Positions 1 to 64,000 of a DNA stretch of 64,000 bases are shown one piece after another. The stretch is from contig MFNO01000013.1 of the NCBI GenBank assembly GCA_001782075.1, forward strand, positions 48,608-112,607, written 5' to 3'. Both the position numbers and the translations under genes were made by a program. Origin of the DNA: Candidatus Levybacteria bacterium RIFCSPHIGHO2_01_FULL_38_26 (GTDB taxonomy: Bacteria > Patescibacteriota > Microgenomatia > Levybacterales > UBA12049). Each line of letters starts with the position of its first letter. Positions within the stretch are counted from its first letter, which is position 1. The notes under the pieces were generated by a model that did not search any database, was not told where the DNA came from, and saw nothing but the letters and a program-made list of their open reading frames with translations.

Positions 1-2
1 TT

Positions 3-866
3 GCGCGATTTATTTACAGTCCATGGAATTACGGGATAAGCGGGCAATTTAGTCTTCAGGTTGGAGTAGTACATTGGATCAGTATCATTTTAGCAATACC
101 TGTTATATATCTTTTGTACAAGAAAAAAAACAATCTTTGGGTTTTGGGAACCGCAGCTTTTCTCCTCTTTTGGCTGAGTATATTTATAATGACGCCATAT
201 TCCCGCATTATATGGGATAATATTTCGCTCCTTCAAAAATTCCAATTTCCGTGGCGATTTATGTCGGTTGATGTTTTTGCCACAGCCGTTTTGGGTGGGT
301 TATTTTTTTACATTTTACCCAATAAATTTAAATCTTTTGTCGTCCTTTGCTTTGTAGTTCTGATTTTGTTTTTCAATAAAGATTACTGGCACGCGAGTGG
401 CTATCTGCAAAAGCCTGATAGTTTTTTCACAGGTATATATAATGGTACTACTGATACTGGAGAAAGCAGTCCCATCTGGTCTATCCGTTTTATGGAGAAG
501 AGTCCAAAAAAGAATATAGAGGTTGTCAGCGGAGAAGCTAATATTAGGCAGATAAGCAGGAGATCGACAATTCATGTTTATGAAATTAACGCTGCATCTA
601 AATCAAGAGTTTTAGAAAATACTCTGTATTTTCCTGGATGGAGTGTTTATGTTGATGGAAAAGAGGTTGATCCTGAATTTCAGGATCCTGCACACAGGGG
701 GCTTATGACATTTTATGTTGATGAGGGTACACACGCTGTTAGTATTAAGTTTGGAGAAACAAAATTAAGATTATTTTCAAACATAATAAGCGGGATAAGC
801 TTGGCTATTCTATTCTTTTATATTATACTTAATAGTAAAGTATGGCGACAATTTCGGTTGTTTTAG
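3..866 (+). CDS. Polytopic membrane protein, 5'-truncated by the window edge; C-terminal part of a paralog of the 6039..7673 protein
   Basis: The frame is open from nt 3 with no upstream stop, and the first Met is at 114. It shares the motifs FQFPWRF and YFPGWSV(Y/F)V with 6039..7673 and ends in a C-terminal TM helix with a basic tail. Confidence 0.6.
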   Translation, partial: ARFIYSPWNYGISGQFSLQVGVVHWISIILAIPVIYLLYKKKNNLWVLGTAAFLLFWLSIFIMTPYSRIIWDNISLLQKFQFPWRFMSVDVFATAVLGGLFFYILPNKFKSFVVLCFVVLILFFNKDYWHASGYLQKPDSFFTGIYNGTTDTGESSPIWSIRFMEKSPKKNIEVVSGEANIRQISRRSTIHVYEINAASKSRVLENTLYFPGWSVYVDGKEVDPEFQDPAHRGLMTFYVDEGTHAVSIKFGETKLRLFSNIISGISLAILFFYIILNSKVWRQFRLF

Positions 867-1612
867 CAACCTATAATGAGGAAAAAAACCTTCCGGCATG
901 TCTGGATTCAGTTGAAGATTTAGCGGATGAAATAGTTGTTGTGGACGGATGGTCTAAAGATAGAACTGTTCAGATTGCAAAGAAATACGGAGCGAAAGTA
1001 AAAATTACTAACAATCCGCTTATTTTCCATATCAACAAACAAAAAGCAATTGATATGGCAGCGAAAAATTGGGTTTTACAGCTTGACGCTGACGAACACG
1101 TTACTCCAGAGCTGCGTGAGGAAATTAAAGAAGTTATAAAAAAGAAAAAATCAAAAATCAGTGGTTATTGGATTCCGCGGAAAAATTGGTTTTTGGGTAA
1201 ATTCTTGATGAAAGGCGGACAATACCCTGATTATACTCTACGACTTTACAAAAGAGGCAAGGGAAAACTTCCTCAAAAAACTGTTCACGAGCAGGCGGTG
1301 GTGGACGGTGAGGTTGAGTACTTAAAAAATCCCTTACTTCATTATCCATACAAGAATTTTGGTATGTATCTTGAAAAATGGAATAGATATACTGATCTAA
1401 TTGCGACTCAGATCAAAGACCAGTTGAGGGAGAAAAATTTAGCAACTAAAATTTTTTATATGATGGACTTTATTTTTATAAAACCTATTTTTTGGTTTGC
1501 CAACACCTATATAAGACATAAAGGATTTTATGATTTGTGGCCTGGTTTCGTCTTTTCTTTTTTCTCAAGCCTTCGATTTCCAGTGGGATATTTGAAATAT
1601 TTAGGAAAGTGA
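842..1612 (+). CDS. Family-2 glycosyltransferase (GT2)
   Basis: N-terminus VVLATYNEEKNLPACLDSV...VVVDGWSKDRT, then DADE (DxD-like); a typical GT-A fold start. Confidence 0.8.
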   Translation: MATISVVLATYNEEKNLPACLDSVEDLADEIVVVDGWSKDRTVQIAKKYGAKVKITNNPLIFHINKQKAIDMAAKNWVLQLDADEHVTPELREEIKEVIKKKKSKISGYWIPRKNWFLGKFLMKGGQYPDYTLRLYKRGKGKLPQKTVHEQAVVDGEVEYLKNPLLHYPYKNFGMYLEKWNRYTDLIATQIKDQLREKNLATKIFYMMDFIFIKPIFWFANTYIRHKGFYDLWPGFVFSFFSSLRFPVGYLKYLGK

Positions 1613-1640
1613 ATTAAAAAATCAACAGCTCTACCACAGA

Positions 1641-1669
1641 TTGACAATTATCTTATAGTACTGTAGAAT
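1641..1669 (+). promoter_or_regulatory. Sigma70-like promoter: TTGACA, 17-nt spacer, TAGAAT, about 10 nt upstream of the ATG at 1679
   Basis: The hexamers were read directly: -35 TTGACA at 1641-1646 and -10 TAGAAT at 1664-1669. This implies a leaderless or very short-leader mRNA. Confidence 0.4.
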
Positions 1670-1678
1670 ATGTAGTGT

Positions 1679-2461
1679 ATGGGTGGAAATATTGAAAATG
1701 AATTAAGCGGAAGAATGGGTGGCGAATATCGAGTTCCTCGTAATTTAGAGAGGTTAATGGAGGGGCATTTCGCATTTCAAGATTTACTTAAAGACCCATC
1801 TACTTTAGAATCGCTAGGTTATACACAAAGGCAGATTGAATTTGTTCAATCTGCAGTTAATTTAATCCAGCCTCCAAATCCAAATCTAACAAATAGGGGA
1901 TATGAGAATTGGTTTAATTTCGAGCCAAGAGAATATTTAGGTATTCATGAGCAATCAATCATCGAGGCTTCTGAGCCTGGTCTTTATACACTAAGATGTT
2001 TTAAAAGTGTGGGACCATTCAGCCTTAGTTTTAACAGAGAGGAAGAACTACAGTACGTTAGAGAGCATGGTCTTGAAGATGTAGATGAAGTTTTTGGTAG
2101 AGGCAGCAAAGTATTCAATTATCATGTTTTAAATATAATGCTTATCAATCCAAAAATTATATCTCTTGATAGTAACAACGACCTGGCAAAACTTACGCGT
2201 AAAGGAAGACCAGAGTCTAATAGTTTGAAAAAGAAAAGTTTTAACCCGGTTACAAAATTATTATATAAGCATAATTTTGCAGATTATTACAGTTCAAAAT
2301 GGACAGATGAAGCAAAAAATGAATTAGAGATTAGACTAGAAAATGTAGAAAAAGGAATATCTGTTGAAAAATGGAGAAAACTACCTATGTTGCCATCTTC
2401 GGATTTTCATCAAGATCCTCTTCTGCCGATTGGACAAGTAGCTAATGTTGATGTACTATGA
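1679..2461 (+). CDS. Hypothetical protein, no recognisable domain
   Basis: 260-aa ORF that is not membrane-like, with an ATGA overlap to the next gene. Confidence 0.5.
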   Translation: MGGNIENELSGRMGGEYRVPRNLERLMEGHFAFQDLLKDPSTLESLGYTQRQIEFVQSAVNLIQPPNPNLTNRGYENWFNFEPREYLGIHEQSIIEASEPGLYTLRCFKSVGPFSLSFNREEELQYVREHGLEDVDEVFGRGSKVFNYHVLNIMLINPKIISLDSNNDLAKLTRKGRPESNSLKKKSFNPVTKLLYKHNFADYYSSKWTDEAKNELEIRLENVEKGISVEKWRKLPMLPSSDFHQDPLLPIGQVANVDVL

Positions 2462-3369
2462 ATAAAGAAGCGCCCCAGCTGAGCCTCGAAGTAGATAGTT
2501 CTGTAGGAAACTTATTCGATAAAAGTACTCTTTATACTGTTGCATGGCCTATGGGAAAGCTTGTAGATACGATTAAAGAGGCTGGATATAGAGGAATTGA
2601 ATGGCATCCTCTGAGAATAGTAGCAGGTGCGCAAATGAACGCGGGTCTTATTTGTAAGGATGATAAAGATGCAATTGTTTCCCTTCATCAAAGTTATCGC
2701 AGTGAAAAGAATTTGTTAGAAGCATGGCGTCACCAAAATCGCGCTCTTGCACTGATGTCTTATGTTTTACTTCCTGAACGCGTTAGCTCATTGCAAAAGC
2801 TTGAAAAGTTGCAGGGTGTTTTAGGGAAAGCACTACCTATTGTTCTTTACCCTTCTAATCTTGGGGAAGAATCTGGAACAGATAGGAGTTTTGCAGAAAA
2901 AATATTTCAACCCACGTCTGAGATAATGTACAGATGGGACGTAAGAGGAGTGGATGATTTAATTGAAGAAAGTCGCAAACGTGGATATGATGGACTCTGT
3001 CTTGACTTATTTCTTATGAGAGAGAAAGACATAGAAGGATTTGGTTTGAATCCATGGCAAGAAATACTGCCTCAATTATTACCCTACACAAAAGAACTTC
3101 AAGTGTCCGCAGGACGTGGTGATATTCCACAAGAGCATATTGATACATACCAGGAGCTTGAAAATTTATTAACGGATAAAGGTGATTCAGAACTTACAGA
3201 GATGCTTGAAGTTATAAGAAGTTCAGGTTGGAAAGGTCGTGTAGTTACAGAAATTCCTGGCGCTTCATTACATGAAATAAGGAAGAAAAATGGTAATTTT
3301 ACCTCTATGAAAGATCTTATCGAAGATCACAAGAAAATTGTAGGTAATATTCAAGATATACTAGGTTAA
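2458..3369 (+). CDS. Hypothetical protein, with weak resemblance to the xylose-isomerase-like TIM-barrel (sugar-phosphate isomerase/epimerase) fold
   Basis: 303-aa soluble protein. Segments AGYRGIEWHP and GLCLDLFLM loosely recall TIM-barrel sugar isomerases, so the assignment is tentative. Confidence 0.4.
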   Translation: MNKEAPQLSLEVDSSVGNLFDKSTLYTVAWPMGKLVDTIKEAGYRGIEWHPLRIVAGAQMNAGLICKDDKDAIVSLHQSYRSEKNLLEAWRHQNRALALMSYVLLPERVSSLQKLEKLQGVLGKALPIVLYPSNLGEESGTDRSFAEKIFQPTSEIMYRWDVRGVDDLIEESRKRGYDGLCLDLFLMREKDIEGFGLNPWQEILPQLLPYTKELQVSAGRGDIPQEHIDTYQELENLLTDKGDSELTEMLEVIRSSGWKGRVVTEIPGASLHEIRKKNGNFTSMKDLIEDHKKIVGNIQDILG

Positions 3370-3399
3370 GTAAAACGCTGGCCTCTTGGTAACTCTATA

Positions 3400-3428
3400 T
3401 TGCTCAAACATCTGATAAACTTTATAAT
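3400..3428 (+). promoter_or_regulatory. Putative promoter: TTGCTC, 17-nt spacer, TATAAT, upstream of galE
   Basis: -10 TATAAT at about 3423-3428 and a -35-like TTGCTC at about 3400-3405. Confidence 0.3.
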
Positions 3429-3444
3429 AAACTTAGATTAACTT

Positions 3445-4437
3445 ATGAGAGTACTTGTTACTGGTGGGGCTGGGTATATTGGAAGCTTTATGACAAAGCG
3501 GCTTCTTGATTATGGCCACGAGGTCGTGGTTTTTGATAGTTTGGAGAGGGGCTACAGAAATGCGGTTGACACCAGGGCAAAATTTATTCAGGGAGATATT
3601 AAAAATCCTGATTCTCTAGAGATTTTATTTGGAAGCCAAGCAATTGATGCTGTGATGCATTTTGCCGGGTATATTTCAGTTGAGGAATCGACAAAAAATC
3701 CCCAAATGTACCATCTAAATAATACAATTGGTACAGAAAATCTTCTAAAAGCAATGATAGAATTTGGACAAGTTGATAAATTCATTTTTTCCTCAACAGC
3801 TGCAGTATACGGAAATCCAATAAAAACTCCGATTCCGGAAGACCACCCCAAAAATCCAACCAGTCCATACGGAAAAAGCAAACTAGAAGTTGAGGAAATG
3901 CTTCAGATTTTTGGGGAAGAGCAAAGATTAAATTTTGTAAGCCTTCGCTATTTCAACGCTGCGGGAGCAGCTGTTGACGCCTCCATGGGTGAGGCGCATG
4001 AACCAGAGACCCATATCATCCCGTTGGGAATTCTAGCTGCCTTAAAAGGCACAGAATTTAGTTTGTACGGAACAGATTACAATACGCCTGATGGAACTTG
4101 TGTTCGGGATTACATTCATGTGATTGATTTAGTCGAGGCGCATATTTTAGCGCTTAATTATTTAGATAGAGAAAAAGGGGGATTTTTTTACAACGTAGGA
4201 GTAGGAAGAGGATATTCAAATAAGGAAGTAATTGATATGATAAAAAAAGTCTCAGGGAAAGATTTAAAAGTAAAAGTAGAGAATCGAAGAGCTGGAGATC
4301 CGCAGGTCCTAATAGCTGACGCAACTAGGATTCAACGAGAATTGGGTTTTAACCCAAATGTTTCTGATCTTGAAACTATTGTAAAAACTGCATTCTTGTG
4401 GCATCAGAAAAGTTCGAAATACGAGATTGTACTCTAA
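3445..4437 (+). CDS. galE: UDP-glucose 4-epimerase
   Basis: MRVLVTGGAGYIGS Rossmann start, YGKSK catalytic Y-x3-K, and an overall GalE-like 330 aa. Confidence 0.85.
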   Translation: MRVLVTGGAGYIGSFMTKRLLDYGHEVVVFDSLERGYRNAVDTRAKFIQGDIKNPDSLEILFGSQAIDAVMHFAGYISVEESTKNPQMYHLNNTIGTENLLKAMIEFGQVDKFIFSSTAAVYGNPIKTPIPEDHPKNPTSPYGKSKLEVEEMLQIFGEEQRLNFVSLRYFNAAGAAVDASMGEAHEPETHIIPLGILAALKGTEFSLYGTDYNTPDGTCVRDYIHVIDLVEAHILALNYLDREKGGFFYNVGVGRGYSNKEVIDMIKKVSGKDLKVKVENRRAGDPQVLIADATRIQRELGFNPNVSDLETIVKTAFLWHQKSSKYEIVL

Positions 4438-4439
4438 AA

Positions 4440-4973
4440 ATGAAAGGTATTAAACTTTTGCCTTTTGCGCTGGGAATTATTTTATTTTTTTTTATCCCTC
4501 AATCTTCGGTCTTTGCTCAATCGAAATACGTCCTTCCGTATCCATCCGTAATGCCAGGAAGCATTTTTTATAAATTTAATCAAGTCAAAGAGCAAATTTT
4601 GAGATATTGGTATTTTGGCGACTTTGGACAATTTCATTATAATCTTAGACAGTCGGATAAATATTTGGTAGAAGCAAAAACGCTTTTTGATTACAAACAA
4701 TATCTTTTGGGAAATATTGCTTTGGAGAAATCGGATGGGTATTTTGAAGATATTTATCCCAATTTTGTCAATGCCAAAAACAATGGCAAAAACACATCGG
4801 AAAAAGAAATCATGTATAAAGAAGCCGCCAAAAAGCATATAGAGGAACTTAAAAAAGTCAGAAATATTGTTTCATCAATTTTCATTTGGACTCCAGAGAA
4901 CGAGAGTCCAACAACTCTAAAGCTTTGGGAAAGCGTGGATAAGTCTTTGAAGATTAGACAAAAAAGATTATGA
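4440..4973 (+). CDS. Secreted or N-terminally anchored hypothetical protein (DUF5667-like motif)
   Basis: Signal-peptide/TM-like start MKGIKLLPFALGIILFFFIP, then the motif YVLPYPSVMPGSIFYKF, which is shared with the 19915..20484 protein. The start was chosen at the Met just after the galE stop; the track ORF begins at 4398. Confidence 0.55.
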   Translation: MKGIKLLPFALGIILFFFIPQSSVFAQSKYVLPYPSVMPGSIFYKFNQVKEQILRYWYFGDFGQFHYNLRQSDKYLVEAKTLFDYKQYLLGNIALEKSDGYFEDIYPNFVNAKNNGKNTSEKEIMYKEAAKKHIEELKKVRNIVSSIFIWTPENESPTTLKLWESVDKSLKIRQKRL

Positions 4974-6046
4974 GATTAGTTTATGTTTTTATCGCAACCT
5001 TGGTATTGTTTTCCGTTTTTACATACGCCTTTGTTGATAAAAATCTTTCTTATTTAAACAACTTGTACACAGGGCTTTATTTTACTAATAGATTTTTGTT
5101 GGTATCAATCTACACATTTTTGATTTCTATTTTGTTTGGGTGTTTTTATTTCCTTATAAATCATCAGAAAAAAATAAATTTGAAGAAAATAATTTTTTTT
5201 ACAATTACCGTTACTATATTTGCTTATCCGGCGGCACTTGCATTTGATATTTTTAATTACATCACAACTGCAAAAGTTTTGTTTTTGTATCAAGAAAATC
5301 CATATACTATTTACCCAATAGAGTTTAAAGGCGATCCTTATCTTGAATTTACAAGAGCGGCTAATAAAACTGCTCTTTATGGACCGTTTTGGATTATCCT
5401 GACAGGTATTCCTTATTTTTTAGGATTAGGTAATTTTATTGTGATATTGTTTTCATTCAAACTTTTTATTGTAGGATTTTTTGCATCGACAGTGTTTTTA
5501 ATAAACAAAATCGATAAAAACGCGACTTTGTTTTTTGCCCTAAATCCGCTGGTAATTATAGAAACTCTTGTATCGTCGCATAATGATATTGTAATGATAT
5601 TTTTTGCTCTCTTGGGCATTTATTTTCTAAAGTCCAGAAAAGTTTTGTCTTTTTTTTCTCTTCTTGCATCAATTATGATAAAATTCGCGACTGTATTTTT
5701 AATCCCTGTTTTTTTATTAAGTTTATTTACAAAGTTTAGGAGTAAATATAGATACTTTGCAATTTCCATGCTTGTTGTTTTTTTCGTCTCACCTCTTAGG
5801 GAAGAATTATATCCTTGGTATGCTATTTGGTTTATAGCTTTTACAGCTTTTCTTTACAAGAACAAATTCCTGCAAAACCTAGTTTTGGTTTTTTCATTTG
5901 GGCTAATGCTTCGATATATCCCCTACATGGCGAGCGGTAATTATTTTGGCCCAACGCCAATAATTAGAAATATATTGATGTTGTCTCCGGTTTTAGTATT
6001 TTTAATTTACTCGTGGTTTAGAAGTTTGAAAAGAAAAAATGCTTAA
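4970..6046 (+). CDS. Integral membrane protein (about 10 TM), possible GT-C-like glycosyltransferase or polymerase
   Basis: Highly hydrophobic 358 aa with an ATGA overlap to the upstream gene. No soluble domain. Confidence 0.55.
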   Translation: MRLVYVFIATLVLFSVFTYAFVDKNLSYLNNLYTGLYFTNRFLLVSIYTFLISILFGCFYFLINHQKKINLKKIIFFTITVTIFAYPAALAFDIFNYITTAKVLFLYQENPYTIYPIEFKGDPYLEFTRAANKTALYGPFWIILTGIPYFLGLGNFIVILFSFKLFIVGFFASTVFLINKIDKNATLFFALNPLVIIETLVSSHNDIVMIFFALLGIYFLKSRKVLSFFSLLASIMIKFATVFLIPVFLLSLFTKFRSKYRYFAISMLVVFFVSPLREELYPWYAIWFIAFTAFLYKNKFLQNLVLVFSFGLMLRYIPYMASGNYFGPTPIIRNILMLSPVLVFLIYSWFRSLKRKNA

Positions 6047-7673
6047 AAAAATTTTGCCTTTGGTTACAGTTTTTTTATTTGCATTTATTGCAGTTCTGCC
6101 GCTTCTTCACAAAGGATTGCCTCCAACGCACGATGGAGAATATCATGTGGTGAGATTTTATGAATTTGATAAGACACTTCGAGATGGGAGTTTGTATCCG
6201 CGATGGGCAAGTGATCTTAACAGGGGTTATGGAGTGCCACTTTTTAATTTTGTGTATCCATTGCCCAATTACATTGCCTCGTTTTTTCACTTTTTGGGGT
6301 TTAGTTTTATTGACGCGTTTAAGTTAAATATGTTTCTTGCATCAATTTTGGGAGCGGTGTTTTTTTATCTGTGGGCAAAAGCGTTTTGGGGGCGTTGGGG
6401 AGGGATGCTTGGAGGCGTATTTTATACTTTTTCACCTTATCATTTTGTTGATATTTATATTAGGGGATCAGTTGGAGAGGTTTGGGCGCTTGCTTTTTTT
6501 CCGGCATTCTTATGGTGTATTACGAGTTTTGTAAACAATAAAAAGATAATATTTTTTGTTGGTTCTTGTCTGTCCTTAAGTCTAATAATATTTTCTCACA
6601 ACATTTTATCATTAATGTTTTTACCATTTTCTTTTCTTTACATAATTTTTTTAATTAGTTTTCAAAAAGATAAAAAACATCTAATACTCAATTCTTTGTA
6701 CATAATACTATTGGGACTTGGTTTGTCGGCTGTCTTTTGGGTCCCCGCGATTTTTGAAAAACAATATGTTGTTGGACTTGAGGTGTTTGGTTTTGAAAAT
6801 CACTTTGCAGATCTTTATCAACTCATTATCCCATCTTGGGGATCTGGGTTTTCGGGCGAAAGCCTGAATAGCTCTCTTTCTCTTCAGATAGGAATTGCCA
6901 ATTTGTTGGTAGTATTTTTAAGTTTGTTTTTACTTCTTATTTACAGAAAAAATAACAGAAATAGCCATATAGTTTTATTTTTTATTGTCTTATTTTTTGT
7001 GATTTTTTTCTTGATGCAGAAAGGTTCGTTGCCAATCTGGAAAACAGTTCCGTTTATGAATTACTTTCAGTTTCCATGGAGGTTTTTGAGCCTTGAAATA
7101 TTGGTTGCGTCTTTTTTAGCCGGAAGCGTAGTTTATTTTTGGAAATCAAAAATTTTGACAATAGCATTGATTATTCTTTCATTTTTCTTGGGAATCGGTT
7201 ATGCGAAAGTAGCTTACTATCATTATAGGGATGATAATTATTATTTAACACGCTCTAATTTTATAGAAGGTACAAATAGTCCTGGTAATGCTTTTAATAC
7301 GGTATATTTTGACCCAAGCCTTGGAAAAAAGAAAGCAAAAACTGAATTTTTAAAAGGATCAGGCGTAATCGATCAGCAAGAAATAAAATCAACATATTAC
7401 AAATTTAAAATAGAAGCTTTAGAAAATTCCGAAATAAAAGTAAATACAGCTTATTTTCCAGGCTGGTCGGTTTTTGTCAACCGAGCAGAGGTGAAAACAA
7501 ACATAACAGAAGAAGGACTGTTTTCTTTTTATTTGCCTGAAGGCAAGCAGGATATAGCGATAGGTTTGAAAGATACTCCAATAAGAAACATTGGATTTAT
7601 CCTATTTTTAATTACAGGTGCAATTCTTGCAGCTTTGTTTATAAAAGCAATGTTTGGTACAATAAAAAGGTGA
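6039..7673 (+). CDS. Polytopic membrane protein with an extracytoplasmic C-terminal domain and a C-terminal TM anchor (YfhO/PTPS-related-like GT-C candidate)
   Basis: N-terminal TM bundle with PTHDGEYH and NRGYGVP loops. A C-terminal domain of about 180 aa has YFPGWSVFV, followed by a final TM helix and a basic tail. It is a paralog of 3..866. Confidence 0.65.
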   Translation: MLKKILPLVTVFLFAFIAVLPLLHKGLPPTHDGEYHVVRFYEFDKTLRDGSLYPRWASDLNRGYGVPLFNFVYPLPNYIASFFHFLGFSFIDAFKLNMFLASILGAVFFYLWAKAFWGRWGGMLGGVFYTFSPYHFVDIYIRGSVGEVWALAFFPAFLWCITSFVNNKKIIFFVGSCLSLSLIIFSHNILSLMFLPFSFLYIIFLISFQKDKKHLILNSLYIILLGLGLSAVFWVPAIFEKQYVVGLEVFGFENHFADLYQLIIPSWGSGFSGESLNSSLSLQIGIANLLVVFLSLFLLLIYRKNNRNSHIVLFFIVLFFVIFFLMQKGSLPIWKTVPFMNYFQFPWRFLSLEILVASFLAGSVVYFWKSKILTIALIILSFFLGIGYAKVAYYHYRDDNYYLTRSNFIEGTNSPGNAFNTVYFDPSLGKKKAKTEFLKGSGVIDQQEIKSTYYKFKIEALENSEIKVNTAYFPGWSVFVNRAEVKTNITEEGLFSFYLPEGKQDIAIGLKDTPIRNIGFILFLITGAILAALFIKAMFGTIKR

Positions 7674-7679
7674 CTCCAC

Positions 7680-7720
7680 TTTGTAAAAGACTTCGAGGGG
7701 TCATGCCTCCGAAGCATTCT
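7680..7720 (+). terminator. Possible rho-independent terminator
   Basis: Hairpin CTTCGAGG-ggtcatg-CCTCCGAAG (8 bp with one bulge) followed by cattcttt, directly after the stop of 6039..7673. Confidence 0.3.
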
Positions 7721-7792
7721 TTGGGAGGAAAAATAAATTATGAAAAGTCGACATATGTCTATAGTAAAGGAGGCGTATAAGAGCGAAGGGGC

Positions 7793-8833
7793 ATGAAGAT
7801 AGCTATTGATATTTCTCCTTTGGAAAAATCAAGTCTCTTGGCGCACAGAGTACGGGGAACAGGATTTTACATCGATAATCTCAAAAAATCTTTATTAAAG
7901 TATTTTCCACAAAATAAGTATATATTTTTTACCCGAGGAGAAAATTTACCCAAAGATATAAATTTAGTACATTATACTTATTTCGAACCGTTTTTCTTAA
8001 GCCTTCCCGTTATAAAAGCCCAAAAAACAGTTGTAACAGTCCATGATTTAACGCCTCTGGTATTTAAAAAATTTTTCCCGGCTGGAATTAAAGGTAATTT
8101 TAAGTGGCAGATCCAAAAACTGGGATTAAAAACTGCGAATGCTGTTATTACCGATTCTGAATCATCTAAAAAAGACATTATAAAATATACTGGTTTGCCT
8201 TCATCAAGAGTTAATGTTGTCTATTTGGCAGCAGGAGAAGAATTCAAAAGAATCAAGAATATAAAAAACAAATATAATTTACCAGAAAAGTTTGTATTAT
8301 ACGTGGGAGATGTGACGTGGAACAAGAATTTACCAAGACTTATAGAGGCTGTAAAAAAAATTAACGTATCATTTGTAATGATTGGGTCAGCAATTATGCA
8401 AAAAAATTTCGATCGATCTAATCCATGGAATCAGGATTTATCGAAAATTTTAAAACTAACAGAAGATGACAAAAAAATTATAAAACTCGGTTTTGTGTCC
8501 CAGGAAGATTTGGTTGCGATATATAACCTTTCCACTGTTTTTGCCATGCCATCCCTTTACGAGGGTTTTGGTTTGCCTATTTTGGAAGCGATGAGCTGCG
8601 GTTGCCCGGTGGTTACGACTAAAGAGGGTTCTATACAAGAAATAGCAGGAGAGGCGGCGTATTACGTTAATGCTTATGATGTTGATGATATTGCCAATGG
8701 GATTGGTGAGTTGTTTTTTAGTCAAAAACTTCAACAGGAGCTTTCAGAAAAAGGATTGATACAGGCAAAAAAATTTTCATGGAAAAAAACAGCAGAAGAA
8801 ACAATCGGGGTTTATGAACAAGCAACATTGTAA
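7793..8833 (+). CDS. Family-4 glycosyltransferase (GT4)
   Basis: C-terminal EGFGLPILEAMSCGCPVV (EX7E-type motif). Confidence 0.85.
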   Translation: MKIAIDISPLEKSSLLAHRVRGTGFYIDNLKKSLLKYFPQNKYIFFTRGENLPKDINLVHYTYFEPFFLSLPVIKAQKTVVTVHDLTPLVFKKFFPAGIKGNFKWQIQKLGLKTANAVITDSESSKKDIIKYTGLPSSRVNVVYLAAGEEFKRIKNIKNKYNLPEKFVLYVGDVTWNKNLPRLIEAVKKINVSFVMIGSAIMQKNFDRSNPWNQDLSKILKLTEDDKKIIKLGFVSQEDLVAIYNLSTVFAMPSLYEGFGLPILEAMSCGCPVVTTKEGSIQEIAGEAAYYVNAYDVDDIANGIGELFFSQKLQQELSEKGLIQAKKFSWKKTAEETIGVYEQATL

Positions 8834-8872
8834 ATAGCATAGCCAAATGATAACATGTAATGTGTAAACACA

Positions 8873-9448
8873 ATGGAATTTATCACGCTTGAAAATAAAG
8901 CTAGCATTAGCCCCATCAAAGGTGTTTTGATGTATCCTTTGAAAATCAACAGCGATGAATCTGGGGGAATTTTGGTAGAGACCATGCGAACTGACTGGAA
9001 AGAAATTTATGGTCCCGGCAGAGAATTTTTCATGCAGTACTATTCAGTTACTGACAGCGAAGTGGCAAGAGATGAGAAGGTTTGGCATTATCACCCAAAT
9101 TATCAAGAAGACAGATTTTTGGTTGCGCAGGGTAGTGTGGTTGTAGCGGTAGCCGATAATAGAGATGATTCCCCAACGAATGGAGTCCTAAATCTTTTTT
9201 TGATGGAGGCCTACAAAAACCCATATATACTCCTTATTCCAAAAAAAACACTGCATGGGTTTATGGTGGTTTCAAAGGAGAAAGGTATTCTTTTGAATTA
9301 TCCAACCGGTCTTTATAACCCAAACGAAGAAGGAAGAATTCCCCATGAGCAGGCCAATATCAAGCTTGAAAATGGAAGTTTATTTTCCTGGGAAGAGGTA
9401 AAGAGAAGTTTTTTTGTAAATTATTATCCCCATGAGAAAACTATTTAA
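8873..9448 (+). CDS. dTDP-4-dehydrorhamnose 3,5-epimerase-family cupin (RmlC-like)
   Basis: ISPIKGVL...NSDESGGILVETM, WHYHPNYQEDRFLVAQGSVVVAVADNRDDSPTNG and LIPKKTLHGF match the RmlC motif layout. Confidence 0.6.
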   Translation: MEFITLENKASISPIKGVLMYPLKINSDESGGILVETMRTDWKEIYGPGREFFMQYYSVTDSEVARDEKVWHYHPNYQEDRFLVAQGSVVVAVADNRDDSPTNGVLNLFLMEAYKNPYILLIPKKTLHGFMVVSKEKGILLNYPTGLYNPNEEGRIPHEQANIKLENGSLFSWEEVKRSFFVNYYPHEKTI

Positions 9449-10700
9449 AAAAGCGGCAAGCAATCCCCTTATTTCTGGCACCGCGGTTATTTTTGTCGGG
9501 ACTTTTTTTGGCAACATATTTAATTTTTTGTTTAATTTTTTCATGGCAAGGAACCTTAGTGTTTCAGATTATGGTGTTTTGGCCAGTCTTGTTTCTTTGA
9601 TATTGCTTTTTTCTCTTTTTGCGGAGGCTTTTGTGCCCAGCGTAATTAGATTTTCGGGTGTATATTTTGCAAAAAACGAATTAGATAAAGTGGCGGCATT
9701 ATTTTGGAAGCTCAATAAAGGGTTTTTTTTAATTGCAGGAACAATTCTTCTAGGATTTTTGATTTTTAACCACACCATTGGAGAATTTTTAAAGATTGAC
9801 AACTCATTCCTCATTTTTGCTACAGGGGTAAGCATATTTTTATTTTTTTTGAGCATCTTGAATAGAGGGATGATTAATGCAAAACTTTCTTTTTTTTATA
9901 TCTCTTTTCTTAATTTTTTTAATTCTGCCTTAAAACTTATAGTTGGTGTCGTTTTTGTTTTGTTGGGGATGGGAGTAAACGGGGCGATTCTAGCTTTTTT
10001 TGCTGCATACATAGGAAATTATATTCTTGCATTTATTCCGCTAAGATTTGTTTTTAAAAGCACACGTGCAAAAAATGTGGTAGGAATTAGAGAGATTGTT
10101 AGATACAGTACTCCGTCTGCTGTGGCAATGTTAGGCGTGACGCTGTTTATCACTACAGATATTATGATTGTTAAGCATTTTTTTTCTCCACAAGACGCGG
10201 GCATTTACGCTGGCATGACGCTGTTGGGAAGAATCATTTATTTTTTTTCTGCTCCCATTGCTCATGTTTTGTTTTCTCTTGTTGTCCAAAAAAACGAGCG
10301 CCACGAAAAGCATAACGATCTTTTTTATATAGCAGTGCTTTTTGTTTTGATTTCCTCTTTAGGTATTGTAGCTTTTTATTTCCTGTTTCCAGAATTTAGC
10401 ATAAGATTTCTTCTCAAACAAGAAGAATATTTAGAAATAAAACCGATCCTTTGGATTTTTGGTATATTCATCGCTTTGTATTCTATTTTATCTTTGGTAA
10501 CCAACTATTATTTATCAATTCAAAAAACAAGGATTTTTATTCCGATTATTATTGCCGCAATTTTACAAGCTTCTCTGTTGTGGTTTTACCACGGGTCTTT
10601 TCTAACAGTTACAATTATTTCATCAATTTCAGTTGGAATACCGCTAATTTTTATCCTAACACATTACTTTCTGACTTATGCAAAGAGTAAGGCGTACTAA
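9432..10700 (+). CDS. Wzx-like oligosaccharide/polysaccharide flippase (MOP superfamily)
   Basis: About 12 TM, with an N-terminus FGNIFNFLFNFFMARNLSVSDYGVLASL typical of the PST/Wzx family. Confidence 0.7.
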   Translation: MRKLFKKAASNPLISGTAVIFVGTFFGNIFNFLFNFFMARNLSVSDYGVLASLVSLILLFSLFAEAFVPSVIRFSGVYFAKNELDKVAALFWKLNKGFFLIAGTILLGFLIFNHTIGEFLKIDNSFLIFATGVSIFLFFLSILNRGMINAKLSFFYISFLNFFNSALKLIVGVVFVLLGMGVNGAILAFFAAYIGNYILAFIPLRFVFKSTRAKNVVGIREIVRYSTPSAVAMLGVTLFITTDIMIVKHFFSPQDAGIYAGMTLLGRIIYFFSAPIAHVLFSLVVQKNERHEKHNDLFYIAVLFVLISSLGIVAFYFLFPEFSIRFLLKQEEYLEIKPILWIFGIFIALYSILSLVTNYYLSIQKTRIFIPIIIAAILQASLLWFYHGSFLTVTIISSISVGIPLIFILTHYFLTYAKSKAY

Positions 10701-11460
10701 AAAAGATTTCATTTCTGTTGTAATTCCAGCATATAAACAGGAGAAAACTATTGCTCAAAACCTGTCTGTTGTAAAAAAAATCCTGGAAGGAATAGATTGT
10801 GATTTTGAAATAATAGTAGTTGTAGATGGATTAAATGACAAAACTTTTCCAAACGCAAAGAAAATAAAATCTCCTAAAATTAAAGTTTTGGGGTACAAAA
10901 ACAACAGGGGAAAAGGATATGCAGTTAGATACGGAATGGGACGCGCCGTAGGGACGATAGTTTGTTTTATTGATGCTGGAATGGATCTTGATCCAAAGGG
11001 CATAGTTACTCTTCTTGATTATTTTAAATTATATAAAGCAGATATTGTTATTGGAAGCAAAAGGCACACAATGTCGAGGGTTATTTATCCTTGGAGCAGA
11101 AGAATTATCAGCTTTCTATCCCAGATTTTTGTAAAGATTCTTTTTGGTCTGAACGTAAAAGACACGCAGGTAGGTTTGAAGATGTTTAGAAAAGAAGTGG
11201 TTAGAGACGTTCTGCCGCGTCTGCTTGTTAAAAAATTTGCATTCGATATAGAATTTTTGGTCGTAGCCTACGCTTTGGGATACAAAAATATATATGAGGC
11301 GCCAGTTGAAATAAATCACGAATTCAGCGCAAGTATAATTTCCAAGAACATAATGCGGGAGCTTTTTCGAACGCTTTGGGATACTCTAGCAATATTTTAC
11401 AGACTTAATTTAGTAAAATATTATACATCCGAAGATAAAGGAAAATGGAAAAATTACTAA
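10678..11460 (+). CDS. GT2, dolichyl/polyprenyl-phosphate sugar synthase-like (DPM1-like)
   Basis: ISVVIPAYKQEKTI...FEIIVVVDGLNDKT...FIDAGMDLDP. Confidence 0.8.
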   Translation: MQRVRRTKKDFISVVIPAYKQEKTIAQNLSVVKKILEGIDCDFEIIVVVDGLNDKTFPNAKKIKSPKIKVLGYKNNRGKGYAVRYGMGRAVGTIVCFIDAGMDLDPKGIVTLLDYFKLYKADIVIGSKRHTMSRVIYPWSRRIISFLSQIFVKILFGLNVKDTQVGLKMFRKEVVRDVLPRLLVKKFAFDIEFLVVAYALGYKNIYEAPVEINHEFSASIISKNIMRELFRTLWDTLAIFYRLNLVKYYTSEDKGKWKNY

Positions 11461-12764
11461 TAAAATTTCAGTTTGTATTTATTGTCGCAATTATAATTCT
11501 TGGATTTTGGCTCAGGTCTGACAATTTATATACATGGCCAAGATTAGGTTCGACATTTGATGAGTATGCTTGGACATGGCTTGGAGTAAGCTTGATTGAA
11601 GATCAAGCTCCAAGATCATGGTCTCGTCATCCTCAGTACAGCGATCGAGAAGACATAATTTATCAAAAAACAGCTTTTGTCCTGGTAAAACCATATCTTG
11701 AGCATCCGCCCCTTTTTGGATTAGTTGCAGGATCTTACGCACTTCTTACCGGAACAGAAGGGATGTTCGATGTGAGAATCGAGGGTATCCGCGGATTTTC
11801 ATTGGTCTTGGGAGTATTTAGCATTTTTATGGTATATGTATTTGCCAAGGAAGTTTACGGATTAAAGGTCGCCTTAGCTTCCTCATTAATATACGCAACC
11901 GTTCCAACTATTGTAATTGGATCGCGAATTGTCCAGAACGAAAACTTTTTTATCCCATTTTTCTTGCTATCTCTATTTTTAGTCGCCAGATACATTAAAT
12001 CAGGAAAATCATGGCTGCGTAATGTTTCTGCGATCATTTGCGGTCTTCTTACTTTGGCTAAAGTTCCATGGATTGCGGCAGGAATTTCAATTTTTCTTAT
12101 TTTTTTATATCTCAGAAGATATTCTGATGCGGGAAAATTTATTGCTATTGTTGTTCCTATTTTTCTTTTGTTTTTTGTTTATGGATTTTATTTTGATTCA
12201 AAATTATTTCTGAGTCTTTGGCAGATGCAACTGACTAGGTACGACCTCGCCTTCAACAGCGTTTTTGCTCTTTTTACATCACCATATTTGGTGGATAGAT
12301 TTATGATAGACGGATGGATTTATTTTGGTTGGTTTGCATTCTTTTTAATTATGGCAAGAGAACTAAAGAAGAATTTTTTGATAGTAATACCGCTTCTTAC
12401 ATATTTTGCAATATTTGTTTTTGCCATTCCAAATGAGCCAAGTCATGGGTGGTATAGATATCCGTTTTACCCTTTTTTAGTTTTGAGTATTGTCTTATTT
12501 CTTAAAGAATACTTTGGGAAAAACTACTTACTGACATTTTTCTTCCTGGTTTTTGTAGGGCTTTCTTTGCTTCAGCTGTCGTGGGTGCCATCATTCGGAT
12601 TTTCTTTTTTAGTTTTTAGAATATTTTTACTTTTTTTTGGATTAACAATGCTTCCATATTTTATCCCCAGGACCAACAGGCTTTCACATTTTTCATCTCA
12701 TGCATCACTTTTTTTACTGATTTTACTCAACATTTGGTCTGTTTTTAATTATAATGAGCAGTAA
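11445..12764 (+). CDS. GT-C membrane glycosyltransferase, ArnT/PMT-like (GT39/GT83 type)
   Basis: 13-14 TM with a first-loop DE motif (LGSTFDEYAWTW). Confidence 0.6.
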   Translation: MEKLLIKFQFVFIVAIIILGFWLRSDNLYTWPRLGSTFDEYAWTWLGVSLIEDQAPRSWSRHPQYSDREDIIYQKTAFVLVKPYLEHPPLFGLVAGSYALLTGTEGMFDVRIEGIRGFSLVLGVFSIFMVYVFAKEVYGLKVALASSLIYATVPTIVIGSRIVQNENFFIPFFLLSLFLVARYIKSGKSWLRNVSAIICGLLTLAKVPWIAAGISIFLIFLYLRRYSDAGKFIAIVVPIFLLFFVYGFYFDSKLFLSLWQMQLTRYDLAFNSVFALFTSPYLVDRFMIDGWIYFGWFAFFLIMARELKKNFLIVIPLLTYFAIFVFAIPNEPSHGWYRYPFYPFLVLSIVLFLKEYFGKNYLLTFFFLVFVGLSLLQLSWVPSFGFSFLVFRIFLLFFGLTMLPYFIPRTNRLSHFSSHASLFLLILLNIWSVFNYNEQ

Positions 12765-12765
12765 T

Positions 12766-13887
12766 ATGAGGATCCTGATTTTTAATTGGAGAGACATAAA
12801 AAATCCAACAAGCGGCGGAGCAGAAATTCTTACTCATGAATTGGCGAGGAGATGGGTTGAGAGGGGGAACAAAGTAGTTATGTTTTGTTCTTTTTACAAA
12901 AACGCAAAGCAGAAAGAGTCAGTAGATGGAGTAGAGATTATTAGAGAGGGAAATCCAGACGCAAGACATCTTTGGAATTCTGTACATTTTAAGGCGTTTA
13001 TTAATTATAAAAGAAAATTCAAGGGAAACTTCGACGTTGTCATCGATGAGATTCACGGGCTGCCGTTTTTTACTCCGCTTTATGTAAAGGAGAAAAAGAT
13101 TGCGTTAATATGCGAGGTGGCAGGAGGACTTTGGTACAAAATGTATGGTTCAATTTTTGGCTCTATTGGGAGGCTTGTTGAAATAATTTATCTTAAATTA
13201 TTTTATCAACAGCTGCATTTTCTTACTATCTCAAATTCAACAAAACATGATCTTATCTCAAATGGCATAAAAGAAAGCTATATACATGTAATTCCGATGG
13301 GAGTAAAATTGCCAAATTATAAGAGAAGTATTCTTAAAGAAAAAGCACCAACTTTATTGGTTGTTGGAAGATTATCCAAACCCAAAGGAATAGAAGACGC
13401 GATAAAAGTTTTAGAATATGTTTTAAAATTCATGCCTTCAGCAAGACTTTGGATTGTGGGACGAGGAGAAGCGGAGTACACCAATTATCTAAAAAAAATA
13501 ACTAGTGATAAGGGGCTCGAGAATAAAGTCGTGTTTTATGGCTATGTTTCTGAAGACGAAAAATTCAGTCTAATGTCTAGAGCCCACTTATTGCTTGTCC
13601 CGTCAACTAAAGAAGGATTTGGTTTGACCATCCCGGAAGCTGGTTTTGCGGGCACACTTTCTATTGTATATAAAGTCAGCGGTTTGAGAGATATAGTAGA
13701 GGAGGGTGTAAATGGAATTATTGTTAATAAAGATCCTCTTTCGATGGGCAAAGCAGTAGTTGAAATTTTAAGTGATAAGAAAAAATACGCTGAAATTAGG
13801 AAAAATGCAATTGAGTTTTCTAAAAGATTCGATTATGAAGCTTCTGGAAGTGAAACTCTTAATTTGATTGCGAAGTATTCACTTTAG
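12766..13887 (+). CDS. GT4 glycosyltransferase
   Basis: EGFGLTIPEAGFAGTLSIV. The start was taken at MRILIF, just after the upstream stop. Confidence 0.85.
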   Translation: MRILIFNWRDIKNPTSGGAEILTHELARRWVERGNKVVMFCSFYKNAKQKESVDGVEIIREGNPDARHLWNSVHFKAFINYKRKFKGNFDVVIDEIHGLPFFTPLYVKEKKIALICEVAGGLWYKMYGSIFGSIGRLVEIIYLKLFYQQLHFLTISNSTKHDLISNGIKESYIHVIPMGVKLPNYKRSILKEKAPTLLVVGRLSKPKGIEDAIKVLEYVLKFMPSARLWIVGRGEAEYTNYLKKITSDKGLENKVVFYGYVSEDEKFSLMSRAHLLLVPSTKEGFGLTIPEAGFAGTLSIVYKVSGLRDIVEEGVNGIIVNKDPLSMGKAVVEILSDKKKYAEIRKNAIEFSKRFDYEASGSETLNLIAKYSL

Positions 13888-15958
13888 GCAGATGGAATAC
13901 TTCCATGGTCTCGACATTGCCGGGGCATGATTCTTTTGGGTCTAAAACGATATTTATGTACCGCGCATATTCTGCTGCAAATGGATATGAGATGGTGTTT
14001 CCAACAGGTTGTCTTTCAAGAATGGGAATTGGCAGGTCCTGCGGAAGAACGTGTGGTGTTTTGTACCAGTTTTCTCCATCGACAGAAATATTAAAATAAA
14101 TTTGATCTGCCGATTTACAATTGTTTGTGGAAAAAGACCATTGAATTTTTGAAATATAAGTTGGCTTTTTCAAGTCGATGAGTATCCCATTATCGCTATT
14201 CTCATAATTTAGATCGCTAACTGTCTCTTCGACATCAAATCCCTTTTTTGTGTTAGCCAGATCGTTTTTCCAAATGTTAAGAATGCTTACGTTATCAACC
14301 TTGATTTGATAAATTGGTTTCAAATAACGATAGTAGTATCTACTGCTGTAGTATGACGTGTTTAATTCTGATCCATAGTTTAATCCTATTACATATTCTC
14401 CTTTTTTGATATATCCGCTGCGCAAACTATTGGTATATTTTAGATCGCTTCTCACAAAAAGTTTCGGCAAATTAGGCATGAGCTCTTGCGCAAGAACCAA
14501 TGTAGATCCGTTTTGCGCGTGTTCGTTTATCCAATGAATGCCTTGACGGTACGCATTTCCAAAACTGTTTCCCCAGTAAGGAAAATTTTTATCCTTCGCC
14601 CCCTCAAGACCTCCTATTAGTGGATTAAAATAGACGTTTTGATTGGGGTGGATGGAGATTAACTTGAGGGTAATTGGGATAAACATTAGAACAATCAATA
14701 TTTGTAGCACAAGGGTTAATAATCTTTCCTTCGATTGCTTCATTGTCCTATTGTTAAATTGCTTTAGTCTTTCAACAATGAAAAAATATAACAATTTAAC
14801 AATGTATCCTGCTCCAATACCTGACAATATCGCCATAGCCGGGATAAATTCCATTATTTGTCTTACTCCTCCGTATATACCGGCGTTTGGCACTGTAACT
14901 CTTGCGATGGGAATTAAAAACCAGAGCAGGACCAAAAAAGCTGTTTTTTGTTTCTCGCTTCTTCCTTTTGAAAGGGTATATAAAACACCAAATAAAGTAA
15001 GAAAAAGTGTAACTAAAGGAGTTGTATAAATAATCCATTGTATGGCAAAAGTATTGAAACCAAAGAAAGTAAAAGAAGGATCAAAGTTGGGATTAATGCC
15101 AATTGTTTTATAATAATCAACAATCTTAAAAAAATTATTTATTGGCTCAGCCCATAGATATGGCCAGCTTCCCCAAAAAATAGCGATAGCGATTAGCGGG
15201 AAAAAAAATATAGATGGAATGAGCCAGTTAATCTCTTTAAATGATTTTGTTTTTTGCTTAAGATATACAATTAACCAGGGAAGGATAATAAATGGTGAAA
15301 AAAGGATATTAAACTTTGTTCCCCACGCGAAGCCGAAAAAAACTGCGGAAAGGATGAGGAAGAGATTTTTTTTACGAGTTATGCCTTCATACAGAAAAAT
15401 TATCATTAGGCTATAAAATGAGGCCTGCGGAATATCTTTAAGATTAAAGCGTGATTCACCCAAAAAGAGCGGATAAAGAACCAGTGATAAAATTGTAACG
15501 AATGCAACAAATATTCCGTAATGTTTTCTCGTCCACCAGAAAAGAGCAGCCACAAGAAGGGAAGCAACAGCAATGATATAAACATGATACGAATCAATAT
15601 CATTTATTAATCTCATCTCTTGAAACAGAACAAAGTTGAAAACAGAGGAAAAAATATCCGAAAGTGGGGGATGTCCTCCATCTTTTTCTAAAAAATAAGA
15701 GGCGCCGTACCCGTCGATTTGATACAGACTGCGTTTGGGAATTGATTCTTTGGGTTGACTTGGAGAAAATAAAAGAGTGTCTTCTTCTTGATAGTAATCT
15801 ACATAGTCGGGCAGCTTCTCATATGTTTGTTCGCCTGTGAGTATGTACCTTAAATACGCCTGTCCCCGGGGCAGATGGTTAATTGTGTCCCAATCGGTTC
15901 CATAATGAGGAAGCAGTATTAATTCAAAGAGGAAAAAGGAGAGAAAGACTACAAGCAT
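13859..15958 (-). CDS. GT-C membrane glycosyltransferase (ArnT/PMT-like) with an extra C-terminal discoidin/F5-8-type-C-like domain
   Basis: N-terminus LPHYGTDWDTINHLPRGQAYLRY. It is paralogous to 18203..19918 along the whole TM core. A unique C-terminal tail of about 130 aa reads ...ISKIQWSF..NCKSADQIYFNISVDGENWYKT, resembling a galactose-binding-like fold. Confidence 0.7.
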   Translation of the reverse strand: MLVVFLSFFLFELILLPHYGTDWDTINHLPRGQAYLRYILTGEQTYEKLPDYVDYYQEEDTLLFSPSQPKESIPKRSLYQIDGYGASYFLEKDGGHPPLSDIFSSVFNFVLFQEMRLINDIDSYHVYIIAVASLLVAALFWWTRKHYGIFVAFVTILSLVLYPLFLGESRFNLKDIPQASFYSLMIIFLYEGITRKKNLFLILSAVFFGFAWGTKFNILFSPFIILPWLIVYLKQKTKSFKEINWLIPSIFFFPLIAIAIFWGSWPYLWAEPINNFFKIVDYYKTIGINPNFDPSFTFFGFNTFAIQWIIYTTPLVTLFLTLFGVLYTLSKGRSEKQKTAFLVLLWFLIPIARVTVPNAGIYGGVRQIMEFIPAMAILSGIGAGYIVKLLYFFIVERLKQFNNRTMKQSKERLLTLVLQILIVLMFIPITLKLISIHPNQNVYFNPLIGGLEGAKDKNFPYWGNSFGNAYRQGIHWINEHAQNGSTLVLAQELMPNLPKLFVRSDLKYTNSLRSGYIKKGEYVIGLNYGSELNTSYYSSRYYYRYLKPIYQIKVDNVSILNIWKNDLANTKKGFDVEETVSDLNYENSDNGILIDLKKPTYISKIQWSFSTNNCKSADQIYFNISVDGENWYKTPHVLPQDLPIPILERQPVGNTISYPFAAEYARYINIVLDPKESCPGNVETMEVFHLPKVNTSQSN

Positions 15959-16001
15959 GGTGTTGATTATAGGATAATTTTGCTATAATTACAAAAAGAA
16001 T

Positions 16002-16937
16002 ATGAATATTTTGATAACAGGAGGCAATGGATTTATCGGAGCAAAAATTGTTGAAAGATTGGAATCTCTTGGGCATAGGCAATTTTTGTTACTCCGAAAA
16101 AACAGCAACAGGACTAGATTGTTGCCATTTGTTGATAAGATAAAGATTTTTGAAGCAGATTTAATACAAGCGGAGGTTGTTTCAGAGATTGTTAGAAAGG
16201 TAAATCCTGAAGTTATTATTCATCTGGCAGGTTATGGGGTTTATTCTTATCATGATATGACGGCTGAAAATATGAAGTTGATGGTTGATTCAAATATTTA
16301 CGGAACCATAAATCTTTTGAATGCGGCTAAGAATTCGAATTGCAAAATATTCGTTAATACCGGAAGTTGCTTTGAATATGGCAGCAGCGATTTACCTTTT
16401 AAAGAAGAAGATATGCTTAATCCTTTAAATATTTATGGGGCAACAAAGGCATCCGCCACGTTATATTCTAAAGTGTTATCTAAAAAAAGCAGTTTTGCCC
16501 TAGTAACGCTTCGCCCATTTACCGTTTATGGTCCCGGAGAGGATAAAAGAAGATTTATATCAACTGTTATAAAGCAGTGCTTGGAGGGAAAAAATCCTAC
16601 GCTTACAAGAGAGCGCATCGTGAGAGATTATATTTATATAGAAGATGTTGTGGATGCGTATCAAGTGGTAATTTCAAAGGCAGAATTGCTTTCGGGTCAA
16701 ATTATTAATATATCTACAGGGAAAGGGACAGCTTTGGAAGATGTTGTGAAAATGATAATGCGGCTAACAAACGCAAAAGTGGTGCCAAGTATTGGTTCTT
16801 TTCCTACTCGGGAGGGCGAAGTGTTGACTTTGGTTGGTGATCCGAAAAAGGCGGAAAAGTTATTGAACTGGAAAGCTAGGTATTCATTGGAAAAAGGACT
16901 CGCTAAGACCGTGCTTTCGGCAAGGGAAAACGATTGA
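16002..16937 (+). CDS. NAD-dependent nucleotide-sugar epimerase/dehydratase (extended SDR)
   Basis: MNILITGGNGFIGAKI, YGATK (Y-x3-K). Confidence 0.8.
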   Translation: MNILITGGNGFIGAKIVERLESLGHRQFLLLRKNSNRTRLLPFVDKIKIFEADLIQAEVVSEIVRKVNPEVIIHLAGYGVYSYHDMTAENMKLMVDSNIYGTINLLNAAKNSNCKIFVNTGSCFEYGSSDLPFKEEDMLNPLNIYGATKASATLYSKVLSKKSSFALVTLRPFTVYGPGEDKRRFISTVIKQCLEGKNPTLTRERIVRDYIYIEDVVDAYQVVISKAELLSGQIINISTGKGTALEDVVKMIMRLTNAKVVPSIGSFPTREGEVLTLVGDPKKAEKLLNWKARYSLEKGLAKTVLSAREND

Positions 16938-18144
16938 AAATTTTTACGTACTCCTTTGTACAGTATTGATAGGATAGATATTTTTTGGCAAGAGAAGCGC
17001 TAGCTTTTACCATAGATGAGATATTATCGCCAGCTCTAATAATTTTGATAATTCCTAGGGCAATATTCTGCGCGTCGCTATCATTTACCCTGTATCCGTT
17101 CTTTCCGTCTATCACATATTTTTTACTTACTGCAAGTTTTGTAGCAACAATAGGCAGTCCAGAAGCGATTGCTTCAAAAAGAGCTACAGTATGCGATTCC
17201 AGATTGCCGTATTTATCCTTTATCGAGGCGGATGCATAGATATCGGCAAGGGCATAATATTTTGGCAGATCAATATGATTAACTTTACCCAGGAAAAGAA
17301 TTTTATCTTCTATTTTTAGGATTTTTGCCAGTTGCGTCAATGATTTTTTTTCTGTTCCGTCCCCAATTATGACAAGCTTTGCCGACTTTTCTTTTTTGCC
17401 TACAATAGACATAGCCTTAATTAGGTATGCAAAGCCTTTTTTTTCCACAAGTCTTCCAACAGTTAGAATAATCCGATCAGATGGAGAAAGATTCAGCTTA
17501 TTCCTCATGCTGTTCCTCTGAGTCCTAATATTTGTAAAATTATTTACATTAACTCCATATGGTATTTCTGCAAATTTTTTACTGTTTACTCCCAACATCG
17601 ATAGCTCATCAAGGTAGCGCAGGCTATTTGAGACAATTACTTTTGCCTGGGAGGCGGCAATTTTGGTCATCCATCGAAACAAAAAATTATTTTTTCCAAG
17701 ATATACGTCCGATCCCGGAACAGTAACAACAAGAGGAATGTTTGTAATCTTTGAAACAAGGGCTGCTATAAATCCATTGGGAATAATCCAATGGGCAGAA
17801 ATCACTTGAATCTTTTCTTTTCGCACTAGAAAAAGAAGAGAAAAGAAGGAAAATAGAAGCATAAATGGAGCTAGAAAGAAAACGCTTGGCTTAAAACGCT
17901 GGTCTCCTATTAGAGTTCTTGAGTATCCTAAAGTATGAAATCTTTTTGAAAAAATGTATTTATATAGTTTAACCTTAAGATTTCTAACAGTATTCTGTTT
18001 TAAAGAAAACAATTTATCATAGGGAGCAAGAACAAAAACATTTTGTCCCTGCTGCGCAAGACCTTTACAAAAATCCTGCATAAAGGGAGCTACAGGGTCT
18101 CCTGGAAACCTTGGATAGGTATGCGTAAAAACACAAATGTTCAT
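16903..18144 (-). CDS. GT4 glycosyltransferase
   Basis: GT-B architecture, with a C-terminus E..ALFEAIASGLPIVAT. Confidence 0.8.
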   Translation of the reverse strand: MNICVFTHTYPRFPGDPVAPFMQDFCKGLAQQGQNVFVLAPYDKLFSLKQNTVRNLKVKLYKYIFSKRFHTLGYSRTLIGDQRFKPSVFFLAPFMLLFSFFSLLFLVRKEKIQVISAHWIIPNGFIAALVSKITNIPLVVTVPGSDVYLGKNNFLFRWMTKIAASQAKVIVSNSLRYLDELSMLGVNSKKFAEIPYGVNVNNFTNIRTQRNSMRNKLNLSPSDRIILTVGRLVEKKGFAYLIKAMSIVGKKEKSAKLVIIGDGTEKKSLTQLAKILKIEDKILFLGKVNHIDLPKYYALADIYASASIKDKYGNLESHTVALFEAIASGLPIVATKLAVSKKYVIDGKNGYRVNDSDAQNIALGIIKIIRAGDNISSMVKASASLAKKYLSYQYCTKEYVKIFNRFPLPKARS

Positions 18145-18181
18145 TGGCGCTTTTTGTATTTTACATTATTCACGCATGGGA

Positions 18182-18190
18182 TGCTATAAT
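18182..18190 (+). promoter_or_regulatory. Extended -10 promoter element TGCTATAAT upstream of 18203
   Basis: TGnTATAAT was read at 18182-18190. It lies 12 nt before the ATG in the divergent intergenic region. Confidence 0.35.
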
Positions 18191-18202
18191 TAATAGATCT
18201 GC

Positions 18203-19918
18203 ATGAGTAAGTCCAATTTCTTTTTTGGAGTTATTATTTTTCTGTTATTTTTGATTCAGGGCATTTTTTTGTTGCCGGATTATGGAATGAATTGGGATGA
18301 GCCCGCCCATTATCTGCGTGGACAGGCATATTTGCGATTCTTTTTAACCGGGGAGAAAGACTATAAAGAGTTTCCTCAGCTGAAATCACATCTACCAAAA
18401 AGCGAATTTGTCGATCCTCCCCAGTACAAATGGATCGTTGGGGACGACAGCGTTTTTCGAAGAAGCATATTTCAATACGACAGAGGAGAGGGAGAAAAAT
18501 TTACTTATTTTTACTATCTTAAATACGACAAAGGTCATCCGCCTTTAAATGGAATTCTTGCTTCTTTATCAAACTATATTTTTTATCAAAGATTAGGGGT
18601 TTTTAAAGATATAGAAAGTTATCATTTATTCACTATTTTTCTAAGTGCAATATTGGCGGCATCCATTTTCATATTCACCTCTCGCTTTTATGGTAAATTC
18701 GCAGGTCTAGTTGCGGTTTTGTCTCTTTCTTTGTTTCCGCTTTTTTTTGCAGAATCGCATTTTAATATTAAAGATCCAGTTGAATCCAGCTTTTATTCAC
18801 TAGCTCTTTTTGCTTTTTATATTGGCGTTGTCAAAGGTAAATGGAAATGGATTATTATCTCGGGAGTTTTTGCCGGTTTTGCTCTGGGGACAAAGTTTAA
18901 TATTATATTTGCCTCCTTTTCTCTTGCTGTATGGCTTGCCATTTATCATTGGAGGTCTATAAAGAGAGTGTCCTGGCCATTTTCAAAATCGCAAACAGCA
19001 AGTTTTGTTCTGTATCCGTTTATAGCTTTATCTATCCTTTATATTTCATGGCCCTACCTGTGGCAAGATTCCAAAAATATCATGCATATCTTTTCATACT
19101 ACAGAGAAATTGGGATTGTTCCTTATCAGCCTCCTGGTTATTATTTTTTTGGATTCAATACATATGCTGTTTGGTGGTTACTTTTTAGTACGCCTCTTGT
19201 TATATTGTTCTATTGTTTTTTTGGTATTTTCTATGTTTTAAAATACGGATTATCAGAAAAAAATAAGCTGGCAATATTTATTTTTTTATGGCTTCTTGTT
19301 CCTGTTGTTCGGGTAAGCTTTTCTACTACCGGAATCTACGGCGGTTTACGACAAATAATGGAATTTATTCCTGCTATGGCGATATTGTCAGGCATTGGCG
19401 CAAACTATCTAGTTCAAAGTTTAAAATTCAAAATTTTTAACTTTAAACCGCAGCTTTTAACTTTTATTTTTAAACTTTTAATTATTGCATCATTTATCCC
19501 CATAACTATAAAACTGATCTCCATCCACCCCAATCAAAACGTCTACTTTAATCCATTTATAGGAGGTCTTAAAGGGGCTTATGAAAGAAATTTTCCTGAT
19601 TGGGGAGTGAGTTTGGGAAGTGTATATCAGCAGGGTACTGACTGGCTCAATCAAAATGCAGAACGTGGTGCAACCCTAGCACTTGTTCGGGGCTTACATT
19701 CAAATATTCCCCGCACCAAACTCCGACAAGATATAAACTTTGATAACAGATACTACTCGGGAGAGCAAAGAGGGGGAGAATATATAATGGAAGTTATTGA
19801 TTATAACTGGGTTATTCATGTTCCGCGGGAGAAAAGAAAATATCTTGAAAACCTAGAGTCCGTATACAGCGTAAAAGTTGATGAAGTTTCGATTCTTAAG
19901 ATTTGGAAGAATGATTAG
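18203..19918 (+). CDS. GT-C membrane glycosyltransferase (ArnT/PMT-like), paralog of 13859..15958
   Basis: LPDYGMNWDEPAHYLRGQAYLRF (DE motif). The C-terminal segment ISIHPNQNVYFNP...VSILKIWKND is almost colinear with the minus-strand paralog. Confidence 0.7.
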   Translation: MSKSNFFFGVIIFLLFLIQGIFLLPDYGMNWDEPAHYLRGQAYLRFFLTGEKDYKEFPQLKSHLPKSEFVDPPQYKWIVGDDSVFRRSIFQYDRGEGEKFTYFYYLKYDKGHPPLNGILASLSNYIFYQRLGVFKDIESYHLFTIFLSAILAASIFIFTSRFYGKFAGLVAVLSLSLFPLFFAESHFNIKDPVESSFYSLALFAFYIGVVKGKWKWIIISGVFAGFALGTKFNIIFASFSLAVWLAIYHWRSIKRVSWPFSKSQTASFVLYPFIALSILYISWPYLWQDSKNIMHIFSYYREIGIVPYQPPGYYFFGFNTYAVWWLLFSTPLVILFYCFFGIFYVLKYGLSEKNKLAIFIFLWLLVPVVRVSFSTTGIYGGLRQIMEFIPAMAILSGIGANYLVQSLKFKIFNFKPQLLTFIFKLLIIASFIPITIKLISIHPNQNVYFNPFIGGLKGAYERNFPDWGVSLGSVYQQGTDWLNQNAERGATLALVRGLHSNIPRTKLRQDINFDNRYYSGEQRGGEYIMEVIDYNWVIHVPREKRKYLENLESVYSVKVDEVSILKIWKND

Positions 19919-20484
19919 AGCTTAGCCTTGTATTCTTCTATTGTCTGCCAGTTTCTTTTTGAAAAATCTGAGACTGTCAGAAAAGTTTTTGCCTGTTCTT
20001 TTGAAACTCTTTTGGCAAGGGAGGAGAGCACTTCTTGATGTTTTAGGGACGCGGTGTGAAGTTTTTTAGAGAAGTCATCAGTAAGGCTTATCTTTTCAAC
20101 TTCTTTTGAGATAAGCGTATAATTATGCTCTGCTTTTAGGGCTGTCTCCATTGCGAGATCAACTTTTCCTTTGTCAACAAGCATCGCTGATGCCAAGATG
20201 CCCTTGTCTGTTTGAAGAAGATAAAAATCTATTTTTTTATTAGGGTCAGATATCAACGCTGCAGATATTTTGTCTCTAAACACCTTCAACTTATAGAGCG
20301 GGTGATCAGGAAGTATTCCTGGATAAGCTAGGTTATATTCAATAATCGCAGCAGATGTTGCTTGTTTTACTTCAAGCGTATCTTGATTTCCCGTTTCTTT
20401 AGCGTGTGAGACGCTAGATGAGAGAAAAATACTTAAAATAAAAACAAAGAACAATAAAACTCTTTTCATTTTGTCTGTTAACAA
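19915..20484 (-). CDS. Secreted hypothetical protein (DUF5667-like motif)
   Basis: Signal peptide MKRVLLFFVFILSIFLSSSVSHA, then the motif YNLAYPGILPDHPLYKLK, which is shared with 4440..4973. Confidence 0.55.
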   Translation of the reverse strand: MLTDKMKRVLLFFVFILSIFLSSSVSHAKETGNQDTLEVKQATSAAIIEYNLAYPGILPDHPLYKLKVFRDKISAALISDPNKKIDFYLLQTDKGILASAMLVDKGKVDLAMETALKAEHNYTLISKEVEKISLTDDFSKKLHTASLKHQEVLSSLAKRVSKEQAKTFLTVSDFSKRNWQTIEEYKAKL

Positions 20485-20529
20485 CTAATATAGCAGTTTG
20501 TATAGAAAAAGTAAAGAAAGTTTGGTAAA

Positions 20530-21489
20530 ATGGGGAAACATATGCAAAATATTAGTCTTGTAGCTGGAGGAGCTGGATTTATCGGATCTCATCTTTGCAA
20601 AAATCTGTTAAAAAATGGCCATACGATAATTTGCCTTGATGATTTATCAACAGGAAGCAAAAGAAATATAGATCCGTTTTTGGATAATAAGAATTTTATA
20701 TTTATAAATGGTAGCGTAACAGATTCAAAAGTTATCCTTGAATTGGATAAGCTTTCAATAAATGAAATATTCCATTTAGCAAGTCCTGCTTCAGTAACAT
20801 ATATTATGGATCATCCTGTAGATGCAGCGCAGGCTAATAGCATCGGGACAAAAAATTTGCTTGAAGTCGCAAGGAAAAAAAACGCAAAGTTTTTGTTCGC
20901 TTCAAGCTCTGAGGTCTATGGTGACCCAAAAGAACATCCTCAAAAAGAGACTTATTGGGGAAATGTCAATCCGATTGGGGTTCGAAGCGGATACGATGAG
21001 GGAAAACGTTTTGGTGAAGCGCTAACGTTTGCCTATCACAGGCAGTACGACATTGATATTAGAATTGTTAGAATATTCAATACATATGGTCCCAACTCAA
21101 GTCCAAAAGACACAAGAATAATTCCAAATTTTGTAACGCAGGCAATTAGAAATGTTCCGCTCACTGTCCATGGAGATGGCACTCAGACTCGTTCTTTATG
21201 CTTCGTCTCTGATTTAGTTGAGGGCATGATGCTTTTGATGGAGTCGGATTACAAAGGACCAGTCAATTTGGGAAGTCCAGATGAATATCGTGTCATAGAT
21301 ATAGCAAAAAAAATTATAGATCGTTTTGATTCAACGTCAAAGATTACTTTTGTTCAAAGACCAAAAGACGACCCTAGCAGAAGAAAGCCAGATATTTCTC
21401 TTGCTCAACAGAAGCTTAATTGGCAGCCAAAAGTTTCATTTGAAGAGGGATTAGGAGAAACCGTGAAATATTTTAAAGAAATTATCTAA
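20530..21489 (+). CDS. uxs: UDP-glucuronate decarboxylase (UDP-xylose synthase)
   Basis: GGAGFIGSHL, YDEGKRFGE and RIFNTYGP are UXS/ArnA-C-domain-like motifs. The start may instead be the Met at 20542. Confidence 0.8.
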   Translation: MGKHMQNISLVAGGAGFIGSHLCKNLLKNGHTIICLDDLSTGSKRNIDPFLDNKNFIFINGSVTDSKVILELDKLSINEIFHLASPASVTYIMDHPVDAAQANSIGTKNLLEVARKKNAKFLFASSSEVYGDPKEHPQKETYWGNVNPIGVRSGYDEGKRFGEALTFAYHRQYDIDIRIVRIFNTYGPNSSPKDTRIIPNFVTQAIRNVPLTVHGDGTQTRSLCFVSDLVEGMMLLMESDYKGPVNLGSPDEYRVIDIAKKIIDRFDSTSKITFVQRPKDDPSRRKPDISLAQQKLNWQPKVSFEEGLGETVKYFKEII

Positions 21490-21490
21490 A

Positions 21491-22759
21491 ATGACCTCGC
21501 TTCTTGAAAAAATAGAATCAAAAACCGCCAGGATAGGTGTTGTTGGGTTGGGTTATGTTGGTTTGCCGCTGGCTATTCTATTTGCGAAAAAGGGATTTTC
21601 GGTAACAGGGTTTGTTAGGAGCAAAGAAAAAAAAGATATGCTCTCAGGTGGAAAAAGCTATATACAGGACGATGATATAGAAAAAAGCTTGCCGGATTTA
21701 GTTAAAAAAAAGAAATTTGTTGCAAAAATCTCAAGTGCCAAAGAAGTTGAGAAGCAAGATGTTATCGTTATTTGTGTTCCTACTCCTGTTACCGAGGGCA
21801 AGAAACCAGATTTGACAGATCTTGAAAAAGTTGCAAAACAGTTATCGCAAGTCGATTTGACAGGCAAGTTGATAGTTAATGAATCAACTGTAGCCCCGTT
21901 TACAACAAGAGATGTCTTGGGAGGTTTTAAATCCAAGTATTTTCTTGTTTGCTCTCCAGAAAGAGTAGACCCGGGGAATAAAAAAAGAACAACTGAATTT
22001 ATACCAAAAGTCATCGGAGGAAAGGACAAAGAGAGCCTGGAACTCGCACGAAGGCTCTATGAGCAAGTTCTCAAAGCTGAGGTTGTTCGGGTAAAAAGCA
22101 TGGAGGCCGCAGAAATGGCAAAAATGCTTGAAAATTCATACAGGGCAGTCAATATCGCGCTGGTCAATGAGTTTTCAAAACTTGCGGAAAAATGCGGCAT
22201 AGACATATTGGATGTGTTAAAAGCCGCAAGCACAAAGTGGACTTTTCAAGCTCACTATCCGAGTATTGGCGTAGGAGGGCACTGTATTCCTGTTGATCCC
22301 TACTATGTTTTGGAGTTGGCTCTCCAAAAAAAACTTTCAATGAGCGTTCTTGAGGAAAGTCTTTTAGAGAATGAAAGAATGCCCGAATATATATTGGAAA
22401 AACTGATGTCTGTATATAAAAAAGGGGATAAGATTTTGATTTATGGGCTAACTTACAAAAAAGACGTTGGTGACTTGCGAGAAAGTCCGGTTTTGGCTTT
22501 TTGCAGTTTACTTAGCAAAAATAAGATTCCTTTCTTTGTGTACGATCCTTTTGTTTTGGATAACGACATGAAGAAGCTAGAGCTGTCGAATAGCGTACTT
22601 GAGAAATCAGATATTTTTGTGGTTGGTACCGCGCACAGTACGTTGTCAAATGATTATAGAAAGGCTGTGGGACCAAATACTATTGTAATTGACGGGCAAA
22701 ATTTCTTTGACAGAAAAGTTGGAAAAAAAGTTATTGGCATTGGGAGAGCTTTTTTGTGA
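21491..22759 (+). CDS. ugd: UDP-glucose/GDP-mannose 6-dehydrogenase-family nucleotide-sugar dehydrogenase (probably UDP-glucose 6-dehydrogenase)
   Basis: IGVVGLGYVGLPLA, catalytic GGHCIPVDP, and 422 aa. Confidence 0.8.
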   Translation: MTSLLEKIESKTARIGVVGLGYVGLPLAILFAKKGFSVTGFVRSKEKKDMLSGGKSYIQDDDIEKSLPDLVKKKKFVAKISSAKEVEKQDVIVICVPTPVTEGKKPDLTDLEKVAKQLSQVDLTGKLIVNESTVAPFTTRDVLGGFKSKYFLVCSPERVDPGNKKRTTEFIPKVIGGKDKESLELARRLYEQVLKAEVVRVKSMEAAEMAKMLENSYRAVNIALVNEFSKLAEKCGIDILDVLKAASTKWTFQAHYPSIGVGGHCIPVDPYYVLELALQKKLSMSVLEESLLENERMPEYILEKLMSVYKKGDKILIYGLTYKKDVGDLRESPVLAFCSLLSKNKIPFFVYDPFVLDNDMKKLELSNSVLEKSDIFVVGTAHSTLSNDYRKAVGPNTIVIDGQNFFDRKVGKKVIGIGRAFL

Positions 22760-23571
22760 AAAACCCTCTGGTCTCAGTAATTGTACCATCATATAACTCC
22801 GCAAATTTTATAGAATCATGTCTTGAAAGCTTGAGAAACCAGTCGTACAAAAATATTGAGGTTATCGTTGTTGATAGAAATTCTAAAGATGAAAGTCTCA
22901 AAATCGCAAAGAATTTTACAAATAAAATATACACCCATGGACCTGAAAGAGCCGCGCAGATAAATTTTGGGGCAAAAAAAGCAAAAGGAAAATATCTTTA
23001 TAGAGTAGATTCTGATTTTGTCTTGGAAAAAGATGTTATTAAAGAATGTGTTGAAAAAGCGGAGAAAGAGGAGCTGGACGGAATAGCTGTGCACAACACG
23101 TCTGCAGAGGGCTTGGGTTTCTGGGCTGATGTTCGAAAGCTTGAACGTAACACTTACAGAGAAGATCAGCTTATTGTCGCAGTCCGATTTTTTACTAAAA
23201 GAGCATGGGAGAAAATCGGAGGATTTGACGAAACACTGTACGGTCCTGAAGACTATGATTTTCATAATAGATTTGTCAGTTCTGGTTTTAAATGGGGAAG
23301 AATAAAAGCGATTGAAAGGCATTTGGGGGAACCAAGAAGTCTTGCTGATATATGGAAAAAACACTATTTTTACGGTCAGCAAATGGTCAGATATTTTAGG
23401 AAATATCCAGCTATTGCCGCAATGCAGTTTATACCGGTGAGGAAAAGCTATCTGCAAAATATTGGCGTGTTTTTGTTCCATCCTCTTATATTTTTGGGTC
23501 TTATAGTTATGACAGTCGTGAAGTTTACCGCTGGAGGCTTGGGGTTTTTAAAAACGCTTGTCTTTCGCTAG
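22756..23571 (+). CDS. GT2 glycosyltransferase
   Basis: VSVIVPSYNSANFIESCLESLRNQSY..IEVIVVDRNSKDES. Confidence 0.8.
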   Translation: MKNPLVSVIVPSYNSANFIESCLESLRNQSYKNIEVIVVDRNSKDESLKIAKNFTNKIYTHGPERAAQINFGAKKAKGKYLYRVDSDFVLEKDVIKECVEKAEKEELDGIAVHNTSAEGLGFWADVRKLERNTYREDQLIVAVRFFTKRAWEKIGGFDETLYGPEDYDFHNRFVSSGFKWGRIKAIERHLGEPRSLADIWKKHYFYGQQMVRYFRKYPAIAAMQFIPVRKSYLQNIGVFLFHPLIFLGLIVMTVVKFTAGGLGFLKTLVFR

Positions 23572-23574
23572 GAA

Positions 23575-24831
23575 TTATTTTTCTCTTGTGTAAAGGTAAT
23601 AGAAATACGAAAAAGGGCTTCCTTGTTCAAACTCAATAACCTCACCTTTTTTTATCTTATCCAATACAAACGCTCTATAATTTTGCAAGCCTACAGTTCT
23701 TATTGCAAGAAACTTATTTATCCCAATATACGCATAGTAAATAGCAAAGACAATTATAAAAAGAGTTATAAATTTATTTTTAACTTCAAGTAATTTATAG
23801 ATGATAAAAGACGCAATCATCACCCCAAGAAATCTATTTGTAGAAAAGTAATAGTTTGTAACTTCTCCGCTATACGTAGAGAGAACCAACCATGGGATTA
23901 GGAAATAAAGAAAAACCAAAGAGACCATAACAAAGCCCTTTTTTGTAGGAATATTTAAAAAATGAATTACAAAAAAAACAGGAAGAACAAACCAGCCTAA
24001 AATCCTCATAATCGGATTTATGGTAAATGCTTCTATTTGAATAAAAGCGCTGGTGAATAATTGTAGAACTCGAGTGAGATGTAATCCGTGAAACGATGAT
24101 CCTATATAGCTTATCTGATTTAAGGCGTATTTGTTTGTATTGAGCAAGTTCACAATTATTATCGGAGATAAGCTTACAGCTAAAATTGGGATAGATAAGA
24201 GAATATGCAGAAATGTTTTTTTTGTTTTTGGAAAAAAGGGAAGCGTGAATAGAATGATAAGAGGCAGGAAAACAGCTACGGTCAAATGGATATGAAACGC
24301 GAGAGCAACGACTATAGCAAGGTATAAGATATGTTTTTCACTTCCCAAAAGAATTTTGTACAAAAAATAGAACGCAAGCAGCGAAATAAGAGGAATGAAA
24401 TTTACCTCCCATTGAACTCTATCGAATTCAATAGCGGAGTAGGAAACTGTGTTTATAAAAACAGCAATCAATGCTATTGGCATTGTGAATAGTTTTTTTA
24501 CAACAAAAAAAAGCGTAAAGAATCCGATTATACTGGTAAAACCGGCGAACAAACCTGCAGCTATTGGATCCAAATTTGTGAAGAAGTAAAAAATAGAGAT
24601 TGCGTAGTAATACAGTGGTCCTACAAAAAATCCACTGCTGAGTTTATTTTCTGGTCCAATGAGGGGAAAATTATGATCAACGATTATTCTTTTTGCCGCC
24701 CACGCACTATCAACCTGGTCATAGAGAAAGCTGCTTTTTGTCTCAATTTCATAAAATCTCAAAAATATATGGAGAACTAAAAGGGCAAGGAGGATAATAT
24801 ATTTCTTATCCTTAAATAGAAATGGTGTCAT
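23575..24831 (-). CDS. GT-C-like polytopic membrane protein (PMT_2/ArnT-like)
   Basis: About 12 TM, with an early loop LYDQVDSAWAAKRII. Confidence 0.55.
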   Translation of the reverse strand: MTPFLFKDKKYIILLALLVLHIFLRFYEIETKSSFLYDQVDSAWAAKRIIVDHNFPLIGPENKLSSGFFVGPLYYYAISIFYFFTNLDPIAAGLFAGFTSIIGFFTLFFVVKKLFTMPIALIAVFINTVSYSAIEFDRVQWEVNFIPLISLLAFYFLYKILLGSEKHILYLAIVVALAFHIHLTVAVFLPLIILFTLPFFPKTKKTFLHILLSIPILAVSLSPIIIVNLLNTNKYALNQISYIGSSFHGLHLTRVLQLFTSAFIQIEAFTINPIMRILGWFVLPVFFVIHFLNIPTKKGFVMVSLVFLYFLIPWLVLSTYSGEVTNYYFSTNRFLGVMIASFIIYKLLEVKNKFITLFIIVFAIYYAYIGINKFLAIRTVGLQNYRAFVLDKIKKGEVIEFEQGSPFSYFYYLYTREK

Positions 24832-24833
24832 TT

Positions 24834-25475
24834 TTAGTTTATTTTACATTCAAAAATAATATTTGGAAACGGCCTACTGGAAGTTTCCTCGCTTACTTTT
24901 ACATTAAACCCCATTTTTTTAAAAAGATTCAACCATTCTTTTTCTTTTCTAAAATAAGCTCTTGTGTAAAATTTTTTTTCAAAAACCCAGGGGACAAGAA
25001 AATTATCAGCTATCCAAGCTGCCAAATATTTAATAGTAGGTTTTGCGTGTACCTCTACAATTACCAGCTTTCCGTTTTTGGATATAGATTTTTTGGCTTT
25101 TTCAAGCACTTTTTCTTGAGTAGCTCTTCCCGGAAGGTGATGTAAAACATGAAACAATACTATTGTTTCTGCTTTTGGATAGGGGATTTTTACGATATCT
25201 CCAACTTTGAAAGAAGTGTTTTTAATTCCTTTTTTGGCTCGTTCTAATCTTTCCGGGGCAATCTCTATTCCTGTGATTTTTCTTTTGTCAGACGCGATCG
25301 CTAAATAATTTGATAGCAGTCCTTCTCCGCATCCTAAATCCAAAACAGTTCCGTTTTTTGGAAGTATTTTTTCTACAACTTCATACGGCTCTTCCCAAAA
25401 TTTAAAATTTGAAAGAAATTTTTCCCACCAATTACCCGCGTAAAGGTTGATCGTTTTCTCCCTAGCACTTTCCAT
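24834..25475 (-). CDS. Class I SAM-dependent methyltransferase
   Basis: VLDLGCGEGLLSNYLA (motif I). Confidence 0.8.
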   Translation of the reverse strand: MESAREKTINLYAGNWWEKFLSNFKFWEEPYEVVEKILPKNGTVLDLGCGEGLLSNYLAIASDKRKITGIEIAPERLERAKKGIKNTSFKVGDIVKIPYPKAETIVLFHVLHHLPGRATQEKVLEKAKKSISKNGKLVIVEVHAKPTIKYLAAWIADNFLVPWVFEKKFYTRAYFRKEKEWLNLFKKMGFNVKVSEETSSRPFPNIIFECKIN

Positions 25476-25505
25476 CTGATTAGATTATAGCATCCTCTTT
25501 TAAAT

Positions 25506-26243
25506 TTGTATCACACTATATATAATATTGCTGTGTTGAAATCGGTTAAACAGAAGACGAGCTTATCTATTGTTATTCCTGCTTACAATGAAGAAGAAAG
25601 CTTGGGTTACGTACTGCGGGATACGCTAAAAGATGTTCCTAAAGTTGTAAAAGACTACGAAGTTATAGTTGTGGATGATGGCTCAGAAGACAACACGCCA
25701 CAAATAGCAGACTCATATGCTAAAAAAAATAGACACGTCCGGGTTATCCATCAGAGGCAGGGTGGATTCAACAAGGCAATGATAACAGGGCTTAGGAGGG
25801 CAAAAAAAGATTATGTTGCTTACATGCACGCCGGCGGTCAAGAATTGATAAGAGATATGATTAATTGTATAAGAATCATGCAAAATTATGATTTGGTACT
25901 AGGTATTAGAGGGAAAAGAATTGATTACAACCCGTATCGTTTGCTTCTATCCTATGGTGCTTTGGTAATTTATAGAGTGCTTTTTGGGATTACTTACGAA
26001 GACGTGCACTGGGTTTACATTTGGAAAACAAAAGAAGTGCAAAAACTAAAACTCGATCCAAAAGGAGGAATATTTTTACTTGTTGAGAGTTTGGTTAAAT
26101 TCAAAAGAAAGGGTCTTAAGATTGGTGAAGCATTAGCACCGTATAGACCCAGGTATGGAGGAGACAATAAAAATACCAGCATAAAAGTGGTATGGCAAAC
26201 TATTATTAGTATTTTTAAACTGCGGCGCAAAATTGTTATATGA
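25506..26243 (+). CDS. GT2, DPM1-like polyprenyl-phosphate glycosyltransferase
   Basis: LSIVIPAYNEEESLGYVL...YEVIVVDDGSEDNT. Confidence 0.8.
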   Translation: MYHTIYNIAVLKSVKQKTSLSIVIPAYNEEESLGYVLRDTLKDVPKVVKDYEVIVVDDGSEDNTPQIADSYAKKNRHVRVIHQRQGGFNKAMITGLRRAKKDYVAYMHAGGQELIRDMINCIRIMQNYDLVLGIRGKRIDYNPYRLLLSYGALVIYRVLFGITYEDVHWVYIWKTKEVQKLKLDPKGGIFLLVESLVKFKRKGLKIGEALAPYRPRYGGDNKNTSIKVVWQTIISIFKLRRKIVI

Positions 26244-26950
26244 CCAAACATTTTAAGCTAGGCGAGTCGCTTTCTATAGTTATTCCTTCTTACAACGAAG
26301 AAGGTAATTTAGGAAATTTGGTTAAAGAGACTTTAGAAGACGCCAAAAAAATAGCTTCAGATTTTGAAATTATTATAGTAAATGACGGCTCGTCTGACAA
26401 AACAGGAAATGTAGCTAATTCGTTGGCAAAGGTATACAAACTTGTCCGAGTAATTCACCACAAAAAAAATCAAGGACTTGCTCTGGCTTGGAAAACGGGC
26501 ATCCAGGCTTGTAAAAAAGATATTATTCTTTACATTGAAGGAGATGGACAGCAACCTTTCAAAGATCAATACGATCTTTTGAGAAAAATAAAAAATGCAG
26601 ACCTTGTGTTGGGTACCCGTACTCACAGATTTGACTATACATTTTTTCGCAAAACCCTCTCATACGGATATCTTTTTTTAATTTGGTTATTTTTTAACCT
26701 CAAATATAAAGACGTTGGCTGGTCTCAGGCATATAGGCGCAAAATCTTTGATAAAATACAAATGAAGTCGGTTACCCCATTTTTCGACACAGAAGTTGTA
26801 ATCAAAGCTTTAAGGAATGGATTTAAGGTTGTTGAGGCACGCTCATTTTACCGTCCTCGGAAGGCCGGCTCAACAAGTTTGGGCAATATTCAGACGGCTT
26901 ATAAAATGTTTGACGAAATGGTAAAGATGAGATTAGGCTTTCTTGATTAG
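26240..26950 (+). CDS. GT2, DPM1-like; tandem paralog of 25506..26243
   Basis: LSIVIPSYNEEGNLGNLV...FEIIIVNDGSSDKT; the alignment to the upstream gene is colinear. Confidence 0.8.
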   Translation: MTKHFKLGESLSIVIPSYNEEGNLGNLVKETLEDAKKIASDFEIIIVNDGSSDKTGNVANSLAKVYKLVRVIHHKKNQGLALAWKTGIQACKKDIILYIEGDGQQPFKDQYDLLRKIKNADLVLGTRTHRFDYTFFRKTLSYGYLFLIWLFFNLKYKDVGWSQAYRRKIFDKIQMKSVTPFFDTEVVIKALRNGFKVVEARSFYRPRKAGSTSLGNIQTAYKMFDEMVKMRLGFLD

Positions 26951-27011
26951 TATTTTTGACATCCTAAAATAAATAATATACTATTGACTCTAGAAATTAT
27001 TAGACAAAAAA

Positions 27012-28013
27012 ATGGCAAAATTGCTTGTAACTGGCGGCGCCGGATTTATCGGGTCAAACTTTATCCATTATTGGTTATCAAAACACCCAAAAGACTCAAT
27101 TGTTAATTTGGACAAACTTACCTACGCAGGTCATTTAGAGAATCTCGCAGGACTTGAAGACAATCCCAGATATACTTTTGTCAAAGGAGATATTACAAAT
27201 AGAGCAGATGTTGACTGGGCAATTAAAAACGTTGACGCCGTAGTGCATTTTGCAGCGGAAAGTCATGTGGATAGATCCATCGAGGAGCCGCTTGAGTTTA
27301 TCAAAACAAATGTTCTAGGGACAGGGGTTCTTTTGGATGCTGCGTTGCGGCACGGACGAAAAAGATTTCACCATATTTCAACAGATGAAGTTTATGGAGA
27401 GCTGAGAGTCAAAGATCTGCCATTCAATGAAAAATCTCCTCTAAATCCGCGAAGCCCATACGCCTCATCAAAAGCAGCATCGGATTTATTGGTCAAAACT
27501 TACTACACTGCTTATGGGTTGCCGGTAACTATCACAAACTGCGCGAATAACTACGGTCCGTATCAGGACGTGGAAAAACTTATTCCCCGTTTTATCACAA
27601 GGCTTTTATCCAACAAAAAAGTAACCTTGATGAGTAGAGGGGAAAATATTAGAAGCTGGTTGGCAGTAATAGACCATTGCAGAGCAGTTGATATTGTTTT
27701 GAAGAAAGGAAAGATAGGGGAGATTTACTGCGTTGGAGGAGAAGAAAAAACAAATCTTCAGATAACGCAAAGCATATTAAAAATCTTGGGAAAAGATAAG
27801 TCCTGGATAAGTTTTATCTGGAATAGAGCTGTGAATGATTTTAGGTATGCGCTTGATGACTCGAAGATTAGAAAGTTGGGTTGGAAACCAAAACATAATT
27901 TTGAAAAAAGACTCAAAGAAGCAGTTGAATGGTATAAAAAAAATGAGTGGTGGTGGAAAAAACCAACTCTAAAGCAAACTTTAATTGATTTTAAAAATAC
28001 TTTATGGCAATAA
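27012..28013 (+). CDS. rmlB: dTDP-glucose 4,6-dehydratase
   Basis: LLVTGGAGFIGSNF, HFAAESHVDRSI and YASSKAASD are canonical RmlB motifs. Confidence 0.9.
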   Translation: MAKLLVTGGAGFIGSNFIHYWLSKHPKDSIVNLDKLTYAGHLENLAGLEDNPRYTFVKGDITNRADVDWAIKNVDAVVHFAAESHVDRSIEEPLEFIKTNVLGTGVLLDAALRHGRKRFHHISTDEVYGELRVKDLPFNEKSPLNPRSPYASSKAASDLLVKTYYTAYGLPVTITNCANNYGPYQDVEKLIPRFITRLLSNKKVTLMSRGENIRSWLAVIDHCRAVDIVLKKGKIGEIYCVGGEEKTNLQITQSILKILGKDKSWISFIWNRAVNDFRYALDDSKIRKLGWKPKHNFEKRLKEAVEWYKKNEWWWKKPTLKQTLIDFKNTLWQ

Positions 28014-28393
28014 GAGTTAAGCATATAAAACCGGAGTTTGTAGATGAAAGGGGTGGAATAGCGCGTGTTGTAGATCAGGATAAATTTCCAATCAGAGCAA
28101 TCCTTAGGATCACAAGCAAAAAAGGCACAACAAGAGCAAACCATTTCCACAAAACCGACTATCATTATATATATGTAGAGAGTGGTAAATGCGAATATTC
28201 TGAGATAGATTCAAAAAACAAAACTGGAAAAGCAGAAACTGTAATATTAGAATCTGGCGATGTAGTTTTATCGCGTCCTGGAATAATACACGGAGTAAAA
28301 TTTTTGGAAGACACTGTTATTTATGCATTTACAACTGAGAGAAGAGAGCAGGACATGTATGAGAAGGATATTAAAAGAATAAAAATAGTTTAG
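28004..28393 (+). CDS. Small cupin, FdtA/WxcM-like NDP-4-keto-6-deoxyhexose 3,4-ketoisomerase (or RmlC-like epimerase)
   Basis: 129 aa with FVDERGGIARV...RANHFHK..., the conserved DERG and H-x-H pattern of FdtA-type cupins. Confidence 0.55.
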   Translation: MAIRVKHIKPEFVDERGGIARVVDQDKFPIRAILRITSKKGTTRANHFHKTDYHYIYVESGKCEYSEIDSKNKTGKAETVILESGDVVLSRPGIIHGVKFLEDTVIYAFTTERREQDMYEKDIKRIKIV

Positions 28394-28401
28394 ATACCAA
28401 T

Positions 28402-29646
28402 ATGGCAAAAGTTAAAAAGATTAATTATTGCAGGTTGTGTAAGAGTAAAAATTTGGAAAAAGTTTTGGATTTTGGAAAAACTCCAACGGCAAATTCATTC
28501 CTTAAAAAAAGTCAACTTAGAGATAAAGAGGATTTTTTCCCACTTGCTGTTAATTTTTGTAAAAATTGCGGCCAGCTTCAGCTTAGCCACGTTGTGTCTC
28601 CTGAAATAATGTTTCGACATTATGTTTGGGTGTCTTCAACATCTCCTGTAACTGTAAAACACTTTGAAGAATACGCAAAATCTGTTTTTAACAATCTTTT
28701 GCTTAAGAAGGGGGATTTGGTAGTTGAGATGGGAAGTAACGACGGCGTTCTTTTGAAACCTTTTAAAAAACTTGGGATGAGGGTTTTGGGTGTTGATCCG
28801 GCAAGAAATGTCGCGAAAAGAGCTACAAAAGAAGGAATTCCAACTCTACCGCATTTTTTTAATACAAAGGTTGCAAAACAAATTGCCAAAAAATATGGGC
28901 GAGGAAAAGTTATCGCAGCCAACAATGTCTTCGCGCACATCAATGATTTAGACGAAATTGTAAAAGCAGTTGGTGAACTTTTGGATAAAGACGGCGCTTT
29001 TGTAATTGAGGCGCCGTACAATATAGATCTTGTGGAGAAAAATCTTTTTGACATTGTATATCACGAACACCTTTCATATTTGGCTATAAAACCGCTGGAT
29101 AAATTTTTCGTTAACCATGGAATGCAAATTTTTGACGTTGTTAAAAAAGACGTACATGGAGGCTCGGTCAGAGTTTATGTTAAGTTTAAAGAAGCAAAAT
29201 ATAAGGTTAAAGGTTCTGTTAAGAAATTTATAGATCTGGAGAAAAAGAAAAAACTATTTAATATAGATACTTATCGAAGGTTTGCAAGAAAAATTGAAGA
29301 AAACAAAATTAAGCTATCTAAGCTTTTGCGAAAACTAAAAAAAGAAAAAAAGAGTATTGCGGGATACGGAGCGCCGGCAAAAAGCACGACTCTTCTTCAC
29401 TATTTTAATCTTGGTACTGAGAATCTTGATTTTATAGCTGACGACAGCCCCTATAAACAAGGACTTTTTACTCCGGGAAAGCACATTCCGGTTATTTCGC
29501 CAAAAGAAATTTATACAAAAAATCCAGACTATCTTCTCATTTTGGCTTGGAATTTTGCAGATTCGGTTATGAAAATGCACGAGAAATACAAAAAGGCTGG
29601 GGGGAAATTTATTATTCCAGTTCCGAGCCCTACAATTTATGATTAA
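28402..29646 (+). CDS. NDP-hexose C-methyltransferase-family protein (Zn-ribbon + SAM MTase + C-methyltransferase C-terminal domain; TylCIII-like)
   Basis: N-terminal Cys4 (CRLCKS...CKNCG), a central VVEMGSNDGVLL SAM motif, a C-terminal domain of about 130 aa, and 414 aa in total. Confidence 0.65.
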   Translation: MAKVKKINYCRLCKSKNLEKVLDFGKTPTANSFLKKSQLRDKEDFFPLAVNFCKNCGQLQLSHVVSPEIMFRHYVWVSSTSPVTVKHFEEYAKSVFNNLLLKKGDLVVEMGSNDGVLLKPFKKLGMRVLGVDPARNVAKRATKEGIPTLPHFFNTKVAKQIAKKYGRGKVIAANNVFAHINDLDEIVKAVGELLDKDGAFVIEAPYNIDLVEKNLFDIVYHEHLSYLAIKPLDKFFVNHGMQIFDVVKKDVHGGSVRVYVKFKEAKYKVKGSVKKFIDLEKKKKLFNIDTYRRFARKIEENKIKLSKLLRKLKKEKKSIAGYGAPAKSTTLLHYFNLGTENLDFIADDSPYKQGLFTPGKHIPVISPKEIYTKNPDYLLILAWNFADSVMKMHEKYKKAGGKFIIPVPSPTIYD

Positions 29647-30691
29647 AAGCAGAGTCGTTCAAAACGATATTAGAAAAATAGCGTTGCGGATTAAAAAAGA
29701 CGCAAAAATTTTAAGCGGAAAGACAGTTTTAATTACTGGCGGTTCTGGCTTTTTGGGTAAATATTTCCTGTATACAATTTGGTATTTAAATAAAAATTTA
29801 TTCTCAAAACCAGCTAGAGTAGTTTCATTGGATAATTATATTACCGGAACAAAAGATAATCCTTTTGTGAATGATGAGAATTTTAAATTCATTAAACACG
29901 ATGTAAGAGAACCTTTTTACTTGAAAGATCGTGTTGATTATATAATTCATGCGGCCGGCATTGCGTCGCCGGTTTTTTATATGAAGTATCCACTTGAGAC
30001 ACTTGAAGTTGCAACATTTGGTACCAAGTATATGCTGGAATTTGCAAAATCCAAAAAAGTAAAAAGTTTTTTGTTTTTTAGCTCCAGCGAAGTTTATGGA
30101 GATCCTGATCCTAATTTTGTTCCAACACCGGAGAATTATCCAGGAAACGTTTCTTGTACGGGGCCAAGAGCTTGTTATGATGAATCGAAAAGACTTGGCG
30201 AGACTTTGTGTACGATTTATCACAGCTTATACAAACTTCCTGCTAAAATCGTTCGTCCCTTCAATGTTTATGGTCCTGGCATGAAAACCAATGATTATAG
30301 AGTAGTCCCTCGATTTTTAACCAGTGCTTTGAAGAAAGAGCCATTGCCCGTTCATGCCGGGGGAAATCAAACAAGAACCTTTTGTTATATCTCAGATGCT
30401 ATAACAGCATTTTTCAAAGTATTGCTTTCAGACAAGAATGGAGAAGTTTACAATGTCGGTAACGATGAAAATGAAATGAATATGATGACTCTTGCACAAA
30501 CTGTTTCAGGTTTATTTAGGGGTAAACTCCAAGTAAAATCAGTTGATTATCCCTTGACTTATCCTCAAGGAGACCCGAGGAGACGAGCGCCAGATCTTAC
30601 AAAGATAAGGACAGAACTTGGATATAAGCCAATGGTTAATCTGAAAACTGGATTAGAAAGAACACTGAGATGGTACAAAGAAAAGATTTAA
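29639..30691 (+). CDS. Extended-SDR nucleotide-sugar dehydratase/reductase (UXS/ArnA-like)
   Basis: VLITGGSGFLGKYF, YDESKRLGE, RPFNVYGP. Confidence 0.75.
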   Translation: MIKSRVVQNDIRKIALRIKKDAKILSGKTVLITGGSGFLGKYFLYTIWYLNKNLFSKPARVVSLDNYITGTKDNPFVNDENFKFIKHDVREPFYLKDRVDYIIHAAGIASPVFYMKYPLETLEVATFGTKYMLEFAKSKKVKSFLFFSSSEVYGDPDPNFVPTPENYPGNVSCTGPRACYDESKRLGETLCTIYHSLYKLPAKIVRPFNVYGPGMKTNDYRVVPRFLTSALKKEPLPVHAGGNQTRTFCYISDAITAFFKVLLSDKNGEVYNVGNDENEMNMMTLAQTVSGLFRGKLQVKSVDYPLTYPQGDPRRRAPDLTKIRTELGYKPMVNLKTGLERTLRWYKEKI

Positions 30692-32136
30692 TTTTTATCT
30701 TACTTCTTTTGGTTTTGGCATATGTTGCATGGCAACAAATTCCACAGCTTGTGATTAGGGGCGACGGATTTGTTTATATGGTTTCCTCAACGCTAAATGA
30801 GTTTTTTGGCAGAGATTACTTTTACACAGGATTTGAGTTGTCAGCTGCCGTTCTGGGTTTAATACTTCCAGCATTATACAAAACCAATATCAGTTATTAT
30901 TTTTACACCTCGCTTTTTGTCATGATGATTATCAATGTGTTTTTTTATATTCTTCTTCGATTCATTACAAAAAACAAGGTTGTATCCTTTTTTGGAGCTC
31001 TAATATTTGCCGTGAATTATTTTGGTAATTTTGATATGTATTCTCAGCATTGTTATTGCTTTTTTACGGAGCGCATAGTGCCTGTGATTTTTATACTTCC
31101 CGCTTTTTTATTCCTCCATTTATTTTTGGAAAAACAAAAGATCAAGTATTATTTTATTTCTATTCTCTTATATTTTCTAGGGATAGGCATGGGACATTTT
31201 GTAGTATTATTTACCGCGCCGTTTTTTTTGTACCCAATTTTTTGGTATCTTTTTAAAAACAAAAAAATTATTGAGCGAACAAAAGGGATACTGATTGGCG
31301 CACCCTATTTAATGACAAGTGGATTTTTTGTTTTAATTCAGAGGGTACATGAGGCAGGGCTTGAGAAAAAAGTAGGGCTTTTAGAATTTTTACTCAATCC
31401 CCAGGCTACACAATATCCTGAAAAAATAGTAAGGCAGTTAGTTTATTGGTCCGAGTACGAACCGATAATTTTAAACTTTGGCAGAGCATCGCTTCATAGC
31501 TATATTGATGTACAAAGCGCCGTATCAATCACTCCTTATGTTGTGGGAATTTATATACTTGCGGCTCTTATTTTGTTTATCAAGTTAACTCATATGAGAG
31601 CACTTCTTCTTACAACTATTTTTGGAACGCTTTCAATTTTTTATTTAAATGCCTGGTTTGGTCAGTATGATGTACTAAATCAACCGGGAGCAAACAGATA
31701 TCTTTATCTTCCAACAATTCTTCTTGTTATTTTCTGGACGCTGTTTTTGTGGATGCTCTGGAAGAGCAAGTATAGGATTATAAAAATATTGGCAATTGTA
31801 TTAGTTGCCATTTATTATCTTCTGAATTGGATAATAATTTCCGACATGTTTAGAGATGTGCTTTTTTGGGACAGATCAACAAAAGTAACCTATCAATATA
31901 TGAATTCAATTAGAGAACGTTTACCCAAGGGCACCCTAGTCGTTGCTCCGTACCCCGAGGTCGGAGTATATGAGTCAATGTTTTTTACAGAACAAATAGG
32001 AAATGGAGAGGTTGAGTTTTTGGCAGAGGATCATCCCTATAGGGATTGGGTACAGGCTGCAAGTGCTTCAGCCCATGTTGTCAGGCTTAAATATGATAAG
32101 GAATGCGACTGCATTAAAGAGATAAAAATAAAATAA
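30670..32136 (+). CDS. Polytopic membrane protein (GT-C-like candidate)
   Basis: About 12 TM, 488 aa. Confidence 0.5.
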   Translation: MVQRKDLIFILLLLVLAYVAWQQIPQLVIRGDGFVYMVSSTLNEFFGRDYFYTGFELSAAVLGLILPALYKTNISYYFYTSLFVMMIINVFFYILLRFITKNKVVSFFGALIFAVNYFGNFDMYSQHCYCFFTERIVPVIFILPAFLFLHLFLEKQKIKYYFISILLYFLGIGMGHFVVLFTAPFFLYPIFWYLFKNKKIIERTKGILIGAPYLMTSGFFVLIQRVHEAGLEKKVGLLEFLLNPQATQYPEKIVRQLVYWSEYEPIILNFGRASLHSYIDVQSAVSITPYVVGIYILAALILFIKLTHMRALLLTTIFGTLSIFYLNAWFGQYDVLNQPGANRYLYLPTILLVIFWTLFLWMLWKSKYRIIKILAIVLVAIYYLLNWIIISDMFRDVLFWDRSTKVTYQYMNSIRERLPKGTLVVAPYPEVGVYESMFFTEQIGNGEVEFLAEDHPYRDWVQAASASAHVVRLKYDKECDCIKEIKIK

Positions 32137-32140
32137 ATTT

Positions 32141-32872
32141 ATGTGGAGAAATAGGCAGGTGGCATTGATTCTTCCCACTTATAAAGAAAAGAAATCTATC
32201 GCTTCTGTGATTAGTAAATTTGATGCGATGGGATTTATTGATGATATAGTGGTTGTTGATAATAACGCGGAGAAAGGCACTAGAGAAGAAGTAGCTAAAA
32301 CCCGCGCGAGAGTTGTTGCTGAGAGAAAACAAGGATACGGAAACGCAATACGCAAAGGAATAATGTCCACAAAAGCGCCACTAGTTATTATTGCCGAACC
32401 GGACGGATCATTCGATGGAAAAGATGTGGTCAAGCTTCTTGCCTATAGCGATGATTTTGATATGGTATTTGGATCGCGTACTCATTTGCCTCTGGTCCAG
32501 AAAGGTTCGGACATGAGGCTTTATAAAAGACTTGGGGATGTGTTCTTGGGAAGGATAATTACCTGGCTTTTCTTAGGTCCTCCTCTTACTGATGTTGGCT
32601 GCACGCTTCGGATCACCAGCATAAAAGCGTGGAAGAAAATAGAGTCGGAGTGTAAATCAGAAGATGGAATTTTCGCAACCGAGTGGCTGGCTGTTGCCGC
32701 CAAGAATCGTATTCGATTTATAGAAATTCCTATAAATTATAAGGCCAGGGTAGGAAAATCTCTTTTTGTCGAAAAGCCGTATACTAAAGGAACAGTATGG
32801 GGAATACGAAAATTCTATTGCATATTAAAGGTGTGGTTATATGGCATCTTAAACAAGAAGCTTTATGAGTAA
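32141..32872 (+). CDS. GT2, DPM1-like
   Basis: VALILPTYKEKKSIASV...IVVVDNNAEKGT...IAEPDGS. Confidence 0.8.
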   Translation: MWRNRQVALILPTYKEKKSIASVISKFDAMGFIDDIVVVDNNAEKGTREEVAKTRARVVAERKQGYGNAIRKGIMSTKAPLVIIAEPDGSFDGKDVVKLLAYSDDFDMVFGSRTHLPLVQKGSDMRLYKRLGDVFLGRIITWLFLGPPLTDVGCTLRITSIKAWKKIESECKSEDGIFATEWLAVAAKNRIRFIEIPINYKARVGKSLFVEKPYTKGTVWGIRKFYCILKVWLYGILNKKLYE

Positions 32873-33809
32873 GAAAGAATTTATACGGACATTGTGTATT
32901 TTTTGCAAAAGTAAACCAACCCTTTCGCTTTTAGGTTTAACTGACTATTGGCATTGTCCAGACTGTGGCATTGCTTGGGTAAAAAAAATTCCAAAAGTAG
33001 AGTATGGGGACATGTATTACAAAGGAAAATCAACTTTGGCATCTAGAGTTTTTGCTCCTATTGGCAAAACGTTTTACAGCCTGAGAAGCACATATGCAGG
33101 AAATGGGGGGAAGAAAGTTTGGATAGATGTCGGAGCTGGAGACGGTGGATTTTTGAGTACTGTTGCAGCAAAAAAGAAAATTGGAGTTGAGGTATCTTCC
33201 TCGGGCAGAAAAATAATGCAGCAAAATGGGCTTGATACTTTGACTGACAGGCAATTTTTGAAATCAAAAGGACTTAATGCAGATATCATAAGCTTTTGGC
33301 ATGTTCTTGAGCATGTTGAAAAACCATGGGAATATTTGGAATCAGCGAAAAGAAATTTAAAGAAAAATGGCAAAATAATTATCGGTATTCCAAATATAGA
33401 CAGTTTTGAATTCAAGTACGCAAAAAAATATTGGTTTCATTTACAACCGCAATTTCATTTGTGGCATTTTACTCCAAAGTCAGTCAAGAAGCTTTTGGAT
33501 ATAACAGGGTTTACAGTGAATAAAATAGATCATTGGTCAATCGAGCATCATCCGACTGGCGTACTTCAATCGTTTATAAATAAATCATCAGGATCTTCTG
33601 AAAATGTTTTGCACAAACTGATAAAAAGAGGAACAGGAAAATCACATCTTGCGCCAAAAGATATTTTTTGGGTCGGATTCTGGACGTCCATTGGCTCACC
33701 AATTATCTTTTCTTTTTGGCTCGGAGGCTCGATTTTCCGAAAAGCAGGAACTATTGTAGTTGTTGCTTCTAAAAGTGCTTATAAATTTTCATCTCCAAAG
33801 ATAAAGTAA
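32865..33809 (+). CDS. SAM-dependent methyltransferase with N-terminal Zn-ribbon
   Basis: CIFCKS...CPDCG, WIDVGAGDGGF, then a short C-terminal hydrophobic segment. Confidence 0.7.
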   Translation: MSKKEFIRTLCIFCKSKPTLSLLGLTDYWHCPDCGIAWVKKIPKVEYGDMYYKGKSTLASRVFAPIGKTFYSLRSTYAGNGGKKVWIDVGAGDGGFLSTVAAKKKIGVEVSSSGRKIMQQNGLDTLTDRQFLKSKGLNADIISFWHVLEHVEKPWEYLESAKRNLKKNGKIIIGIPNIDSFEFKYAKKYWFHLQPQFHLWHFTPKSVKKLLDITGFTVNKIDHWSIEHHPTGVLQSFINKSSGSSENVLHKLIKRGTGKSHLAPKDIFWVGFWTSIGSPIIFSFWLGGSIFRKAGTIVVVASKSAYKFSSPKIK

Positions 33810-33836
33810 GATTTACGATAATAATCGTGATACAAT

Positions 33837-34622
33837 TTGTTTTGTATTGTTATGGCTAATCAAGAGAAATTAAGATACGAAAATGTTGGAATTACAGGAG
33901 CGAATGGTCATATTGGGACAGTGCTTCGTGAAGGATTACAGGATCTTTATAAGATTAAATCTTTTACTTTAGAGGCAACATCATTTCCCTCTGTTGTCCT
34001 TGATCTATCGGATGAAGACAGAATAAAAGGTTCTTTTCTAGGACTTGATGCAGTCATTCATTTGGCTGCAGACGTAAATCCTAATTCTTCTTGGGAAAGT
34101 ATTTCAAATAATAATATTGAAGCAACGTATCAAGTATTTGAAGAATGCAGGCGTTCAGGTGTTAAGAGAATAGTTTTTGCATCAACGAATCATGTAATGC
34201 ATGGGAATACAATTCTTACGACCCCAGAAACATTAGATGCAACTAAAAAAAATCTGATGAAGCTAACTGATCCGTCAAATCCTGATTCTTTGTATGCGAT
34301 ATCAAAGTTATTTGGAGAAAATCTAGGAAAGTTATATAGTCAGCAGTACGGGCTTGAGTTTGTGGGACTTCGGATTGGATGGACAATTCCTGAGGATGAT
34401 CCAAGTGTGAAACGTGGGATAAGCGCAGAAGATTATATAAGGGCAATGTTTCTTAGCAAACGAGATTGTGTTCAAGCCTTTAGATGCGCTCTTGAGGTTC
34501 CTACTCAATTCGTTCTTGGTTATGCTATAAGTAATAACGATAGAAAAGTTTTTGATCTTAATGAGACTAGGCAAAATTTAGGATATAATCCTCAAGATAA
34601 TGCAGAAAATTATTTTAAATAA
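33837..34622 (+). CDS. NAD(P)-dependent sugar epimerase/reductase (atypical short SDR)
   Basis: VGITGANGHIGTVL, YAISK. Confidence 0.6.
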   Translation: MFCIVMANQEKLRYENVGITGANGHIGTVLREGLQDLYKIKSFTLEATSFPSVVLDLSDEDRIKGSFLGLDAVIHLAADVNPNSSWESISNNNIEATYQVFEECRRSGVKRIVFASTNHVMHGNTILTTPETLDATKKNLMKLTDPSNPDSLYAISKLFGENLGKLYSQQYGLEFVGLRIGWTIPEDDPSVKRGISAEDYIRAMFLSKRDCVQAFRCALEVPTQFVLGYAISNNDRKVFDLNETRQNLGYNPQDNAENYFK

Positions 34623-35723
34623 CTACTTATAGAATGTTTTAATTTTTTTGCAGATATATTCGATTTCTGAGTCTTTTATTTCAGGGAACATGGGAAGAGA
34701 GAGAGTTTTTTTTGCCAATTTTTCTGCTATCGGAAAATCGCCTTTTTTATAACCTAAATTTTTATATACAGGCTGCAGGTGAATTGGGGTAGGGTAGTGG
34801 ATTACAGTTGATATACCGTTTTTTTCCAAATACTTTTTCAGAGCGTCTCTTTTTTCCGCAAGGATTGCGTATATGTGATACGCATGATAAGCATAAGGCA
34901 TTTCTACAGGCGTCTTGATTTGCTCAATACCTTTTAGCAATTTGTTATATTTTTGGGCTGCTTTTCTTCTTTTCTGGTTCCATTTCTCAAGGTGTTTTAA
35001 TTTAGCAAGTAGAATACTTGCATGGAGCGTATCAAGCCGGGATTTATAGCCAAAAGTTTCATGGACATATTTTTCAACTGATCCGTCATTTCGAAGATAT
35101 TTTAGTTTTTCTTTAATTTGTTTATTATCGGTAACGACTGCGCCTCCATCTCCAAACGCGCCCAAATTTTTTCCGGGATAAAAAGAAAATGCCCCTGTTT
35201 CTGTATAGGGGAGTATTTTATCTTTGTATTTTCCGCCATGGGCTTGGCAGCAATCTTCAATAATAATCAGGCGGTGTTTTTTTGCGATATCAACAATCGG
35301 ATCCATGTCAGCTGACTGTCCATATAAATGTATCGGGATAATTGCTTTTGTTTTTCTTGTGATTCTTTTTTCAATTTCTTTTGGATCTATGTTGTAGCTT
35401 TTTGGATCTACATCTGCCAAAACAGGCGTGGCTGCGACATTGGATACTGTCATGGCGCTGGCTATATAGCTATTTGCGGCGGTAATAACTTCATCCCCTT
35501 TGCCTATTCCGTACGCAATAAGGGTAAGAAATAACGCATCGGTTCCAGAGTTTAGCCCTACAGCATACTTTTTGTCGCAAAAAGCGGCAAATTTTTTTTC
35601 AAATTCTTCAAGCGGTTTTCCAAGAGAAAAAGTAGCGTTAAAAACAGTATCTTCAATTGCTTTTGTTATTTCTTTTTTATAAATTCTGTTTTGTCTTTTT
35701 AAATCAACGAAGTCTATATTCAC
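34623..35723 (-). CDS. DegT/DnrJ/EryC1/StrS-family PLP-dependent nucleotide-sugar aminotransferase
   Basis: LNSGTDALFL, SFYPGKNLGAFGDGGAV. Confidence 0.85.
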   Translation of the reverse strand: MNIDFVDLKRQNRIYKKEITKAIEDTVFNATFSLGKPLEEFEKKFAAFCDKKYAVGLNSGTDALFLTLIAYGIGKGDEVITAANSYIASAMTVSNVAATPVLADVDPKSYNIDPKEIEKRITRKTKAIIPIHLYGQSADMDPIVDIAKKHRLIIIEDCCQAHGGKYKDKILPYTETGAFSFYPGKNLGAFGDGGAVVTDNKQIKEKLKYLRNDGSVEKYVHETFGYKSRLDTLHASILLAKLKHLEKWNQKRRKAAQKYNKLLKGIEQIKTPVEMPYAYHAYHIYAILAEKRDALKKYLEKNGISTVIHYPTPIHLQPVYKNLGYKKGDFPIAEKLAKKTLSLPMFPEIKDSEIEYICKKIKTFYK

Positions 35724-35794
35724 GAAATTAATATATCATAAACGTTAAGAACGAGCAATTGATTTTTGAATAGCGCTATGATAATGTTTAGATT

Positions 35795-36538
35795 GTGCTT
35801 AAAAGGCAATATGAGAACATTTTTAAAAATCAAGACAACCACTGGTGGTATAAAGGCATGAGGGCTATAAACGAAAGCTTGCTCAAAAAATATTTACCCG
35901 AAAATAAACCTCTAAAGATTCTCGACGCGGGATGCGGACCGGGAGCGGCACTTGTCTATCTTTCCAAATTTGGAGATGTAGTTGGCGTTGATATATCAGA
36001 TGACGCATTAAAATTTGCAAAGAAACGCGGTAAAGTAGTGAAGGGTGACGTTTCAGATTTACCATTTAAAGATGAAACATTTGATGTAGTTGTGTGTCTT
36101 GATGTTTTGTATCACAAATGGGTGGATCTTAAAAAAGCGCTTTCGGAGCTAAAAAGAGTTCTAAAACCAGGCGGAGTTCTACTAATCCGCGAGCCTGCTT
36201 TTGACTGGTTTAAAAGTAGTGAGGATATCGCATCTGCCACAAAACATAGGTTTACAAAAAACGAAGTCAAGGGAGAATTTGATAACTCATTTGTTATAAA
36301 AAAAATAACTTATGTTAATTTTTTTCTTTTTCCGTTTGCCCTTATCAAACGAATTCCTGAGGTAGTGGGTTTTAAAAAGAAAAGAGGAGTTAGCGATGTG
36401 CAAGCAGCCTCTCCTTTTTTAAACAAAATTCTTTTATTTATTTTTCAAAAAGAACAAAGTCTTATAAATTATGTAAATTTTCCTTTTGGGACTTCTGTAA
36501 TATGTGTTGCCCAGAAAAAATATGATAAAAAAAATTAG
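35795..36538 (+). CDS. Class I SAM-dependent methyltransferase
   Basis: ILDAGCGPGAAL...DVVVCLDVLYH. Confidence 0.8.
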   Translation: MLKRQYENIFKNQDNHWWYKGMRAINESLLKKYLPENKPLKILDAGCGPGAALVYLSKFGDVVGVDISDDALKFAKKRGKVVKGDVSDLPFKDETFDVVVCLDVLYHKWVDLKKALSELKRVLKPGGVLLIREPAFDWFKSSEDIASATKHRFTKNEVKGEFDNSFVIKKITYVNFFLFPFALIKRIPEVVGFKKKRGVSDVQAASPFLNKILLFIFQKEQSLINYVNFPFGTSVICVAQKKYDKKN

Positions 36539-38726
36539 CGGTGTTATCAAGAAGAATCCAGTAATATCATCGATTATACTTCTTGCTCTATTTTTGCGAC
36601 TTTACGGAATACACCCTGGCTATCCAGATATTCATCCGGATGAGAGCACCAGCTACCATACCGCAATTAATTTATTATACAATTTTTTAAACCCGATGAG
36701 ATTTGATTATCCCGCAGGAATGCCTTTTATTAACGCGTTGATTTATGCCGCTTTTTTTATCCCAATATCGATAGTAAGAATTATTTTTACAAATTTTGAT
36801 GCCTTACTTCAATTTGGATTTAATCCGATTCAGTTTTTTACCGATTACAAAGAAGCTATTTTTGGCAACCGGGACTTTTACGCAATGTATTGGAGCAGGG
36901 CAATTACTGCTGTTTTTGGCGCGGGAACAGTTTTGGTTTTATATCTTGCCGGCAAGAAATTATTTAATAAATCAGTTGGATTGTTTGCCGCTTTTTTTCT
37001 GGCTGTTAATTATCTTCATGTATTAAGGAGTCATTTTGGATTGCCAGATGTTTACAATGGTTTTTTTGCGGTGCTTACTCTTTTTGCATGCGGAATGCTT
37101 TTGGAAAAAGATTCACGAAGAAATTATCTTTTTGCCGCTATTTCAGCCGGCCTTATGTTTTCAATGAAATATCAAGTTTTTGCATTCTTGCCTTTTTTCC
37201 TCACCCATCTTTTTTTAACGTTTAGGAAAAGAAGCTTTTTTAATCTTTTCAATAAAGATTTTATTTTGAGTCTTTTTACAGCGGCTTTAGTATTCCTGGT
37301 TATTAATCCGTATTACATATTTAACATTGATGAAGCAATGAGGCAAAACAGACTTGACGTACTGCGTTATCGGATGGGAGATATTTTGCTTCGTCCATTT
37401 GGATATTTTTACCTTTATCATTGGGGAATTGGCAAGCTGCCAAGTATCATGGTAATTTTGGGAATTATTATGATGCTTTTAAAAAGCCCGTTGCGATTTG
37501 TTATTGTTGGTTCTTTTGCTTTCGCATTTCTATTCTTTATGACGGTTTACAGTCAGGGAGGAATTTTTACCCGTAATTTTGCAAATGTCATACCATACCT
37601 TATGCTTTTTGCAGGGTACGGAATGTATATTTTATTTACTCTTCTTATGAAAACCAGTCGTTCAGCCGCAAAAGTTATAATTTTTGTCTTTCTTCTTTTG
37701 GTTAATTTTACTTCATTTCAGAATTCATTTACTTTAGGCAAGTATTATTCAGAACCGTGGAACATAATTAAATTGGGTGAATGGTTTAGGGACGAACTTC
37801 CAAATGATGCGACAATAAGACATTATCAGTTATTTGTTCGTCAAGTTGGAGGCAAGGCGCTTGAGGAAAAACGGGCAGTTTTGAGAGACTGGGATTACTC
37901 CAAGGGTCCTAATTCTTTAGCCGAGTTTCAAGAGGAGGGAGACCAATTTGCTGTTTTGAATACGGAGCCGCTTCAAAACATTACCTATTGGTGGAGAGGA
38001 TGGAGTGATCCAAAGCTTTTTCTTCGATATAAAACTGTACCGTTTGATTTTATCCAAAACGATTTTTACGGTTTGACAGTGAAAGAATTGCTTCAGTACA
38101 CTGTTTTTGAAGCATACAAACCTTGGCAGGCACATAACGCTCATAACTATATTGTTTTCAAAATACCTCAGAAGCCAACAGTCTTAGGGAATAAAATCGC
38201 GGATTTTAGCTTTGACGCAAAACAAGACATGTGGCAAATTAAAGGAAATTATGAAGGTTACTCTCCTATTCGTGTTTCATGGTCTGACGGGGCACTTATT
38301 GCAACGGCAAGTGCTTCCAGATCTAGAATAACATCAGATCCAATTTCAGTTGAAGCAGGAAAACTTTACTCAGCGACTGGTTACGCGAAAGTAACATCAA
38401 TTGAGGAGATAGAAAGAGATGGGTTCTTAAGAATTGACTTTTACGAGCGCAAAGACGATTTGGATATTTCTGGAATTTCCGTTGGCATTTCTCAAAGAGT
38501 TCCCGCAACAAATGAGGTGGAAAAAGTACAAGTAAGTGGAGTCGCGCCCAGAGGAGCAAAATTTATGACAGTTAGTTTTCAATTTAAAGAAGCGTATTCC
38601 ATCGCTATTCTTGATAATGTAGAAGTTTTTGAAACAAGCGAAATTCCGGAAGAACAGTTGAAGGAGATTCCTTATATAAATCCTACAATTCCATTGGAGA
38701 GTTTGTATTATAATACATTTATATAA
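36504..38726 (+). CDS. GT-C membrane glycosyltransferase (ArnT/PMT-like) with an extracytoplasmic C-terminal domain of about 300 aa
   Basis: YGIHPGYPDIHPDESTSYH (DE motif), 12+ TM, and a hydrophilic C-terminal half. Confidence 0.6.
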   Translation: MLPRKNMIKKISGVIKKNPVISSIILLALFLRLYGIHPGYPDIHPDESTSYHTAINLLYNFLNPMRFDYPAGMPFINALIYAAFFIPISIVRIIFTNFDALLQFGFNPIQFFTDYKEAIFGNRDFYAMYWSRAITAVFGAGTVLVLYLAGKKLFNKSVGLFAAFFLAVNYLHVLRSHFGLPDVYNGFFAVLTLFACGMLLEKDSRRNYLFAAISAGLMFSMKYQVFAFLPFFLTHLFLTFRKRSFFNLFNKDFILSLFTAALVFLVINPYYIFNIDEAMRQNRLDVLRYRMGDILLRPFGYFYLYHWGIGKLPSIMVILGIIMMLLKSPLRFVIVGSFAFAFLFFMTVYSQGGIFTRNFANVIPYLMLFAGYGMYILFTLLMKTSRSAAKVIIFVFLLLVNFTSFQNSFTLGKYYSEPWNIIKLGEWFRDELPNDATIRHYQLFVRQVGGKALEEKRAVLRDWDYSKGPNSLAEFQEEGDQFAVLNTEPLQNITYWWRGWSDPKLFLRYKTVPFDFIQNDFYGLTVKELLQYTVFEAYKPWQAHNAHNYIVFKIPQKPTVLGNKIADFSFDAKQDMWQIKGNYEGYSPIRVSWSDGALIATASASRSRITSDPISVEAGKLYSATGYAKVTSIEEIERDGFLRIDFYERKDDLDISGISVGISQRVPATNEVEKVQVSGVAPRGAKFMTVSFQFKEAYSIAILDNVEVFETSEIPEEQLKEIPYINPTIPLESLYYNTFI

Positions 38727-38734
38727 ATTATATT

Positions 38735-39691
38735 ATGAAATATTATAATGATAAAAAGATTGTTATAACTGGAGGAGGAGGATTTGTCGGAAGTCACATT
38801 GTTGATAGATTAAAAAGATATAATTGTAAATTTTTTGTTCCCAAAACAAAAGATGGAATTGATTTTAGAAAATACGATCATTGTTTTTCATATCTTAGCA
38901 AAACAAAACCTGATATTGTAATTAACTGCGCTGCCAATCAGGGCGGAATTGCGTATCATAGAGGCAAAGAAGCGGATCTTTTTTTGGACAATATGCTTAT
39001 GGGAACATTTCTTCTGCAGGCTTCTCAAAAAGTTGGGGTTAAAAAATTTGTTAACATTGTCGCGGGGTGTTCTTATCCAGGATACGGAGAGAGCGAAAAG
39101 ATGAATGAAGATGAGTACTGGAACGGGAGGCTTCATGAGAGCATATTTAGTTTTGGTTTTCCAAGAAAAGCTTCAACTGCCTATGGATTGGCGCTAAAAA
39201 GACAACATGGTTTTAACTCGATTCATCTTGTTATGGCTAACATGTTTGGTCCTGGTGAACACTTTAATCCAGAGCAAAGCAAGGCGTTGGCTGGGCTTAT
39301 AAAAAAAATTTATGAGGCGAAAAAAAATAAATTGCCTACGGTTGAGGTGTGGGGTACAGGTAAGCCTACGAGGGATTGGCTATATGTGAAAGACGGCGCA
39401 GAGGCGATTTTAAGAGCGACTGCTTTTTACGATGATGTGGATCCGTTAAATATCGCGACCGGTGTTGGAATTTCTATTGCAAAGCTTGCGAGAACTATAA
39501 AAAAAGTTATAGCCTACAAAGGCAGACTCGTGTACAATACCAAAAAACCAGACGGCGCACTTCATAAAACATTTGGAGTAAAAAAAATGAAAAAGGTTTT
39601 AGGTTGGGTTCCGTCGACCCCTATAGAAAAAGGAATAAAAGAAACAGTTGACTGGTTTGACAAGAACTACAAATATGCTATAACTCATTGA
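38735..39691 (+). CDS. GDP-L-fucose synthase-like (GMER/Fcl-like) SDR epimerase-reductase
   Basis: VITGGGGFVGSH, INCAANQGGI, ANMFGPGEHFNPEQS; a GMER-like architecture. Confidence 0.7.
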   Translation: MKYYNDKKIVITGGGGFVGSHIVDRLKRYNCKFFVPKTKDGIDFRKYDHCFSYLSKTKPDIVINCAANQGGIAYHRGKEADLFLDNMLMGTFLLQASQKVGVKKFVNIVAGCSYPGYGESEKMNEDEYWNGRLHESIFSFGFPRKASTAYGLALKRQHGFNSIHLVMANMFGPGEHFNPEQSKALAGLIKKIYEAKKNKLPTVEVWGTGKPTRDWLYVKDGAEAILRATAFYDDVDPLNIATGVGISIAKLARTIKKVIAYKGRLVYNTKKPDGALHKTFGVKKMKKVLGWVPSTPIEKGIKETVDWFDKNYKYAITH

Positions 39692-39695
39692 TAAT

Positions 39696-40454
39696 TTGAA
39701 AAGTTTAGCAATTATTGGCGGAAGCGGTATGCTTGGTTCGGATTTAGTTCGATACCTTGGCAAAAAATTTGATGTTCTATCAATAGATAGAAATAATTAT
39801 CATTCTCATGAAGGGAAATTTTTTGACGTTCTCATAAATGCTAATGGCAACAGCAGGCGCTTTTGGGCAAACCAAAATCCCGTTGATGACTTTTTGGCAT
39901 CAACCTTATCAGTTTATAAAAGTATATTTGATTTTTCCTCAGATTTTTATGTTTACATCTCATCGCCAGATGTTTACGAAAAACACTCAAGTCCAAGATA
40001 CACAATGGAAGAGAGAAAAATAAATTCTGGAAATCTAGAGCCTTATGGATTTAATAAGTATCTGAGCGAACTAATAGTAAAAAAATACAAAAAAAAATAT
40101 CTTATCTTGAGGTGTTCTATGATTCTTGGAAAAAAAATAAAAAAAGGACCAATTTACGATATCATCAATAATAAACCATTATTTATAAACTTAGACTCAA
40201 AACTTCAACTTGTAACTAGCCAAGCCATTGCCGATATAATCGAAAAAGTTTTAGAGAAATCCATTGTGGGCGAAACAATCAACGTTGGCGGGAGAGGGAG
40301 CTTTAGTTTTAAAAAAATTAAAAAATATATAGATCGCGAAATTGAAATCTCACGAGATTCAAAAACCCAAATTTACGAAATGAACATTGAAAAGTTAAAA
40401 GGTTTTTATAAAAAACTAAAGACCTCGGAAGAATATTTAAAGGATTTTTTTTGA
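39696..40454 (+). CDS. Short NAD-dependent sugar epimerase/reductase (RmlD-like candidate)
   Basis: AIIGGSGMLGSDL; 252 aa. Confidence 0.5.
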   Translation: MKSLAIIGGSGMLGSDLVRYLGKKFDVLSIDRNNYHSHEGKFFDVLINANGNSRRFWANQNPVDDFLASTLSVYKSIFDFSSDFYVYISSPDVYEKHSSPRYTMEERKINSGNLEPYGFNKYLSELIVKKYKKKYLILRCSMILGKKIKKGPIYDIINNKPLFINLDSKLQLVTSQAIADIIEKVLEKSIVGETINVGGRGSFSFKKIKKYIDREIEISRDSKTQIYEMNIEKLKGFYKKLKTSEEYLKDFF

Positions 40455-40502
40455 AAAATTACCTGCTTTGATATTGTGATATAATTCGTTTGCTTTCTTT
40501 AT

Positions 40503-41645
40503 ATGAAAAAAAAGGATTATGAAATTGACGACAATATAATTCGTACCTGGTCAACATACATCCCCAAAGAAGCGATTTCCGAGGTTATAAAAACATTAAG
40601 GTCAAAGTGGATTAATACCGGCAAAAAAGAAAAAGAACTGCGGGGGATTGCAGCGAAAAAGTGGAGTTTTCCTTATTGCGTTGCTGTTAACAATTGTACT
40701 GCTGCTCTTAGGTCAAGTTTGGCTATCCTTGGCGTTGGACCTGGGGATGAAGTCATATCAACTCCTTATACTTTTATTGCCACAAACACCGCTATTCTTG
40801 AACAAGGAGCAAAGCCTGTATTTGCAGATATTAAATACGATGATCTTAATATAGACCCAAAAAGCATAGAGAAGAATATAACCAAAAAAACAAAGGCAAT
40901 TATGATAGTGCATTATGGCGGCAATCCTTGCGACCTGGATGAGTTAAGAAAGATCGGAGTGAAACATAATCTGCCAATTATAGAAGACGCCGCGCATGCT
41001 TTGGGAAGCATGTATAAAGGTAAATACATAGGTTCAACTGGAGAACTTGTATGTTTTTCTCTTCAGGTAGTTAAAATTATTAATTCTGGCGATGGAGGAT
41101 TAATATCAACATCAAAAAAAAGATACTACCAAAAGCTCAAAAAAATAATTTGGTACGGTATTGATAGAGAGGAGAAAAAAACAAGCCTTTTGGACCCTTT
41201 GCCAGACAGCTTCAAGGGCGATGTTCTTGGATTTAAATATAATATGAATGATATTATAGCTTCGCTTGCTCTGGCAGGGGTTAATAATTATGATGCTCCA
41301 GCCAGAAAAAGAAGGATAATAGGAGAGAGTTATAGGAAGGAACTTGCCAAATGCAGGGGGCTGCGTCTGATGAAGTACTATGATGATAGAAAGCCAAACT
41401 ATCAGATATTTCCTGCTCATGTAGAGGATAGACTTAAGTTTGCCAGGTACATGAAAGCCCACAATATTCAAGTAAACATAAACAACCGGCGTAATGATAT
41501 TTACCCTATGTTTGGAGGGCTTCGAAAGGATTTACCTGTGCTTGCGAAAGCTGATAAAGACGTAGTTTTACTGCCGATGCATGCGGATCTTACAGAAGGG
41601 CAAGTTGATTACATTATTCAGAAAGTTCGGGATGCGTGTAAATGA
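40503..41645 (+). CDS. DegT/DnrJ/EryC1-family PLP-dependent sugar aminotransferase
   Basis: NCTAALRSSL...DEVISTPYTF...SLQVVKIINSGDGG. Confidence 0.8.
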   Translation: MKKKDYEIDDNIIRTWSTYIPKEAISEVIKTLRSKWINTGKKEKELRGIAAKKWSFPYCVAVNNCTAALRSSLAILGVGPGDEVISTPYTFIATNTAILEQGAKPVFADIKYDDLNIDPKSIEKNITKKTKAIMIVHYGGNPCDLDELRKIGVKHNLPIIEDAAHALGSMYKGKYIGSTGELVCFSLQVVKIINSGDGGLISTSKKRYYQKLKKIIWYGIDREEKKTSLLDPLPDSFKGDVLGFKYNMNDIIASLALAGVNNYDAPARKRRIIGESYRKELAKCRGLRLMKYYDDRKPNYQIFPAHVEDRLKFARYMKAHNIQVNINNRRNDIYPMFGGLRKDLPVLAKADKDVVLLPMHADLTEGQVDYIIQKVRDACK

Positions 41646-42796
41646 GGCGGGCAAAAAGTATTATTTACGTCAATTATTCTCCCTATGAAAACTCAGGAAA
41701 GATACTGGATTTTTTACTTGAGAATTTTGAGCAAATATTTTTATTTTCCTTAGGATTTTATGGACTTGGAAACAAAAAGAAATATAATAGATTGCTGATT
41801 TTTATAAATGGAAAACTAATTGAGAAAAAACCATTGGGACAAATTCCTATTCCTCAAGGACTTTTTTTTCTGCTTTTGCCCCTCAGGTCTTTAATAATTT
41901 TAATTCAAATATTGGTATATTCATTGTGGTTGAAAAGAAAATATGGAAGGATAGATTATTATTTCACAGTTAACGCGTTTACTGCATGGATAGGTACGAT
42001 TTTAAAAAAAATTGGCTTGGTAAATAAGACAATTTTTTGGGTTTGGGATTATTATCCTCCATATCATGACAATAAAATAATAGTTCTGATGAGACAGATA
42101 TATTGGTATTTTGACAAGGTAAGCTCCCACTCGGATTATGTAGCATATGTCAATCAAAAATTAATAGATTTGCGAAAAGACACGGGAGTTCTCTCCAGAA
42201 ACGCGAGCTTTCAGATAGTTCCTATAGGAACAGAAAAGTTTAACATAAAACCCCGAGTAAAAAAAGATGTGGTATTTGGGTTTATTGGAGTTTTAAAAAG
42301 AAGCCATGGGCTTGATATTATTTTTGACAATGAAAAACTTATTGGTAAATATCTTCCAAATGCGCGTCTGGAGGTAATCGGGTCGGGACCTGATGAGATG
42401 CATTTCAGGCAAAGGGCAAAAAAATCTCCTATTTTAACGAAATTCTACGGTTTTTTAGAAGACAAAAAAATTAATGAGGTATTGAAGAAATGTTCTATCG
42501 GTATTGCCGCATATGTTCCAGACAAAAGTAATGTGTCATACTACGGAGATCCTGGAAAAGTAAAAAGATACTTAAGCTTGGGTCTTCCTGTAATCGTCAC
42601 AAAAGTAGTTGGTTTTTCTAAGGAAATTGATAATTCAAAAGCTGGGGTAGCAATAGAATATGACAACTCAGAAAATCTAATTGATGCGATCAAAAAAATA
42701 ATGTCTGATTACCCAACTTATCAGAAAAATGCATTATCATTAAGCAGGAAATATTATTATAAGGTTATTTATAAAAAGATGTTTGCGTTGAAATAA
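41642..42796 (+). CDS. GT4-like glycosyltransferase (divergent)
   Basis: GT-B C-terminal half: FGFIGVLKRSHGLDII...LPVIVTK. Confidence 0.5.
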   Translation: MRRAKSIIYVNYSPYENSGKILDFLLENFEQIFLFSLGFYGLGNKKKYNRLLIFINGKLIEKKPLGQIPIPQGLFFLLLPLRSLIILIQILVYSLWLKRKYGRIDYYFTVNAFTAWIGTILKKIGLVNKTIFWVWDYYPPYHDNKIIVLMRQIYWYFDKVSSHSDYVAYVNQKLIDLRKDTGVLSRNASFQIVPIGTEKFNIKPRVKKDVVFGFIGVLKRSHGLDIIFDNEKLIGKYLPNARLEVIGSGPDEMHFRQRAKKSPILTKFYGFLEDKKINEVLKKCSIGIAAYVPDKSNVSYYGDPGKVKRYLSLGLPVIVTKVVGFSKEIDNSKAGVAIEYDNSENLIDAIKKIMSDYPTYQKNALSLSRKYYYKVIYKKMFALK

Positions 42797-42797
42797 T

Positions 42798-44006
42798 ATG
42801 AAGACTGTTTTCATAGCGAATTTTCTCCCCGATACAAATTACACAAGAGACCTAAGCCAAGGTTTCATAGAAGCTATGGAGAAAAGGGATAAATTATTTT
42901 TATGCGGAAGAAAGGGCGAGCCTGTGATTGACGGAAAAAAACCAGACGTGGATTTGGTTTGGAAAAAAGGAGCATTTTTTTTTATTCCAATTTTTATGTA
43001 TATCTTAAAAAGACGTCCAAACCTAATACATTTTCAACACGAATTCATAATGTATGGAGGGGTACTATCCGGATTTATTTTTCCATGGCTAATTCTGTTT
43101 TTGAGAATAATCAAATTTAAAATTGTAATAACCCTGCACGTAATTATCTCCACAAAACAGCTTAATAAAGATTTTTTCGAAAGCTTTGGTCTTAAATATA
43201 ATTTTCTCAGTAGAATTTCCGCCAAACTTTTTCTAGCTTATAGCTACAAATTATTAGTTATTTTTTCTAATATCGTAATCGTTCACACGCCATTAATGAG
43301 ACGTGTTCTAATCGAGCAATACAAATGTAACCCTGACAAGATTAAGGTAATTGAACTTGGAAATAGAATGCTATCAAAACACCCAATACCTATCCGTAAT
43401 CCCTACATCGTAAAAAAATTCCCAATGTTAAAGAATAAGGACATTATCTTGGTTTTTGGCCGGCTATCTCCCAGAAAAGGACTTGAGTTTTTAATACATT
43501 CTTTTAGGGAAATGGTAGCTGAAAATAAGAAAAAAAACTGGATTTTGGTTTTCGCTGGAGAAGTTAGCAATGATTATTTGGGATATAAGCAAAAAATAGA
43601 AAACCTAATAGAAAAATTAAAAATATCGAGATTTATAGTTATAACAGGATTTGTAAATGAAAAAGAAGTTGAAGAATTGCATAGGATGGCAAAAGTTTCA
43701 GTCATTCCTGCGCTTTTTTCTGTAAGCGTAAGCGGTGCAATATCTACGGCTTTAGCATATAAAATACCATTGCTTGTTGCAAATGTTAGTCCGATAGCAG
43801 AAGAAGTTAAAGGAAATAATATAGGGCGGATATTTGATAATGCAAATATTAATTCGTTTGCACAGGAGCTTAAAAAATTAATATCAGATAGGTATAATCA
43901 TAAGAAGATAATGAGTTCGATTGAAAAGGTTGCTGCCAGGCGATACTGGACTGTAGTTGCCCGTGAACACTATAAAACTTACAAAAACTCTTGTATTAGA
44001 AGGTAG
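42798..44006 (+). CDS. GT4 glycosyltransferase
   Basis: ILVFGRLSPRKGLEFLIHSF. Confidence 0.7.
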   Translation: MKTVFIANFLPDTNYTRDLSQGFIEAMEKRDKLFLCGRKGEPVIDGKKPDVDLVWKKGAFFFIPIFMYILKRRPNLIHFQHEFIMYGGVLSGFIFPWLILFLRIIKFKIVITLHVIISTKQLNKDFFESFGLKYNFLSRISAKLFLAYSYKLLVIFSNIVIVHTPLMRRVLIEQYKCNPDKIKVIELGNRMLSKHPIPIRNPYIVKKFPMLKNKDIILVFGRLSPRKGLEFLIHSFREMVAENKKKNWILVFAGEVSNDYLGYKQKIENLIEKLKISRFIVITGFVNEKEVEELHRMAKVSVIPALFSVSVSGAISTALAYKIPLLVANVSPIAEEVKGNNIGRIFDNANINSFAQELKKLISDRYNHKKIMSSIEKVAARRYWTVVAREHYKTYKNSCIRR

Positions 44007-44018
44007 TATAATGTAAAA

Positions 44019-44777
44019 GTGGATAAAAATAAAATAGAATTGCATTCTCCAACTAAAATATTAAGAAAGTACACTTTTTTATTTGCAAAAGTTCTTCGCG
44101 ATTTGCGGATCTCTCCGGATGCATTAATAGCAGGAAGGTTGTTAATTTTTGGTTTGGGATCGGCTTATTTATTTTACATCGGGACCTATGTATCCAATAT
44201 GCTGGCCGTTTTATTTTTATTTACAAATTTTTTCCTTGGTTTGATTGGTGAAGATTTAGCTAGAAACTTCAATCTAAAAACTAAGTTGAGCGAATTTTTG
44301 GATGCAAATTCACACTATTTTATTAACAGTATAATTATTATCTCGATAACTATCTATATGTTTCAAGTAGAGCATCCGCTTAGATTTATAGGCCTTTTTG
44401 CTTTTTTTGGCCACTCTTTTTCTGTAAAAATATTTACATTTTTAAAATCAACGTTTCTGATATCGGTTATTTCAGAAAATGCCAAAATGGAAAAGTTTTT
44501 TTTGCAAAACAAACCGGATTTAATAAGTATGTTGCTAAAGGAGCTTATGATTCCAAAAAATTTTGTTTTTTTTCTTTTCTCAAGCATACGCTATCATCTG
44601 ATTCTTGGTGCTTTGTTGGGAATAATGCCAATTATGATTTTGTTGTATGCGATAATGATTAATTTTCAATGGTTAACTTTGGTTGTTGCGCTTATTTACT
44701 ACTATAAATTTTATAACACTGAAAAAAGAATTATCTTTTTTAAAGCGTTAAAAGCACTTGAAGTAAAGGATAAGTAA
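44019..44777 (+). CDS. CDP-alcohol phosphotransferase-family membrane protein, degenerate paralog
   Basis: About 6 TM. GEDLARNF...LSEFLDANSHYF aligns to the active-site motif of the downstream gene, but with G->S and the final D->H. Confidence 0.5.
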   Translation: MDKNKIELHSPTKILRKYTFLFAKVLRDLRISPDALIAGRLLIFGLGSAYLFYIGTYVSNMLAVLFLFTNFFLGLIGEDLARNFNLKTKLSEFLDANSHYFINSIIIISITIYMFQVEHPLRFIGLFAFFGHSFSVKIFTFLKSTFLISVISENAKMEKFFLQNKPDLISMLLKELMIPKNFVFFLFSSIRYHLILGALLGIMPIMILLYAIMINFQWLTLVVALIYYYKFYNTEKRIIFFKALKALEVKDK

Positions 44778-44784
44778 AAGTAGT

Positions 44785-45558
44785 ATGAAAAAAAACTCAA
44801 ATCAAGAAAGACGTCTAGATTTTATAGCCAAAACATTGAAAAATCTTTCTGTGAATGTTGCTAGATTTCTAAATGGAATAGGTGTTACGCCCAATATGAT
44901 TACATCATTAAGATTATTAATAGGTGCTGGATCTTCTTATTTATTTTTTCTTCAGGGATATGTAACGGATTTGCTTGCCATTTTCTTTTTAGGCTTATTT
45001 TTTTTTCTTGATTTGGTGGACGGAGACTTGGCGAGAAAATTCAAAAAAACTTCCAAGCTGGGAGAATTTATGGACAGTTTTATAGACGCTGTTATAATTA
45101 ATTTGGTTTTGCTTGCAATTTATGGAAACCTAAATGCTGCAGCTAATCCTTTTAGTTATATTCCTGTAATAGCCATCATGGGACAAGGGCTGTCTGTTCT
45201 CATATCTCAAAACTATGAAGCTAAATTTGGCATATCGGGCTTGTCTTTAAATCCTAAGATACAATCTTATCGTAAGAACAATGACGTTGATGCTATTAGC
45301 AAATTTCTTTTTGAACTTTTGACACCGACAAATATCTTAACTTCACTTTTTTCCACATTAAAATATTATCTGATTGTTGGCGCGTTATTTAATATAATTC
45401 CTCTTGCGATAACAGCTTATGCCCTTATGATTAATTTAAGATGGATAATGCTTTCTTTTACATTAGCTTTATACTATAAGTACAACCAGCTTGTAAACAA
45501 AATCAATTTTTTTTATATTCTAAAAGCCTTAGAGCGCAATCGTCCACTTGTTATATAA
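44785..45558 (+). CDS. CDP-alcohol phosphotransferase-family membrane protein (intact motif)
   Basis: DLVDGDLARKFKKTSKLGEFMDSFIDAV is D-G-x2-A-R-x8-G-x3-D-x3-D; about 6 TM. Confidence 0.7.
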   Translation: MKKNSNQERRLDFIAKTLKNLSVNVARFLNGIGVTPNMITSLRLLIGAGSSYLFFLQGYVTDLLAIFFLGLFFFLDLVDGDLARKFKKTSKLGEFMDSFIDAVIINLVLLAIYGNLNAAANPFSYIPVIAIMGQGLSVLISQNYEAKFGISGLSLNPKIQSYRKNNDVDAISKFLFELLTPTNILTSLFSTLKYYLIVGALFNIIPLAITAYALMINLRWIMLSFTLALYYKYNQLVNKINFFYILKALERNRPLVI

Positions 45559-45601
45559 GGGAGAGAGGATAAAACTCTAAGAAACTTAGTTTGGTCTTAG
45601 T

Positions 45602-47989
45602 ATGTTTGAATCGAAAAAACTACCTGAAGCCTTTATAAGCAAAGCAGATACTTTACAAATATTGTCCGGTGTATTGAAAAAATCTTTAGTAGAAGATTTG
45701 TATGTTCTCTTGGAATCGGATTGGAAAAAAAATAAAACTGAGGTTGTAAGAAATATTAAGAATAGATTTAGGGGTAGAAACATAGTAGTTAGAAGTTCTG
45801 CATTAAATGAAGACACTAATCATTATTCAAATGCCGGGACCTTCAAAAGCATATTAAATGTAAATAGTTTGCATGAAGTTTCTATAGTTTCTGCTGTTGA
45901 AAGCGTCATAGGTTCTTATAAAAAAAAGGGTGCAGGAGATTCTAATAATCGCGTACTTGTTCAAACACAAACTATAGATGTATTATCTAGTGGGATAGTA
46001 TTAACAAGAGACTATAATGATTCTCCATACTATGTAATAAATTATTCAGATGGAAAAGATACAACGACTGTTGCAAGGGGTCTCTACAGTAAGACTTTGA
46101 AAATCTTAAAATCAGACCATGTAAATATTCCACTACGCTATAAAACTATAGTTAACGCTGTACGAGAAATAGAGGAGCTTGTTCCTAATATTGCCCTCAA
46201 TATTGAATACGCGCTTAAAAGCAATGGTCAAGTAGTTGTATTTCAAGTTAGACCATTGATTGTAGCTGGGGAAGAGCATTTAGTTAGTGACGTGGATGTT
46301 TTTGATAAAGTCGAGAGGTTAAAAACAAGGTTTAGGAAATTGTCTCAACCAACTCCTCATTTAGCCGGAAAAGTTACATATTTTGGTGATATGCCCGACT
46401 GGAATCCGGCAGAAATAATTGGAAGCTCGCCGCGCCGCTTGGCCTTTTCGTTGTATGCAGAGATTATTACTGATGATATTTGGCATAGAGCTAGAACAAG
46501 CCAAGGATATACTGATGTAAATCCGGCTAACCTTGTTGTAACATTTGGGAACAAACCTTATGTAGATATTAGAAATTCGTTTAACTCATTTATACCGGTT
46601 GGTTTAAGTCAACCCCTTAGGGAAAAACTAATAAATTTCTACCTAGAAAAATTAAAAAGAAATCCTCAGTTTCAAGATAAAGTAGAATTCGAGATCGTTT
46701 ATACGTGTTACGATCTAGCTTTCAATAAACGCTCAAAAGAACTACTAAAGTTCAATTTTTCAAAAGAGGAGATAGACCAAATAAGAACAGCATTGTTGCA
46801 TTTGACCAACAACCTTTTGAGTGCAGAGTCTATCCGTGCCGACCTAGGTCAAAATGAGGAGCTAGAAAAGTATAGAGAAGCTTTTCCTGCAGTAAAAAAA
46901 CAAGCGTCTCCTCAGGAAAGAGTAGAGAGGGCATTGAATTTGTTAGCAATGTGCAAGAAAATGGGAACCCTTCAATTTTCAAGATTGGCAAGACTGGCAT
47001 TTATTGGAAAAATACTGCTTAGAAGCTTGATAGACGAAGGCGCATTAGATTATATGAATTATTACAGATTTCTGGAATCAATTAACACAGTTACATCTAG
47101 TTTCTCAGCAGACATGGAAAAATTGAACAATGGAAATCTAAAAAAAACAGACTTTTTAAATAAATATGGCCATTTGCGGCCGGGAACGTATGACATAAGA
47201 GTTCCTCGGTATGATGCGCATGATTATTTTTCGTTAATAAAAGCTTCAAATAGCGAAGGTGAATTGGGCAAAAAAAAATTTATACTGGATACTGAAGGTT
47301 ATAGGAAAATATCATTTCTATTAAAAAAGCACGGGTTTAGAATAGATGCTAATGAGCTATTTCAGCTTACAAGATTTGCTTTAGAAGCAAGAGAATATTC
47401 AAAGTTTTTATTTACAAAGCCGCTGAGCGATGCTATGGAGCACATTGCCATTGCAGCAGAGGACTTAGGGTTTTTGCGAGAAGATATATCACATTTAGAT
47501 CTTGAGGCAATTAAGATGGCTAAAGATAAAGACGCGACATCTATTAAGGCGCAATGGGGTAAAAGGATCAATAAAAATAGAAAAGACTTTGTATCAAATA
47601 GCTGTATATCTTTGCCTCCTGTAATTTTTTCTGCAGAAGATTTCGATGTTATTTCTTATTATGATTCCCAGCCTAACTATGTGACAAATAAGAAAATTCA
47701 AGGCGATATAGTACTTTTGGACGGACAAGCAGACAAAAAAATTTCTGGGAAAGTAGTGCTTTTGGAAGCTGCAGATCCAGGTTATGATTGGATTTTTGCA
47801 AAGAAGCCGGCGGCTTTGATTACAAAATACGGAGGGACAGCATCTCATATGGTAGTGAGGTGCGCGGAGTTAGGGTTGCCGGCAGCAATTGGCCTGGGAG
47901 ATCATTTATACGAATTGTTATTGAATGCAAATTCTATTATGATTGATTGCGAAAATCAAAAAATTGAATTGAAAGGTATGGTTAGTTAA
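45602..47989 (+). CDS. PEP-synthase/PPDK-like ATP-grasp + phospho-His swivel-domain kinase (candidate L-glutamine kinase, Cj1418-like)
   Basis: 795 aa. C-terminal PEP-utilising mobile domain YGGTASHMVVRCAELGLPAAIGLG, with the His about 58 residues from the C-terminus. There is no PEP-binding TIM-barrel domain. Confidence 0.7.
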   Translation: MFESKKLPEAFISKADTLQILSGVLKKSLVEDLYVLLESDWKKNKTEVVRNIKNRFRGRNIVVRSSALNEDTNHYSNAGTFKSILNVNSLHEVSIVSAVESVIGSYKKKGAGDSNNRVLVQTQTIDVLSSGIVLTRDYNDSPYYVINYSDGKDTTTVARGLYSKTLKILKSDHVNIPLRYKTIVNAVREIEELVPNIALNIEYALKSNGQVVVFQVRPLIVAGEEHLVSDVDVFDKVERLKTRFRKLSQPTPHLAGKVTYFGDMPDWNPAEIIGSSPRRLAFSLYAEIITDDIWHRARTSQGYTDVNPANLVVTFGNKPYVDIRNSFNSFIPVGLSQPLREKLINFYLEKLKRNPQFQDKVEFEIVYTCYDLAFNKRSKELLKFNFSKEEIDQIRTALLHLTNNLLSAESIRADLGQNEELEKYREAFPAVKKQASPQERVERALNLLAMCKKMGTLQFSRLARLAFIGKILLRSLIDEGALDYMNYYRFLESINTVTSSFSADMEKLNNGNLKKTDFLNKYGHLRPGTYDIRVPRYDAHDYFSLIKASNSEGELGKKKFILDTEGYRKISFLLKKHGFRIDANELFQLTRFALEAREYSKFLFTKPLSDAMEHIAIAAEDLGFLREDISHLDLEAIKMAKDKDATSIKAQWGKRINKNRKDFVSNSCISLPPVIFSAEDFDVISYYDSQPNYVTNKKIQGDIVLLDGQADKKISGKVVLLEAADPGYDWIFAKKPAALITKYGGTASHMVVRCAELGLPAAIGLGDHLYELLLNANSIMIDCENQKIELKGMVS

Positions 47990-47990
47990 G

Positions 47991-48692
47991 ATGCTGGTTG
48001 CGATATCGCAAAGAAATTTATATTTAAAAAAATACGGATCAGTAGATATGCTGGAAACAGCATATGTAAGATTATTTAGTGGTTTTGGCATCGATCTAGT
48101 TCAGATGCCCAACATTGGTAAGGATATAAAAAGATATATACAACAAATTTCTGTTGAAGGAATAATATTAAGCGGTGGAGGTGACGTTGATCCTTCACTT
48201 TATGGAGGAGATTCTACTAATCCAGGTGATTACTCTTTAGACAGGGATGAGACTGAAAAGTCATTGCTTGAAACTGCGCTTGTAAAAGACATACCGGTTT
48301 TAGGTATTTGCAGAGGAATGCAAGTAATTAATGTTTATTTTAATGGCAAATTACTGCAGGATATGAAAGCAGAAATAAATAATAAAATAGATCATGTAGG
48401 CAAGAAACATAAAGTGACAGTATCAATGGAATCAATAGTGGATGCATTAGGGACAAATACTGTAGAAGTGAATTCTTACCATAATCAAGGTATTGCCAAA
48501 GCTCAGCTGTCTGAAGATTTGGTTTCTTTTGCAAATGCTCAGGATCAAACAATTGAGGCTGTATATCATCCAGGGCGTTCAATTGCCGCTGTTATGTGGC
48601 ATCCTGAACGATCTAATCCTCCTACTTTTTTGGACAAGCTATTGATTAAATCATTTGTTGTCAGGGAGGCATTTTGGAGAAAGCGAAAGTGA
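47991..48692 (+). CDS. Class-I glutamine amidotransferase / peptidase-C26 gamma-glutamyl hydrolase (Cj1417-like)
   Basis: GICRGMQVIN (nucleophile Cys) and MWHPER (catalytic His/Glu). Confidence 0.8.
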   Translation: MLVAISQRNLYLKKYGSVDMLETAYVRLFSGFGIDLVQMPNIGKDIKRYIQQISVEGIILSGGGDVDPSLYGGDSTNPGDYSLDRDETEKSLLETALVKDIPVLGICRGMQVINVYFNGKLLQDMKAEINNKIDHVGKKHKVTVSMESIVDALGTNTVEVNSYHNQGIAKAQLSEDLVSFANAQDQTIEAVYHPGRSIAAVMWHPERSNPPTFLDKLLIKSFVVREAFWRKRK

Positions 48693-49474
48693 GAGCTATC
48701 ATTTTAGCAGCAGGGGAAGGTAAAAGATTAAGACCATACACAGAAGATCTTCCTAAAGGGATGTTGAAATTTGATGGCAAAGCATTAATTGAAAGACAAA
48801 TAAGCCTTTTTCAAGATAATGGTATCTATGATATTTGTATAGTTACAGGTCATCTGGCGGACAGAATTAAATATTCTAACATACGCTACTTTCATAACCC
48901 CAATTATGAGCAAACAAATATGGTAGAATCCCTCTTTTGTGCAAGGACGGTGTTGTTTGGAGAAATAGTAATATCTTACGCGGATATTGTTTTTGAAAAG
49001 AGAGTTTTGCGTCGTGTATTAGAAAGCAAAGCAGACGTAGGAGTAACGGTTGATACGTCTTGGAAGGAGTATTGGCTAATGCGGCATGAGGATGCAAATA
49101 TAGACATAGAAAGCTTAAAACTGCATAAAAAGGGAGGAATAATAGAGATAGGAAAACTTGAGAAATCAGCAGAAAACATAGATGGAAGATATGTAGGTTT
49201 ATTAAAATTTTCACCACGAGGGATTAAAAAACTAGTATCGGTTTATGACAAAGCTAAATCTATTTTTTGGAATAAATCTTGGCAAACCTCCGGCAGCTTC
49301 CAGAAGGCGTACATGACAGATTTGCTGCAGGCTTTAATAGATGACGGTCAGGAAATTAATGCGATAAAAATTCAGCACGGCTGGTTAGAGGTTGATACGG
49401 CAAGAGATTATGAGCAGGTGATCAGGCTTAAGAGAGAAAATATGTTAAAGAAATTTTTCAATCCTGAGGCTTAA
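48674..49474 (+). CDS. LicC-like sugar/phospho-headgroup cytidylyltransferase (Cj1416-like nucleotidyltransferase)
   Basis: AIILAAGEGKRLRPYT...PKGML, with a LicC/CTP-transferase-like length of 266 aa. Confidence 0.7.
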   Translation: MEKAKVRAIILAAGEGKRLRPYTEDLPKGMLKFDGKALIERQISLFQDNGIYDICIVTGHLADRIKYSNIRYFHNPNYEQTNMVESLFCARTVLFGEIVISYADIVFEKRVLRRVLESKADVGVTVDTSWKEYWLMRHEDANIDIESLKLHKKGGIIEIGKLEKSAENIDGRYVGLLKFSPRGIKKLVSVYDKAKSIFWNKSWQTSGSFQKAYMTDLLQALIDDGQEINAIKIQHGWLEVDTARDYEQVIRLKRENMLKKFFNPEA

Positions 49475-49495
49475 ATTAGACAAGAATAAATTTTT

Positions 49496-50035
49496 ATGGT
49501 TACTATAGTTTTTGAGTCACATGCAACAAGCTTTGATAATGAAAATCATGTTGTTTCAGGCTGGAATGATGTGGAATTATCTCCATTGGGCGTGCAGCAG
49601 GCAAAAGATTTAGGAAAGCGAAGGGAAAATGAAAAGTTTGTTGCAATCTTCTGTTCGGATCTTCAGCGATCTTATAAAACGGCCATAATAGCTTTTGGAA
49701 ACAAATCTCCAATTATTCAAGATTTTAGATTGAGAGAGTGTGATTATGGTGATTTAACGCAACGACCCAGTAGTTTAATAGATAATGAAAAACTTAATCG
49801 GATAACAAACCCTTTTCCCAATGGAGAAAGCTATACGCAAGCATCTGAAAGAATAAAGGAGTTTTTAGAAGATTTGATAAAAAACCATGAAGGTAAGAAA
49901 GTGATGATTATCGGACACAAGGCAACGCAATATGGATTAGAGCATTGGATAAAAAAAGAGTCCCTGGAAAAGGTTATTGCAGCTCATTGGAAATGGCAGC
50001 CCGGGTGGACTTATGAGCTTAGAGCTTTTCGCTGA
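49496..50035 (+). CDS. Histidine-phosphatase-superfamily (PGM-like) protein with an atypical catalytic motif
   Basis: FESHATS...GW replaces the canonical RHGE(T/S): the catalytic His is kept and the Arg becomes Ser. A second His lies in IIGHKAT. Confidence 0.6.
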   Translation: MVTIVFESHATSFDNENHVVSGWNDVELSPLGVQQAKDLGKRRENEKFVAIFCSDLQRSYKTAIIAFGNKSPIIQDFRLRECDYGDLTQRPSSLIDNEKLNRITNPFPNGESYTQASERIKEFLEDLIKNHEGKKVMIIGHKATQYGLEHWIKKESLEKVIAAHWKWQPGWTYELRAFR

Positions 50036-50036
50036 T

Positions 50037-50753
50037 ATGCAGCATGCATCGGTAGTAAAATTATTTAAAGAACAAATAGGTCATTATTCAAGCAGAGATC
50101 AGGCTGTTGATTCTAAAATTGTCTCACTTTTTAAAGGTTGGGTAAGAAAAGATAAAGTTAATAAACACTTAGAAATTTGTGAGTTTGGTGGTGGAGCAGG
50201 ACAATTACTTAGTCAACTTAGGGAAAATTACCACAATGCAAGCTTCACTAATGCAGAAATAGTAGAAGATTATAAAAAAAAACTAGTATCGGATAAGATA
50301 AAATTTGTCAAAACTTCAATTATTAAATCTGTGTTTACAGATAAATCATTTGACGTTTTGATTGCTAGGGATGTATTCCATCACTTAATTGGAAAAAGTT
50401 ATGATGAAACGGTCAAAAATCAAATAACTGCGCTTAATGAATTGAAACGCCTGCTTCGTCCTGGTGGAGTAATTTTCATTGAGGAGCTTACGATGATTGC
50501 AGAAATAACTTCGCGTGCTATTTATACTCTTTCAAGCTTTAACGCAAGATTGGGATTACGTTTACCGTTTATTAATATAAGCACAAATACAGTTGTTGCT
50601 TTTTTAACAAAAGATAAGCTGATAAGATTTTGTAAGCAGGTTTTTGTAAAAGAAAAAATTTACATAACGAAGATTAATATCAAGAATGATTTCAAGTCAA
50701 GGATTCTACGCCTGGGAAATAAGGCAGATAAAATAATAGTAACTATTCAATAG
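50037..50753 (+). CDS. Class I SAM-dependent methyltransferase
   Basis: ICEFGGGAGQLL, then RLLRPGGVIFIEE. The start was placed at MQHAS, just after the upstream stop; the track ORF starts at 49977. Confidence 0.65.
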   Translation: MQHASVVKLFKEQIGHYSSRDQAVDSKIVSLFKGWVRKDKVNKHLEICEFGGGAGQLLSQLRENYHNASFTNAEIVEDYKKKLVSDKIKFVKTSIIKSVFTDKSFDVLIARDVFHHLIGKSYDETVKNQITALNELKRLLRPGGVIFIEELTMIAEITSRAIYTLSSFNARLGLRLPFINISTNTVVAFLTKDKLIRFCKQVFVKEKIYITKINIKNDFKSRILRLGNKADKIIVTIQ

Positions 50754-52062
50754 GCAATAGCTTCTTGTCATAGTATTTTTTAGTTGCTGCAGGAAGTTTT
50801 GTTAAAGTGAATGCTATCAGGCATACAGCCAAGACAATATTTGCAAATAGAGAAACATTTACTATGTCTGACAAATTACTGTGGAAATAAAATATGCCAA
50901 CAACTTGCAAAATTGCAACAAGTAGCGATACATATCCGGGAGTAAATTCGTCCATTGCAATAAAGCCGCTTACGATAATATATGAGATTGTATAAAGTAG
51001 GATAGACATGCCGTAAGCAGGTATAAGAGGAATGATTTCCAGATAAGAACTAGAGAGCGCAATAACAACTATTTGTTTTGGAATTAGGAGATATATTACA
51101 AAAACCGATAAAACCAAAACGAATGCACCTGAGACAGCAATTTTGAATAGTTTTACACCCACAATATTGCTTTTGGCATTTATGACAAGAGGAAGAAAAA
51201 CAGTATTTAAAGGAAAAGTAGTAAGTATCATTCCTTTACCTAAAATCGCTAATCCTGCATACAATCCGGCTTGTTGGGCAAGATAGTATTGGGTTAATAT
51301 AAGATCTGCTGAGATTATAGATGTTAATCCTAAAAATCCGATCATTGTTGAAAAAGATTCTTTTGTAAAAGTTTTTGCGTTAAAGTTAATTTTTTCAGAT
51401 AGATTAAAAAATAATCGGCCTCGAAGCTGCCATATTGAATAAGCAAGCGCTAGTATACTAGATATAATAAGAGACCAAATTACCCCATTTAGCATAAACC
51501 CCAAAATTAACAGAGGGATAGAGAGGATTAATTTAGTAGCTTGTTGAAAAACTGAATTAAGCGCAAACGCCATAAAAAGCAAATTAGCTTTCATGAATGA
51601 CTTATGAATGGTTATAGACAATCCTAATATGCTTAACAGGATTATAATCGCTAAATTTTCAGAACTAACCGAACCAATCGCGATATGAATGCTATTGCTG
51701 ATCAGGAGAAAGGATACAAGTATTGCTATGCCCACAATAATCACAAAAAAGTTACTTTTATTGACAAGAGCTGAAGCAGAGGAATATTTCTTTTTTGAGA
51801 TATACCTTGCAAATTGTTTTATGAGTTGAATTGTGATTAAAATAGTCAAGACATTTATCATATTGAAGATATTGATCATTGTTTGTAGAATACCGTAATG
51901 TTCAATGCTTAGGTTGTGGGCAGCAGCAAGATTAAATAAGAAATTGAGAACATTAGATAATATTGAAGACGCAAAAATAATTATTGAACTGGAAAACAAG
52001 CCAAAATGGATGGGATGAGAGTTTTTAAATTTGGCTAGATGAGATATTATGAGGCGTTTCAT
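50743..52062 (-). CDS. Wzx-like flippase (MOP superfamily), paralog of 9432..10700
   Basis: SNVLNFLFNLAAAHNLSIEHYGILQTM mirrors the N-terminal motif of the other flippase. Confidence 0.7.
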   Translation of the reverse strand: MKRLIISHLAKFKNSHPIHFGLFSSSIIIFASSILSNVLNFLFNLAAAHNLSIEHYGILQTMINIFNMINVLTILITIQLIKQFARYISKKKYSSASALVNKSNFFVIIVGIAILVSFLLISNSIHIAIGSVSSENLAIIILLSILGLSITIHKSFMKANLLFMAFALNSVFQQATKLILSIPLLILGFMLNGVIWSLIISSILALAYSIWQLRGRLFFNLSEKINFNAKTFTKESFSTMIGFLGLTSIISADLILTQYYLAQQAGLYAGLAILGKGMILTTFPLNTVFLPLVINAKSNIVGVKLFKIAVSGAFVLVLSVFVIYLLIPKQIVVIALSSSYLEIIPLIPAYGMSILLYTISYIIVSGFIAMDEFTPGYVSLLVAILQVVGIFYFHSNLSDIVNVSLFANIVLAVCLIAFTLTKLPAATKKYYDKKLLPIE

Positions 52063-52116
52063 TTTTGTTAAATAGATTTTAACATAATTTTACTGATATA
52101 ATTATTCAATTCTATT

Positions 52117-53811
52117 ATGCGAAAGTCTTTTCTTTCTATAATACTTTTTTTAATAATACTTTTAGCTTATTGGGATCTACCAAAAACTTTTTTTCAGCAA
52201 GATGAATGGCAAAGCTTAGCGGCCGCTATTTATTACCAAAGTATAAGTTTTTCCGGAATAGTGCAATCTTTTTTGCCTTCAGATGCTATTTCTCATTTTA
52301 ACCCCTTGGCAAAAATATATGAATGGTTTACGTTCTTATTTTTTTATACTAATTTTGAGTTTTATGCCTGGTTGAGTATTGGTGTGCACGCAATAAATAC
52401 ATTTCTACTTTACTATTTCGTTTTATTGACATTTCAGAACAGAAAACTTGCATTTTTTGCCGCTATTTTATTTGGTGTAAACAGTATAGCAAGCCAGGCG
52501 GTAACCTGGGTCGCCGCTATAAACAGCTATGAAATCCCTACAGTTTTTATACTCCTATCGTTAATATTTTTCCATCGTTTTCTTAGACAAAAAGAACATC
52601 GGAATAGAAATGTGCTGTTTTCTTTTTCTTTGCTTTTTATTTCACTTTTGTTTCACGAAATTGGCATTTTTCTCCTCATTTTCTATCCCTTAATATTCTT
52701 TTTATACACCAAGTCCGAATGGAGAAAATTATTCCCTGCTCTTCTTTACAGCTTGCTGCTTTTCATTTTTGCCTTTTTTCTTATTAGAGTTCCTTTTTTC
52801 TTTGGATTTACAACTACTCTTCCGGTAGTAACAGATATTTCTCGTCCTTCTGTAACAGTTTATCCTTACCGGTTGGTTTCTATAGCAATGAAGTCCTTTG
52901 CAGGGAGTCTGATTCCCGAGAGAACTCTTATTGAAATTTCGCAAAGTGTTGTCTATCTTGGCTATCCTCAATATTTAACGGCAGATAATCTTCCAAATCC
53001 TTTTATTACTCAATCAATTGTCTTTGATTTAACCTCTTACATGTTTACCGTAATTATTGTCTGTATAATAATTTTTTGCATAAAACTGACTCGAGATAAG
53101 AAACTTAAAGACGCGCTTTTTTGGGCACTGCTTTTTGTCCCAGCCAGTTTAATTCCGTATGGTTTTGTCTTGGGAAAAGCAGGATACGCGTCTATACTTG
53201 AACCTAAATTTTTTTATGTCGGTAGTATTGGAATAAGCATACTTGTTGCAGCTGCTGCATATTCTTTGCTTATTAAATTTTCAAAACAAAAGATACTAAA
53301 AACTATTGTTTATCTTTTGCTGGGATTATATTTTGTACACCATCTTATGGCAGTAAAAACTAATTCAAATAATTTAGTGGAAATAGGAACACAGAGAAAA
53401 GAATTTCTTACAAATATTAAATCTTCTTATAAAAAACTTCCACAAAATGCTGTATTTTTTACCCAAAGCGATACTGCTTATTACGGTATGCCAGATGATG
53501 AAAGAATTCTGCCCGTGCAGATCGGTTTTGGCAAGATGCTTATGATATGGTATCAAAAAGACGAGCGATTTCCGGGATGTTTGTATGAAGGACAATTTTT
53601 ATTGCCGTTATTGGAAGAAGGTTATCGAAGCTGTGGTGGTCGCGGCTTTGGGTATTTTAGAAATTATGATAAACTTATAGACACAATTAAAACGAACAAT
53701 ATTAAGGTAGAAAGTGTGATTGCTTATTCATGGAATGGAAAAAGTGAAAAACTTGAAGACATCACGAGTGAAATACGGACAAGAATAAAAATAGATCTTG
53801 AAAATAAATAA
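52117..53811 (+). CDS. GT-C membrane glycosyltransferase (ArnT/PMT-like)
   Basis: WDLPKTFFQQDEWQSLA (DE motif) and a C-terminal soluble domain YYGMPDDERILP...GYRSCGGRGFGYFR. Confidence 0.65.
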   Translation: MRKSFLSIILFLIILLAYWDLPKTFFQQDEWQSLAAAIYYQSISFSGIVQSFLPSDAISHFNPLAKIYEWFTFLFFYTNFEFYAWLSIGVHAINTFLLYYFVLLTFQNRKLAFFAAILFGVNSIASQAVTWVAAINSYEIPTVFILLSLIFFHRFLRQKEHRNRNVLFSFSLLFISLLFHEIGIFLLIFYPLIFFLYTKSEWRKLFPALLYSLLLFIFAFFLIRVPFFFGFTTTLPVVTDISRPSVTVYPYRLVSIAMKSFAGSLIPERTLIEISQSVVYLGYPQYLTADNLPNPFITQSIVFDLTSYMFTVIIVCIIIFCIKLTRDKKLKDALFWALLFVPASLIPYGFVLGKAGYASILEPKFFYVGSIGISILVAAAAYSLLIKFSKQKILKTIVYLLLGLYFVHHLMAVKTNSNNLVEIGTQRKEFLTNIKSSYKKLPQNAVFFTQSDTAYYGMPDDERILPVQIGFGKMLMIWYQKDERFPGCLYEGQFLLPLLEEGYRSCGGRGFGYFRNYDKLIDTIKTNNIKVESVIAYSWNGKSEKLEDITSEIRTRIKIDLENK

Positions 53812-54745
53812 CATGAAATTATCTCACAAAAAAATAGTTGTAACCGGTGGTGGTGGGTTTTTAGGAAAATATGTTGTTCAGAGATTAAAGAAAGAAGGCG
53901 CTTCTGACATTTTTTCTCCCCTATCGAAAGAATATGACCTCAGAAATAGGGAAGTTTGTAGGAAAATAGTGAAAAATGCGGATATAGTTATCCACTTAGC
54001 TGCGCAAATAGGCGGAATAGGTTTTATAGGAGAGCACATGGGTGAGGTATTTTATAACAATATAGTTATGGGGGTTGAGCTTATGGAAGCGTCACGACTT
54101 GCAGGCGTTGAGAAATTTGTGAGTGTTGGTACTGTTTGCGAATATCCTAAAAGTCCGCCAGTCCCTTTTCGAGAAGAAGATTTGTGGGAAGGATATCCTG
54201 AAGAAACTACTTCTTCCTACGGTTGGGCTAAAAAAGTGCTTATCGTTCAAGGGAAAGCGTATAAAAAACAATACAATTTTAATGCCATACATCTGCTTCC
54301 TGTTAATTTATATGGTCCACATGATAATTTTGATAGAACATCAAGTCACGTTATTCCAGCTCTTGTTAAGAGAGTTATTGAGGCAAAAGAAAAAAAGAAA
54401 CCTTATGTTAAGATTTGGGGAACAGGAACTGCTACGCGAGAGTTTCTGTATGTCCAGGATGCAGCCGAGGGAATAGTCTTGGCAACAAAAAAGTATGATT
54501 CTACTGAGCCAGTTAATTTGGGAACAGGTGTTGAGACTTTTATCAAAGATCTTGTCAAAATTATTGCCGAACTTACAGGGTATCATGGAGAAATAAAATG
54601 GGACGCTACAAAGCCAGATGGCCAGCCGAGAAGGAGACTTGATGTATCAAAAGCAAAAAAAGAATTTGGTTTTTCAGCAAAAACCTCCCTCAAAAAGGGA
54701 CTTAGAGCTACAATTGAATGGTATCAACGGTATAGAACTATATGA
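53798..54745 (+). CDS. fcl: GDP-L-fucose synthase (GDP-4-keto-6-deoxymannose 3,5-epimerase/4-reductase)
   Basis: VVTGGGGFLGKY, LAAQIGGIG and NLYGPHDNFDRTSSHVIPALV are GMER signature regions. Confidence 0.8.
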   Translation: MKINNMKLSHKKIVVTGGGGFLGKYVVQRLKKEGASDIFSPLSKEYDLRNREVCRKIVKNADIVIHLAAQIGGIGFIGEHMGEVFYNNIVMGVELMEASRLAGVEKFVSVGTVCEYPKSPPVPFREEDLWEGYPEETTSSYGWAKKVLIVQGKAYKKQYNFNAIHLLPVNLYGPHDNFDRTSSHVIPALVKRVIEAKEKKKPYVKIWGTGTATREFLYVQDAAEGIVLATKKYDSTEPVNLGTGVETFIKDLVKIIAELTGYHGEIKWDATKPDGQPRRRLDVSKAKKEFGFSAKTSLKKGLRATIEWYQRYRTI

Positions 54746-56427
54746 TTTTTTTTCTAGTTGTTGCTTATGTAGCTCTCGGGTTTTTGGCATTTGGAAAGCT
54801 TCCGTTTACATTTTTCCAACAGGATGAGTGGGCTATTTTTGGAAATTATATCTATTGGGAAAAAGCCAGTCTCGGCTGGTGGGAAAGACTGTTTATTTAC
54901 GAACAAGATACTCATATTATTCCGTTCTCGAATCTCTTTTCTTTTTTGCAATTTAAGGCTTTTGGATTGAATTTTTTTTATTACGGAATTTCAAGTATTC
55001 TTCTTCATATTATTAATGCAATTCTTGTATATGTACTTTCGACTATTATAACCAACAAAAAAAGCGTTGGATATATCGCGGGTGCTGTATTTTTGATTAG
55101 CTCAGTAACACATCAAGCAGTCACATGGGTTGCTACAAGTCCCGGAACGTTAGGCGCGACATTCTTTACAATTCTTTCCCTTATTTTTTTCTTTAAATTC
55201 ATGCAGTCAAATACCAAAAAAGTCAGTGGTTTATTACTAGTACTTCTTCTTTTGATTGCTTCTTTGTTTTTCAAAGAAACTAGTGTTTTTTTATTTGGTT
55301 TGATACCGGTATTGTGGTTAATCCTGGGTGGAGCAAGGAAAGAGAAGCATCCTAAAGCCCTTTTTTTTGTATTTTGTTTCTTCGTGACTTTTTATATACT
55401 TTTTAGACTCTTTATTTTGTTTTTTGGATATGAGTCTACTTCAGACCCCCAATATATTTCGCAGCCGACTGATATAGCTGCTTATGCCTTTAGAATTCCG
55501 ACAGTACCACTGAAGTTTATCGCACAAAGTATAATTCCCCAATCAACGTTAATATCAATAGGAAACACTCTAGTAGAGATTGCCTATCCTCAATTTGCGC
55601 AGCAAGGCGCACCAGATCCATATATCTCTCAAACCATTGCTGTTGATATAATCTCTTATTTATCTTCAATCATATTTTTGATGTTTTTCTTTGTAGTTTA
55701 CAGGTTCCATAAACGACTTAAGAAAGAAAAACTGGCAAAAGCGATCTTGGTATCTTTTGTAGGAATAGTTTTGAGTTCTCTTCCATTTGTTCTTATTCCT
55801 GGCAAGGCGGGTTATTTTTCACTGATTGACGGAAGACATCTTTATCTTTCTAATGTGTTTTTATCTATCGCTCTTTCTACTGTTTTATATGGTTTGTATA
55901 GGTGGATTCCAAAGCGACAGATAACAATTCCAGTGTTTATTCTTATTCTTATGGCAATAGTAATATTTAATATTCGTTTAATAAGAAGAGATTTAAATGT
56001 GCAAGTCGGCAATGGAATAATTCGTACATCCATACTGCATACAATCTCCAATACATACCCCACGTTGTCCTCGCGTGTAGTTTTTTACACACAGGCAGAC
56101 AAGTCCTATTATGGTTTACCAGAGGAAGAAAAAATTCTTCCATTCCAATCTGGGTTTGGTCAGACGCTTTTGGTTTGGTATAATAGCAAAGGAGAGAATT
56201 TCCCCTCATGTTTTTTTAAGGAAAAATATTTGTATGTATTACTTGAGGAGGGATATAGAGAGTGTGAGGGGAGGGGTTTTGGGTATTTTAGGAAAATGAA
56301 TTCATTAAAAAAAGCAGTGATTGAATACGGAATACCGGTTGAAAGTATTGTTGCTTTTTCCTACGATTCGTCTTCAAATAAACTTACCGATATATCTGAT
56401 CGCGTACGCAGTTTGATAACAAAATGA
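54742..56427 (+). CDS. GT-C membrane glycosyltransferase, paralog of 52117..53811
   Basis: FGKLPFTFFQQDEWAIF and a C-terminal domain YYGLPEEEKILP...GYRECEGRGFGYFR colinear with the paralog. Confidence 0.65.
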   Translation: MIFFLVVAYVALGFLAFGKLPFTFFQQDEWAIFGNYIYWEKASLGWWERLFIYEQDTHIIPFSNLFSFLQFKAFGLNFFYYGISSILLHIINAILVYVLSTIITNKKSVGYIAGAVFLISSVTHQAVTWVATSPGTLGATFFTILSLIFFFKFMQSNTKKVSGLLLVLLLLIASLFFKETSVFLFGLIPVLWLILGGARKEKHPKALFFVFCFFVTFYILFRLFILFFGYESTSDPQYISQPTDIAAYAFRIPTVPLKFIAQSIIPQSTLISIGNTLVEIAYPQFAQQGAPDPYISQTIAVDIISYLSSIIFLMFFFVVYRFHKRLKKEKLAKAILVSFVGIVLSSLPFVLIPGKAGYFSLIDGRHLYLSNVFLSIALSTVLYGLYRWIPKRQITIPVFILILMAIVIFNIRLIRRDLNVQVGNGIIRTSILHTISNTYPTLSSRVVFYTQADKSYYGLPEEEKILPFQSGFGQTLLVWYNSKGENFPSCFFKEKYLYVLLEEGYRECEGRGFGYFRKMNSLKKAVIEYGIPVESIVAFSYDSSSNKLTDISDRVRSLITK

Positions 56428-57890
56428 GAACATCATTGCCGCTTGCTTCAGTCAATATACGTACCTACAATTCAGAGAAGACGCTTGGAAAAACCCTCGA
56501 TTCTGTAAGAAAACAAAGTTATCAAAACATTGAAATTGTTGTCTCAGACGGTTATAGCAAAGACAGAAGTGTTGAGATAGCAAAAAAATATAAGGCTCGT
56601 GTAAATTATGCCCAGAAACTTGGTGACGCAAGATATAAAAATTATGAGAAAAGTAAGGGGAAGTATATACTGTCTTTAGATTCAGATCAGGTTTTGGATT
56701 CGAGTGTAATTGAGAGTTGCGTGATGCTTTGTGAAGAAAAAAAATTTGACGCTGTTACAATTTCAGAAAAATCTCTTGTTGGCAGTGGGACATTGCTTGA
56801 GAAGTTAATAGCTTACGATAAATGGGTAATTGATCAAAGTAAAGATGCGGATGCTGATTTCGGAACTGCGTGTCCGCGTTTTTTTAGAAAAAAATTGTTT
56901 GACAGTCTAAAGTGGCCGGAAGGGCTTGCAGTTTTTGACGATACTATTTTGTATAAAGAGCTTCTAAAAAATGGAGCAAAAGTAGCTTATCTTTCTGAAC
57001 ATTCAGTACGTCACCACGAAGTTTCAAGCTGGATAGTTTTTTTTAAGAAATTTATTCGCTACGGGAAGGGTTATCCCAATGCTTTCAAATCCCAGCCCTC
57101 AACTATTGCAGCCCATTCGCTTCCCAGACGATCTTATTTTAGCAAAGCTGCATTATCCAAGCCTCATTACTTCCTAGGTTTGCTTTTACTGTACCTTGTA
57201 AAAGGTTTAGCTGCAGGAACAGGGGTAATCTCTTATTTTATTGAGAATCTATTGGTTTCTTTGCGCCGGTGGTTGGTGAATATAGGCGATGCGCCATATT
57301 ATTGGGTGCTTGAAAAAGAACTAAGAGGTTCAAAATCGGTTTTGGATGTTGGGTGCGGAAGTAATTCTCCACTTCTGAAAATAAGAAAGAATTTTTACTC
57401 GGAAGGAGTTGACGTTTTTGGTCCGAGTATCAAAGAAAGCAAGAAGGCAAAGATTCATGATAAATATAAGGTAGGCGACATATTAAATATAAGTCGATTT
57501 TTTAAGCCCAAGAGTTTTGACTCGGTAATTGCCCTAGACGTAATCGAACATTTCGATAAAAAAGAGGGATTAAAACTTATGGATTATCTGGAAAACATTG
57601 CCAAGAAGAAAGTGATTATTTTTACTCCTTTTGGATTTACACAGCAGCATCCAAGCGATGGCAATCCTTTTCAAAAACACAAGTCAGGATGGTATATTGA
57701 AGACTTTAAGAAGCGGGGTTATACTGTATATGGCATGAGAGGATTTAGATTTATTAGAGGAGAGTACGCTACCATTAGATATAAACCCTGGTTTTTTTGG
57801 GGCACAGTTTCATCAATGTCTCAATTTCTTGTTTACAATTATCCAAAAGTTGCATACCAATTATTAGCGGTTAAAAATATTAATCTATGA
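56424..57890 (+). CDS. Bifunctional GT2 glycosyltransferase + class I SAM methyltransferase fusion
   Basis: The N-terminal half is GT2 (ASVNIRTYNSEKTL...IVVSDGYSKDRS...LSLDSDQ). The C-terminal half is MTase (VLDVGCGSNSPLL...VIALDVIEHF). Confidence 0.75.
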   Translation: MRTSLPLASVNIRTYNSEKTLGKTLDSVRKQSYQNIEIVVSDGYSKDRSVEIAKKYKARVNYAQKLGDARYKNYEKSKGKYILSLDSDQVLDSSVIESCVMLCEEKKFDAVTISEKSLVGSGTLLEKLIAYDKWVIDQSKDADADFGTACPRFFRKKLFDSLKWPEGLAVFDDTILYKELLKNGAKVAYLSEHSVRHHEVSSWIVFFKKFIRYGKGYPNAFKSQPSTIAAHSLPRRSYFSKAALSKPHYFLGLLLLYLVKGLAAGTGVISYFIENLLVSLRRWLVNIGDAPYYWVLEKELRGSKSVLDVGCGSNSPLLKIRKNFYSEGVDVFGPSIKESKKAKIHDKYKVGDILNISRFFKPKSFDSVIALDVIEHFDKKEGLKLMDYLENIAKKKVIIFTPFGFTQQHPSDGNPFQKHKSGWYIEDFKKRGYTVYGMRGFRFIRGEYATIRYKPWFFWGTVSSMSQFLVYNYPKVAYQLLAVKNINL

Positions 57891-58915
57891 GAATACTAGT
57901 AACAGGCGCTGCCGGATTTATGGGGAGTCATTTGGTTGACGCGTTGGTTGGTCTTAATCAACATGAAGTTTTTGCTGTTGATGACATGTCCGGTGGTTAT
58001 AAATCAAACATCAATCCAAAATCCCAATTTGCAAAACTTGACCTTAGAGACAAAAAGAAAGTTTGGGAATATATAGCACATGTTAAACCGGAGATTTTGT
58101 ATCACCTGGCGGCAGATGCTACAGAGGGCAGAAGTCAATTTACTCCAATTTCAGCATCCGAGCGCAATTTTCTGGCCTATATGTATACACTTGTGCCATG
58201 TATAAAAAACGGAATAAAACGAGTTGTTTTGACAAGTTCCATGAGCGTTTACGGTGCACAAAAGCCGCCCTTCTCGGAAAATATGAGACGAGATCCGGAG
58301 GATGTATACGGCATTACAAAAACTGCAATGGAAGAGGCGACAGAGGTTCTTGGCAAAGTTCACAATTTTGAGTTTGTAATAATACGGCCTCACAATGTCT
58401 ACGGACCAAAGCAAAATCTTTCCGATCCTTACAGAAATGTAATTGGGATATTTATCAACTGTCTTCTTAACAATAAAAACTTTTACATTTATGGAAAAGG
58501 AGAACAAAAAAGATCTTTCACCTACATTGATGATTTTACTCCTTATATTTTAAAAGCAGGTTTTTTAAAAGAAGCAGACAAAGAAATAATAAATATAGGT
58601 CCATCAAAAGAGTATACTATTAATCAGCTCTCAGATGTGGTTTTGAGAATATTTTTTCGGAAAAGGAGCGTGCCGGAAAGACTAAAGCCAAAATATCTTC
58701 CTGATAGACCGCAGGAAGTTAAAGACGCATATTGCACAAACGAAAAAGCAGAAAAAATATTGGGTTACAAAACAACTGTTGAGCTTGAGGAAGGGGTGAG
58801 GAGGATGATAGATTGGGCAAAAAAAATGGGTCCGCAGAAATTTAATTATTTAAAGGATGGGCTTGAGCTTGAAACAAAAGATGTTCCCGAAACATGGAAA
58901 AAAAGGCTTATATAA
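57887..58915 (+). CDS. NAD-dependent nucleotide-sugar epimerase/dehydratase
   Basis: MRILVTGAAGFMGSHL, YGITK. Confidence 0.8.
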   Translation: MRILVTGAAGFMGSHLVDALVGLNQHEVFAVDDMSGGYKSNINPKSQFAKLDLRDKKKVWEYIAHVKPEILYHLAADATEGRSQFTPISASERNFLAYMYTLVPCIKNGIKRVVLTSSMSVYGAQKPPFSENMRRDPEDVYGITKTAMEEATEVLGKVHNFEFVIIRPHNVYGPKQNLSDPYRNVIGIFINCLLNNKNFYIYGKGEQKRSFTYIDDFTPYILKAGFLKEADKEIINIGPSKEYTINQLSDVVLRIFFRKRSVPERLKPKYLPDRPQEVKDAYCTNEKAEKILGYKTTVELEEGVRRMIDWAKKMGPQKFNYLKDGLELETKDVPETWKKRLI

Positions 58916-59950
58916 ATGAGAAGATTGGTGTCGGTGGTGGTGCTAAACTGGAATGGGAAGGATCATCTAAAAACATGTTTGTCCTCCTTGAGCAAAGTAC
59001 CATATAGACCTCTTGAACTAATTGTAGTAGACAATAACTCTTCTGACGGGTCGGTAGAGATGGTTAAAGAAATTTTTCCAAACGTTAAAGTAATACAAAA
59101 CAAGAAAAACCTAGGCTATGCGGGTGGAAATAATATTGGAATTAAAAAAAGTAAAGGTGAGTATATATTTGTTCTCAATAACGACACAGAGGTTGATAAA
59201 GATTTTTTGAATCCACTTGTTGATGACATGGACTCGGATAAAAATATTGTTTGTGTTCAGCCAAAGCTTGTCTATGCAACTGCTCAAGATATTCTAAATG
59301 CTGTTGGGTCTTTTTTCACTTCTTCAGGTTTTTTATACCACTACGGATATAGAAAATCTGCAAAGCTGCCGCAGTATCAAAAGAAACTTTTAATTTATAC
59401 TGCCAAAGGCGCGGCAATGCTCTTTAGAAAAAGCGCGTTGGATAAAGTGGGTCTTTTTGATGAGGATTTTTTTATTTTTTTTGAAGAAACAGATCTTTGT
59501 CACAGACTATGGCTTTCTGGGTATAAAGTAATGTATGAGCCTAAATCAATTGTCTATCATTTTGAGGCGGTTGATACAGGAAGGCAAATGGGTGATTACA
59601 CAAGAAATTATTTGTCGCTTAGAAATAGAATTTGCAGTTATCTAAAAAACTTAGAGATGCCAAATTTTCTTGGGGTGTTGGGCATGCTTTTTATAATTTA
59701 CAGCGGATATTTTATTTATTACAGCTTACGTTTGCGGTTTGATCTTTCTATGACTGTTCCGTCAAGCATAATATGGAATATAATTCAGTTACCAAATACG
59801 CTCAAAAAAAGATATAATATCCAAAGCAAGATCAGAAAACTCAAAGACGCAGACTTATTCAAAACTATAAAAAAAGATCCGCCCCTGCGTTATTATTACT
59901 ATCTGTTTTTCGATAACCTTAAAAATTTTCAAAATGAAAAAGTTATTTAG
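58916..59950 (+). CDS. GT2 glycosyltransferase (rhamnosyltransferase/WbbL-like)
   Basis: VSVVVLNWNGKDHL...LELIVVDNNSSDGS...NLGYAGGNN...VLNNDTEV. Confidence 0.8.
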   Translation: MRRLVSVVVLNWNGKDHLKTCLSSLSKVPYRPLELIVVDNNSSDGSVEMVKEIFPNVKVIQNKKNLGYAGGNNIGIKKSKGEYIFVLNNDTEVDKDFLNPLVDDMDSDKNIVCVQPKLVYATAQDILNAVGSFFTSSGFLYHYGYRKSAKLPQYQKKLLIYTAKGAAMLFRKSALDKVGLFDEDFFIFFEETDLCHRLWLSGYKVMYEPKSIVYHFEAVDTGRQMGDYTRNYLSLRNRICSYLKNLEMPNFLGVLGMLFIIYSGYFIYYSLRLRFDLSMTVPSSIIWNIIQLPNTLKKRYNIQSKIRKLKDADLFKTIKKDPPLRYYYYLFFDNLKNFQNEKVI

Positions 59951-62900
59951 GTATCGTACTTTTTTAGAAATACTGTTTATATTCTTCCTAAGTCTGACTC
60001 CTCTTCTTTGGTTTGAGAGAGGAACAATTATTGTTGGCCACGACAACGTTTTTGCAATCGATCCTGTAACATTTTTGCAAGGCAGGTTATTTACTTGGGT
60101 AGATCATGGATTTGGACAAAGCCAGGATCTAATTATGGGTACAATACCAATCCATCTAATCGACGCTATTCCTTATGTTCTGGGACTTCCTTTTCAGGCG
60201 ACAGAAATGGCGGTATATGTGTTTTGGTTTTTTCTAATCGGAATTTCTGCTTATATACTTGCGCGTCAATTTCGTGAACAATCTTGGGTGTTTCGACTGC
60301 TTGTGGTTATTCTCTATCAGTTTAATTTTTTCTTATTGCAAGGGTGGTGGATTGGCGAGAGAACTAAATTTTCTGCTTATATAGCACTGCCGCTTATATT
60401 TACGTTGTTTCTGAGAGTACACAGAGGAGAGACTAGTGTTTTTAAGTCGGCAGTTTTAGTAAGCCTTATTTTTTTCGTATTTAATGCGGGAGGACTCTAT
60501 GGAATTCCTTTATATGGAGGACTTTTTATTTCACTTTTTGTATTTCTATTGCTTTTTGGTTTTCTGGATTTGGTAGGAAAAAATTTTGCATCTCTGAGGC
60601 GAACTTTACTTCTTACAGTCTTTTGTATAATTGGTTACGCAATTGTAAACAGTTATTTTACTTTTCCTGCGGTTTCGAGGCTAAATCAGGAATACAACCA
60701 AGGCGTTGTTAAAGCAGGCGGGGTCGAAGGACTTTTGGCATGGGCGGATGAAATTAGTGCTAATGCTAGCCTTATTAATTTATTGAGGCTTGAAGGAATC
60801 GCGGAATGGTATGACAATCCTGATCATCCATACGCCAAAGTTTTTCTAAACAACCCTTTCTTTATAGTGTTAAGTTTTATCTGGCCGTTGATAATTATTT
60901 TATCTTTCACCAGAGACTACGGAGGAAAGCGAAAAATTATTCTCCTTTTCTTCATAATATTTTTAGTTGGTATTTTTTTGTCTTCGGGAACACATCGTCC
61001 GTTTGGAGTAGTATATGAAGCTTTTATGAAATATATTCCCGGATTTGCCGCATTTCGAAGCCCTTATTTCAAATTTGCTTCCGCGATTTTTTTTGCAGCC
61101 AGTTTTCTGATCGCTTTTTATATTGACAGTTTTGGGGGAAAAAAGAAGTATGTTTTTTTTGCATTAGCGCTGGCTTTCGTATTTTTATACCATTTCCCCT
61201 ATTTTACAGGCGATATTTTTTCCTGGAGAAAAGGATTTTCAACAAGACTTGCGATACCCTCATATGTAATAGAATTTGGCAAGTGGCTTGAGGAAGAAAA
61301 AAAAGATGACGGAAGAGTTCTTTTTCTTCCACCCAATAGCCCCAATTGGCGATACAGCATATATGACTGGGGATATCTCAGCTTTCAGGCTCTGCCGACT
61401 CTTTTGAGTAATAAATCTACAGTTATCAACAATGATAGGTTAAACGACAATGAGCGAAAGCTAGTAGACGCTCTATATGATTCATTCGCCAATGATGATT
61501 CTGAATCTATAAATAAACTGTCTTCATACTTAGGAGTGAAGTATTTTATTCTTCAGGATGACACAATTGCTCAAGACTCAAGCTCTCCTCTGTCCCTAAA
61601 CGTGCGGGTATATAAAGATATGATAGAGGAAAAACTGCGGCTCAAGCCTATTAAGGATTTTGGGCGTTGGTCGCTTTACGAGCTGGATACACAAGCACTC
61701 CCAACGTTTTATACAGCGAGCGACTTGACAGTTATTTCAGGTCCTGTTAAAAACTTCAGTTATTATTATGATTTTTTGGAAGAAAAAAGAGTTCTTCTGA
61801 AAAACAATGATCTGACGGGTTTGAACCTTTCGCCGCAAAAGTTGCCTGATATTTACTCTCCCTCGTGTCTAAAATGTACAAAAAAAGATAGACCATTTAT
61901 TGTTTTTCCGCAGAGGAGCGTACTTCCGAATTCTCCTTTTTATCCGCTTGTGCTTTTGAGTGAGAACAGGAATCTTCGCTCTCAAGATCCAAGGACTCTG
62001 GTATATGATTATCTTGGATTGTCCATGAAGAGATTGTCTGAGATTAATGAGATGATTGAGAAGGATATAAGTATCAGCGGGGATGTAATTAGCAGATATG
62101 AGGCTACTGTTAGACTTATTCACACAAATTTCAATAAACTGGTTCGACTGGAAGATAAATATAGCGCTGCAGAAGATTTAACTTATTATATTAGATCTCA
62201 ACGCGACCTGGTATATGAAACATTGGCAGATGAGGTCAGCGGTTTACCGGCTGTTATTCTTGATCGAGCGCTTAAGTCTCTTCGTACTTTAGATCAAGGC
62301 ATAAAGCCATATGTGTTCACACGCGATATTACTCAAAACAGGCTGTATAATATTTCGGTTGCTCAGCCGGATGTCTATAGTCTTTACATCAGAACTGCAG
62401 AATTTGGAAGCGTAGTCAGGCCAAATGCTGATCTGTCGGTGGAGATTGACAGTAAACAATCCAGAACGCTTACTATATCTGATGAATCGTTTCAGGGGGA
62501 ATGGTTATCATTTGGAAATTTTACACTCAGTCAGGGTGATCACACTTTCCTTCTTTCTTTTTCAGAGCTTGAAAACAAAGTTTTACCCCCTCAACCCAGC
62601 ACAACTGTTTTCAACGCCGATGGGAGACAACGGTGTTTTACTACAAAGGTTGAGAATTATGACAATAGAAAAAGATACAAGGCTATTGTTCGCTATAGAA
62701 ATGATTTGTTCAACGATATAAACATATATATATGGGAAGACAAGGAAAAAGAACAAAGGCTTCGTTTCGCGTCCAGACTATTCAAGAGTCTTATAGAAGA
62801 AGAATTTACTCATGAAATTGATCCCCAAGGTGATATTAGAGGGATAATTTTAGGATTTTGTTCTACAAATCTCACACAAGAGTTTATACGCGAGCGATTT

Positions 62901-63290
62901 AGTATAAAAGTCAGCGAACTTATAGATCCAGTCGTTTTATTTTTATCTAAAAATGAGAAAGATGTTGACATAAGCAACGTATCATATCAAAGAATAAATC
63001 CTGCAAAGTACTCTGTATCTTTTTCGACTACCAATCCAAATACGGTGCTAGTTTTCAACAGCAGGTTTGATGAAGGTTGGGAATTACAAGGGGGTTTTAA
63101 AAAACATATCTTGGTAAATGGATTTGCGAATGGATGGTTGATCGAGCAGCCTGGTAATTATTCTCTTATCCTTGAATACAAACCGCAAGATTATTATCTT
63201 GTCGGCGGATTTCTGAGCTTATCGGCGGTTTTAGGAGGAGTATCATATATTTTGTGGAATAGTATTAAGCGAAGAAAAAAATATGATTGA
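59934..63290 (+). CDS. Giant (1118 aa) polytopic membrane protein with a large extracytoplasmic domain and a C-terminal TM anchor (AftD/DUF3367-like or YfhO-like GT-C candidate)
   Basis: About 13 TM in the first 450 aa, a hydrophilic domain of about 600 aa, and a final TM helix GGFLSLSAVLGGVSYILW with an RRKKYD tail. Confidence 0.6.
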   Translation: MKKLFRYRTFLEILFIFFLSLTPLLWFERGTIIVGHDNVFAIDPVTFLQGRLFTWVDHGFGQSQDLIMGTIPIHLIDAIPYVLGLPFQATEMAVYVFWFFLIGISAYILARQFREQSWVFRLLVVILYQFNFFLLQGWWIGERTKFSAYIALPLIFTLFLRVHRGETSVFKSAVLVSLIFFVFNAGGLYGIPLYGGLFISLFVFLLLFGFLDLVGKNFASLRRTLLLTVFCIIGYAIVNSYFTFPAVSRLNQEYNQGVVKAGGVEGLLAWADEISANASLINLLRLEGIAEWYDNPDHPYAKVFLNNPFFIVLSFIWPLIIILSFTRDYGGKRKIILLFFIIFLVGIFLSSGTHRPFGVVYEAFMKYIPGFAAFRSPYFKFASAIFFAASFLIAFYIDSFGGKKKYVFFALALAFVFLYHFPYFTGDIFSWRKGFSTRLAIPSYVIEFGKWLEEEKKDDGRVLFLPPNSPNWRYSIYDWGYLSFQALPTLLSNKSTVINNDRLNDNERKLVDALYDSFANDDSESINKLSSYLGVKYFILQDDTIAQDSSSPLSLNVRVYKDMIEEKLRLKPIKDFGRWSLYELDTQALPTFYTASDLTVISGPVKNFSYYYDFLEEKRVLLKNNDLTGLNLSPQKLPDIYSPSCLKCTKKDRPFIVFPQRSVLPNSPFYPLVLLSENRNLRSQDPRTLVYDYLGLSMKRLSEINEMIEKDISISGDVISRYEATVRLIHTNFNKLVRLEDKYSAAEDLTYYIRSQRDLVYETLADEVSGLPAVILDRALKSLRTLDQGIKPYVFTRDITQNRLYNISVAQPDVYSLYIRTAEFGSVVRPNADLSVEIDSKQSRTLTISDESFQGEWLSFGNFTLSQGDHTFLLSFSELENKVLPPQPSTTVFNADGRQRCFTTKVENYDNRKRYKAIVRYRNDLFNDINIYIWEDKEKEQRLRFASRLFKSLIEEEFTHEIDPQGDIRGIILGFCSTNLTQEFIRERFSIKVSELIDPVVLFLSKNEKDVDISNVSYQRINPAKYSVSFSTTNPNTVLVFNSRFDEGWELQGGFKKHILVNGFANGWLIEQPGNYSLILEYKPQDYYLVGGFLSLSAVLGGVSYILWNSIKRRKKYD

Positions 63291-63618
63291 TCATAAAAAG
63301 CTTGTTTTGTTTTTCTCGATATCTGTAGTTCTTCTTTTTCTAAGAGATACGCCTTATCTTAATGTACTTATCATAGAAAAGTTGTGGTTGATATACTTAC
63401 TTCTGCTTTTTTGGATTTTTTCCAACTTCATTCCAAAAAGAACTGGAATTTTTTTCTTTGCCGCGGTCGTTTTGTTTTTAATTGCGTTGATCTTTAGTCT
63501 TCTTAAGATCGAGATAGTAGCGGAGGCAATTGGAATTGTTATTTATGTTCTTTTATGGCTTATTGTGCTGCAAAAAATAGTTTATTTAGTTAGATCTGAG
63601 AAGCATAACAACAGATGA
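63283..63618 (+). CDS. Small membrane protein (3-4 TM), possible GtrA-like accessory
   Basis: 111 aa, all hydrophobic helices, overlapping both neighbours by a few nt. Confidence 0.4.
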   Translation: MIDHKKLVLFFSISVVLLFLRDTPYLNVLIIEKLWLIYLLLLFWIFSNFIPKRTGIFFFAAVVLFLIALIFSLLKIEIVAEAIGIVIYVLLWLIVLQKIVYLVRSEKHNNR

Positions 63619-64000
63619 TTTTTGGATTTATTGTTTTTATTACAATTCTTTTAGTCTACAGCCCATGGTTTTCGTTTTCTGGTACTCTTTCAAGCGGAGA
63701 CTGGCCGTTTCTATATGTTGAGAATATAAAAGAGTTTTCTTTTTTGCCGCAGGCGCAGTTTTTGTGGCTTGCTCCCTATTATCAAATTCCAGCAAAAATA
63801 TTTGTTCAGTATCTTAATCTTCCTTGGGAATTATTCGAGAGGATGTTTTGGTTTTGGCCGTTTATTGGTATTTCTATTGCATCCTCGTATTATCTGACTC
63901 GTTCGTGGATCGGTGTTCTAATTTATACAACAAACACTTACATCTTGATGATTGTAGCCGGGGGGCAGATGGGAATAGCGATGGCGTATGCCATTTCTCC
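63615..64000 (+). CDS. Polytopic membrane protein, 3'-truncated by the window end
   Basis: The ATG at 63615 overlaps the upstream stop (ATGA). The frame is open to the window end (MIFGFIVFITILLVYSPWF...SGDWPFLYV...). Confidence 0.4.
   Translation, partial: MIFGFIVFITILLVYSPWFSFSGTLSSGDWPFLYVENIKEFSFLPQAQFLWLAPYYQIPAKIFVQYLNLPWELFERMFWFWPFIGISIASSYYLTRSWIGVLIYTTNTYILMIVAGGQMGIAMAYAIS

What the first reader, a model, noticed from the sequence alone, without database searches (positions are those of the whole stretch)
44019..45558. Tandem CDP-alcohol phosphotransferase-family paralogs, one active-site-intact and one degenerate, immediately upstream of the phosphoramidate cassette
Gene 44785..45558 carries a textbook D-G-x2-A-R-x8-G-x3-D-x3-D motif (DGDLARKFKKTSKLGEFMDSFIDAV). 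The upstream twin aligns colinearly but has S for the Gly and H for the last Asp (GEDLARNFNLKTKLSEFLDANSHYF). CDP-alcohol phosphotransferases move a phospho-headgroup from a CDP-activated donor onto an acceptor alcohol at the membrane. Sitting directly before a cassette predicted to make a CDP-linked phosphoramidate, they are attractive candidates for the missing phosphoramidyl-transferase step, or for another CDP-activated headgroup such as phosphoglycerol or phosphocholine transferred onto a glycan or lipid. This would be a different solution from the Cj1421/Cj1422 transferases. The degenerate copy may be a non-catalytic partner.
Basis: partly seen in the sequence, partly recalled or inferred. 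Interest (0 to 1): 0.7.

Follow-up and report, generated by a model that had tools for sequence, protein, structure and literature searches.

The report
Phospho-headgroup transferase pair beside phosphoramidate genes
Two adjacent membrane-enzyme genes, one intact and one catalytically dead, sit in the same operon as genes predicted to make a CDP-activated phosphoramidate; they are the best candidate for attaching this rare P-N group to the cell surface of an uncultured bacterium, by a route different from the one known in Campylobacter.

Summary
Genes 44019-44777 (A) and 44785-45558 (B) are tandem paralogs, 39% identical over their full length. B has all eight signature residues of CDP-alcohol phosphotransferases and passes Pfam PF01066.

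Both belong to a rare clade of ~250-aa proteins, about 40 cluster representatives among 1.84 billion. The clade is not PgsA, PssA or PIPS. In 9 of 10 other loci a clade member lies within 5 kb of a cytidylyltransferase-domain gene, inside a glycosyltransferase cluster. Four of those genes are cytidylyltransferase-PEP-mutase fusions, which mark phosphonate synthesis.

In this window the only nucleotidyltransferase in 64 kb is the LicC-like gene of the co-operonic glutamine-kinase/C26-hydrolase/cytidylyltransferase triad. No Cj1415-like kinase is present. Two DPANN archaeal loci, chosen only by their kinase homolog, also carry a PF01066 gene beside the same triad. Five CPR loci outside glycan islands do not.

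Best reading (~0.5): B transfers the phosphoramidate (or phosphoglutamine) headgroup from a plain CDP donor onto a membrane-bound glycan or lipid. A is a non-catalytic partner. This is a new variant of a known enzyme kind and has not been tested biochemically.

The parts
44019..44777 (+). Gene A: a 252-aa catalytically dead paralog (pseudoenzyme) of the CDP-alcohol phosphotransferase clade.
   Evidence: ORF. It is 39% identical to B over its full length. It has no Pfam hit. Signature residues D1, D2, G1, G2 and D4 are replaced by G, G, E, S and H, and T40 of the cytosine-binding motif is replaced by I. It scores 230 bits against the clade HMM. The AF2 model has pLDDT 93.2 and the same helix pattern as B.
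44785..45558 (+). Gene B: a 257-aa CDP-alcohol phosphotransferase with an intact active site, belonging to a rare ~250-aa clade.
   Evidence: PF01066 at 57.8 bits against a cutoff of 22. All eight signature residues and the PNMIT motif are present. The AF2 model has pLDDT 93.2. The 28 best Foldseek PDB matches are all CDP-alcohol phosphotransferases, led by AF2299 (4q7c, TMq 0.63). Best PDB sequence hit is AF2299 at 1.8e-9.
45602..47989 (+). Glutamine-kinase-like (Cj1418-like) PEP-utilizer-family kinase, 795 aa.
   Evidence: NCBIfam PRK05849 at 847.7 bits against a cutoff of 501, plus PF00391 and PF01326. Homologs 47-49% identical are named 'glutamine kinase' by JGI.
47991..48692 (+). Peptidase_C26 / class-I amidotransferase-like hydrolase; a candidate Cj1417-type gamma-glutamyl-CDP-amidate hydrolase.
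   Evidence: PF07722 at 2.7e-41. Best NCBIfam hit is GCDPHdlase at 7.7e-30 and 104 bits, below the cutoff of 250. It follows the kinase in every related locus.
48674..49474 (+). LicC-like NTP_transf_3 nucleotidyltransferase; a candidate Cj1416-type CTP:phosphoglutamine cytidylyltransferase. It is the only nucleotidyltransferase in the 64-kb window.
   Evidence: PF12804 and PF00483. Best PDB hits are LicC CTP:phosphocholine cytidylyltransferase 1jyk at 1.5e-16, then PntC 6pd1. It is 62%, 50% and 47% identical to the gene at the same cassette position in L016, L026 and L029. No other nucleotidyltransferase turned up in Pfam scans of all ORFs >=150 aa or in the phmmer screen.
49496..50035 (+). 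Histidine-phosphatase-superfamily protein (His_Phos_1); its role is unknown.
   Evidence: PF00300 at 4.5e-30. A His_Phos_1 gene also accompanies the kinase/C26 pair in L009-L012 and L014, and the start of a 70%-identical one is seen at the end of L016.
49977..50753 (+). SAM-dependent methyltransferase; a candidate O-methylase of the transferred phosphoramidate (inferred only).
   Evidence: PF08241 at 2.8e-12. It is the last gene of the co-directional gene string.
41642..44006 (+). Two GT1/GT4-type glycosyltransferase genes (41642-42796 and 42798-44006) directly upstream in the same gene string.
   Evidence: PF00534 and PF13692. Junctions are a 4-nt overlap, 1 nt and 12 nt.

Best explanation
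B is a membrane-embedded CDP-alcohol phosphotransferase of a rare ~250-aa clade. Members of this clade work in cell-surface glycan clusters. They take a small polar phosphorus headgroup from a CMP-linked soluble donor made by neighbouring genes and put it on a hydroxyl of a membrane-associated acceptor (a lipid-linked glycan or a lipid), releasing CMP. In this Levybacteria operon the neighbouring genes are a glutamine kinase, a LicC-like cytidylyltransferase and a C26 hydrolase. These are predicted to convert glutamine, ATP and CTP into CDP-L-glutamine and then cytidine diphosphoramidate. B is therefore predicted to transfer the phosphoramidate (or phosphoglutamine) headgroup directly from the un-3'-phosphorylated CDP donor, and the downstream methyltransferase may then O-methylate it. 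This would bypass both the Cj1415 kinase step and the Cj1421/Cj1422 transferases of Campylobacter. A has lost the metal-binding residues and the catalytic base but keeps the fold and the C-terminal half. It most likely acts as a non-catalytic subunit paired with B, because all solved family members are homodimers. What is shown: family membership, active-site status, operon layout and recurrent synteny. What is inferred: donor identity, acceptor, methylation and heterodimerisation.
For: Family and active site. The roles of the signature residues come from PMC4634129: D1-D3 bind the metal, D4 is the catalytic base, and a D4N mutant is nearly inactive; the solved enzymes are homodimers. The clade is distinct: phmmer against 1.84 billion representatives gave only 40 hits at E<=1e-10. 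Full-length matches were confined to ~250-aa proteins, whereas ~190-200-aa relatives matched only the N-terminal ~110 residues. Context rule: in 9 of 10 other clade loci a cytidylyltransferase-domain gene lies within 5 kb. It is a small CTP_transf_like gene in L003, L004, L005, L018 and L023, and a CTP_transf_like-PEP_mutase fusion in L002, L017, L024 and L025. All of these loci sit among GT2/GT4 genes. In the window the only nucleotidyltransferase in 64 kb is the LicC-like gene of the cassette. A, B and the cassette form one co-directional string with junctions of 43 nt or less and no + strand terminator-like site downstream of 42313. Independent recurrence: two DPANN loci were picked only through kinase homologs (P0190, P0261). 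They carry the same triad (kinase 46-49%, C26 42%, NTP 47-50% identical), with a PF01066 gene one gene upstream (L026-28) or directly beside the NTP gene and followed by a cytidylate kinase (L029/30). Those PF01066 proteins score 89-94 bits against the clade HMM. No APS-kinase or AAA_18-type kinase is present in the window, so a plain CDP donor, the natural substrate type of this enzyme family, is expected. Precedent: CDP-OH genes paired with PntC-Ppm fusions are recognised as predicted phosphonolipid clusters (PMC8942020).
Against: There is no biochemical evidence for any step in this organism. The clade is not specific to the cassette: most members lie in loci with no Cj1418-like gene within 10 kb. 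The five closest sampled CPR kinase loci (L009-L016) have no PF01066 gene. Four of them replace the NTP transferase with an AAA_17/18 P-loop protein, so the cassette's product may be used differently or be soluble in those lineages. The C26 protein scores below NCBIfam's cutoff for the Cj1417 equivalog. The Woesearchaeal PF01066 neighbour lacks D4 (D3->E, D4->L), so it may not be active. Adjacency within a large glycan island could be coincidental. The role of His_Phos_1 is unexplained. The AF2 model of A is driven by an alignment of active relatives, so it is weak evidence that A keeps the fold.
Confidence: 0.5

Rival explanations
1. B transfers a conventional CDP-activated alcohol (glycerol-phosphate, ribitol-phosphate, phosphocholine, phosphoethanolamine or inositol-phosphate) onto the glycan or a lipid. 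The donor is made by an enzyme encoded elsewhere in the genome, or by the LicC-like enzyme acting on an ordinary phospho-alcohol. Adjacency to the glutamine-kinase cassette reflects only shared residence in a large glycan island.
For: Five clade loci pair the transferase with a small TagD/RfaE-II-like cytidylyltransferase and no kinase cassette. The best PDB match of the window's NTP transferase is a phosphocholine cytidylyltransferase. The whole 64-kb window is a glycan island, so many unrelated functions lie side by side. The closest CPR kinase loci lack PF01066.
Against: The window holds no TagD-like gene, PEP mutase, choline or ethanolamine kinase, or second nucleotidyltransferase. The LicC-like gene is a fixed member of the kinase/C26/NTP triad in L016, L026 and L029, at 47-62% identity. 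A PF01066 gene recurs beside that triad in two archaeal lineages.
Confidence: 0.3
2. [quoted passage not shown]
For: The Pfam family is the same. Weak NCBIfam similarity exists to archaetidylinositol-phosphate synthase (55 bits), PIP synthase (40 bits) and PgsA (37 bits). Two homologs are labelled 'phosphatidylglycerophosphate synthase' by JGI's automatic annotation.
Against: Every NCBIfam equivalog score is far below its cutoff: 55 against 180, 40 against 170, 37 against 109 and 21 against 107. Canonical ~190-200-aa enzymes align only with the N-terminal ~110 residues. The closest solved structure is AF2299, whose group has a small hydrophilic donor pocket suited to soluble donors (PMC4634129). 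Clade members consistently sit in glycosyltransferase or phosphonate clusters beside cytidylyltransferases, not beside lipid genes. A is catalytically dead.
Confidence: 0.07
3. A is simply a decaying pseudogene-like duplicate with no function, and B acts alone as a homodimer.
For: A has lost 5 of 8 signature residues. It has the longest terminal branch in the subclade tree. No ortholog of A was found: it forms a singleton 50% cluster, P0007. No other locus has a tandem pair.
Against: A is a full-length ORF with no frameshift or stop. It retains many clade-conserved non-catalytic residues (P36, F54, G57, Y59, N62, A83, R84, D97, F148, P181, R193, Y194, G199, L246 in B numbering). It is 47% identical to B in TM5/6, as well conserved there as B is to its close relatives. 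It lies 7 nt upstream of B in an operon-like arrangement.
Confidence: 0.3

Closest known systems
AF2299 and IPCT-DIPPS of Archaeoglobus fulgidus (CDP-alcohol phosphotransferases that use soluble CDP-alcohol donors; PDB 4o6m/4q7c, 4mnd)
   Same: Same Pfam family and same predicted fold (Foldseek TMq 0.63 to 4q7c, 22% identity). Same eight-residue signature in B. Same genetic logic as IPCT-DIPPS: a nucleotidyltransferase that makes a CDP-linked soluble donor, paired with a CDP-alcohol phosphotransferase. The IPCT/DIPPS NCBIfam model is hit by both B (9e-12, over its DIPPS half) and the window's NTP transferase (8.6e-14, over its IPCT half).
   Different: B has no cytosolic N-terminal domain. It carries an insertion of ~35 residues between TM4 and TM5 with clade-specific motifs, and the proteins are ~250 aa long. 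The predicted donor is a P-N compound, not inositol phosphate. The genes are separate, not fused. There is an extra dead paralog.
Campylobacter jejuni MeOPN pathway (Cj1415-Cj1418 plus the transferases Cj1421/Cj1422)
   Same: Homologs of the glutamine kinase, the C26 hydrolase and a LicC-like cytidylyltransferase lie in one operon inside a surface-glycan cluster, with a methyltransferase next to them. The pathway is described in PMC11800397 and PMC3907429.
   Different: The window has no Cj1415-type (APS-kinase-like) CDP-amidate 3'-kinase. The predicted donor is therefore plain CDP-amidate rather than its 3'-phosphate, and the predicted transferase is a CDP-alcohol phosphotransferase rather than Cj1421/Cj1422. 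A His_Phos_1 gene is present that has no counterpart among the MeOPN genes named in the two Campylobacter papers read here. The organism is a CPR bacterium, not a campylobacter.
Predicted phosphonolipid/phosphonoglycan clusters that pair a CDP-OH gene with PntC-Ppm fusions (e.g. the 'Burkholderiales_CDP-OH' gene cluster families; PMC8942020, PMC6697681)
   Same: Two of B's three closest relatives outside the window, the 256-aa and 266-aa members in L002 and L017 (39-41% identical), sit directly beside cytidylyltransferase-PEP-mutase fusions; in L017 phosphonopyruvate decarboxylase follows. A more distant member in L024 sits one gene from the fusion, followed by the decarboxylase and an Fe-alcohol dehydrogenase. 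The logic is the same: a CMP-activated small P-headgroup is transferred by a PF01066 enzyme.
   Different: The window has no PEP mutase. The headgroup would carry a P-N bond instead of a P-C bond. The published phosphonate-linked CDP-OH enzymes are themselves only predicted, not characterised.
PgsA / PssA / PIP synthase (housekeeping CDP-DAG-dependent phospholipid synthases)
   Same: Same superfamily, signature motif and catalytic chemistry: attack of an alcohol on the beta-phosphorus of a CDP-linked donor, with CMP released.
   Different: Scores are far below every equivalog cutoff. Similarity is confined to the N-terminal nucleotide-binding half. The genomic context is glycan-related, not lipid-related.

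Membership tests
CDP-alcohol phosphotransferase (Pfam PF01066, CDP-AP) | Match to the family HMM above the curated cutoff | tested here: met
   B scores 57.8 bits against a cutoff of 22. A has no Pfam hit at E<=0.1, so this feature is met for B only. A is recognisable only through B, the clade HMM (230 bits) and a weak NCBIfam hit (2e-6).
CDP-alcohol phosphotransferase (Pfam PF01066, CDP-AP) | Eight-residue signature D1xxD2G1xxAR...G2xxxD3xxxD4 (PMC4634129) | tested here: met
   B has D76, D79, G80, A83, R84, G93, D97 and D101, all present. A has G, G, E, A, R, S, D and H at these positions, i.e. 3 of 8, so the feature is not met for A. A should not be filed as an active member.
CDP-alcohol phosphotransferase (Pfam PF01066, CDP-AP) | P(D/N)xx(T/S) cytosine-binding motif at the start of TM1 | tested here: met
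   B reads PNMIT. A reads PDALI, with the T/S lost. The motif definition is from PMC4634129.
CDP-alcohol phosphotransferase (Pfam PF01066, CDP-AP) | Juxtamembrane helix plus six-TM fold shared with solved members | tested here: met
   The AF2 model of B has pLDDT 93.2. The top 28 Foldseek PDB hits are all CDP-APs, with the best TMq 0.63 to AF2299. This is a predicted structure, not a solved one.
CDP-alcohol phosphotransferase (Pfam PF01066, CDP-AP) | Dimeric assembly, and metal-dependent transfer with CMP release | not testable with these tools
   This needs expression and an enzyme assay, or multimer modelling and co-purification.
Housekeeping phospholipid synthases (PgsA, PssA, PIP synthase, archaetidylinositol-phosphate synthase, ClsA) | Score at or above the NCBIfam equivalog cutoff | tested here: not met
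   B scores, against cutoffs: archin_ph_syn 55.4/180, PIPSynth 39.8/170, pgsA 36.9/109.1, ClsA 32.9/240, pssA 20.8/107. A scores 27.8/180 against archin_ph_syn.
Campylobacter-type MeOPN biosynthesis system | L-glutamine kinase (Cj1418-type) | tested here: met
   Window 45602-47989 scores 847.7 bits against NCBIfam PRK05849 (cutoff 501) and has PPDK_N and PEP-utilizers domains. Homologs are annotated as glutamine kinase by JGI.
Campylobacter-type MeOPN biosynthesis system | gamma-Glutamyl-CDP-amidate hydrolase (Cj1417-type) | tested here: inconclusive
   The best NCBIfam hit is GCDPHdlase at 104.4 bits, below the cutoff of 250. The next best family scores 53.8 bits.
Campylobacter-type MeOPN biosynthesis system | CTP:phosphoglutamine cytidylyltransferase (Cj1416-type) | tested here: inconclusive
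   The protein is a LicC-like NTP_transf_3 (1jyk, 1.5e-16). It holds a fixed position in the kinase/C26/NTP triad in L016, L026 and L029. No Cj1416 sequence or model was available for comparison.
Campylobacter-type MeOPN biosynthesis system | Cytidine diphosphoramidate 3'-kinase (Cj1415-type, APS-kinase-like) | tested here: not met
   phmmer against all window ORFs, using an APS_kinase-containing fusion (P0217) and an AAA_18 partner as queries, hit only the kinase gene itself. No such domain appeared in the Pfam scans of all ORFs >=150 aa. The gene could still lie outside the window.
Campylobacter-type MeOPN biosynthesis system | Cj1421/Cj1422-type MeOPN transferase | not tested
   No Cj1421/Cj1422 sequence or profile was available. 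Eight multi-TM ORFs in the window have no Pfam or NCBIfam hit, so a homolog cannot be excluded.

The most novel reading that the evidence does not exclude
A CDP-alcohol phosphotransferase is a second, Cj1415- and Cj1421/22-independent solution to the phosphoramidate transfer step, taking the P-N headgroup directly from cytidine diphosphoramidate. Homologous kinase/C26/cytidylyltransferase triads with a PF01066 neighbour occur in both CPR bacteria and DPANN archaea. If the reading holds, phosphoramidate-decorated surface glycans or lipids, so far reported only from Campylobacter, would be a widespread feature of these ultra-small episymbiotic lineages. The dead paralog A would then be a dedicated pseudoenzyme subunit of a heterodimeric transferase.
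Probability: 0.4. Interest if true: 0.8.

Novelty: new variant of a known kind. Interest (0 to 1): 0.62.

Why it matters
O-methyl phosphoramidate is treated as a rare modification reported so far only from Campylobacter. Its final transfer step has genetic support only (PMC3907429, PMC11800397). Here the upstream pathway genes are joined to a well-understood enzyme class whose natural substrates are plain CDP-linked headgroups. That yields a concrete, testable candidate for a phosphoramidyl transferase: one small membrane protein, a donor that can be made enzymatically, and a CMP-release assay. It also suggests that P-N surface chemistry extends into CPR bacteria and DPANN archaea, where more than 2,700 glutamine-kinase homologs were detected. 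More broadly, the ~250-aa clade looks like a general module for attaching unusual phosphorus headgroups, whether phosphonates or phosphoramidate. This helps annotate phosphonoglycan and phosphonolipid clusters whose transferases are also uncharacterised. The active/dead tandem pair would be a rare example of a pseudoenzyme partner in this family.

Tried and rejected
- **Genome and metagenome scans for clade relatives**. The 41-sequence alignment was too diverse to search with. The 9-sequence alignment found only 6 loci in each collection, of which 3 and 2 respectively were full-length members. The co-occurrence sample is therefore small.
- **Third word-index protein search with the clade alignment**. 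It added only three usable members.
- **Viral-contig scan with a glutamine-kinase alignment**. No relatives found.
- **Rfam scan of 40-53 kb**. Nothing found.
- **NCBIfam scan of ten unannotated window ORFs, eight of them multi-TM**. It was meant to look for a Cj1421/22-like or other transferase and gave no hits.
- **Key Taylor and Raushel papers** (PMC5938747, PMC5938751). Neither is held in the library. The pathway description rests on PMC11800397, PMC3907429 and PMC6429109.
- **First bootstrap tree.** It timed out. The reduced version places A in B's subclade but does not resolve whether A is B's sister (7 of 50 replicates) or sister to B+P0002+P0003+P0004 (31 of 50).
- **The idea that the clade is dedicated to phosphoramidate.** Rejected, because most members pair with other cytidylyltransferases.
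- **The PgsA/PssA housekeeping reading.** Rejected on scores, on how little of the protein aligns, and on context.
Full report
**Observation.** A is 44019-44777 (252 aa, GTG start). B is 44785-45558 (257 aa), starting 7 nt after A's stop. They are full-length paralogs at 39% identity (BLASTP 2e-42). B matches Pfam PF01066 at 57.8 bits against a cutoff of 22. A has no Pfam hit. B carries all eight residues of the family signature D1xxD2G1xxAR...G2xxxD3xxxD4, at D76, D79, G80, A83, R84, G93, D97 and D101. It also has the cytosine-binding P(D/N)xx(T/S) motif, as PNMIT.

A is more degenerate than reported. D1->G, D2->G, G1->E, G2->S and D4->H, and the T/S of the cytosine motif is I. Only A, R and D3 remain. 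Structural work on this family shows that D1-D3 hold the catalytic metal and D4 is the catalytic base. Even a D4N mutation nearly abolishes activity, and the solved enzymes are homodimers (PMC4634129). A therefore cannot catalyse the canonical reaction. Among 43 aligned clade members, A is the only one lacking D1, D2 and G1.

**What family.** The window comes from a Candidatus Levybacteria (CPR) genome (source name). An exhaustive phmmer search of B against 1.84 billion cluster representatives gave 1,446 hits at E<=1e-3 but only 40 at E<=1e-10. The strong hits are ~240-270-aa proteins that align end to end. Ordinary ~190-200-aa family members align only over the N-terminal ~110 residues, which form the nucleotide-binding half. 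Every NCBIfam equivalog model scores far below its cutoff: archaetidylinositol-phosphate synthase 55/180, PIP synthase 40/170, PgsA 37/109 and PssA 21/107. The AF2 models of B and A are both confident, at pLDDT 93.2. The 28 best Foldseek PDB matches for B are all CDP-alcohol phosphotransferases. The best is AF2299 (TMq 0.63), ahead of PIP synthases, IPCT-DIPPS, PgsA and PssA. So B is a true member of the superfamily, but it belongs to a rare and distinct clade, not to a housekeeping phospholipid synthase group.

**What the clade does elsewhere.** I recovered ten other loci that encode clade members.
- In L003, L004 and L005 (Peribacteria, Gracilibacteria, Absconditabacterales; genetic code 25), the gene is followed directly by a 150-151-aa TagD/RfaE-II-like cytidylyltransferase. 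The pair sits among GT2 and GT4 genes and large multi-TM proteins.
- In L018 a 134-aa CTP_transf_like gene directly precedes it.
- In L023 a 144-aa CTP_transf_like gene lies one gene away.
- In L002 and L017 it is directly followed by a CTP_transf_like-PEP_mutase fusion. In L017 phosphonopyruvate decarboxylase and a methyltransferase come next.
- In L024 the fusion is one gene away, followed by the decarboxylase and an Fe-alcohol dehydrogenase. In L025 the fusion is about 4 kb away.
- Only L001, a 5.6-kb contig, shows none.

So 9 of 10 loci pair the transferase with a gene for nucleotidyl activation of a small phosphorus compound, always inside a glycan cluster. L003 and L005 are near-identical, which makes this 8 of 9 independent contexts. 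Pairing of CDP-OH genes with PntC-Ppm fusions is already recognised in predicted, uncharacterised phosphonolipid clusters (PMC8942020; PMC6697681).

**The window.** All 64 kb form one surface-glycan island with epimerases/dehydratases, DegT aminotransferases, GT2, GT4 and GT-C genes, methyltransferases and flippase-like genes. From 40503 to 50753 the genes form one co-directional string with junctions of 43 nt or less or overlaps. Their order is DegT, GT, GT, A, B, kinase, C26, NTP transferase, His_Phos_1, methyltransferase. There is no + strand terminator-like site downstream of 42313.

The kinase scores 848 bits against NCBIfam PRK05849 (cutoff 501). The best family for the C26 protein is gamma-glutamyl-CDP-amidate hydrolase, at 104 bits, which is below that model's cutoff. 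The best solved relative of the NTP transferase is the phosphocholine cytidylyltransferase LicC, followed by the phosphonate cytidylyltransferase PntC. This gene is the only nucleotidyltransferase in the whole window. A phmmer screen found no TagD-like gene, PEP mutase, APS-kinase domain or AAA_18 kinase. If B follows the rule of its clade, its donor is made by this cassette.

**Independent test of the link.** The kinase family is large, with at least 2,713 proteins at E<=1e-20. It is concentrated in CPR bacteria and DPANN archaea, where it is usually fused to an N-terminal CTP_transf_like domain. I sampled seven kinase loci without any knowledge of their neighbours.

The five closest CPR loci (53-64% identical) have no PF01066 gene and are not in glycan islands. 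Four of them carry kinase-C26-AAA_17/18, mostly followed by His_Phos_1 and a ~420-aa unknown protein. L016 has kinase-C26-NTP, as in the window.

Both DPANN loci are in glycan or surface islands and do have a PF01066 gene.
- L026-28 reads STT3 ... GT4, a 425-aa gene, PF01066 (219 aa, full signature), GT4, kinase, C26, NTP transferase.
- L029/30 (Woesearchaeota) reads kinase, C26, one gene, NTP transferase, PF01066 (258 aa), cytidylate kinase, MBOAT, DltD-like.

Their kinase, C26 and NTP proteins are 46-49%, 42% and 47-50% identical to the window's. Their PF01066 proteins score 89-94 bits against the clade HMM.

My own rough estimate is not a tool result. If a small genome has 1-2 PF01066 genes among ~1,000 genes, the chance that one falls within two genes of a given cassette is about 1-2% per locus. 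Two hits in seven samples, plus the window itself, is then unlikely to be coincidence. The sample is small, and the Woesearchaeal copy lacks D4 (D3->E, D4->L).

**Mechanism proposed.** In Campylobacter, Cj1418, Cj1416, Cj1417 and Cj1415 make 3'-phospho-cytidine diphosphoramidate from glutamine, ATP and CTP. Cj1421 and Cj1422 are the genetically defined transferases (PMC11800397; PMC3907429). In this window the first three steps have homologs and the Cj1415-type kinase is absent. The expected product is therefore plain cytidine diphosphoramidate, or its precursor CDP-L-glutamine. That is the kind of CDP-X donor on which a CDP-alcohol phosphotransferase acts: an acceptor hydroxyl attacks the beta-phosphorus and CMP leaves. 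The active site of this family lies at the cytosolic face of the membrane (PMC4634129). This fits modification of a lipid-linked glycan, or a lipid, before export. The downstream methyltransferase could then produce an O-methyl phosphoramidate. All of these steps are inference from homology and synteny. The role of His_Phos_1 is unexplained.

**Gene A.** A retains many clade-conserved non-catalytic positions. It is 47% identical to B in TM5/6, about as well conserved there as B is to its own close relatives. Its most diverged segment is TM3, which carries G2, D3 and D4. It falls inside B's subclade on the longest terminal branch, but the order of branching is unresolved. No other locus has a tandem pair, and A has no ortholog in the databases. 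Solved family members are homodimers and A is tightly linked to B, so a B:A heterodimer with one active site is the most economical reading. Simple decay of a duplicate is not excluded.

**Comparison and verdict.** B is a member of the CDP-alcohol phosphotransferase family. It is not a member of the PgsA, PssA or PIPS equivalog groups. Its closest functional analogies are the split IPCT/DIPPS arrangement and the phosphonate-linked CDP-OH genes. The system resembles the Campylobacter MeOPN pathway in its first three enzymes. It fails the Cj1415 test, and the Cj1421/22 test could not be run.

I rate it a new variant of a known kind. Confidence is about 0.8 that B is a non-housekeeping headgroup transferase using a soluble CMP-linked donor, and about 0.5 that the donor is the phosphoramidate-pathway nucleotide. 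The main rival, at about 0.3, is a conventional CDP-alcohol donor with coincidental adjacency. The proposal is sharpened by the clade's context rule and by the archaeal synteny. It is tempered by the clade's evident use of other donors elsewhere and by kinase cassettes that lack any PF01066 partner.

Noticed in passing
L009-L015 (e.g. L009 10001-15582; L011 10001-15535; L012 5995-11571): The closest CPR relatives of the glutamine-kinase-like gene carry a different conserved cassette: kinase, Peptidase_C26, an AAA_17/18 P-loop protein (203-254 aa), His_Phos_1 (188 aa) and a ~410-423-aa protein with no Pfam hit. These loci have no NTP transferase and lie outside glycan islands. The kinase/C26 pair may therefore feed a different, possibly soluble, product in those lineages.
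   Followed up: partly
P0181-P0272; L026 10001-12943; L029 10001-12892: In DPANN archaea the glutamine-kinase homolog is almost always fused to an N-terminal CTP_transf_like domain. A few (P0217, P0228) also carry an APS_kinase domain (PF01583), which would combine Cj1418-, cytidylyltransferase- and Cj1415-like functions in one protein. The family is very large, with at least 2,713 hits at E<=1e-20.
   Followed up: partly
L029 15454-16230 (- strand) and 16297-17079: The Woesearchaeal PF01066 gene beside the cassette keeps D1, D2, G1, A, R and G2 but has E at D3 and L at D4, the catalytic base. It is followed by a cytidylate kinase, which could recycle the CMP by-product, and then by MBOAT and DltD-like genes.
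   Followed up: partly
window 52117-53811 and 54742-56427: This is a second paralog pair in the island: two ~560-aa proteins, each with about 10 TM-like segments, 33% identical (6e-98), with no Pfam or NCBIfam hit. They are separated by an epimerase gene.
   Followed up: partly
window 59934-63290; L023 5263-7905: The 1118-aa multi-TM protein at the end of the window has no Pfam or NCBIfam hit. It is homologous (phmmer 1.8e-23) to the 880-aa protein directly upstream of the clade member in L023. It may be a recurring large membrane partner in these glycan clusters.
   Followed up: no
window 45071-45098 (+ strand): This is the best sigma-70-like match in the 15-kb scan (TGGACA, 16-nt spacer, TATAAT with an upstream TG; 11 of 12 positions). 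It lies inside gene B, about 500 nt upstream of the kinase gene. In this AT-rich DNA it may be chance, because total promoter-like counts do not exceed those in shuffled sequence.
   Followed up: no
window 1-64000: The entire 64-kb window is one surface-glycan island. It has 11 NAD-dependent epimerase/dehydratase genes, two DegT aminotransferases, about ten GT2 and six GT1/GT4 genes, three PMT_2-type GT-C genes, a YfhO-like gene, several methyltransferases (one a C-methyltransferase) and eight multi-TM ORFs with no family hit. This is a very large share of coding capacity for an organism with a small genome.
   Followed up: partly
L006 4007-4726, 7704-8393, 9881-10651: An Undinarchaeota (DPANN) contig has a clade-related PF01066 gene (120 bits against the clade HMM) near two LicC-like NTP transferase genes that are 26-28% identical to the window's. 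No glutamine-kinase homolog lies within 10 kb. This is another example of the nucleotidyltransferase plus CDP-OH pairing.
   Followed up: no

What the first reader, a model, noticed from the sequence alone, without database searches (positions are those of the whole stretch)
45602..50753. Cassette that recapitulates the O-methyl-phosphoramidate (MeOPN) biosynthesis chemistry known from Campylobacter jejuni, embedded in a non-Campylobacter glycan locus
Three consecutive co-oriented genes encode a 795-aa PEPS/PPDK-like enzyme, a class-I GATase/C26 hydrolase and a LicC-like cytidylyltransferase. The 795-aa enzyme has an ATP-grasp N-terminus and a C-terminal phospho-His swivel domain (GGTASHMVVRCAELGLPA) but no PEP-binding barrel. 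The hydrolase carries GICRG and HPE. From established knowledge, this trio and order is the C. jejuni pathway: Cj1418 (L-glutamine kinase, a PPDK/rifampin-phosphotransferase homolog that phosphorylates the glutamine amide N through a phospho-His), then Cj1417 (gamma-glutamyl-CDP-amidate hydrolase, a C26/GATase1 fold), then Cj1416 (CTP:phosphoglutamine cytidylyltransferase, LicC-like). Those three genes are also contiguous in C. jejuni. A SAM methyltransferase follows at 50037..50753, analogous to the MeOPN O-methyltransferases Cj1419/Cj1420. Together this predicts that the organism decorates a surface glycan with a phosphoramidate, possibly methylated, which to my knowledge has not been described outside Campylobacter-like organisms.
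Basis: partly seen in the sequence, partly recalled or inferred. Interest (0 to 1): 0.9.

Follow-up and report, generated by a model that had tools for sequence, protein, structure and literature searches.

The report
Phosphoramidate-donor gene cassette in a Levybacteria glycan locus
An uncultured Levybacteria (CPR) genome carries the same kinase, hydrolase and cytidylyltransferase trio that Campylobacter uses to make the nitrogen-phosphorus donor for its capsule, but the trio turns out to be widespread in bacteria and archaea, and here it is paired with different downstream genes.

Summary
Co-oriented, tightly packed genes at 45602-50753 encode:
- A: a 795-aa three-domain kinase (ATP-grasp, helical centre, His-swivel; no PEP barrel).
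- B: a C26 amidohydrolase.
- C: a LicC/PntC-like cytidylyltransferase.
- E: a class I methyltransferase.

The homology reading is largely supported.
- A is a full-length member of NCBIfam NF004508 (848 bits, cut-off 501).
- B's best family is gamma-glutamyl-CDP-amidate hydrolase, though below its cut-off.
- IMG names homologues "glutamine kinase" and "L-glutamine-phosphate cytidylyltransferase".
- Both B and C lie near A in 64 of 80 other loci, usually in that order.

The novelty claim is not supported.
- The kinase family has about 1,500 clusters at 50% identity, spread over many phyla.
- A Borg preprint already predicts such a cluster.
- Phosphoramide is chemically known in Xanthomonas and Shewanella LPS.

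The new element is the downstream half.
- There is no Cj1415-like kinase in the 64 kb.
- Instead the locus has an intact CDP-alcohol phosphotransferase, from a family that lies within 3 kb of the cassette in 22 of 80 loci.
- It also has a conserved atypical His phosphatase.

I could not compare directly with the C. jejuni proteins.

The parts
44019..44777 (+). F1: 252-aa multi-pass membrane protein, a degenerate paralogue of a CDP-alcohol phosphotransferase. Probably non-catalytic.
   Evidence: It has no Pfam hit and only a weak NCBIfam hit to archaetidylinositol-phosphate synthase. It matches a profile built from its own family at 179 bits. It lacks the D..DG..AR signature carried by the 40 other full-length members; one 160-aa fragment also lacks it.
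44785..45558 (+). F2: 257-aa CDP-alcohol phosphotransferase with an intact catalytic motif. Candidate transferase that uses the cytidine-nucleotide donor.
   Evidence: PF01066 at 57.8 bits. The motif DLVDGDLARKFKKTSKLGEFMDSFID is intact. The closest solved structures are AF2299 and IPCT/DIPPS, which use soluble CDP-alcohols. The same family lies within 3 kb of the A-C block in 22 of 80 loci. A 41%-identical homologue sits next to a cytidylyltransferase-PEP-mutase fusion.
45602..47989 (+). A: 795-aa three-domain kinase (ATP-grasp, helical substrate domain, phospho-His swivel with H749). Predicted L-glutamine kinase.
   Evidence: NF004508 at 847.7 bits against a cut-off of 501, full length. Model pLDDT 87.5. 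Best PDB fold match is full-length rifampin phosphotransferase, E 6e-20. Homologues 47-49% identical are named 'glutamine kinase' by IMG. There are 1,501 clusters at 50% identity with E <= 1e-30.
47991..48692 (+). B: 233-aa Peptidase_C26 / class I GATase-fold amidohydrolase. Predicted gamma-glutamyl-CDP-amidate hydrolase.
   Evidence: PF07722 at 142 bits. Best NCBIfam is NF045546 GCDPHdlase at 104 bits, E 7.7e-30, below the cut-off of 250. The triad C107/H204/E206 is conserved in 99-100% of 72 relatives. B follows A in 72 of 80 loci.
48674..49474 (+). C: 266-aa LicC/PntC-like cytidylyltransferase. Predicted CTP:phosphoglutamine cytidylyltransferase.
   Evidence: LicC (1jyk) is the best PDB sequence hit at 63.7 bits. 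Model pLDDT 95; the best fold matches are PntC (TM 0.76) and LicC. Homologues 47-50% identical are named 'L-glutamine-phosphate cytidylyltransferase' by IMG. Relatives scoring 118-265 bits lie in 66 of 80 loci.
49496..50035 (+). D: 179-aa histidine phosphatase (branch 1) with S-H-A in place of the R-H-G motif. Role unresolved. It occupies the position that cj1415 holds in C. jejuni.
   Evidence: PF00300 at 105 bits. The alignment to PGM/PhoE structures shows the Arg before the catalytic His replaced by Ser. A 299-bit ortholog with the same E-S-H motif lies about 1.2 kb downstream of C in the A-B-C cassette of a close relative, L093.
50037..50753 (+). E: 238-aa class I SAM-dependent methyltransferase. 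Candidate O-methyltransferase of the phosphoramidate.
   Evidence: Methyltransf_11 at 47.7 bits. Its ATG lies 1 nt after the stop of D. No specific relative was found in the other loci. A class I methyltransferase of some kind lies within 3 kb of the cassette in about 30 of 80 loci.

Best explanation
Genes A, B and C make cytidine diphosphoramidate by the route established in C. jejuni.
1. [quoted passage not shown]
2. C condenses N-phospho-L-glutamine with CTP to give CDP-L-glutamine.
3. B hydrolyses the gamma-glutamyl amide, leaving CDP-NH2 and glutamate.

These steps are inferred from homology, conserved catalytic residues and conserved gene order. They are not shown biochemically.

The downstream steps are inferred from context only.
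- The membrane-embedded CDP-alcohol phosphotransferase F2, perhaps with its degenerate paralogue F1, transfers the phosphoramidate from the cytidine nucleotide to a hydroxyl of a membrane-associated glycan or lipid intermediate, releasing CMP. The acceptor would be a product of the surrounding 64-kb glycosylation island.
- Methyltransferase E may then O-methylate the phosphoramidate.
- The atypical His phosphatase D is a conserved partner in this lineage, but its step is unknown. It could dephosphorylate a phosphorylated acceptor or product, as in PgsA/Pgp-type pairs. It could instead remove the 3'-phosphate of a nucleotide by-product, if a 3'-kinase is encoded elsewhere.
For: Kinase A:
- NF004508 at 848 bits over the full length, against 41 bits or less for PEP synthase models and 23 bits for the rifampin phosphotransferase model.
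- The predicted structure has the three-domain rifampin-phosphotransferase-like architecture without a PEP barrel.
- H749 is invariant within the invariant G-G-x-A-S-H motif (GGTASH in A).
- IMG names homologues 'glutamine kinase'.

Hydrolase B:
- Its best NCBIfam is gamma-glutamyl-CDP-amidate hydrolase.
- The Cys-His-Glu triad is conserved in 99-100% of 72 relatives.

Cytidylyltransferase C:
- It is closest to LicC and PntC, which are cytidylyltransferases for small phospho or phosphono head groups.
- IMG names homologues 'L-glutamine-phosphate cytidylyltransferase'.

Linkage of the trio:
- Both B and C lie near A in 64 of 80 loci from many phyla, usually in that order.
- The order matches cj1418, cj1417, cj1416, cj1415.
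- About 30% of loci also carry an APS-kinase-like gene of the PRK05541 type. Some kinases are fused to cytidylyltransferase or APS-kinase domains.

Transferase F2:
- Its catalytic motif is intact.
- Its nearest solved relatives use soluble CDP-alcohols.
- The family lies within 3 kb of the cassette in 22 of 80 loci, directly adjacent to it in Scalindua, an Omnitrophota MAG and Dehalococcoidia.
- TagF-like CDP-glycerol-type transferases take that place in Vibrio and Balneolaceae.
- An F2 homologue neighbours a phosphonate-activating cytidylyltransferase.

Phosphatase D:
- An ortholog accompanies the cassette in a close relative.

Operon-like packing:
- Gaps run from -19 to +43 nt between F2 and E.
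Against: - I could not compare directly with Cj1418, Cj1417 or Cj1416. None has a solved structure, the AlphaFold library was unavailable, and Campylobacter was not retrieved.
- That NF004508 contains Cj1418 is my recollection, not a result obtained here.
- B scores below the curated equivalog cut-off (104 against 250).
- No Cj1415-like kinase lies in the 64 kb, although C. jejuni needs one.
- CDP-alcohol phosphotransferases co-occur with APS-kinase-like genes in several loci. They are therefore not simply an alternative to the 3'-phosphorylated donor.
- The specific relatives of F2 are few, and one lies in a locus with no visible cassette.
- E has no specific relatives next to other cassettes.
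- Almost every gene from 35.8 to 50.7 kb is on the same strand, so co-orientation alone is weak evidence.
- Close relatives of A also occur outside glycan loci.
Confidence: 0.6

Rival explanations
1. The locus runs the canonical Campylobacter-type route with parts encoded elsewhere. A, B and C make CDP-amidate. A 3'-kinase outside the window converts it to 3'-phospho-CDP-amidate. An unidentified transferase, not F2, decorates the glycan. D recycles the 3',5'-cytidine bisphosphate by-product, as CysQ recycles PAP. F1 and F2 belong to another branch of the glycan or lipid pathway.
For: - In the closest relatives the cassette is accompanied by a 167-aa P-loop kinase-like gene together with the ortholog of D.
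- On the Azospirillum plasmid an APS-kinase fusion, sulfotransferase-like genes and a His phosphatase all surround A-B-C.
- APS-kinase-like genes lie within 3 kb of the cassette in 24 of 80 loci.
Against: - There is no P-loop protein anywhere in the 64 kb.
- The window has no sulfotransferase-like or U415-like candidate transferase.
- F2 abuts A.
- D lacks the Arg of the RHG phosphate pocket.
- D is not detectably related to the Azospirillum phosphatase beyond the superfamily level.
Confidence: 0.2
2. C, F2 and D, with or without E, form an ordinary CDP-alcohol module that adds a phospho-polyol or phospho-amino-alcohol head group. This would be a cytidylyltransferase, a CDP-alcohol phosphotransferase acting on a phosphorylated acceptor, and a phosphatase, as in DIP or PG/PI synthesis or in C. 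difficile FtaABCD. A and B would serve another purpose.
For: - C and F2 both hit the bifunctional IPCT/DIPPS model, with E 8.6e-14 and 9e-12.
- The best F2 hits are inositol-phosphate-type synthases whose products need a phosphatase.
- CDP-threonine chemistry in C. difficile shows that such modules exist.
Against: - Specific relatives of C (118-265 bits) are found near A and B in 64 of 80 loci, whether or not a CDP-alcohol transferase is present.
- All IPCT/DIPPS scores are far below the cut-off of 580.
- No inositol-1-phosphate synthase or glycerol-3-phosphate-type gene was seen in the window.
Confidence: 0.1
3. A is a PEP synthase/PPDK or an antibiotic (rifamycin-type) phosphotransferase, and the clustering with B and C is fortuitous.
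For: A shares the ATP-grasp and swivel domains with these enzymes, and its best solved fold match is rifampin phosphotransferase.
Against: - Identity to the rifampin phosphotransferase is only 14-16%.
- NF041857 scores 23 bits against a cut-off of 999, and PEP synthase models score 41 bits or less against cut-offs of 598 to 1063.
- There is no PEP-binding domain.
- Both B and C lie near A in 64 of 80 loci.
Confidence: 0.02

Closest known systems
C. jejuni O-methyl phosphoramidate (MeOPN) pathway: Cj1418 L-glutamine kinase, Cj1416 CTP:phosphoglutamine cytidylyltransferase, Cj1417 gamma-glutamyl-CDP-amidate hydrolase, Cj1415 cytidine diphosphoramidate 3'-kinase, Cj1419/1420 methyltransferases, Cj1421/1422 transferases
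   Same: The three enzyme types are the same, contiguous and in the same order (kinase, hydrolase, cytidylyltransferase). The swivel His and the Cys-His-Glu triad are conserved. A SAM methyltransferase is nearby, and the setting is a surface-glycan locus.
   Different: There is no Cj1415-like kinase in the 64 kb. A His phosphatase sits in its position. Two CDP-alcohol-phosphotransferase paralogues are adjacent. The organism is a CPR bacterium. B scores below the curated cut-off of the Campylobacter-based model. I could not compare the methyltransferase or any transferase with the Campylobacter proteins.
C. difficile FtaABCD Type A flagellin glycan modification (CDP-threonine, then CDP-N-methylthreonine, then phosphotransfer to GlcNAc)
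   Same: The logic matches: make a phospho-head group, activate it with CTP using a LicC-like enzyme, methylate it with a SAM enzyme, and transfer the phospho-head group from the CDP donor to a glycan with release of CMP.
   Different: The head group differs (threonine, not amidate). The first enzyme differs (HAD-type FtaA, not a swivel-His kinase). The transferase differs (soluble TagF-like FtaD, not membrane PF01066). A TagF-like gene does follow A-B-C in Vibrio alfacsensis and Balneolaceae.
CDP-alcohol phosphotransferases that use soluble CDP-alcohols (AF2299; IPCT/DIPPS of Archaeoglobus)
   Same: F2 has the full DxxDGxxARx8GxxxDxxxD motif, and these are its best solved relatives.
   Different: Similarity is low (41 bits). 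The donor and acceptor of F2 are unknown. No member of the family is known to transfer a phosphoramidate.
Rifampin phosphotransferase (RPH-Lm) and PEP synthase/PPDK
   Same: They share the ATP-grasp and phospho-His swivel mechanism. The overall three-domain layout matches RPH.
   Different: Identity is 14-16%. The central domain differs and there is no PEP barrel. Family-model scores are far below the cut-offs.
Phosphonate-tailoring cytidylyltransferase PntC and phosphocholine cytidylyltransferase LicC
   Same: These are the best structural neighbours of C (TM 0.70-0.76). All activate small phospho or phosphono head groups with CTP.
   Different: Identity is 20-25%. C belongs to a distinct clade that travels with the kinase and the hydrolase.

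Membership tests
Cytidine diphosphoramidate / MeOPN pathway (C. jejuni Cj1415-Cj1422) | Cj1418-type L-glutamine kinase: about 780-800 aa with an ATP-grasp, a central domain and a phospho-His swivel domain, and no PEP-binding domain | tested here: met
   NF004508 at 848 bits (cut-off 501) over the full length. The three-domain model agrees. H749 is invariant. IMG names homologues 'glutamine kinase'. Caveat: no pairwise comparison with Cj1418 itself was possible, and that NF004508 covers Cj1418 is recalled, not shown.
Cytidine diphosphoramidate / MeOPN pathway (C. jejuni Cj1415-Cj1422) | Cj1417-type gamma-glutamyl-CDP-amidate hydrolase (C26/GATase1 fold, Cys-His-Glu triad) | tested here: inconclusive
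   NF045546 is the best family (104 bits, E 7.7e-30, covering almost the whole model) but below the equivalog cut-off of 250. Relatives from Aeromonas and Leptospira score the same, 92-108 bits. The triad is conserved in 99-100% of relatives.
Cytidine diphosphoramidate / MeOPN pathway (C. jejuni Cj1415-Cj1422) | Cj1416-type LicC-like CTP:phosphoglutamine cytidylyltransferase | tested here: inconclusive
   The LicC/PntC-like fold and sequence are confirmed. IMG names homologues 47-50% identical 'L-glutamine-phosphate cytidylyltransferase'. No curated model matched and no Cj1416 sequence was at hand. Substrate specificity is not testable here.
Cytidine diphosphoramidate / MeOPN pathway (C. jejuni Cj1415-Cj1422) | Contiguous gene order kinase, hydrolase, cytidylyltransferase | tested here: met
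   Shown. Both B and C lie near A in 64 of 80 other loci.
Cytidine diphosphoramidate / MeOPN pathway (C. jejuni Cj1415-Cj1422) | Cj1415-type (APS-kinase-like) cytidine diphosphoramidate 3'-kinase | tested here: not met
   The 64-kb window has no homologue of the APS-kinase-like genes found next to other cassettes and no Walker-A protein. The rest of the genome was not searched.
Cytidine diphosphoramidate / MeOPN pathway (C. jejuni Cj1415-Cj1422) | Cj1419/Cj1420-type methyltransferase and Cj1421/Cj1422-type phosphoramidate transferases | not tested
   No reference sequences were available. E is a generic Methyltransf_11 protein, and no relative of it was found next to other cassettes.
Cytidine diphosphoramidate / MeOPN pathway (C. 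jejuni Cj1415-Cj1422) | A P-N (phosphoramidate) group on a surface glycan | not testable with these tools
   This needs 31P/15N NMR or MS of material from an uncultured organism.
CDP-alcohol phosphotransferase (PF01066) | Signature DxxDGxxARx8GxxxDxxxD in a multi-pass membrane protein | tested here: met
   F2 has DLVDGDLARKFKKTSKLGEFMDSFID and scores 57.8 bits on PF01066. F1 does not meet it: the signature is absent and it has no Pfam hit.
Histidine phosphatase superfamily, branch 1 (PF00300) | RHG catalytic motif, second Arg, Glu and second His | tested here: inconclusive
   D scores 105 bits on PF00300. The catalytic His, and by inspection of the sequence the downstream LQRS, RLRE and IGH elements, are present. 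The Arg of RHG is Ser (E-S-H-A), and the ortholog in L093 has the same change.
PEP synthase / pyruvate phosphate dikinase | C-terminal PEP/pyruvate-binding TIM-barrel domain, and family models above their cut-offs | tested here: not met
   Pfam finds no PEP-binding domain. The best PEP synthase model scores 41 bits against cut-offs of 598 to 1063. The structural match to 2ols covers only about 240 columns.
Rifamycin-inactivating phosphotransferase (RPH) | NF041857 or NF000283 above the cut-off | tested here: not met
   NF041857 scores 23 bits against a cut-off of 999. The fold architecture is shared at 14-16% identity.

The most novel reading that the evidence does not exclude
In this CPR bacterium, and in the many DPANN, Planctomycetota and Dehalococcoidia loci with the same neighbour, a membrane CDP-alcohol phosphotransferase uses cytidine diphosphoramidate or CDP-glutamine directly. 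It would install a phosphoramidate on an envelope glycan or lipid without the 3'-phosphorylation step that Campylobacter needs. This would be a new donor class for the PF01066 family and the first P-N surface decoration in CPR organisms. An atypical Ser-His histidine phosphatase would be an obligate partner.
Probability: 0.3. Interest if true: 0.75.

Novelty: new variant of a known kind. Interest (0 to 1): 0.55.

Why it matters
- Phosphoramidate decoration of surface glycans has been treated as a Campylobacter speciality, and its transfer step has never been reconstituted to my knowledge.
- The donor-making trio turns out to be a large, mostly mis-annotated family. NCBI and UniRef records label its members 'PEP-utilizing enzyme', 'phosphoenolpyruvate synthase', 'gamma-glutamyl-GABA hydrolase family' or 'phosphocholine cytidylyltransferase family'.
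- The family spans CPR, DPANN and many cultured bacteria and archaea. P-N chemistry on cell envelopes may therefore be common.
- The varying partners give concrete candidates for the missing transferases. These partners are the APS-kinase plus sulfotransferase-like set, CDP-alcohol phosphotransferases, TagF-like enzymes and a membrane SGNH-like family.
- Cultured carriers such as Aeromonas sanarellii, Leptospira ilyithenensis, Haloferax elongans, Azospirillum lipoferum and Vibrio alfacsensis make this testable.

Tried and rejected
1. Obtaining the C. jejuni proteins for a direct comparison failed.
   - No solved structures exist for them.
   - The Raushel-laboratory papers are not held.
   - The genome scan used the patterns DMPDWNP and QDKVEF and returned no Campylobacter.
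   - The afdb50 library was unavailable.
   - Ten representatives of the right length turned out to be environmental sequences.
2. Viral contigs hold no relative of the kinase.
3. The promoter and terminator scan of 41-53 kb was no better than shuffles and did not define transcription units.
4. The search for F2 homologues gave only two non-identical hits. One lies in a glycan-modification context with no visible cassette, on a short contig. The other lies next to a phosphonate gene.
5. I considered that K-type kinases and CDP-alcohol transferases might be mutually exclusive alternatives. I rejected this because both occur together in Scalindua, an Omnitrophota MAG, Dehalococcoidia and some DPANN loci.
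6. I considered that D might be related to the His phosphatases of the other CPR cassettes or of Azospirillum. No relation is detectable beyond the superfamily level.
7. A literature search found no paper linking genes to the Xanthomonas or Shewanella phosphoramide.

Full report
**Source and setting**

The window comes from an uncultured Candidatus Levybacteria (CPR/Microgenomates) MAG. The 795-aa protein is 100% identical to NCBI 'hypothetical protein A2687_01785'. The whole 64 kb has about 35% GC. It is a nearly unidirectional glycosylation island of GT1, GT2 and GT-C/PMT_2-like transferases, epimerases, aminotransferases and methyltransferases.

**Observation**

- A is 45602-47989, 795 aa.
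- B is 47991-48692, 233 aa.
- C is 48674-49474, 266 aa. Its TTG start follows a GGAGG by 5 nt.
- E is 50037-50753, 238 aa. Its ATG lies 1 nt after the preceding stop.

Pfam finds only PPDK_N and the PEP-utilizers swivel domain in A. It finds Peptidase_C26 above GATase in B, NTP_transf_3 and NTP_transferase in C, and Methyltransf_11 in E.

- D (49496-50035) is a 179-aa His_Phos_1 protein between C and E.
- F1 (44019-44777) and F2 (44785-45558) are two CDP-alcohol-phosphotransferase-like membrane proteins. They end 43 nt before A.

**What the proteins are**

A matches NCBIfam NF004508 (PRK05849, still named 'hypothetical protein') end to end at 848 bits, against a cut-off of 501. PEP synthase models reach 41 bits or less, and the rifamycin phosphotransferase model reaches 23 bits. 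Homologues from Aeromonas, Leptospira and Haloferax score 821-887 bits on the same model.

The AlphaFold model of A has pLDDT 87.5 and pTM 0.87. It shows an ATP-grasp, an all-helical central domain and a C-terminal swivel domain. The only full-length matches in the PDB are Listeria rifampin phosphotransferase structures (E 6e-20, 14-16% identity). All other hits cover the ATP-grasp or swivel parts only. H749, in the invariant G-G-x-A-S-H motif (GGTASH in A), is invariant in 39 homologues.

B's best NCBIfam is NF045546, gamma-glutamyl-CDP-amidate hydrolase (104 bits, E 7.7e-30). That is well ahead of PuuD (54 bits) and the TrpG/GuaA types, but below the equivalog cut-off of 250. The relatives in Aeromonas and Leptospira score the same, 92-108 bits, so the model is simply narrow. 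C107, H204 and E206 are conserved in 99-100% of 72 relatives.

C's best solved sequence relative is LicC (63.7 bits). Its model (pLDDT 95) is closest to the phosphonate cytidylyltransferase PntC and to LicC. RmlA and GlmU rank lower.

IMG labels proteins 47-49% identical to A as 'glutamine kinase'. It labels proteins 47-50% identical to C as 'L-glutamine-phosphate cytidylyltransferase'. NCBI and UniRef records give only generic or wrong names.

**Conservation of the trio**

A scan of one genome per species returned 79 loci carrying the kinase. They come from:
- CPR: Levybacteria, Taylorbacteria, Saccharimonadales.
- Archaea: Woese-, Nano- and Pacearchaeota, Altiarchaeales, Haloferax elongans.
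- Other bacteria: Omnitrophota, Scalindua and other Planctomycetota, Bacteroidota/Balneolaceae, Dehalococcoidia, Leptospira ilyithenensis, Aeromonas sanarellii, Microbispora, Alteromonadaceae and Rhodospirillales.

Plasmids of Azospirillum, Vibrio, Cupriavidus and Agrobacterium also carry it.

Searching the window proteins against all ORFs of these loci finds B in 72 of 80, C in 66 of 80 and both in 64 of 80. They are almost always immediately downstream of A in that order. The order equals cj1418, cj1417, cj1416, cj1415 in C. jejuni.

An exhaustive HMMER search counts 1,501 clusters at 50% identity with E <= 1e-30. Many kinases are fused to a PF01467 or LicC-like cytidylyltransferase domain. 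A few are also fused to an APS-kinase domain.

These data make a conserved function for the trio very likely. A glutamine-amide-cleaving hydrolase always sitting beside the kinase points to glutamine as the nitrogen donor.

**What differs here**

APS-kinase-like genes (best NCBIfam PRK05541) lie within 3 kb of the cassette in 24 of 80 loci. The window has none, and no Walker-A protein of any kind.

Other recurrent neighbours within 3 kb of the cassette are:

| Neighbour family | Loci of 80 |
|---|---|
| CDP-alcohol phosphotransferases | 22 |
| Membrane-anchored protein of about 415 aa, weakly SGNH-like | 20 |
| Class I methyltransferases | about 30 |
| TagF-like transferases | 6 |
| Sulfotransferase-like proteins | 6 |

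The CDP-alcohol phosphotransferases all carry D..DG..AR.

F2 has the complete catalytic signature, and F1 has lost it. F2's nearest solved relatives, AF2299 and IPCT/DIPPS, use soluble CDP-alcohols. In Scalindua, an Omnitrophota MAG and Dehalococcoidia a family member lies directly beside the cassette. One of the only two close F2 homologues lies next to a cytidylyltransferase-PEP-mutase fusion, which is phosphonate activation.

D is a His phosphatase in which the Arg of the RHG motif is Ser. A 299-bit ortholog with the same E-S-H motif accompanies the A-B-C cassette of a relative whose kinase is 64% identical. There it sits beside a 167-aa P-loop protein and an HD-like protein that the window lacks.

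Other CPR relatives carry a different arrangement: A, B, an AAA_18 kinase, another type of His phosphatase, then an unknown protein of about 420 aa. They have no C nearby and are not in glycan loci.

**Mechanism proposed**

Steps 1-3 are inferred from homology and conserved gene order.
1. A converts L-Gln and ATP to N-phospho-L-Gln through phospho-His749.
2. C adds CMP from CTP to give CDP-L-Gln.
3. B releases glutamate to leave cytidine diphosphoramidate.

Steps 4-6 are inferred from context only.
4. F2 transfers the phosphoramidate to a hydroxyl of a membrane-associated glycan or lipid intermediate and releases CMP. This is the reaction type of its family.
5. E methylates the product.
6. D acts at an unknown step.

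The main rival keeps steps 1-3. It assumes a 3'-kinase elsewhere in the genome, has D recycle the 3'-phosphonucleotide by-product, and invokes a transferase other than F2. The co-occurrence of K-type kinases with CDP-alcohol transferases in some loci keeps this rival open.

**Comparison with what is known**

The core is a member of the C. jejuni cytidine-diphosphoramidate pathway type. The downstream half resembles CDP-head-group transfer systems such as C. difficile FtaABCD.

The claim that nothing like this is described outside Campylobacter does not hold.
- A Borg preprint predicts a Cj1416-1418-like cluster.
- IMG annotates such genes with the pathway names.
- Unmethylated phosphoramide is chemically established in Xanthomonas campestris LOS and Shewanella MR-4 LPS.
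- In the literature I could search, no paper links genes to those structures or reports the wide distribution found here.

**Limits**

- I could not compare with the Campylobacter proteins themselves.
- That NF004508 includes Cj1418, and that His-737 is its phosphorylated residue, are from my own knowledge.
- Only 64 kb of the genome was inspected for the missing kinase.

**Verdict**

The cassette is real and its core was read correctly. It is not unique to Campylobacter-like organisms. It is a new variant in its downstream genes. Interest is moderate, at 0.55.

Noticed in passing
window 44019-44777 (F1) compared with 44785-45558 (F2): These are tandem paralogues of a CDP-alcohol phosphotransferase. 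F2 keeps the full DxxDGxxARx8GxxxDxxxD motif. F1 has lost it (…GLIGEDLARNFNLKTKLSEFLDANSH…), which suggests a catalytic plus non-catalytic pair.
   Followed up: partly
window 49496-50035 (D); L093 6906-7445: This His_Phos_1 protein has E-S-H-A instead of the canonical R-H-G. The same substitution is present in its 299-bit ortholog next to another A-B-C cassette, so it is a conserved subfamily trait and not a defect.
   Followed up: partly
L004, L007, L071, L088 (and L086): A second CPR arrangement exists: kinase, C26 hydrolase, AAA_18 nucleotide-kinase-like protein, another type of His phosphatase, then an unknown protein of about 420 aa. No LicC-like cytidylyltransferase is nearby and the loci are not glycan loci. 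In L086 the first three genes, followed by a Metallophos gene, sit among SIR2_2, NB-ARC, NYN and AAA_15 genes that look like a defence island.
   Followed up: partly
L093 5682-6833, L087 10656-11819, L094 7278-8432: In the closest relatives of A, a 167-aa P-loop (thymidylate-kinase-like) protein and a 211-215-aa HD-like protein lie convergent to A-B-C. They are candidates for a non-orthologous replacement of the Cj1415 kinase. Both are absent from the window.
   Followed up: partly
L006 10385-11632, L005 4966-6243, L040 8717-9976 and about 17 other loci: A family of about 415 aa with an N-terminal membrane anchor has no Pfam hit above threshold and only weak SGNH/GDSL similarity. It abuts the kinase gene in 20 of 80 loci across archaea, Planctomycetota, Omnitrophota and Microbispora. 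It is a candidate phosphoramidate-handling enzyme. The window has none.
   Followed up: partly
P0029-P0120; L089 8347-11334; L056 9272-12418; P0065, P0076: The kinase is often fused. DPANN archaea have an N-terminal PF01467 cytidylyltransferase domain. Vibrio, Haloferax and Balneolaceae have an N-terminal LicC-like NTP-transferase domain. A few proteins also carry an APS-kinase domain. Separate C-type genes are usually still present, so the role of the second cytidylyltransferase domain is unexplained.
   Followed up: no
L090 (Azospirillum lipoferum 4B plasmid AZO_p6) and L089 (Vibrio alfacsensis plasmid): Two cultured bacteria carry the cassette on plasmids with contrasting partners. Azospirillum has an APS-kinase fusion, a methyltransferase, two sulfotransferase-domain proteins and a His phosphatase. 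Vibrio has a TagF-like CDP-glycerol glycerophosphotransferase. PGAP gives all the core genes generic names.
   Followed up: partly
window 52117-53811 and 54742-56427: These are two paralogous multi-pass membrane proteins of about 560 aa with no Pfam hit. They share an N-terminal FFQQDEW motif and a C-terminal GYR.C.GRGFGYFR motif. They flank an epimerase just downstream of the cassette. They may be GT-C-like transferases or acceptor-handling enzymes.
   Followed up: no
window 1-64000: Almost the entire window is one glycosylation island on the + strand. It has about ten large GT-C/PMT_2-like membrane proteins and many GT1/GT2, epimerase and methyltransferase genes. This is unusually large for a small CPR genome.
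   Followed up: no
L092 1029-1853: A homologue 41% identical to F2 is followed by a PF01467 cytidylyltransferase fused to PEP mutase. This links the F2 subfamily to the transfer of CMP-activated phosphonate head groups.
   Followed up: partly

Follow-up and report, generated by a model that had tools for sequence, protein, structure and literature searches.

A 179-residue open reading frame in a Candidatus Levybacteria genome poses the question of what a protein with the fold of the histidine phosphatases, and with serine in place of the arginine of the RHG motif, does directly behind a set of glutamine-kinase pathway genes. In C. jejuni, Cj1415-Cj1418 jointly make CDP-phosphoramidate 3'-phosphate (PMC11800397), and transfer needs Cj1421 and Cj1422 (PMC11800397; PMC6429109). 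The original prediction for the 64-kb stretch of DNA analysed here (the window) was that the phosphatase-fold protein occupies the position where the Cj1415 kinase would be expected. We have examined the gene neighbourhood, the family to which the protein belongs and the distribution of both among related glutamine-kinase loci.

The gene neighbourhood of the phosphatase

The genes surrounding the phosphatase lie on the same strand of the window and are arranged as follows.

44019..45558, + strand: a pair of paralogous membrane proteins of the CDP-alcohol phosphatidyltransferase family, immediately preceding the glutamine kinase
45602..47989, + strand: homologue of glutamine kinase (Cj1418/PRK05849) with 795 aa, scoring 847.7 bits (cut-off 501)
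47991..48692, + strand: Peptidase_C26/GATase hydrolase, of Cj1417 type by best match (104 against a cut-off of 250 for NF045546, gamma-glutamyl-CDP-amidate hydrolase)
48674..49474, + strand (start placed at 48689 by gene callers): nucleotidyltransferase in the Cj1416 position, matched by generic NTP_transferase models only
49496..50035, + strand: branch-1 histidine phosphatase of the Arg-less 'FE[SA]H...GH[RK]AT' family, 179 aa (OGH14342.1, A2687_01800)
50013..50753, + strand: class I SAM methyltransferase, with the start called in the identical contigs L081-L083

The glutamine-kinase, C26-hydrolase and nucleotidyltransferase homologues are present as neighbours of the phosphatase, and the best matches of the two CDP-alcohol phosphatidyltransferase paralogues are inositol-phosphate-type synthases. 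The phosphatase gene begins after a gap of 21 nt from the NTP-transferase stop codon and, with the calls made in L081-L083, overlaps the methyltransferase start by 23 nt; in L084 and L085 a longer methyltransferase ORF with a TTG start is called, from 49977. No terminator-like site was found on the + strand between 42313 and 53000, and a promoter or terminator of the phosphatase gene's own was rejected, consensus scans giving results no better than shuffles. By this arrangement the phosphatase gene lies within the operon. Recent acquisition, as judged by composition, was likewise rejected, the GC and GC3 of the gene being those of its neighbours.

Compared with a MeOPN-type cassette (Cj1415-Cj1418), the window contains the glutamine kinase, while a CDP-amidate 3'-kinase (Cj1415) was not found within its 64 kb. 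The earlier observation that the window holds no P-loop kinase withstood closer inspection. A Walker-A scan of all six frames returned two matches only, both judged spurious from sequence context alone: the first is part of a Rossmann-type ORF (GGSGFL), the second of an ORF of 564 aa without Pfam match. The phosphatase ORF had none. In the window no ORF was found that resembles an APS kinase, a dTMP kinase or AAA_17/18, nor did any window ORF match the APS-kinase domains of P0185 and P0196 when these were used as queries.

An Arg-less family of histidine phosphatases

The phosphatase ORF (49496..50035) opens with an ATG, and the start codon is right in that the resulting N-terminus, MVTIVFESHATSFDNE, agrees with the N-termini of relatives. 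The identical protein is annotated as 'hypothetical protein A2687_01800' of a Candidatus Levybacteria MAG (OGH14342.1), and the same locus occurs in several metagenomes on contigs of up to 317 kb. The PGM/PhoE-like histidine-phosphatase fold assigned to it was confirmed at the level of profile and model: Pfam His_Phos_1 (PF00300) matches the ORF with 105.2 bits against a cut-off of 21.7 (E 4.5e-30), the AlphaFold2 model has a mean pLDDT of 95.2 and a pTM of 0.90, and Foldseek with this model matched PhoE, PspA, 9mmh and dPGM (TM 0.73-0.88, E ~1e-15). The broad-specificity phosphatase PhoE/YhfR (1h2e/1ebb), PspA/iPSP1 (4ij5) and the Aquifex aeolicus riboflavin-pathway histidine family phosphatase (HFP, 9mmh) share with the target a compact branch-1 fold of ~180-210 aa (Foldseek TM 0.80-0.88, 23-30% identity), from which the target differs in the replacement of the RHG Arg by a small residue, in the family-specific Glu7 that precedes it and in the basic residue after the second His. 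With dPGM and SixA it shares the superfamily and the expected phospho-histidine chemistry, but it is ~50-70 residues shorter than dPGM and has no dPGM-type C-terminal tail. None of the NCBIfam equivalog cut-offs (including those for CobC, PspA, GpmB and dPGM) is reached by the target, which scores 46 against a cut-off of 81.7 for dPGM (TIGR01258), 34-50 against 225-421 for other PGM equivalogs, 74.8 against 162.9 for CobC alpha-ribazole phosphatase (TIGR03162) and 62.9 against 350 for PspA phosphoserine phosphatase (NF045917); SixA models gave no match at E <= 0.01.

In a profile search against PDB sequences 'FESH' of the target aligns on 'VRH'/'IRH' of 4ij5 (a phosphoserine phosphatase) and 9mmh (Aquifex), placing His9 in the position of the nucleophilic His and Ser8 in that of the RHG Arg. 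The original reading of ESHATSFDN in place of RHGE(T/S)xxN, with Ser for Arg, is in agreement with this alignment, the retained His is equivalent to the nucleophile rather than displaced from it, and the second His noted in IIGHKAT is His141. The putative active-site segments are the following.

49514..49543, + strand: E7-S8-H9-A10-T11-S12-F13-D14-N15-E16, in place of RHGE(T/S)xxN and with Asn15 kept (PDB alignment and family alignment)
49655..49672, + strand: S54-D-L-Q-R58-S59, R58 being the second, retained arginine of the phosphate pocket (invariant in the family)
49727..49750, + strand: R78-L-R-E81-C-D-Y-G85, Glu81 being the equivalent of the general acid/base (alignment and invariance)
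49910..49930, + strand: I139-G-H141-K142-A-T-Q145, H141 being the second catalytic His, followed by a family-specific basic residue

The paper on the 9mmh HFP counts R8, H9, R58 and H149 as the four residues common to every histidine family phosphatase and names N15 and E82 as additional catalytic residues (PMC12051542). The HFP set R8/H9/N15/R58/E82/H149 corresponds nearly one-to-one to S8/H9/N15/R58/E81/H141 of the target, so that profile, fold, nucleophilic His, second Arg, second His and acid/base Glu all place the target in branch 1, while the RHG Arg is absent (Ser8).

The Ser-for-Arg substitution, which had been taken as unusual, is present at the locus, but by the alignments it marks a large family and is not peculiar to this locus. 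A protein search returned 2357 relatives, the best 119 other clusters being 65-74% identical and 174-190 aa long. Across about 200 relatives of 60-74% identity (120 database relatives and 81 genome copies) position 8 is S, A, T, P, G or L (also V in a wider clade), and never R or K, while Glu7 and His9 hardly vary, a pattern well beyond chance. Behind the second His, where the target has K142, there is R in 112 of the 120 database relatives and in 78 of the 81 genome copies. His9, Asn15, Arg58, Glu81 and His141 are invariant in free-standing and fused members alike, and 82 of the ~178 alignment columns are at least 90% conserved. The target departs from the consensus at 3 of these 82 near-invariant columns (family mean 2.0, maximum 6), within the normal range of the family, and is accordingly under the same constraint as its relatives. 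Its membership in the Arg-less 'FE[SA]H...GHRAT' family is given by a score of 339 bits with the A1 profile together with the motif and the length of ~175-180 aa.

An exhaustive profile search gave 167 clusters (at 50% identity) with E <= 1e-30 and 3531 with E <= 1e-10. In the genome collection relatives are found in at least 326 species, mostly Patescibacteria, the other carriers being MAGs labelled Thaumarchaeota, Bathyarchaeia and Blastocatellia. A wider Arg-less clade with the pattern [FY]-[VA]-H-G-T-T-x-D-N-E is 40-56% identical to the target and includes copies inserted in valyl-tRNA synthetases (ValRS), directly after the SRQxWWGHRIPxWY motif, and in the N-terminal part of FtsY, as well as fusions to a dCTP-deaminase-like domain, an HD/YfbR-like 5'-deoxynucleotidase domain and an alpha/beta hydrolase. 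All fused or inserted copies retain H9, N15, R58, E81 and H141, whereas position 142 is Q in some of the ValRS- and FtsY-inserted relatives. The conservation of the catalytic set, fused copies included, argues for an active enzyme, and the fusion partners hint weakly at a nucleotide-type substrate. The superfamily is known and the Arg-less variant uncharacterised; among the papers searched, none describes the Arg-less family or glutamine-kinase cassettes in Patescibacteria or DPANN. A phage or defence origin was considered and rejected, with no match in PADLOC, only a generic family of unknown function in PHROGs and a single match, of 30% identity, in a scan of viral contigs.

Linkage to glutamine-kinase cassettes

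The 80 best genome loci of the family were searched by phmmer, up to 10 kb on each side, with the glutamine kinase, C26 hydrolase, NTP transferase, methyltransferase and CDP-alcohol transferases of the window as queries. Cassette genes were found near family members at none of the 80 loci (within 8-10 kb), and the cassette is absent from four further contigs that carry close relatives of 70-72% identity (L171-L174). Clustering of neighbours found no conserved partner, and family-wide linkage to the cassette was rejected on both grounds. The neighbourhoods are variable: the commonest neighbours, rpsG, rpsL, fusA and rpoC, occur in ~9 loci, GIY-YIG genes adjoin the family member in four, and the Blastocatellia copy (L174) has a transposase and a serine recombinase 0.75-3.6 kb downstream. 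In the tree the cassette-linked copies (window, P0007) are mixed with unlinked ones and are not monophyletic: the linked P0007 shares 83% identity with the unlinked P0005 and P0010 but only 74% with the target. The overwhelming majority of family members thus stand apart from glutamine-kinase cassettes, an observation that weighs against co-option. Ubiquitous homologues without linkage to the cassette had been named at the outset as the outcome that would speak against the proposed role, and this is largely what was seen (at least 326 species, all 80 loci and L171-L174); one set of cassettes, however, departs from it.

The glutamine kinases closest to that of the window (61-66% identity) belong to cassettes that we call type A, in which the genes for the glutamine kinase, C26 hydrolase and NTP transferase are followed by two genes on the opposite strand and then by the Arg-less phosphatase. 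The opposite-strand pair encodes an HDIG-type HD protein of 211-215 aa and a dTMP-kinase-like P-loop protein of 167-173 aa. The Arg-less phosphatase is complete in L087 and cut by the contig end in L088 and L178; in L179 the dTMP-kinase-like gene is present, and the contig ends 77 nt too early for the phosphatase to be judged. The window itself is without the HDIG and dTMP-kinase-like pair. The phosphatase is therefore adjacent to the cassette in all four type A loci that can be judged (the window, L087, L088 and L178). Because the outer flanks of these blocks differ, the conserved unit is the block itself. Co-transcription is not conserved, since in L087, L088 and L178 the two opposite-strand genes lie between cassette and phosphatase, and the linkage, found in four contigs of one cassette lineage, could be inherited synteny.

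A second arrangement, type B, is found with the next clade of glutamine kinases (50-59% identity). Here an operon comprises the glutamine kinase, the C26 hydrolase, a P-loop NMP-kinase-like protein, a 188-aa His_Phos_1 protein and a 408-424-aa protein without known function (L176, L177, L148 and L091; in L089 the phosphatase lies ~6 kb off). The P-loop protein matches AAA_17/18, PRK08356 and the kinase-like part of an anti-phage dCTP deaminase model. The phosphatase of this operon (HP188 type; L176 13724-14290; P0241-P0360), its fourth gene, after glutamine kinase and C26, is 27% identical to the target and also has a non-canonical phosphate pocket, with the RH motif kept and Lys at the position of Arg58. 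Its family is small (142 proteins) and appears dedicated to the cassette, in contrast to the large and mostly unlinked family of the target. For at least 10 members the longest contig is as long as that of a glutamine-kinase homologue, suggesting that the two share a contig; this was confirmed for three (L089, L176 and L177). In L142, L155 and L157 a third type of His_Phos_1 is encoded by the second gene upstream of the glutamine kinase.

By these gene orders, a histidine-phosphatase step recurs in the glutamine-kinase modules of Patescibacteria, which raises the odds that the operon in the window uses the target enzyme. His_Phos genes near glutamine kinases number ~8 per 1.07 Mb as compared with 1-3 per 1.2 Mb; this enrichment is not counted as significant, as it comes from three independent lineages only and from crude motif and phmmer detectors. 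An APS-kinase-like gene is present at 18 of 84 glutamine-kinase loci, and ~16 of the roughly 27 loci with near-full 10-kb flanks are without one, so that a missing kinase is common. Mutual exclusion of APS kinase and CDP-alcohol transferase, looked for as a sign of a kinase-free route, was rejected, several glutamine-kinase loci containing both. A functional tie of the target to the cassette is plausible, since the type A loci keep phosphatase and cassette next to each other and the sister cassette includes a histidine phosphatase of another kind.

Candidate roles of the phosphatase

The explanation that we favour, and to which the comparison of sequences and gene orders lends about an even chance, is that the target is an active phosphatase of a general family which has been co-opted as an accessory enzyme of the glutamine-kinase operon and does not replace a kinase. 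It would be a catalytically competent branch-1 enzyme from a large, strongly conserved and horizontally spreading Patescibacteria family. In catalysis His9 would be phosphorylated transiently and Glu81 would serve as acid/base, and the residue behind the second His, K142 (R in most relatives), may partly substitute for the lost Arg and help to bind phosphate. In fructose-2,6-bisphosphatase the phosphate is contacted by the residue after the second His. The substrate of the family as a whole would be general and cassette-independent, possibly a small phosphorylated metabolite such as a nucleotide, at which the fusions hint weakly. In the lineage of the window the enzyme would act, co-transcribed, as accessory phosphatase of the glutamine-kinase/NDP-amidate (type A) module, its likely job being the removal of phosphate from a by-product or product such as a 3'-phosphonucleotide. 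As the window contains no kinase, that by-product may not arise there; an alternative substrate would be the phosphorylated product of the adjacent CDP-alcohol-transferase-type enzymes. The products of inositol-phosphate-type synthases need a follow-up phosphatase.

The gene could instead be a bystander, a general-purpose or accessory phosphatase gene in a dense same-strand array with no part in the glutamine-kinase pathway. The absence of the cassette at 80 of 80 genome loci and in L171-L174, the mobility of the family and its highly variable context, the interleaving of linked and unlinked copies in the tree and the lack of special divergence in the window copy are all consistent with this, whereas it accounts poorly for the adjacency to the cassette in four of four judgeable type A loci despite different outer flanks, for the histidine phosphatase that the sister cassette carries at the same gene position and for the tight gap and overlap inside the operon; we regard it as a serious, though less likely, rival. 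Replacement of the kinase, with the phosphatase-fold protein either producing the 3'-phosphorylated donor by phosphotransfer or else defining a kinase-free route, did not survive the comparison and is rejected as highly improbable, because in relatives the phosphatase is found together with a kinase-like gene. A dTMP-kinase-like P-loop gene adjoins the phosphatase in L087, L088 and L178, a kinase-like gene is also present in L179, and in type B the phosphatase comes after the P-loop NMP-kinase-like gene. Histidine phosphatases can be mutases or phosphotransferases, as is dPGM, and the target gene does directly follow the Cj1416-position gene in a 64-kb window without a P-loop kinase; however, many glutamine-kinase loci without a nearby APS-kinase-like gene have no phosphatase either, the family is mainly cassette-independent, and the 179-aa protein has no dPGM-type tail and PGM equivalog scores far under the cut-offs. 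Cj1415, the APS-kinase-like cytidine diphosphoramidate kinase of C. jejuni MeOPN synthesis, resembles the target in relative gene position only, its fold being unrelated and the target having no Walker A motif.

The altered pockets themselves invite two further readings. Superfamily members SixA and PGAM5 cleave P-N bonds, and two unrelated non-canonical His_Phos_1 lineages stand on two types of glutamine-kinase cassette, with the pocket altered in both (Arg lost in the target, Arg58 replaced by Lys in type B). A less positive pocket might suit phosphoramidate-type substrates (N-phosphoglutamine, free phosphoramidate, CDP-amidate), and the target might then hydrolyse stray intermediates or use phosphoramidate as phosphodonor to His9. 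We think such specialization improbable, in view of an Arg-less family that mostly occurs without the cassette and of ValRS- and FtsY-inserted copies that are also Arg-less in no P-N context. Taken for both lineages, there is a small chance that the enzymes with de-charged pockets are genuine catalytic parts of Patescibacteria glutamine-kinase pathways and act on P-N compounds (N-phosphoglutamine, phosphoramidate, NDP-amidate); they would then be proofreading hydrolases or phosphoramidate-primed phosphotransferases, and the Arg-less enzyme of the window and the Lys58 enzyme of type B would represent two independent recruitments for the same step. That the site is inactive without its Arg and the protein serves as a binding or regulatory module is very unlikely. 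The missing residue is one of the four described as conserved throughout the histidine family phosphatases (PMC12051542), as such a pseudo-enzyme would lead one to expect, but His9, Asn15, Arg58, Glu81 and His141 do not vary, whether the member is free-standing or fused, and 82 of ~178 columns are conserved to at least 90%, a pattern typical of an active site under selection.

The target bears on both the superfamily and the pathway. The RHG Arg is treated as one of four universal residues, and it is lacking from a large, strongly conserved family that occurs in Patescibacteria and in some MAGs of archaea and acidobacteria. The mechanism of an Arg-less enzyme, if shown, would change what counts as the minimum of catalytic residues in the superfamily, and a hypothetical protein that is very common in ultra-small bacteria would gain a function. 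As compared across loci, the Patescibacteria and DPANN versions of the phosphoramidate pathway are modular, using either an NTP transferase or a P-loop enzyme, with the APS-kinase gene present or absent. CDP-alcohol-transferase-type genes recur near these cassettes, and a histidine phosphatase forms part of the type B cassette and lies next to that of type A. Such modular cassettes offer concrete candidates for the late steps of the pathway outside Campylobacter.

Kinase-like proteins in type A and type B cassettes

The closest relatives of the window's type A cassette (glutamine kinase, C26 hydrolase and NTP transferase) carry, between the NTP transferase and the Arg-less histidine phosphatase, a pair of genes on the opposite strand, one for an HDIG-type HD protein and the other for a dTMP-kinase-like P-loop protein, at the following positions:

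L087, 5682-6833
L088, 10656-11819
L178, 4605-5749
L179, 4860-6041

The pair is missing from the window. At these four loci the dTMP-kinase-like protein may correspond in function to Cj1415, the APS-kinase-like cytidine diphosphoramidate kinase of C. jejuni. The sister type B cassette forms a five-gene operon, conserved across four contigs, that appears to be undescribed so far:

L176, 10001-15582
L177, 10001-15535
L148, 3-4672
L091, 1076-5016

Its order begins with glutamine kinase and C26 hydrolase, continues with a P-loop NMP-kinase-like protein (in the slot of the NTP transferase) and ends with His_Phos_1 and a 408-424-aa protein with zero Pfam or NCBIfam matches. The His_Phos_1 protein appears dedicated to the operon, has 188 aa and the motif RHSKT, and carries Lys at the Arg58 position.

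Surroundings of the window cassette

Directly upstream of the window glutamine kinase lie two paralogous membrane proteins of the CDP-alcohol phosphatidyltransferase family, homologues of which are present in 17 of the 84 glutamine-kinase loci. The window pair are candidate transferases that could take a CDP-linked donor directly, releasing CMP. Three large ORFs without Pfam matches flank the cassette, within a ~25 kb cluster rich in glycosyltransferases and epimerases. The positions of these five genes are:

44019-44777, CDP-alcohol phosphatidyltransferase family
44785-45558, CDP-alcohol phosphatidyltransferase family
50743-52062 (-), large flanking ORF
52117-53811 (+), large flanking ORF
54742-56427 (+), large flanking ORF

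Judged from their sequences, all three large ORFs resemble polytopic membrane proteins, and the two of ~560 aa may be paralogues of each other; together they may supply the flippase and glycan-acceptor machinery for the modification.

Relationships and probable mobility of the Arg-less phosphatase

Structurally, the window phosphatase model comes closest to 9mmh, a histidine phosphatase of the riboflavin pathway in Aquifex (30% identity). Riboflavin genes of the ribE, ribH, ribA and ribD types occur ~9 kb upstream of the phosphatase on one type A contig (L088, 243-2944), and no such linkage was seen at loci other than L088.

Arg-less copies from Patescibacteria, an acidobacterial genome and archaeal MAGs (L174, L003, L080) share ~66-71% identity, which suggests that the family moved between phyla recently. 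The acidobacterial copy (L174, Blastocatellia contig_4703, 2.9 Mb; 8001-8540) has genes for transposase, serine recombinase and a primase-like protein 0.75-5 kb downstream.

The domain also sits within valyl-tRNA synthetases (P0377, P0380, P0385, P0388, P0398), immediately past the SRQxWWGHRIPxWY motif, and in the N-terminal region of an FtsY (P0407); elsewhere its fusion partners are dCTP-deaminase-like, HD/YfbR-like, alpha/beta-hydrolase and DUF2007 domains (P0368, P0402, P0362, P0369). All inserted or fused copies retain the catalytic residues.

Glutamine kinases in other settings

DPANN archaea (Woesearchaeota, Nanoarchaeota) encode glutamine kinases fused to a cytidylyltransferase domain (PF01467; among P0149-P0240, e.g. 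P0185, P0196), and a few additionally bear an N-terminal APS-kinase domain (PF01583), thus placing three pathway steps on one polypeptide. Some glutamine-kinase genes have defence-like surroundings:

L155, 5796-12379
L142, 2202-9004
L157, 2211-8905
L089, 1-19531

One such order is His_Phos_1, a 1039-aa protein that combines SIR2_2 with nSTAND1 and FGE-sulfatase, NUDIX and glutamine kinase. In L089 there are also, close by, SIR2_2, NYN, an NB-ARC/TPR protein and a resolvase. The glutamine-kinase module may also serve beyond glycan decoration.
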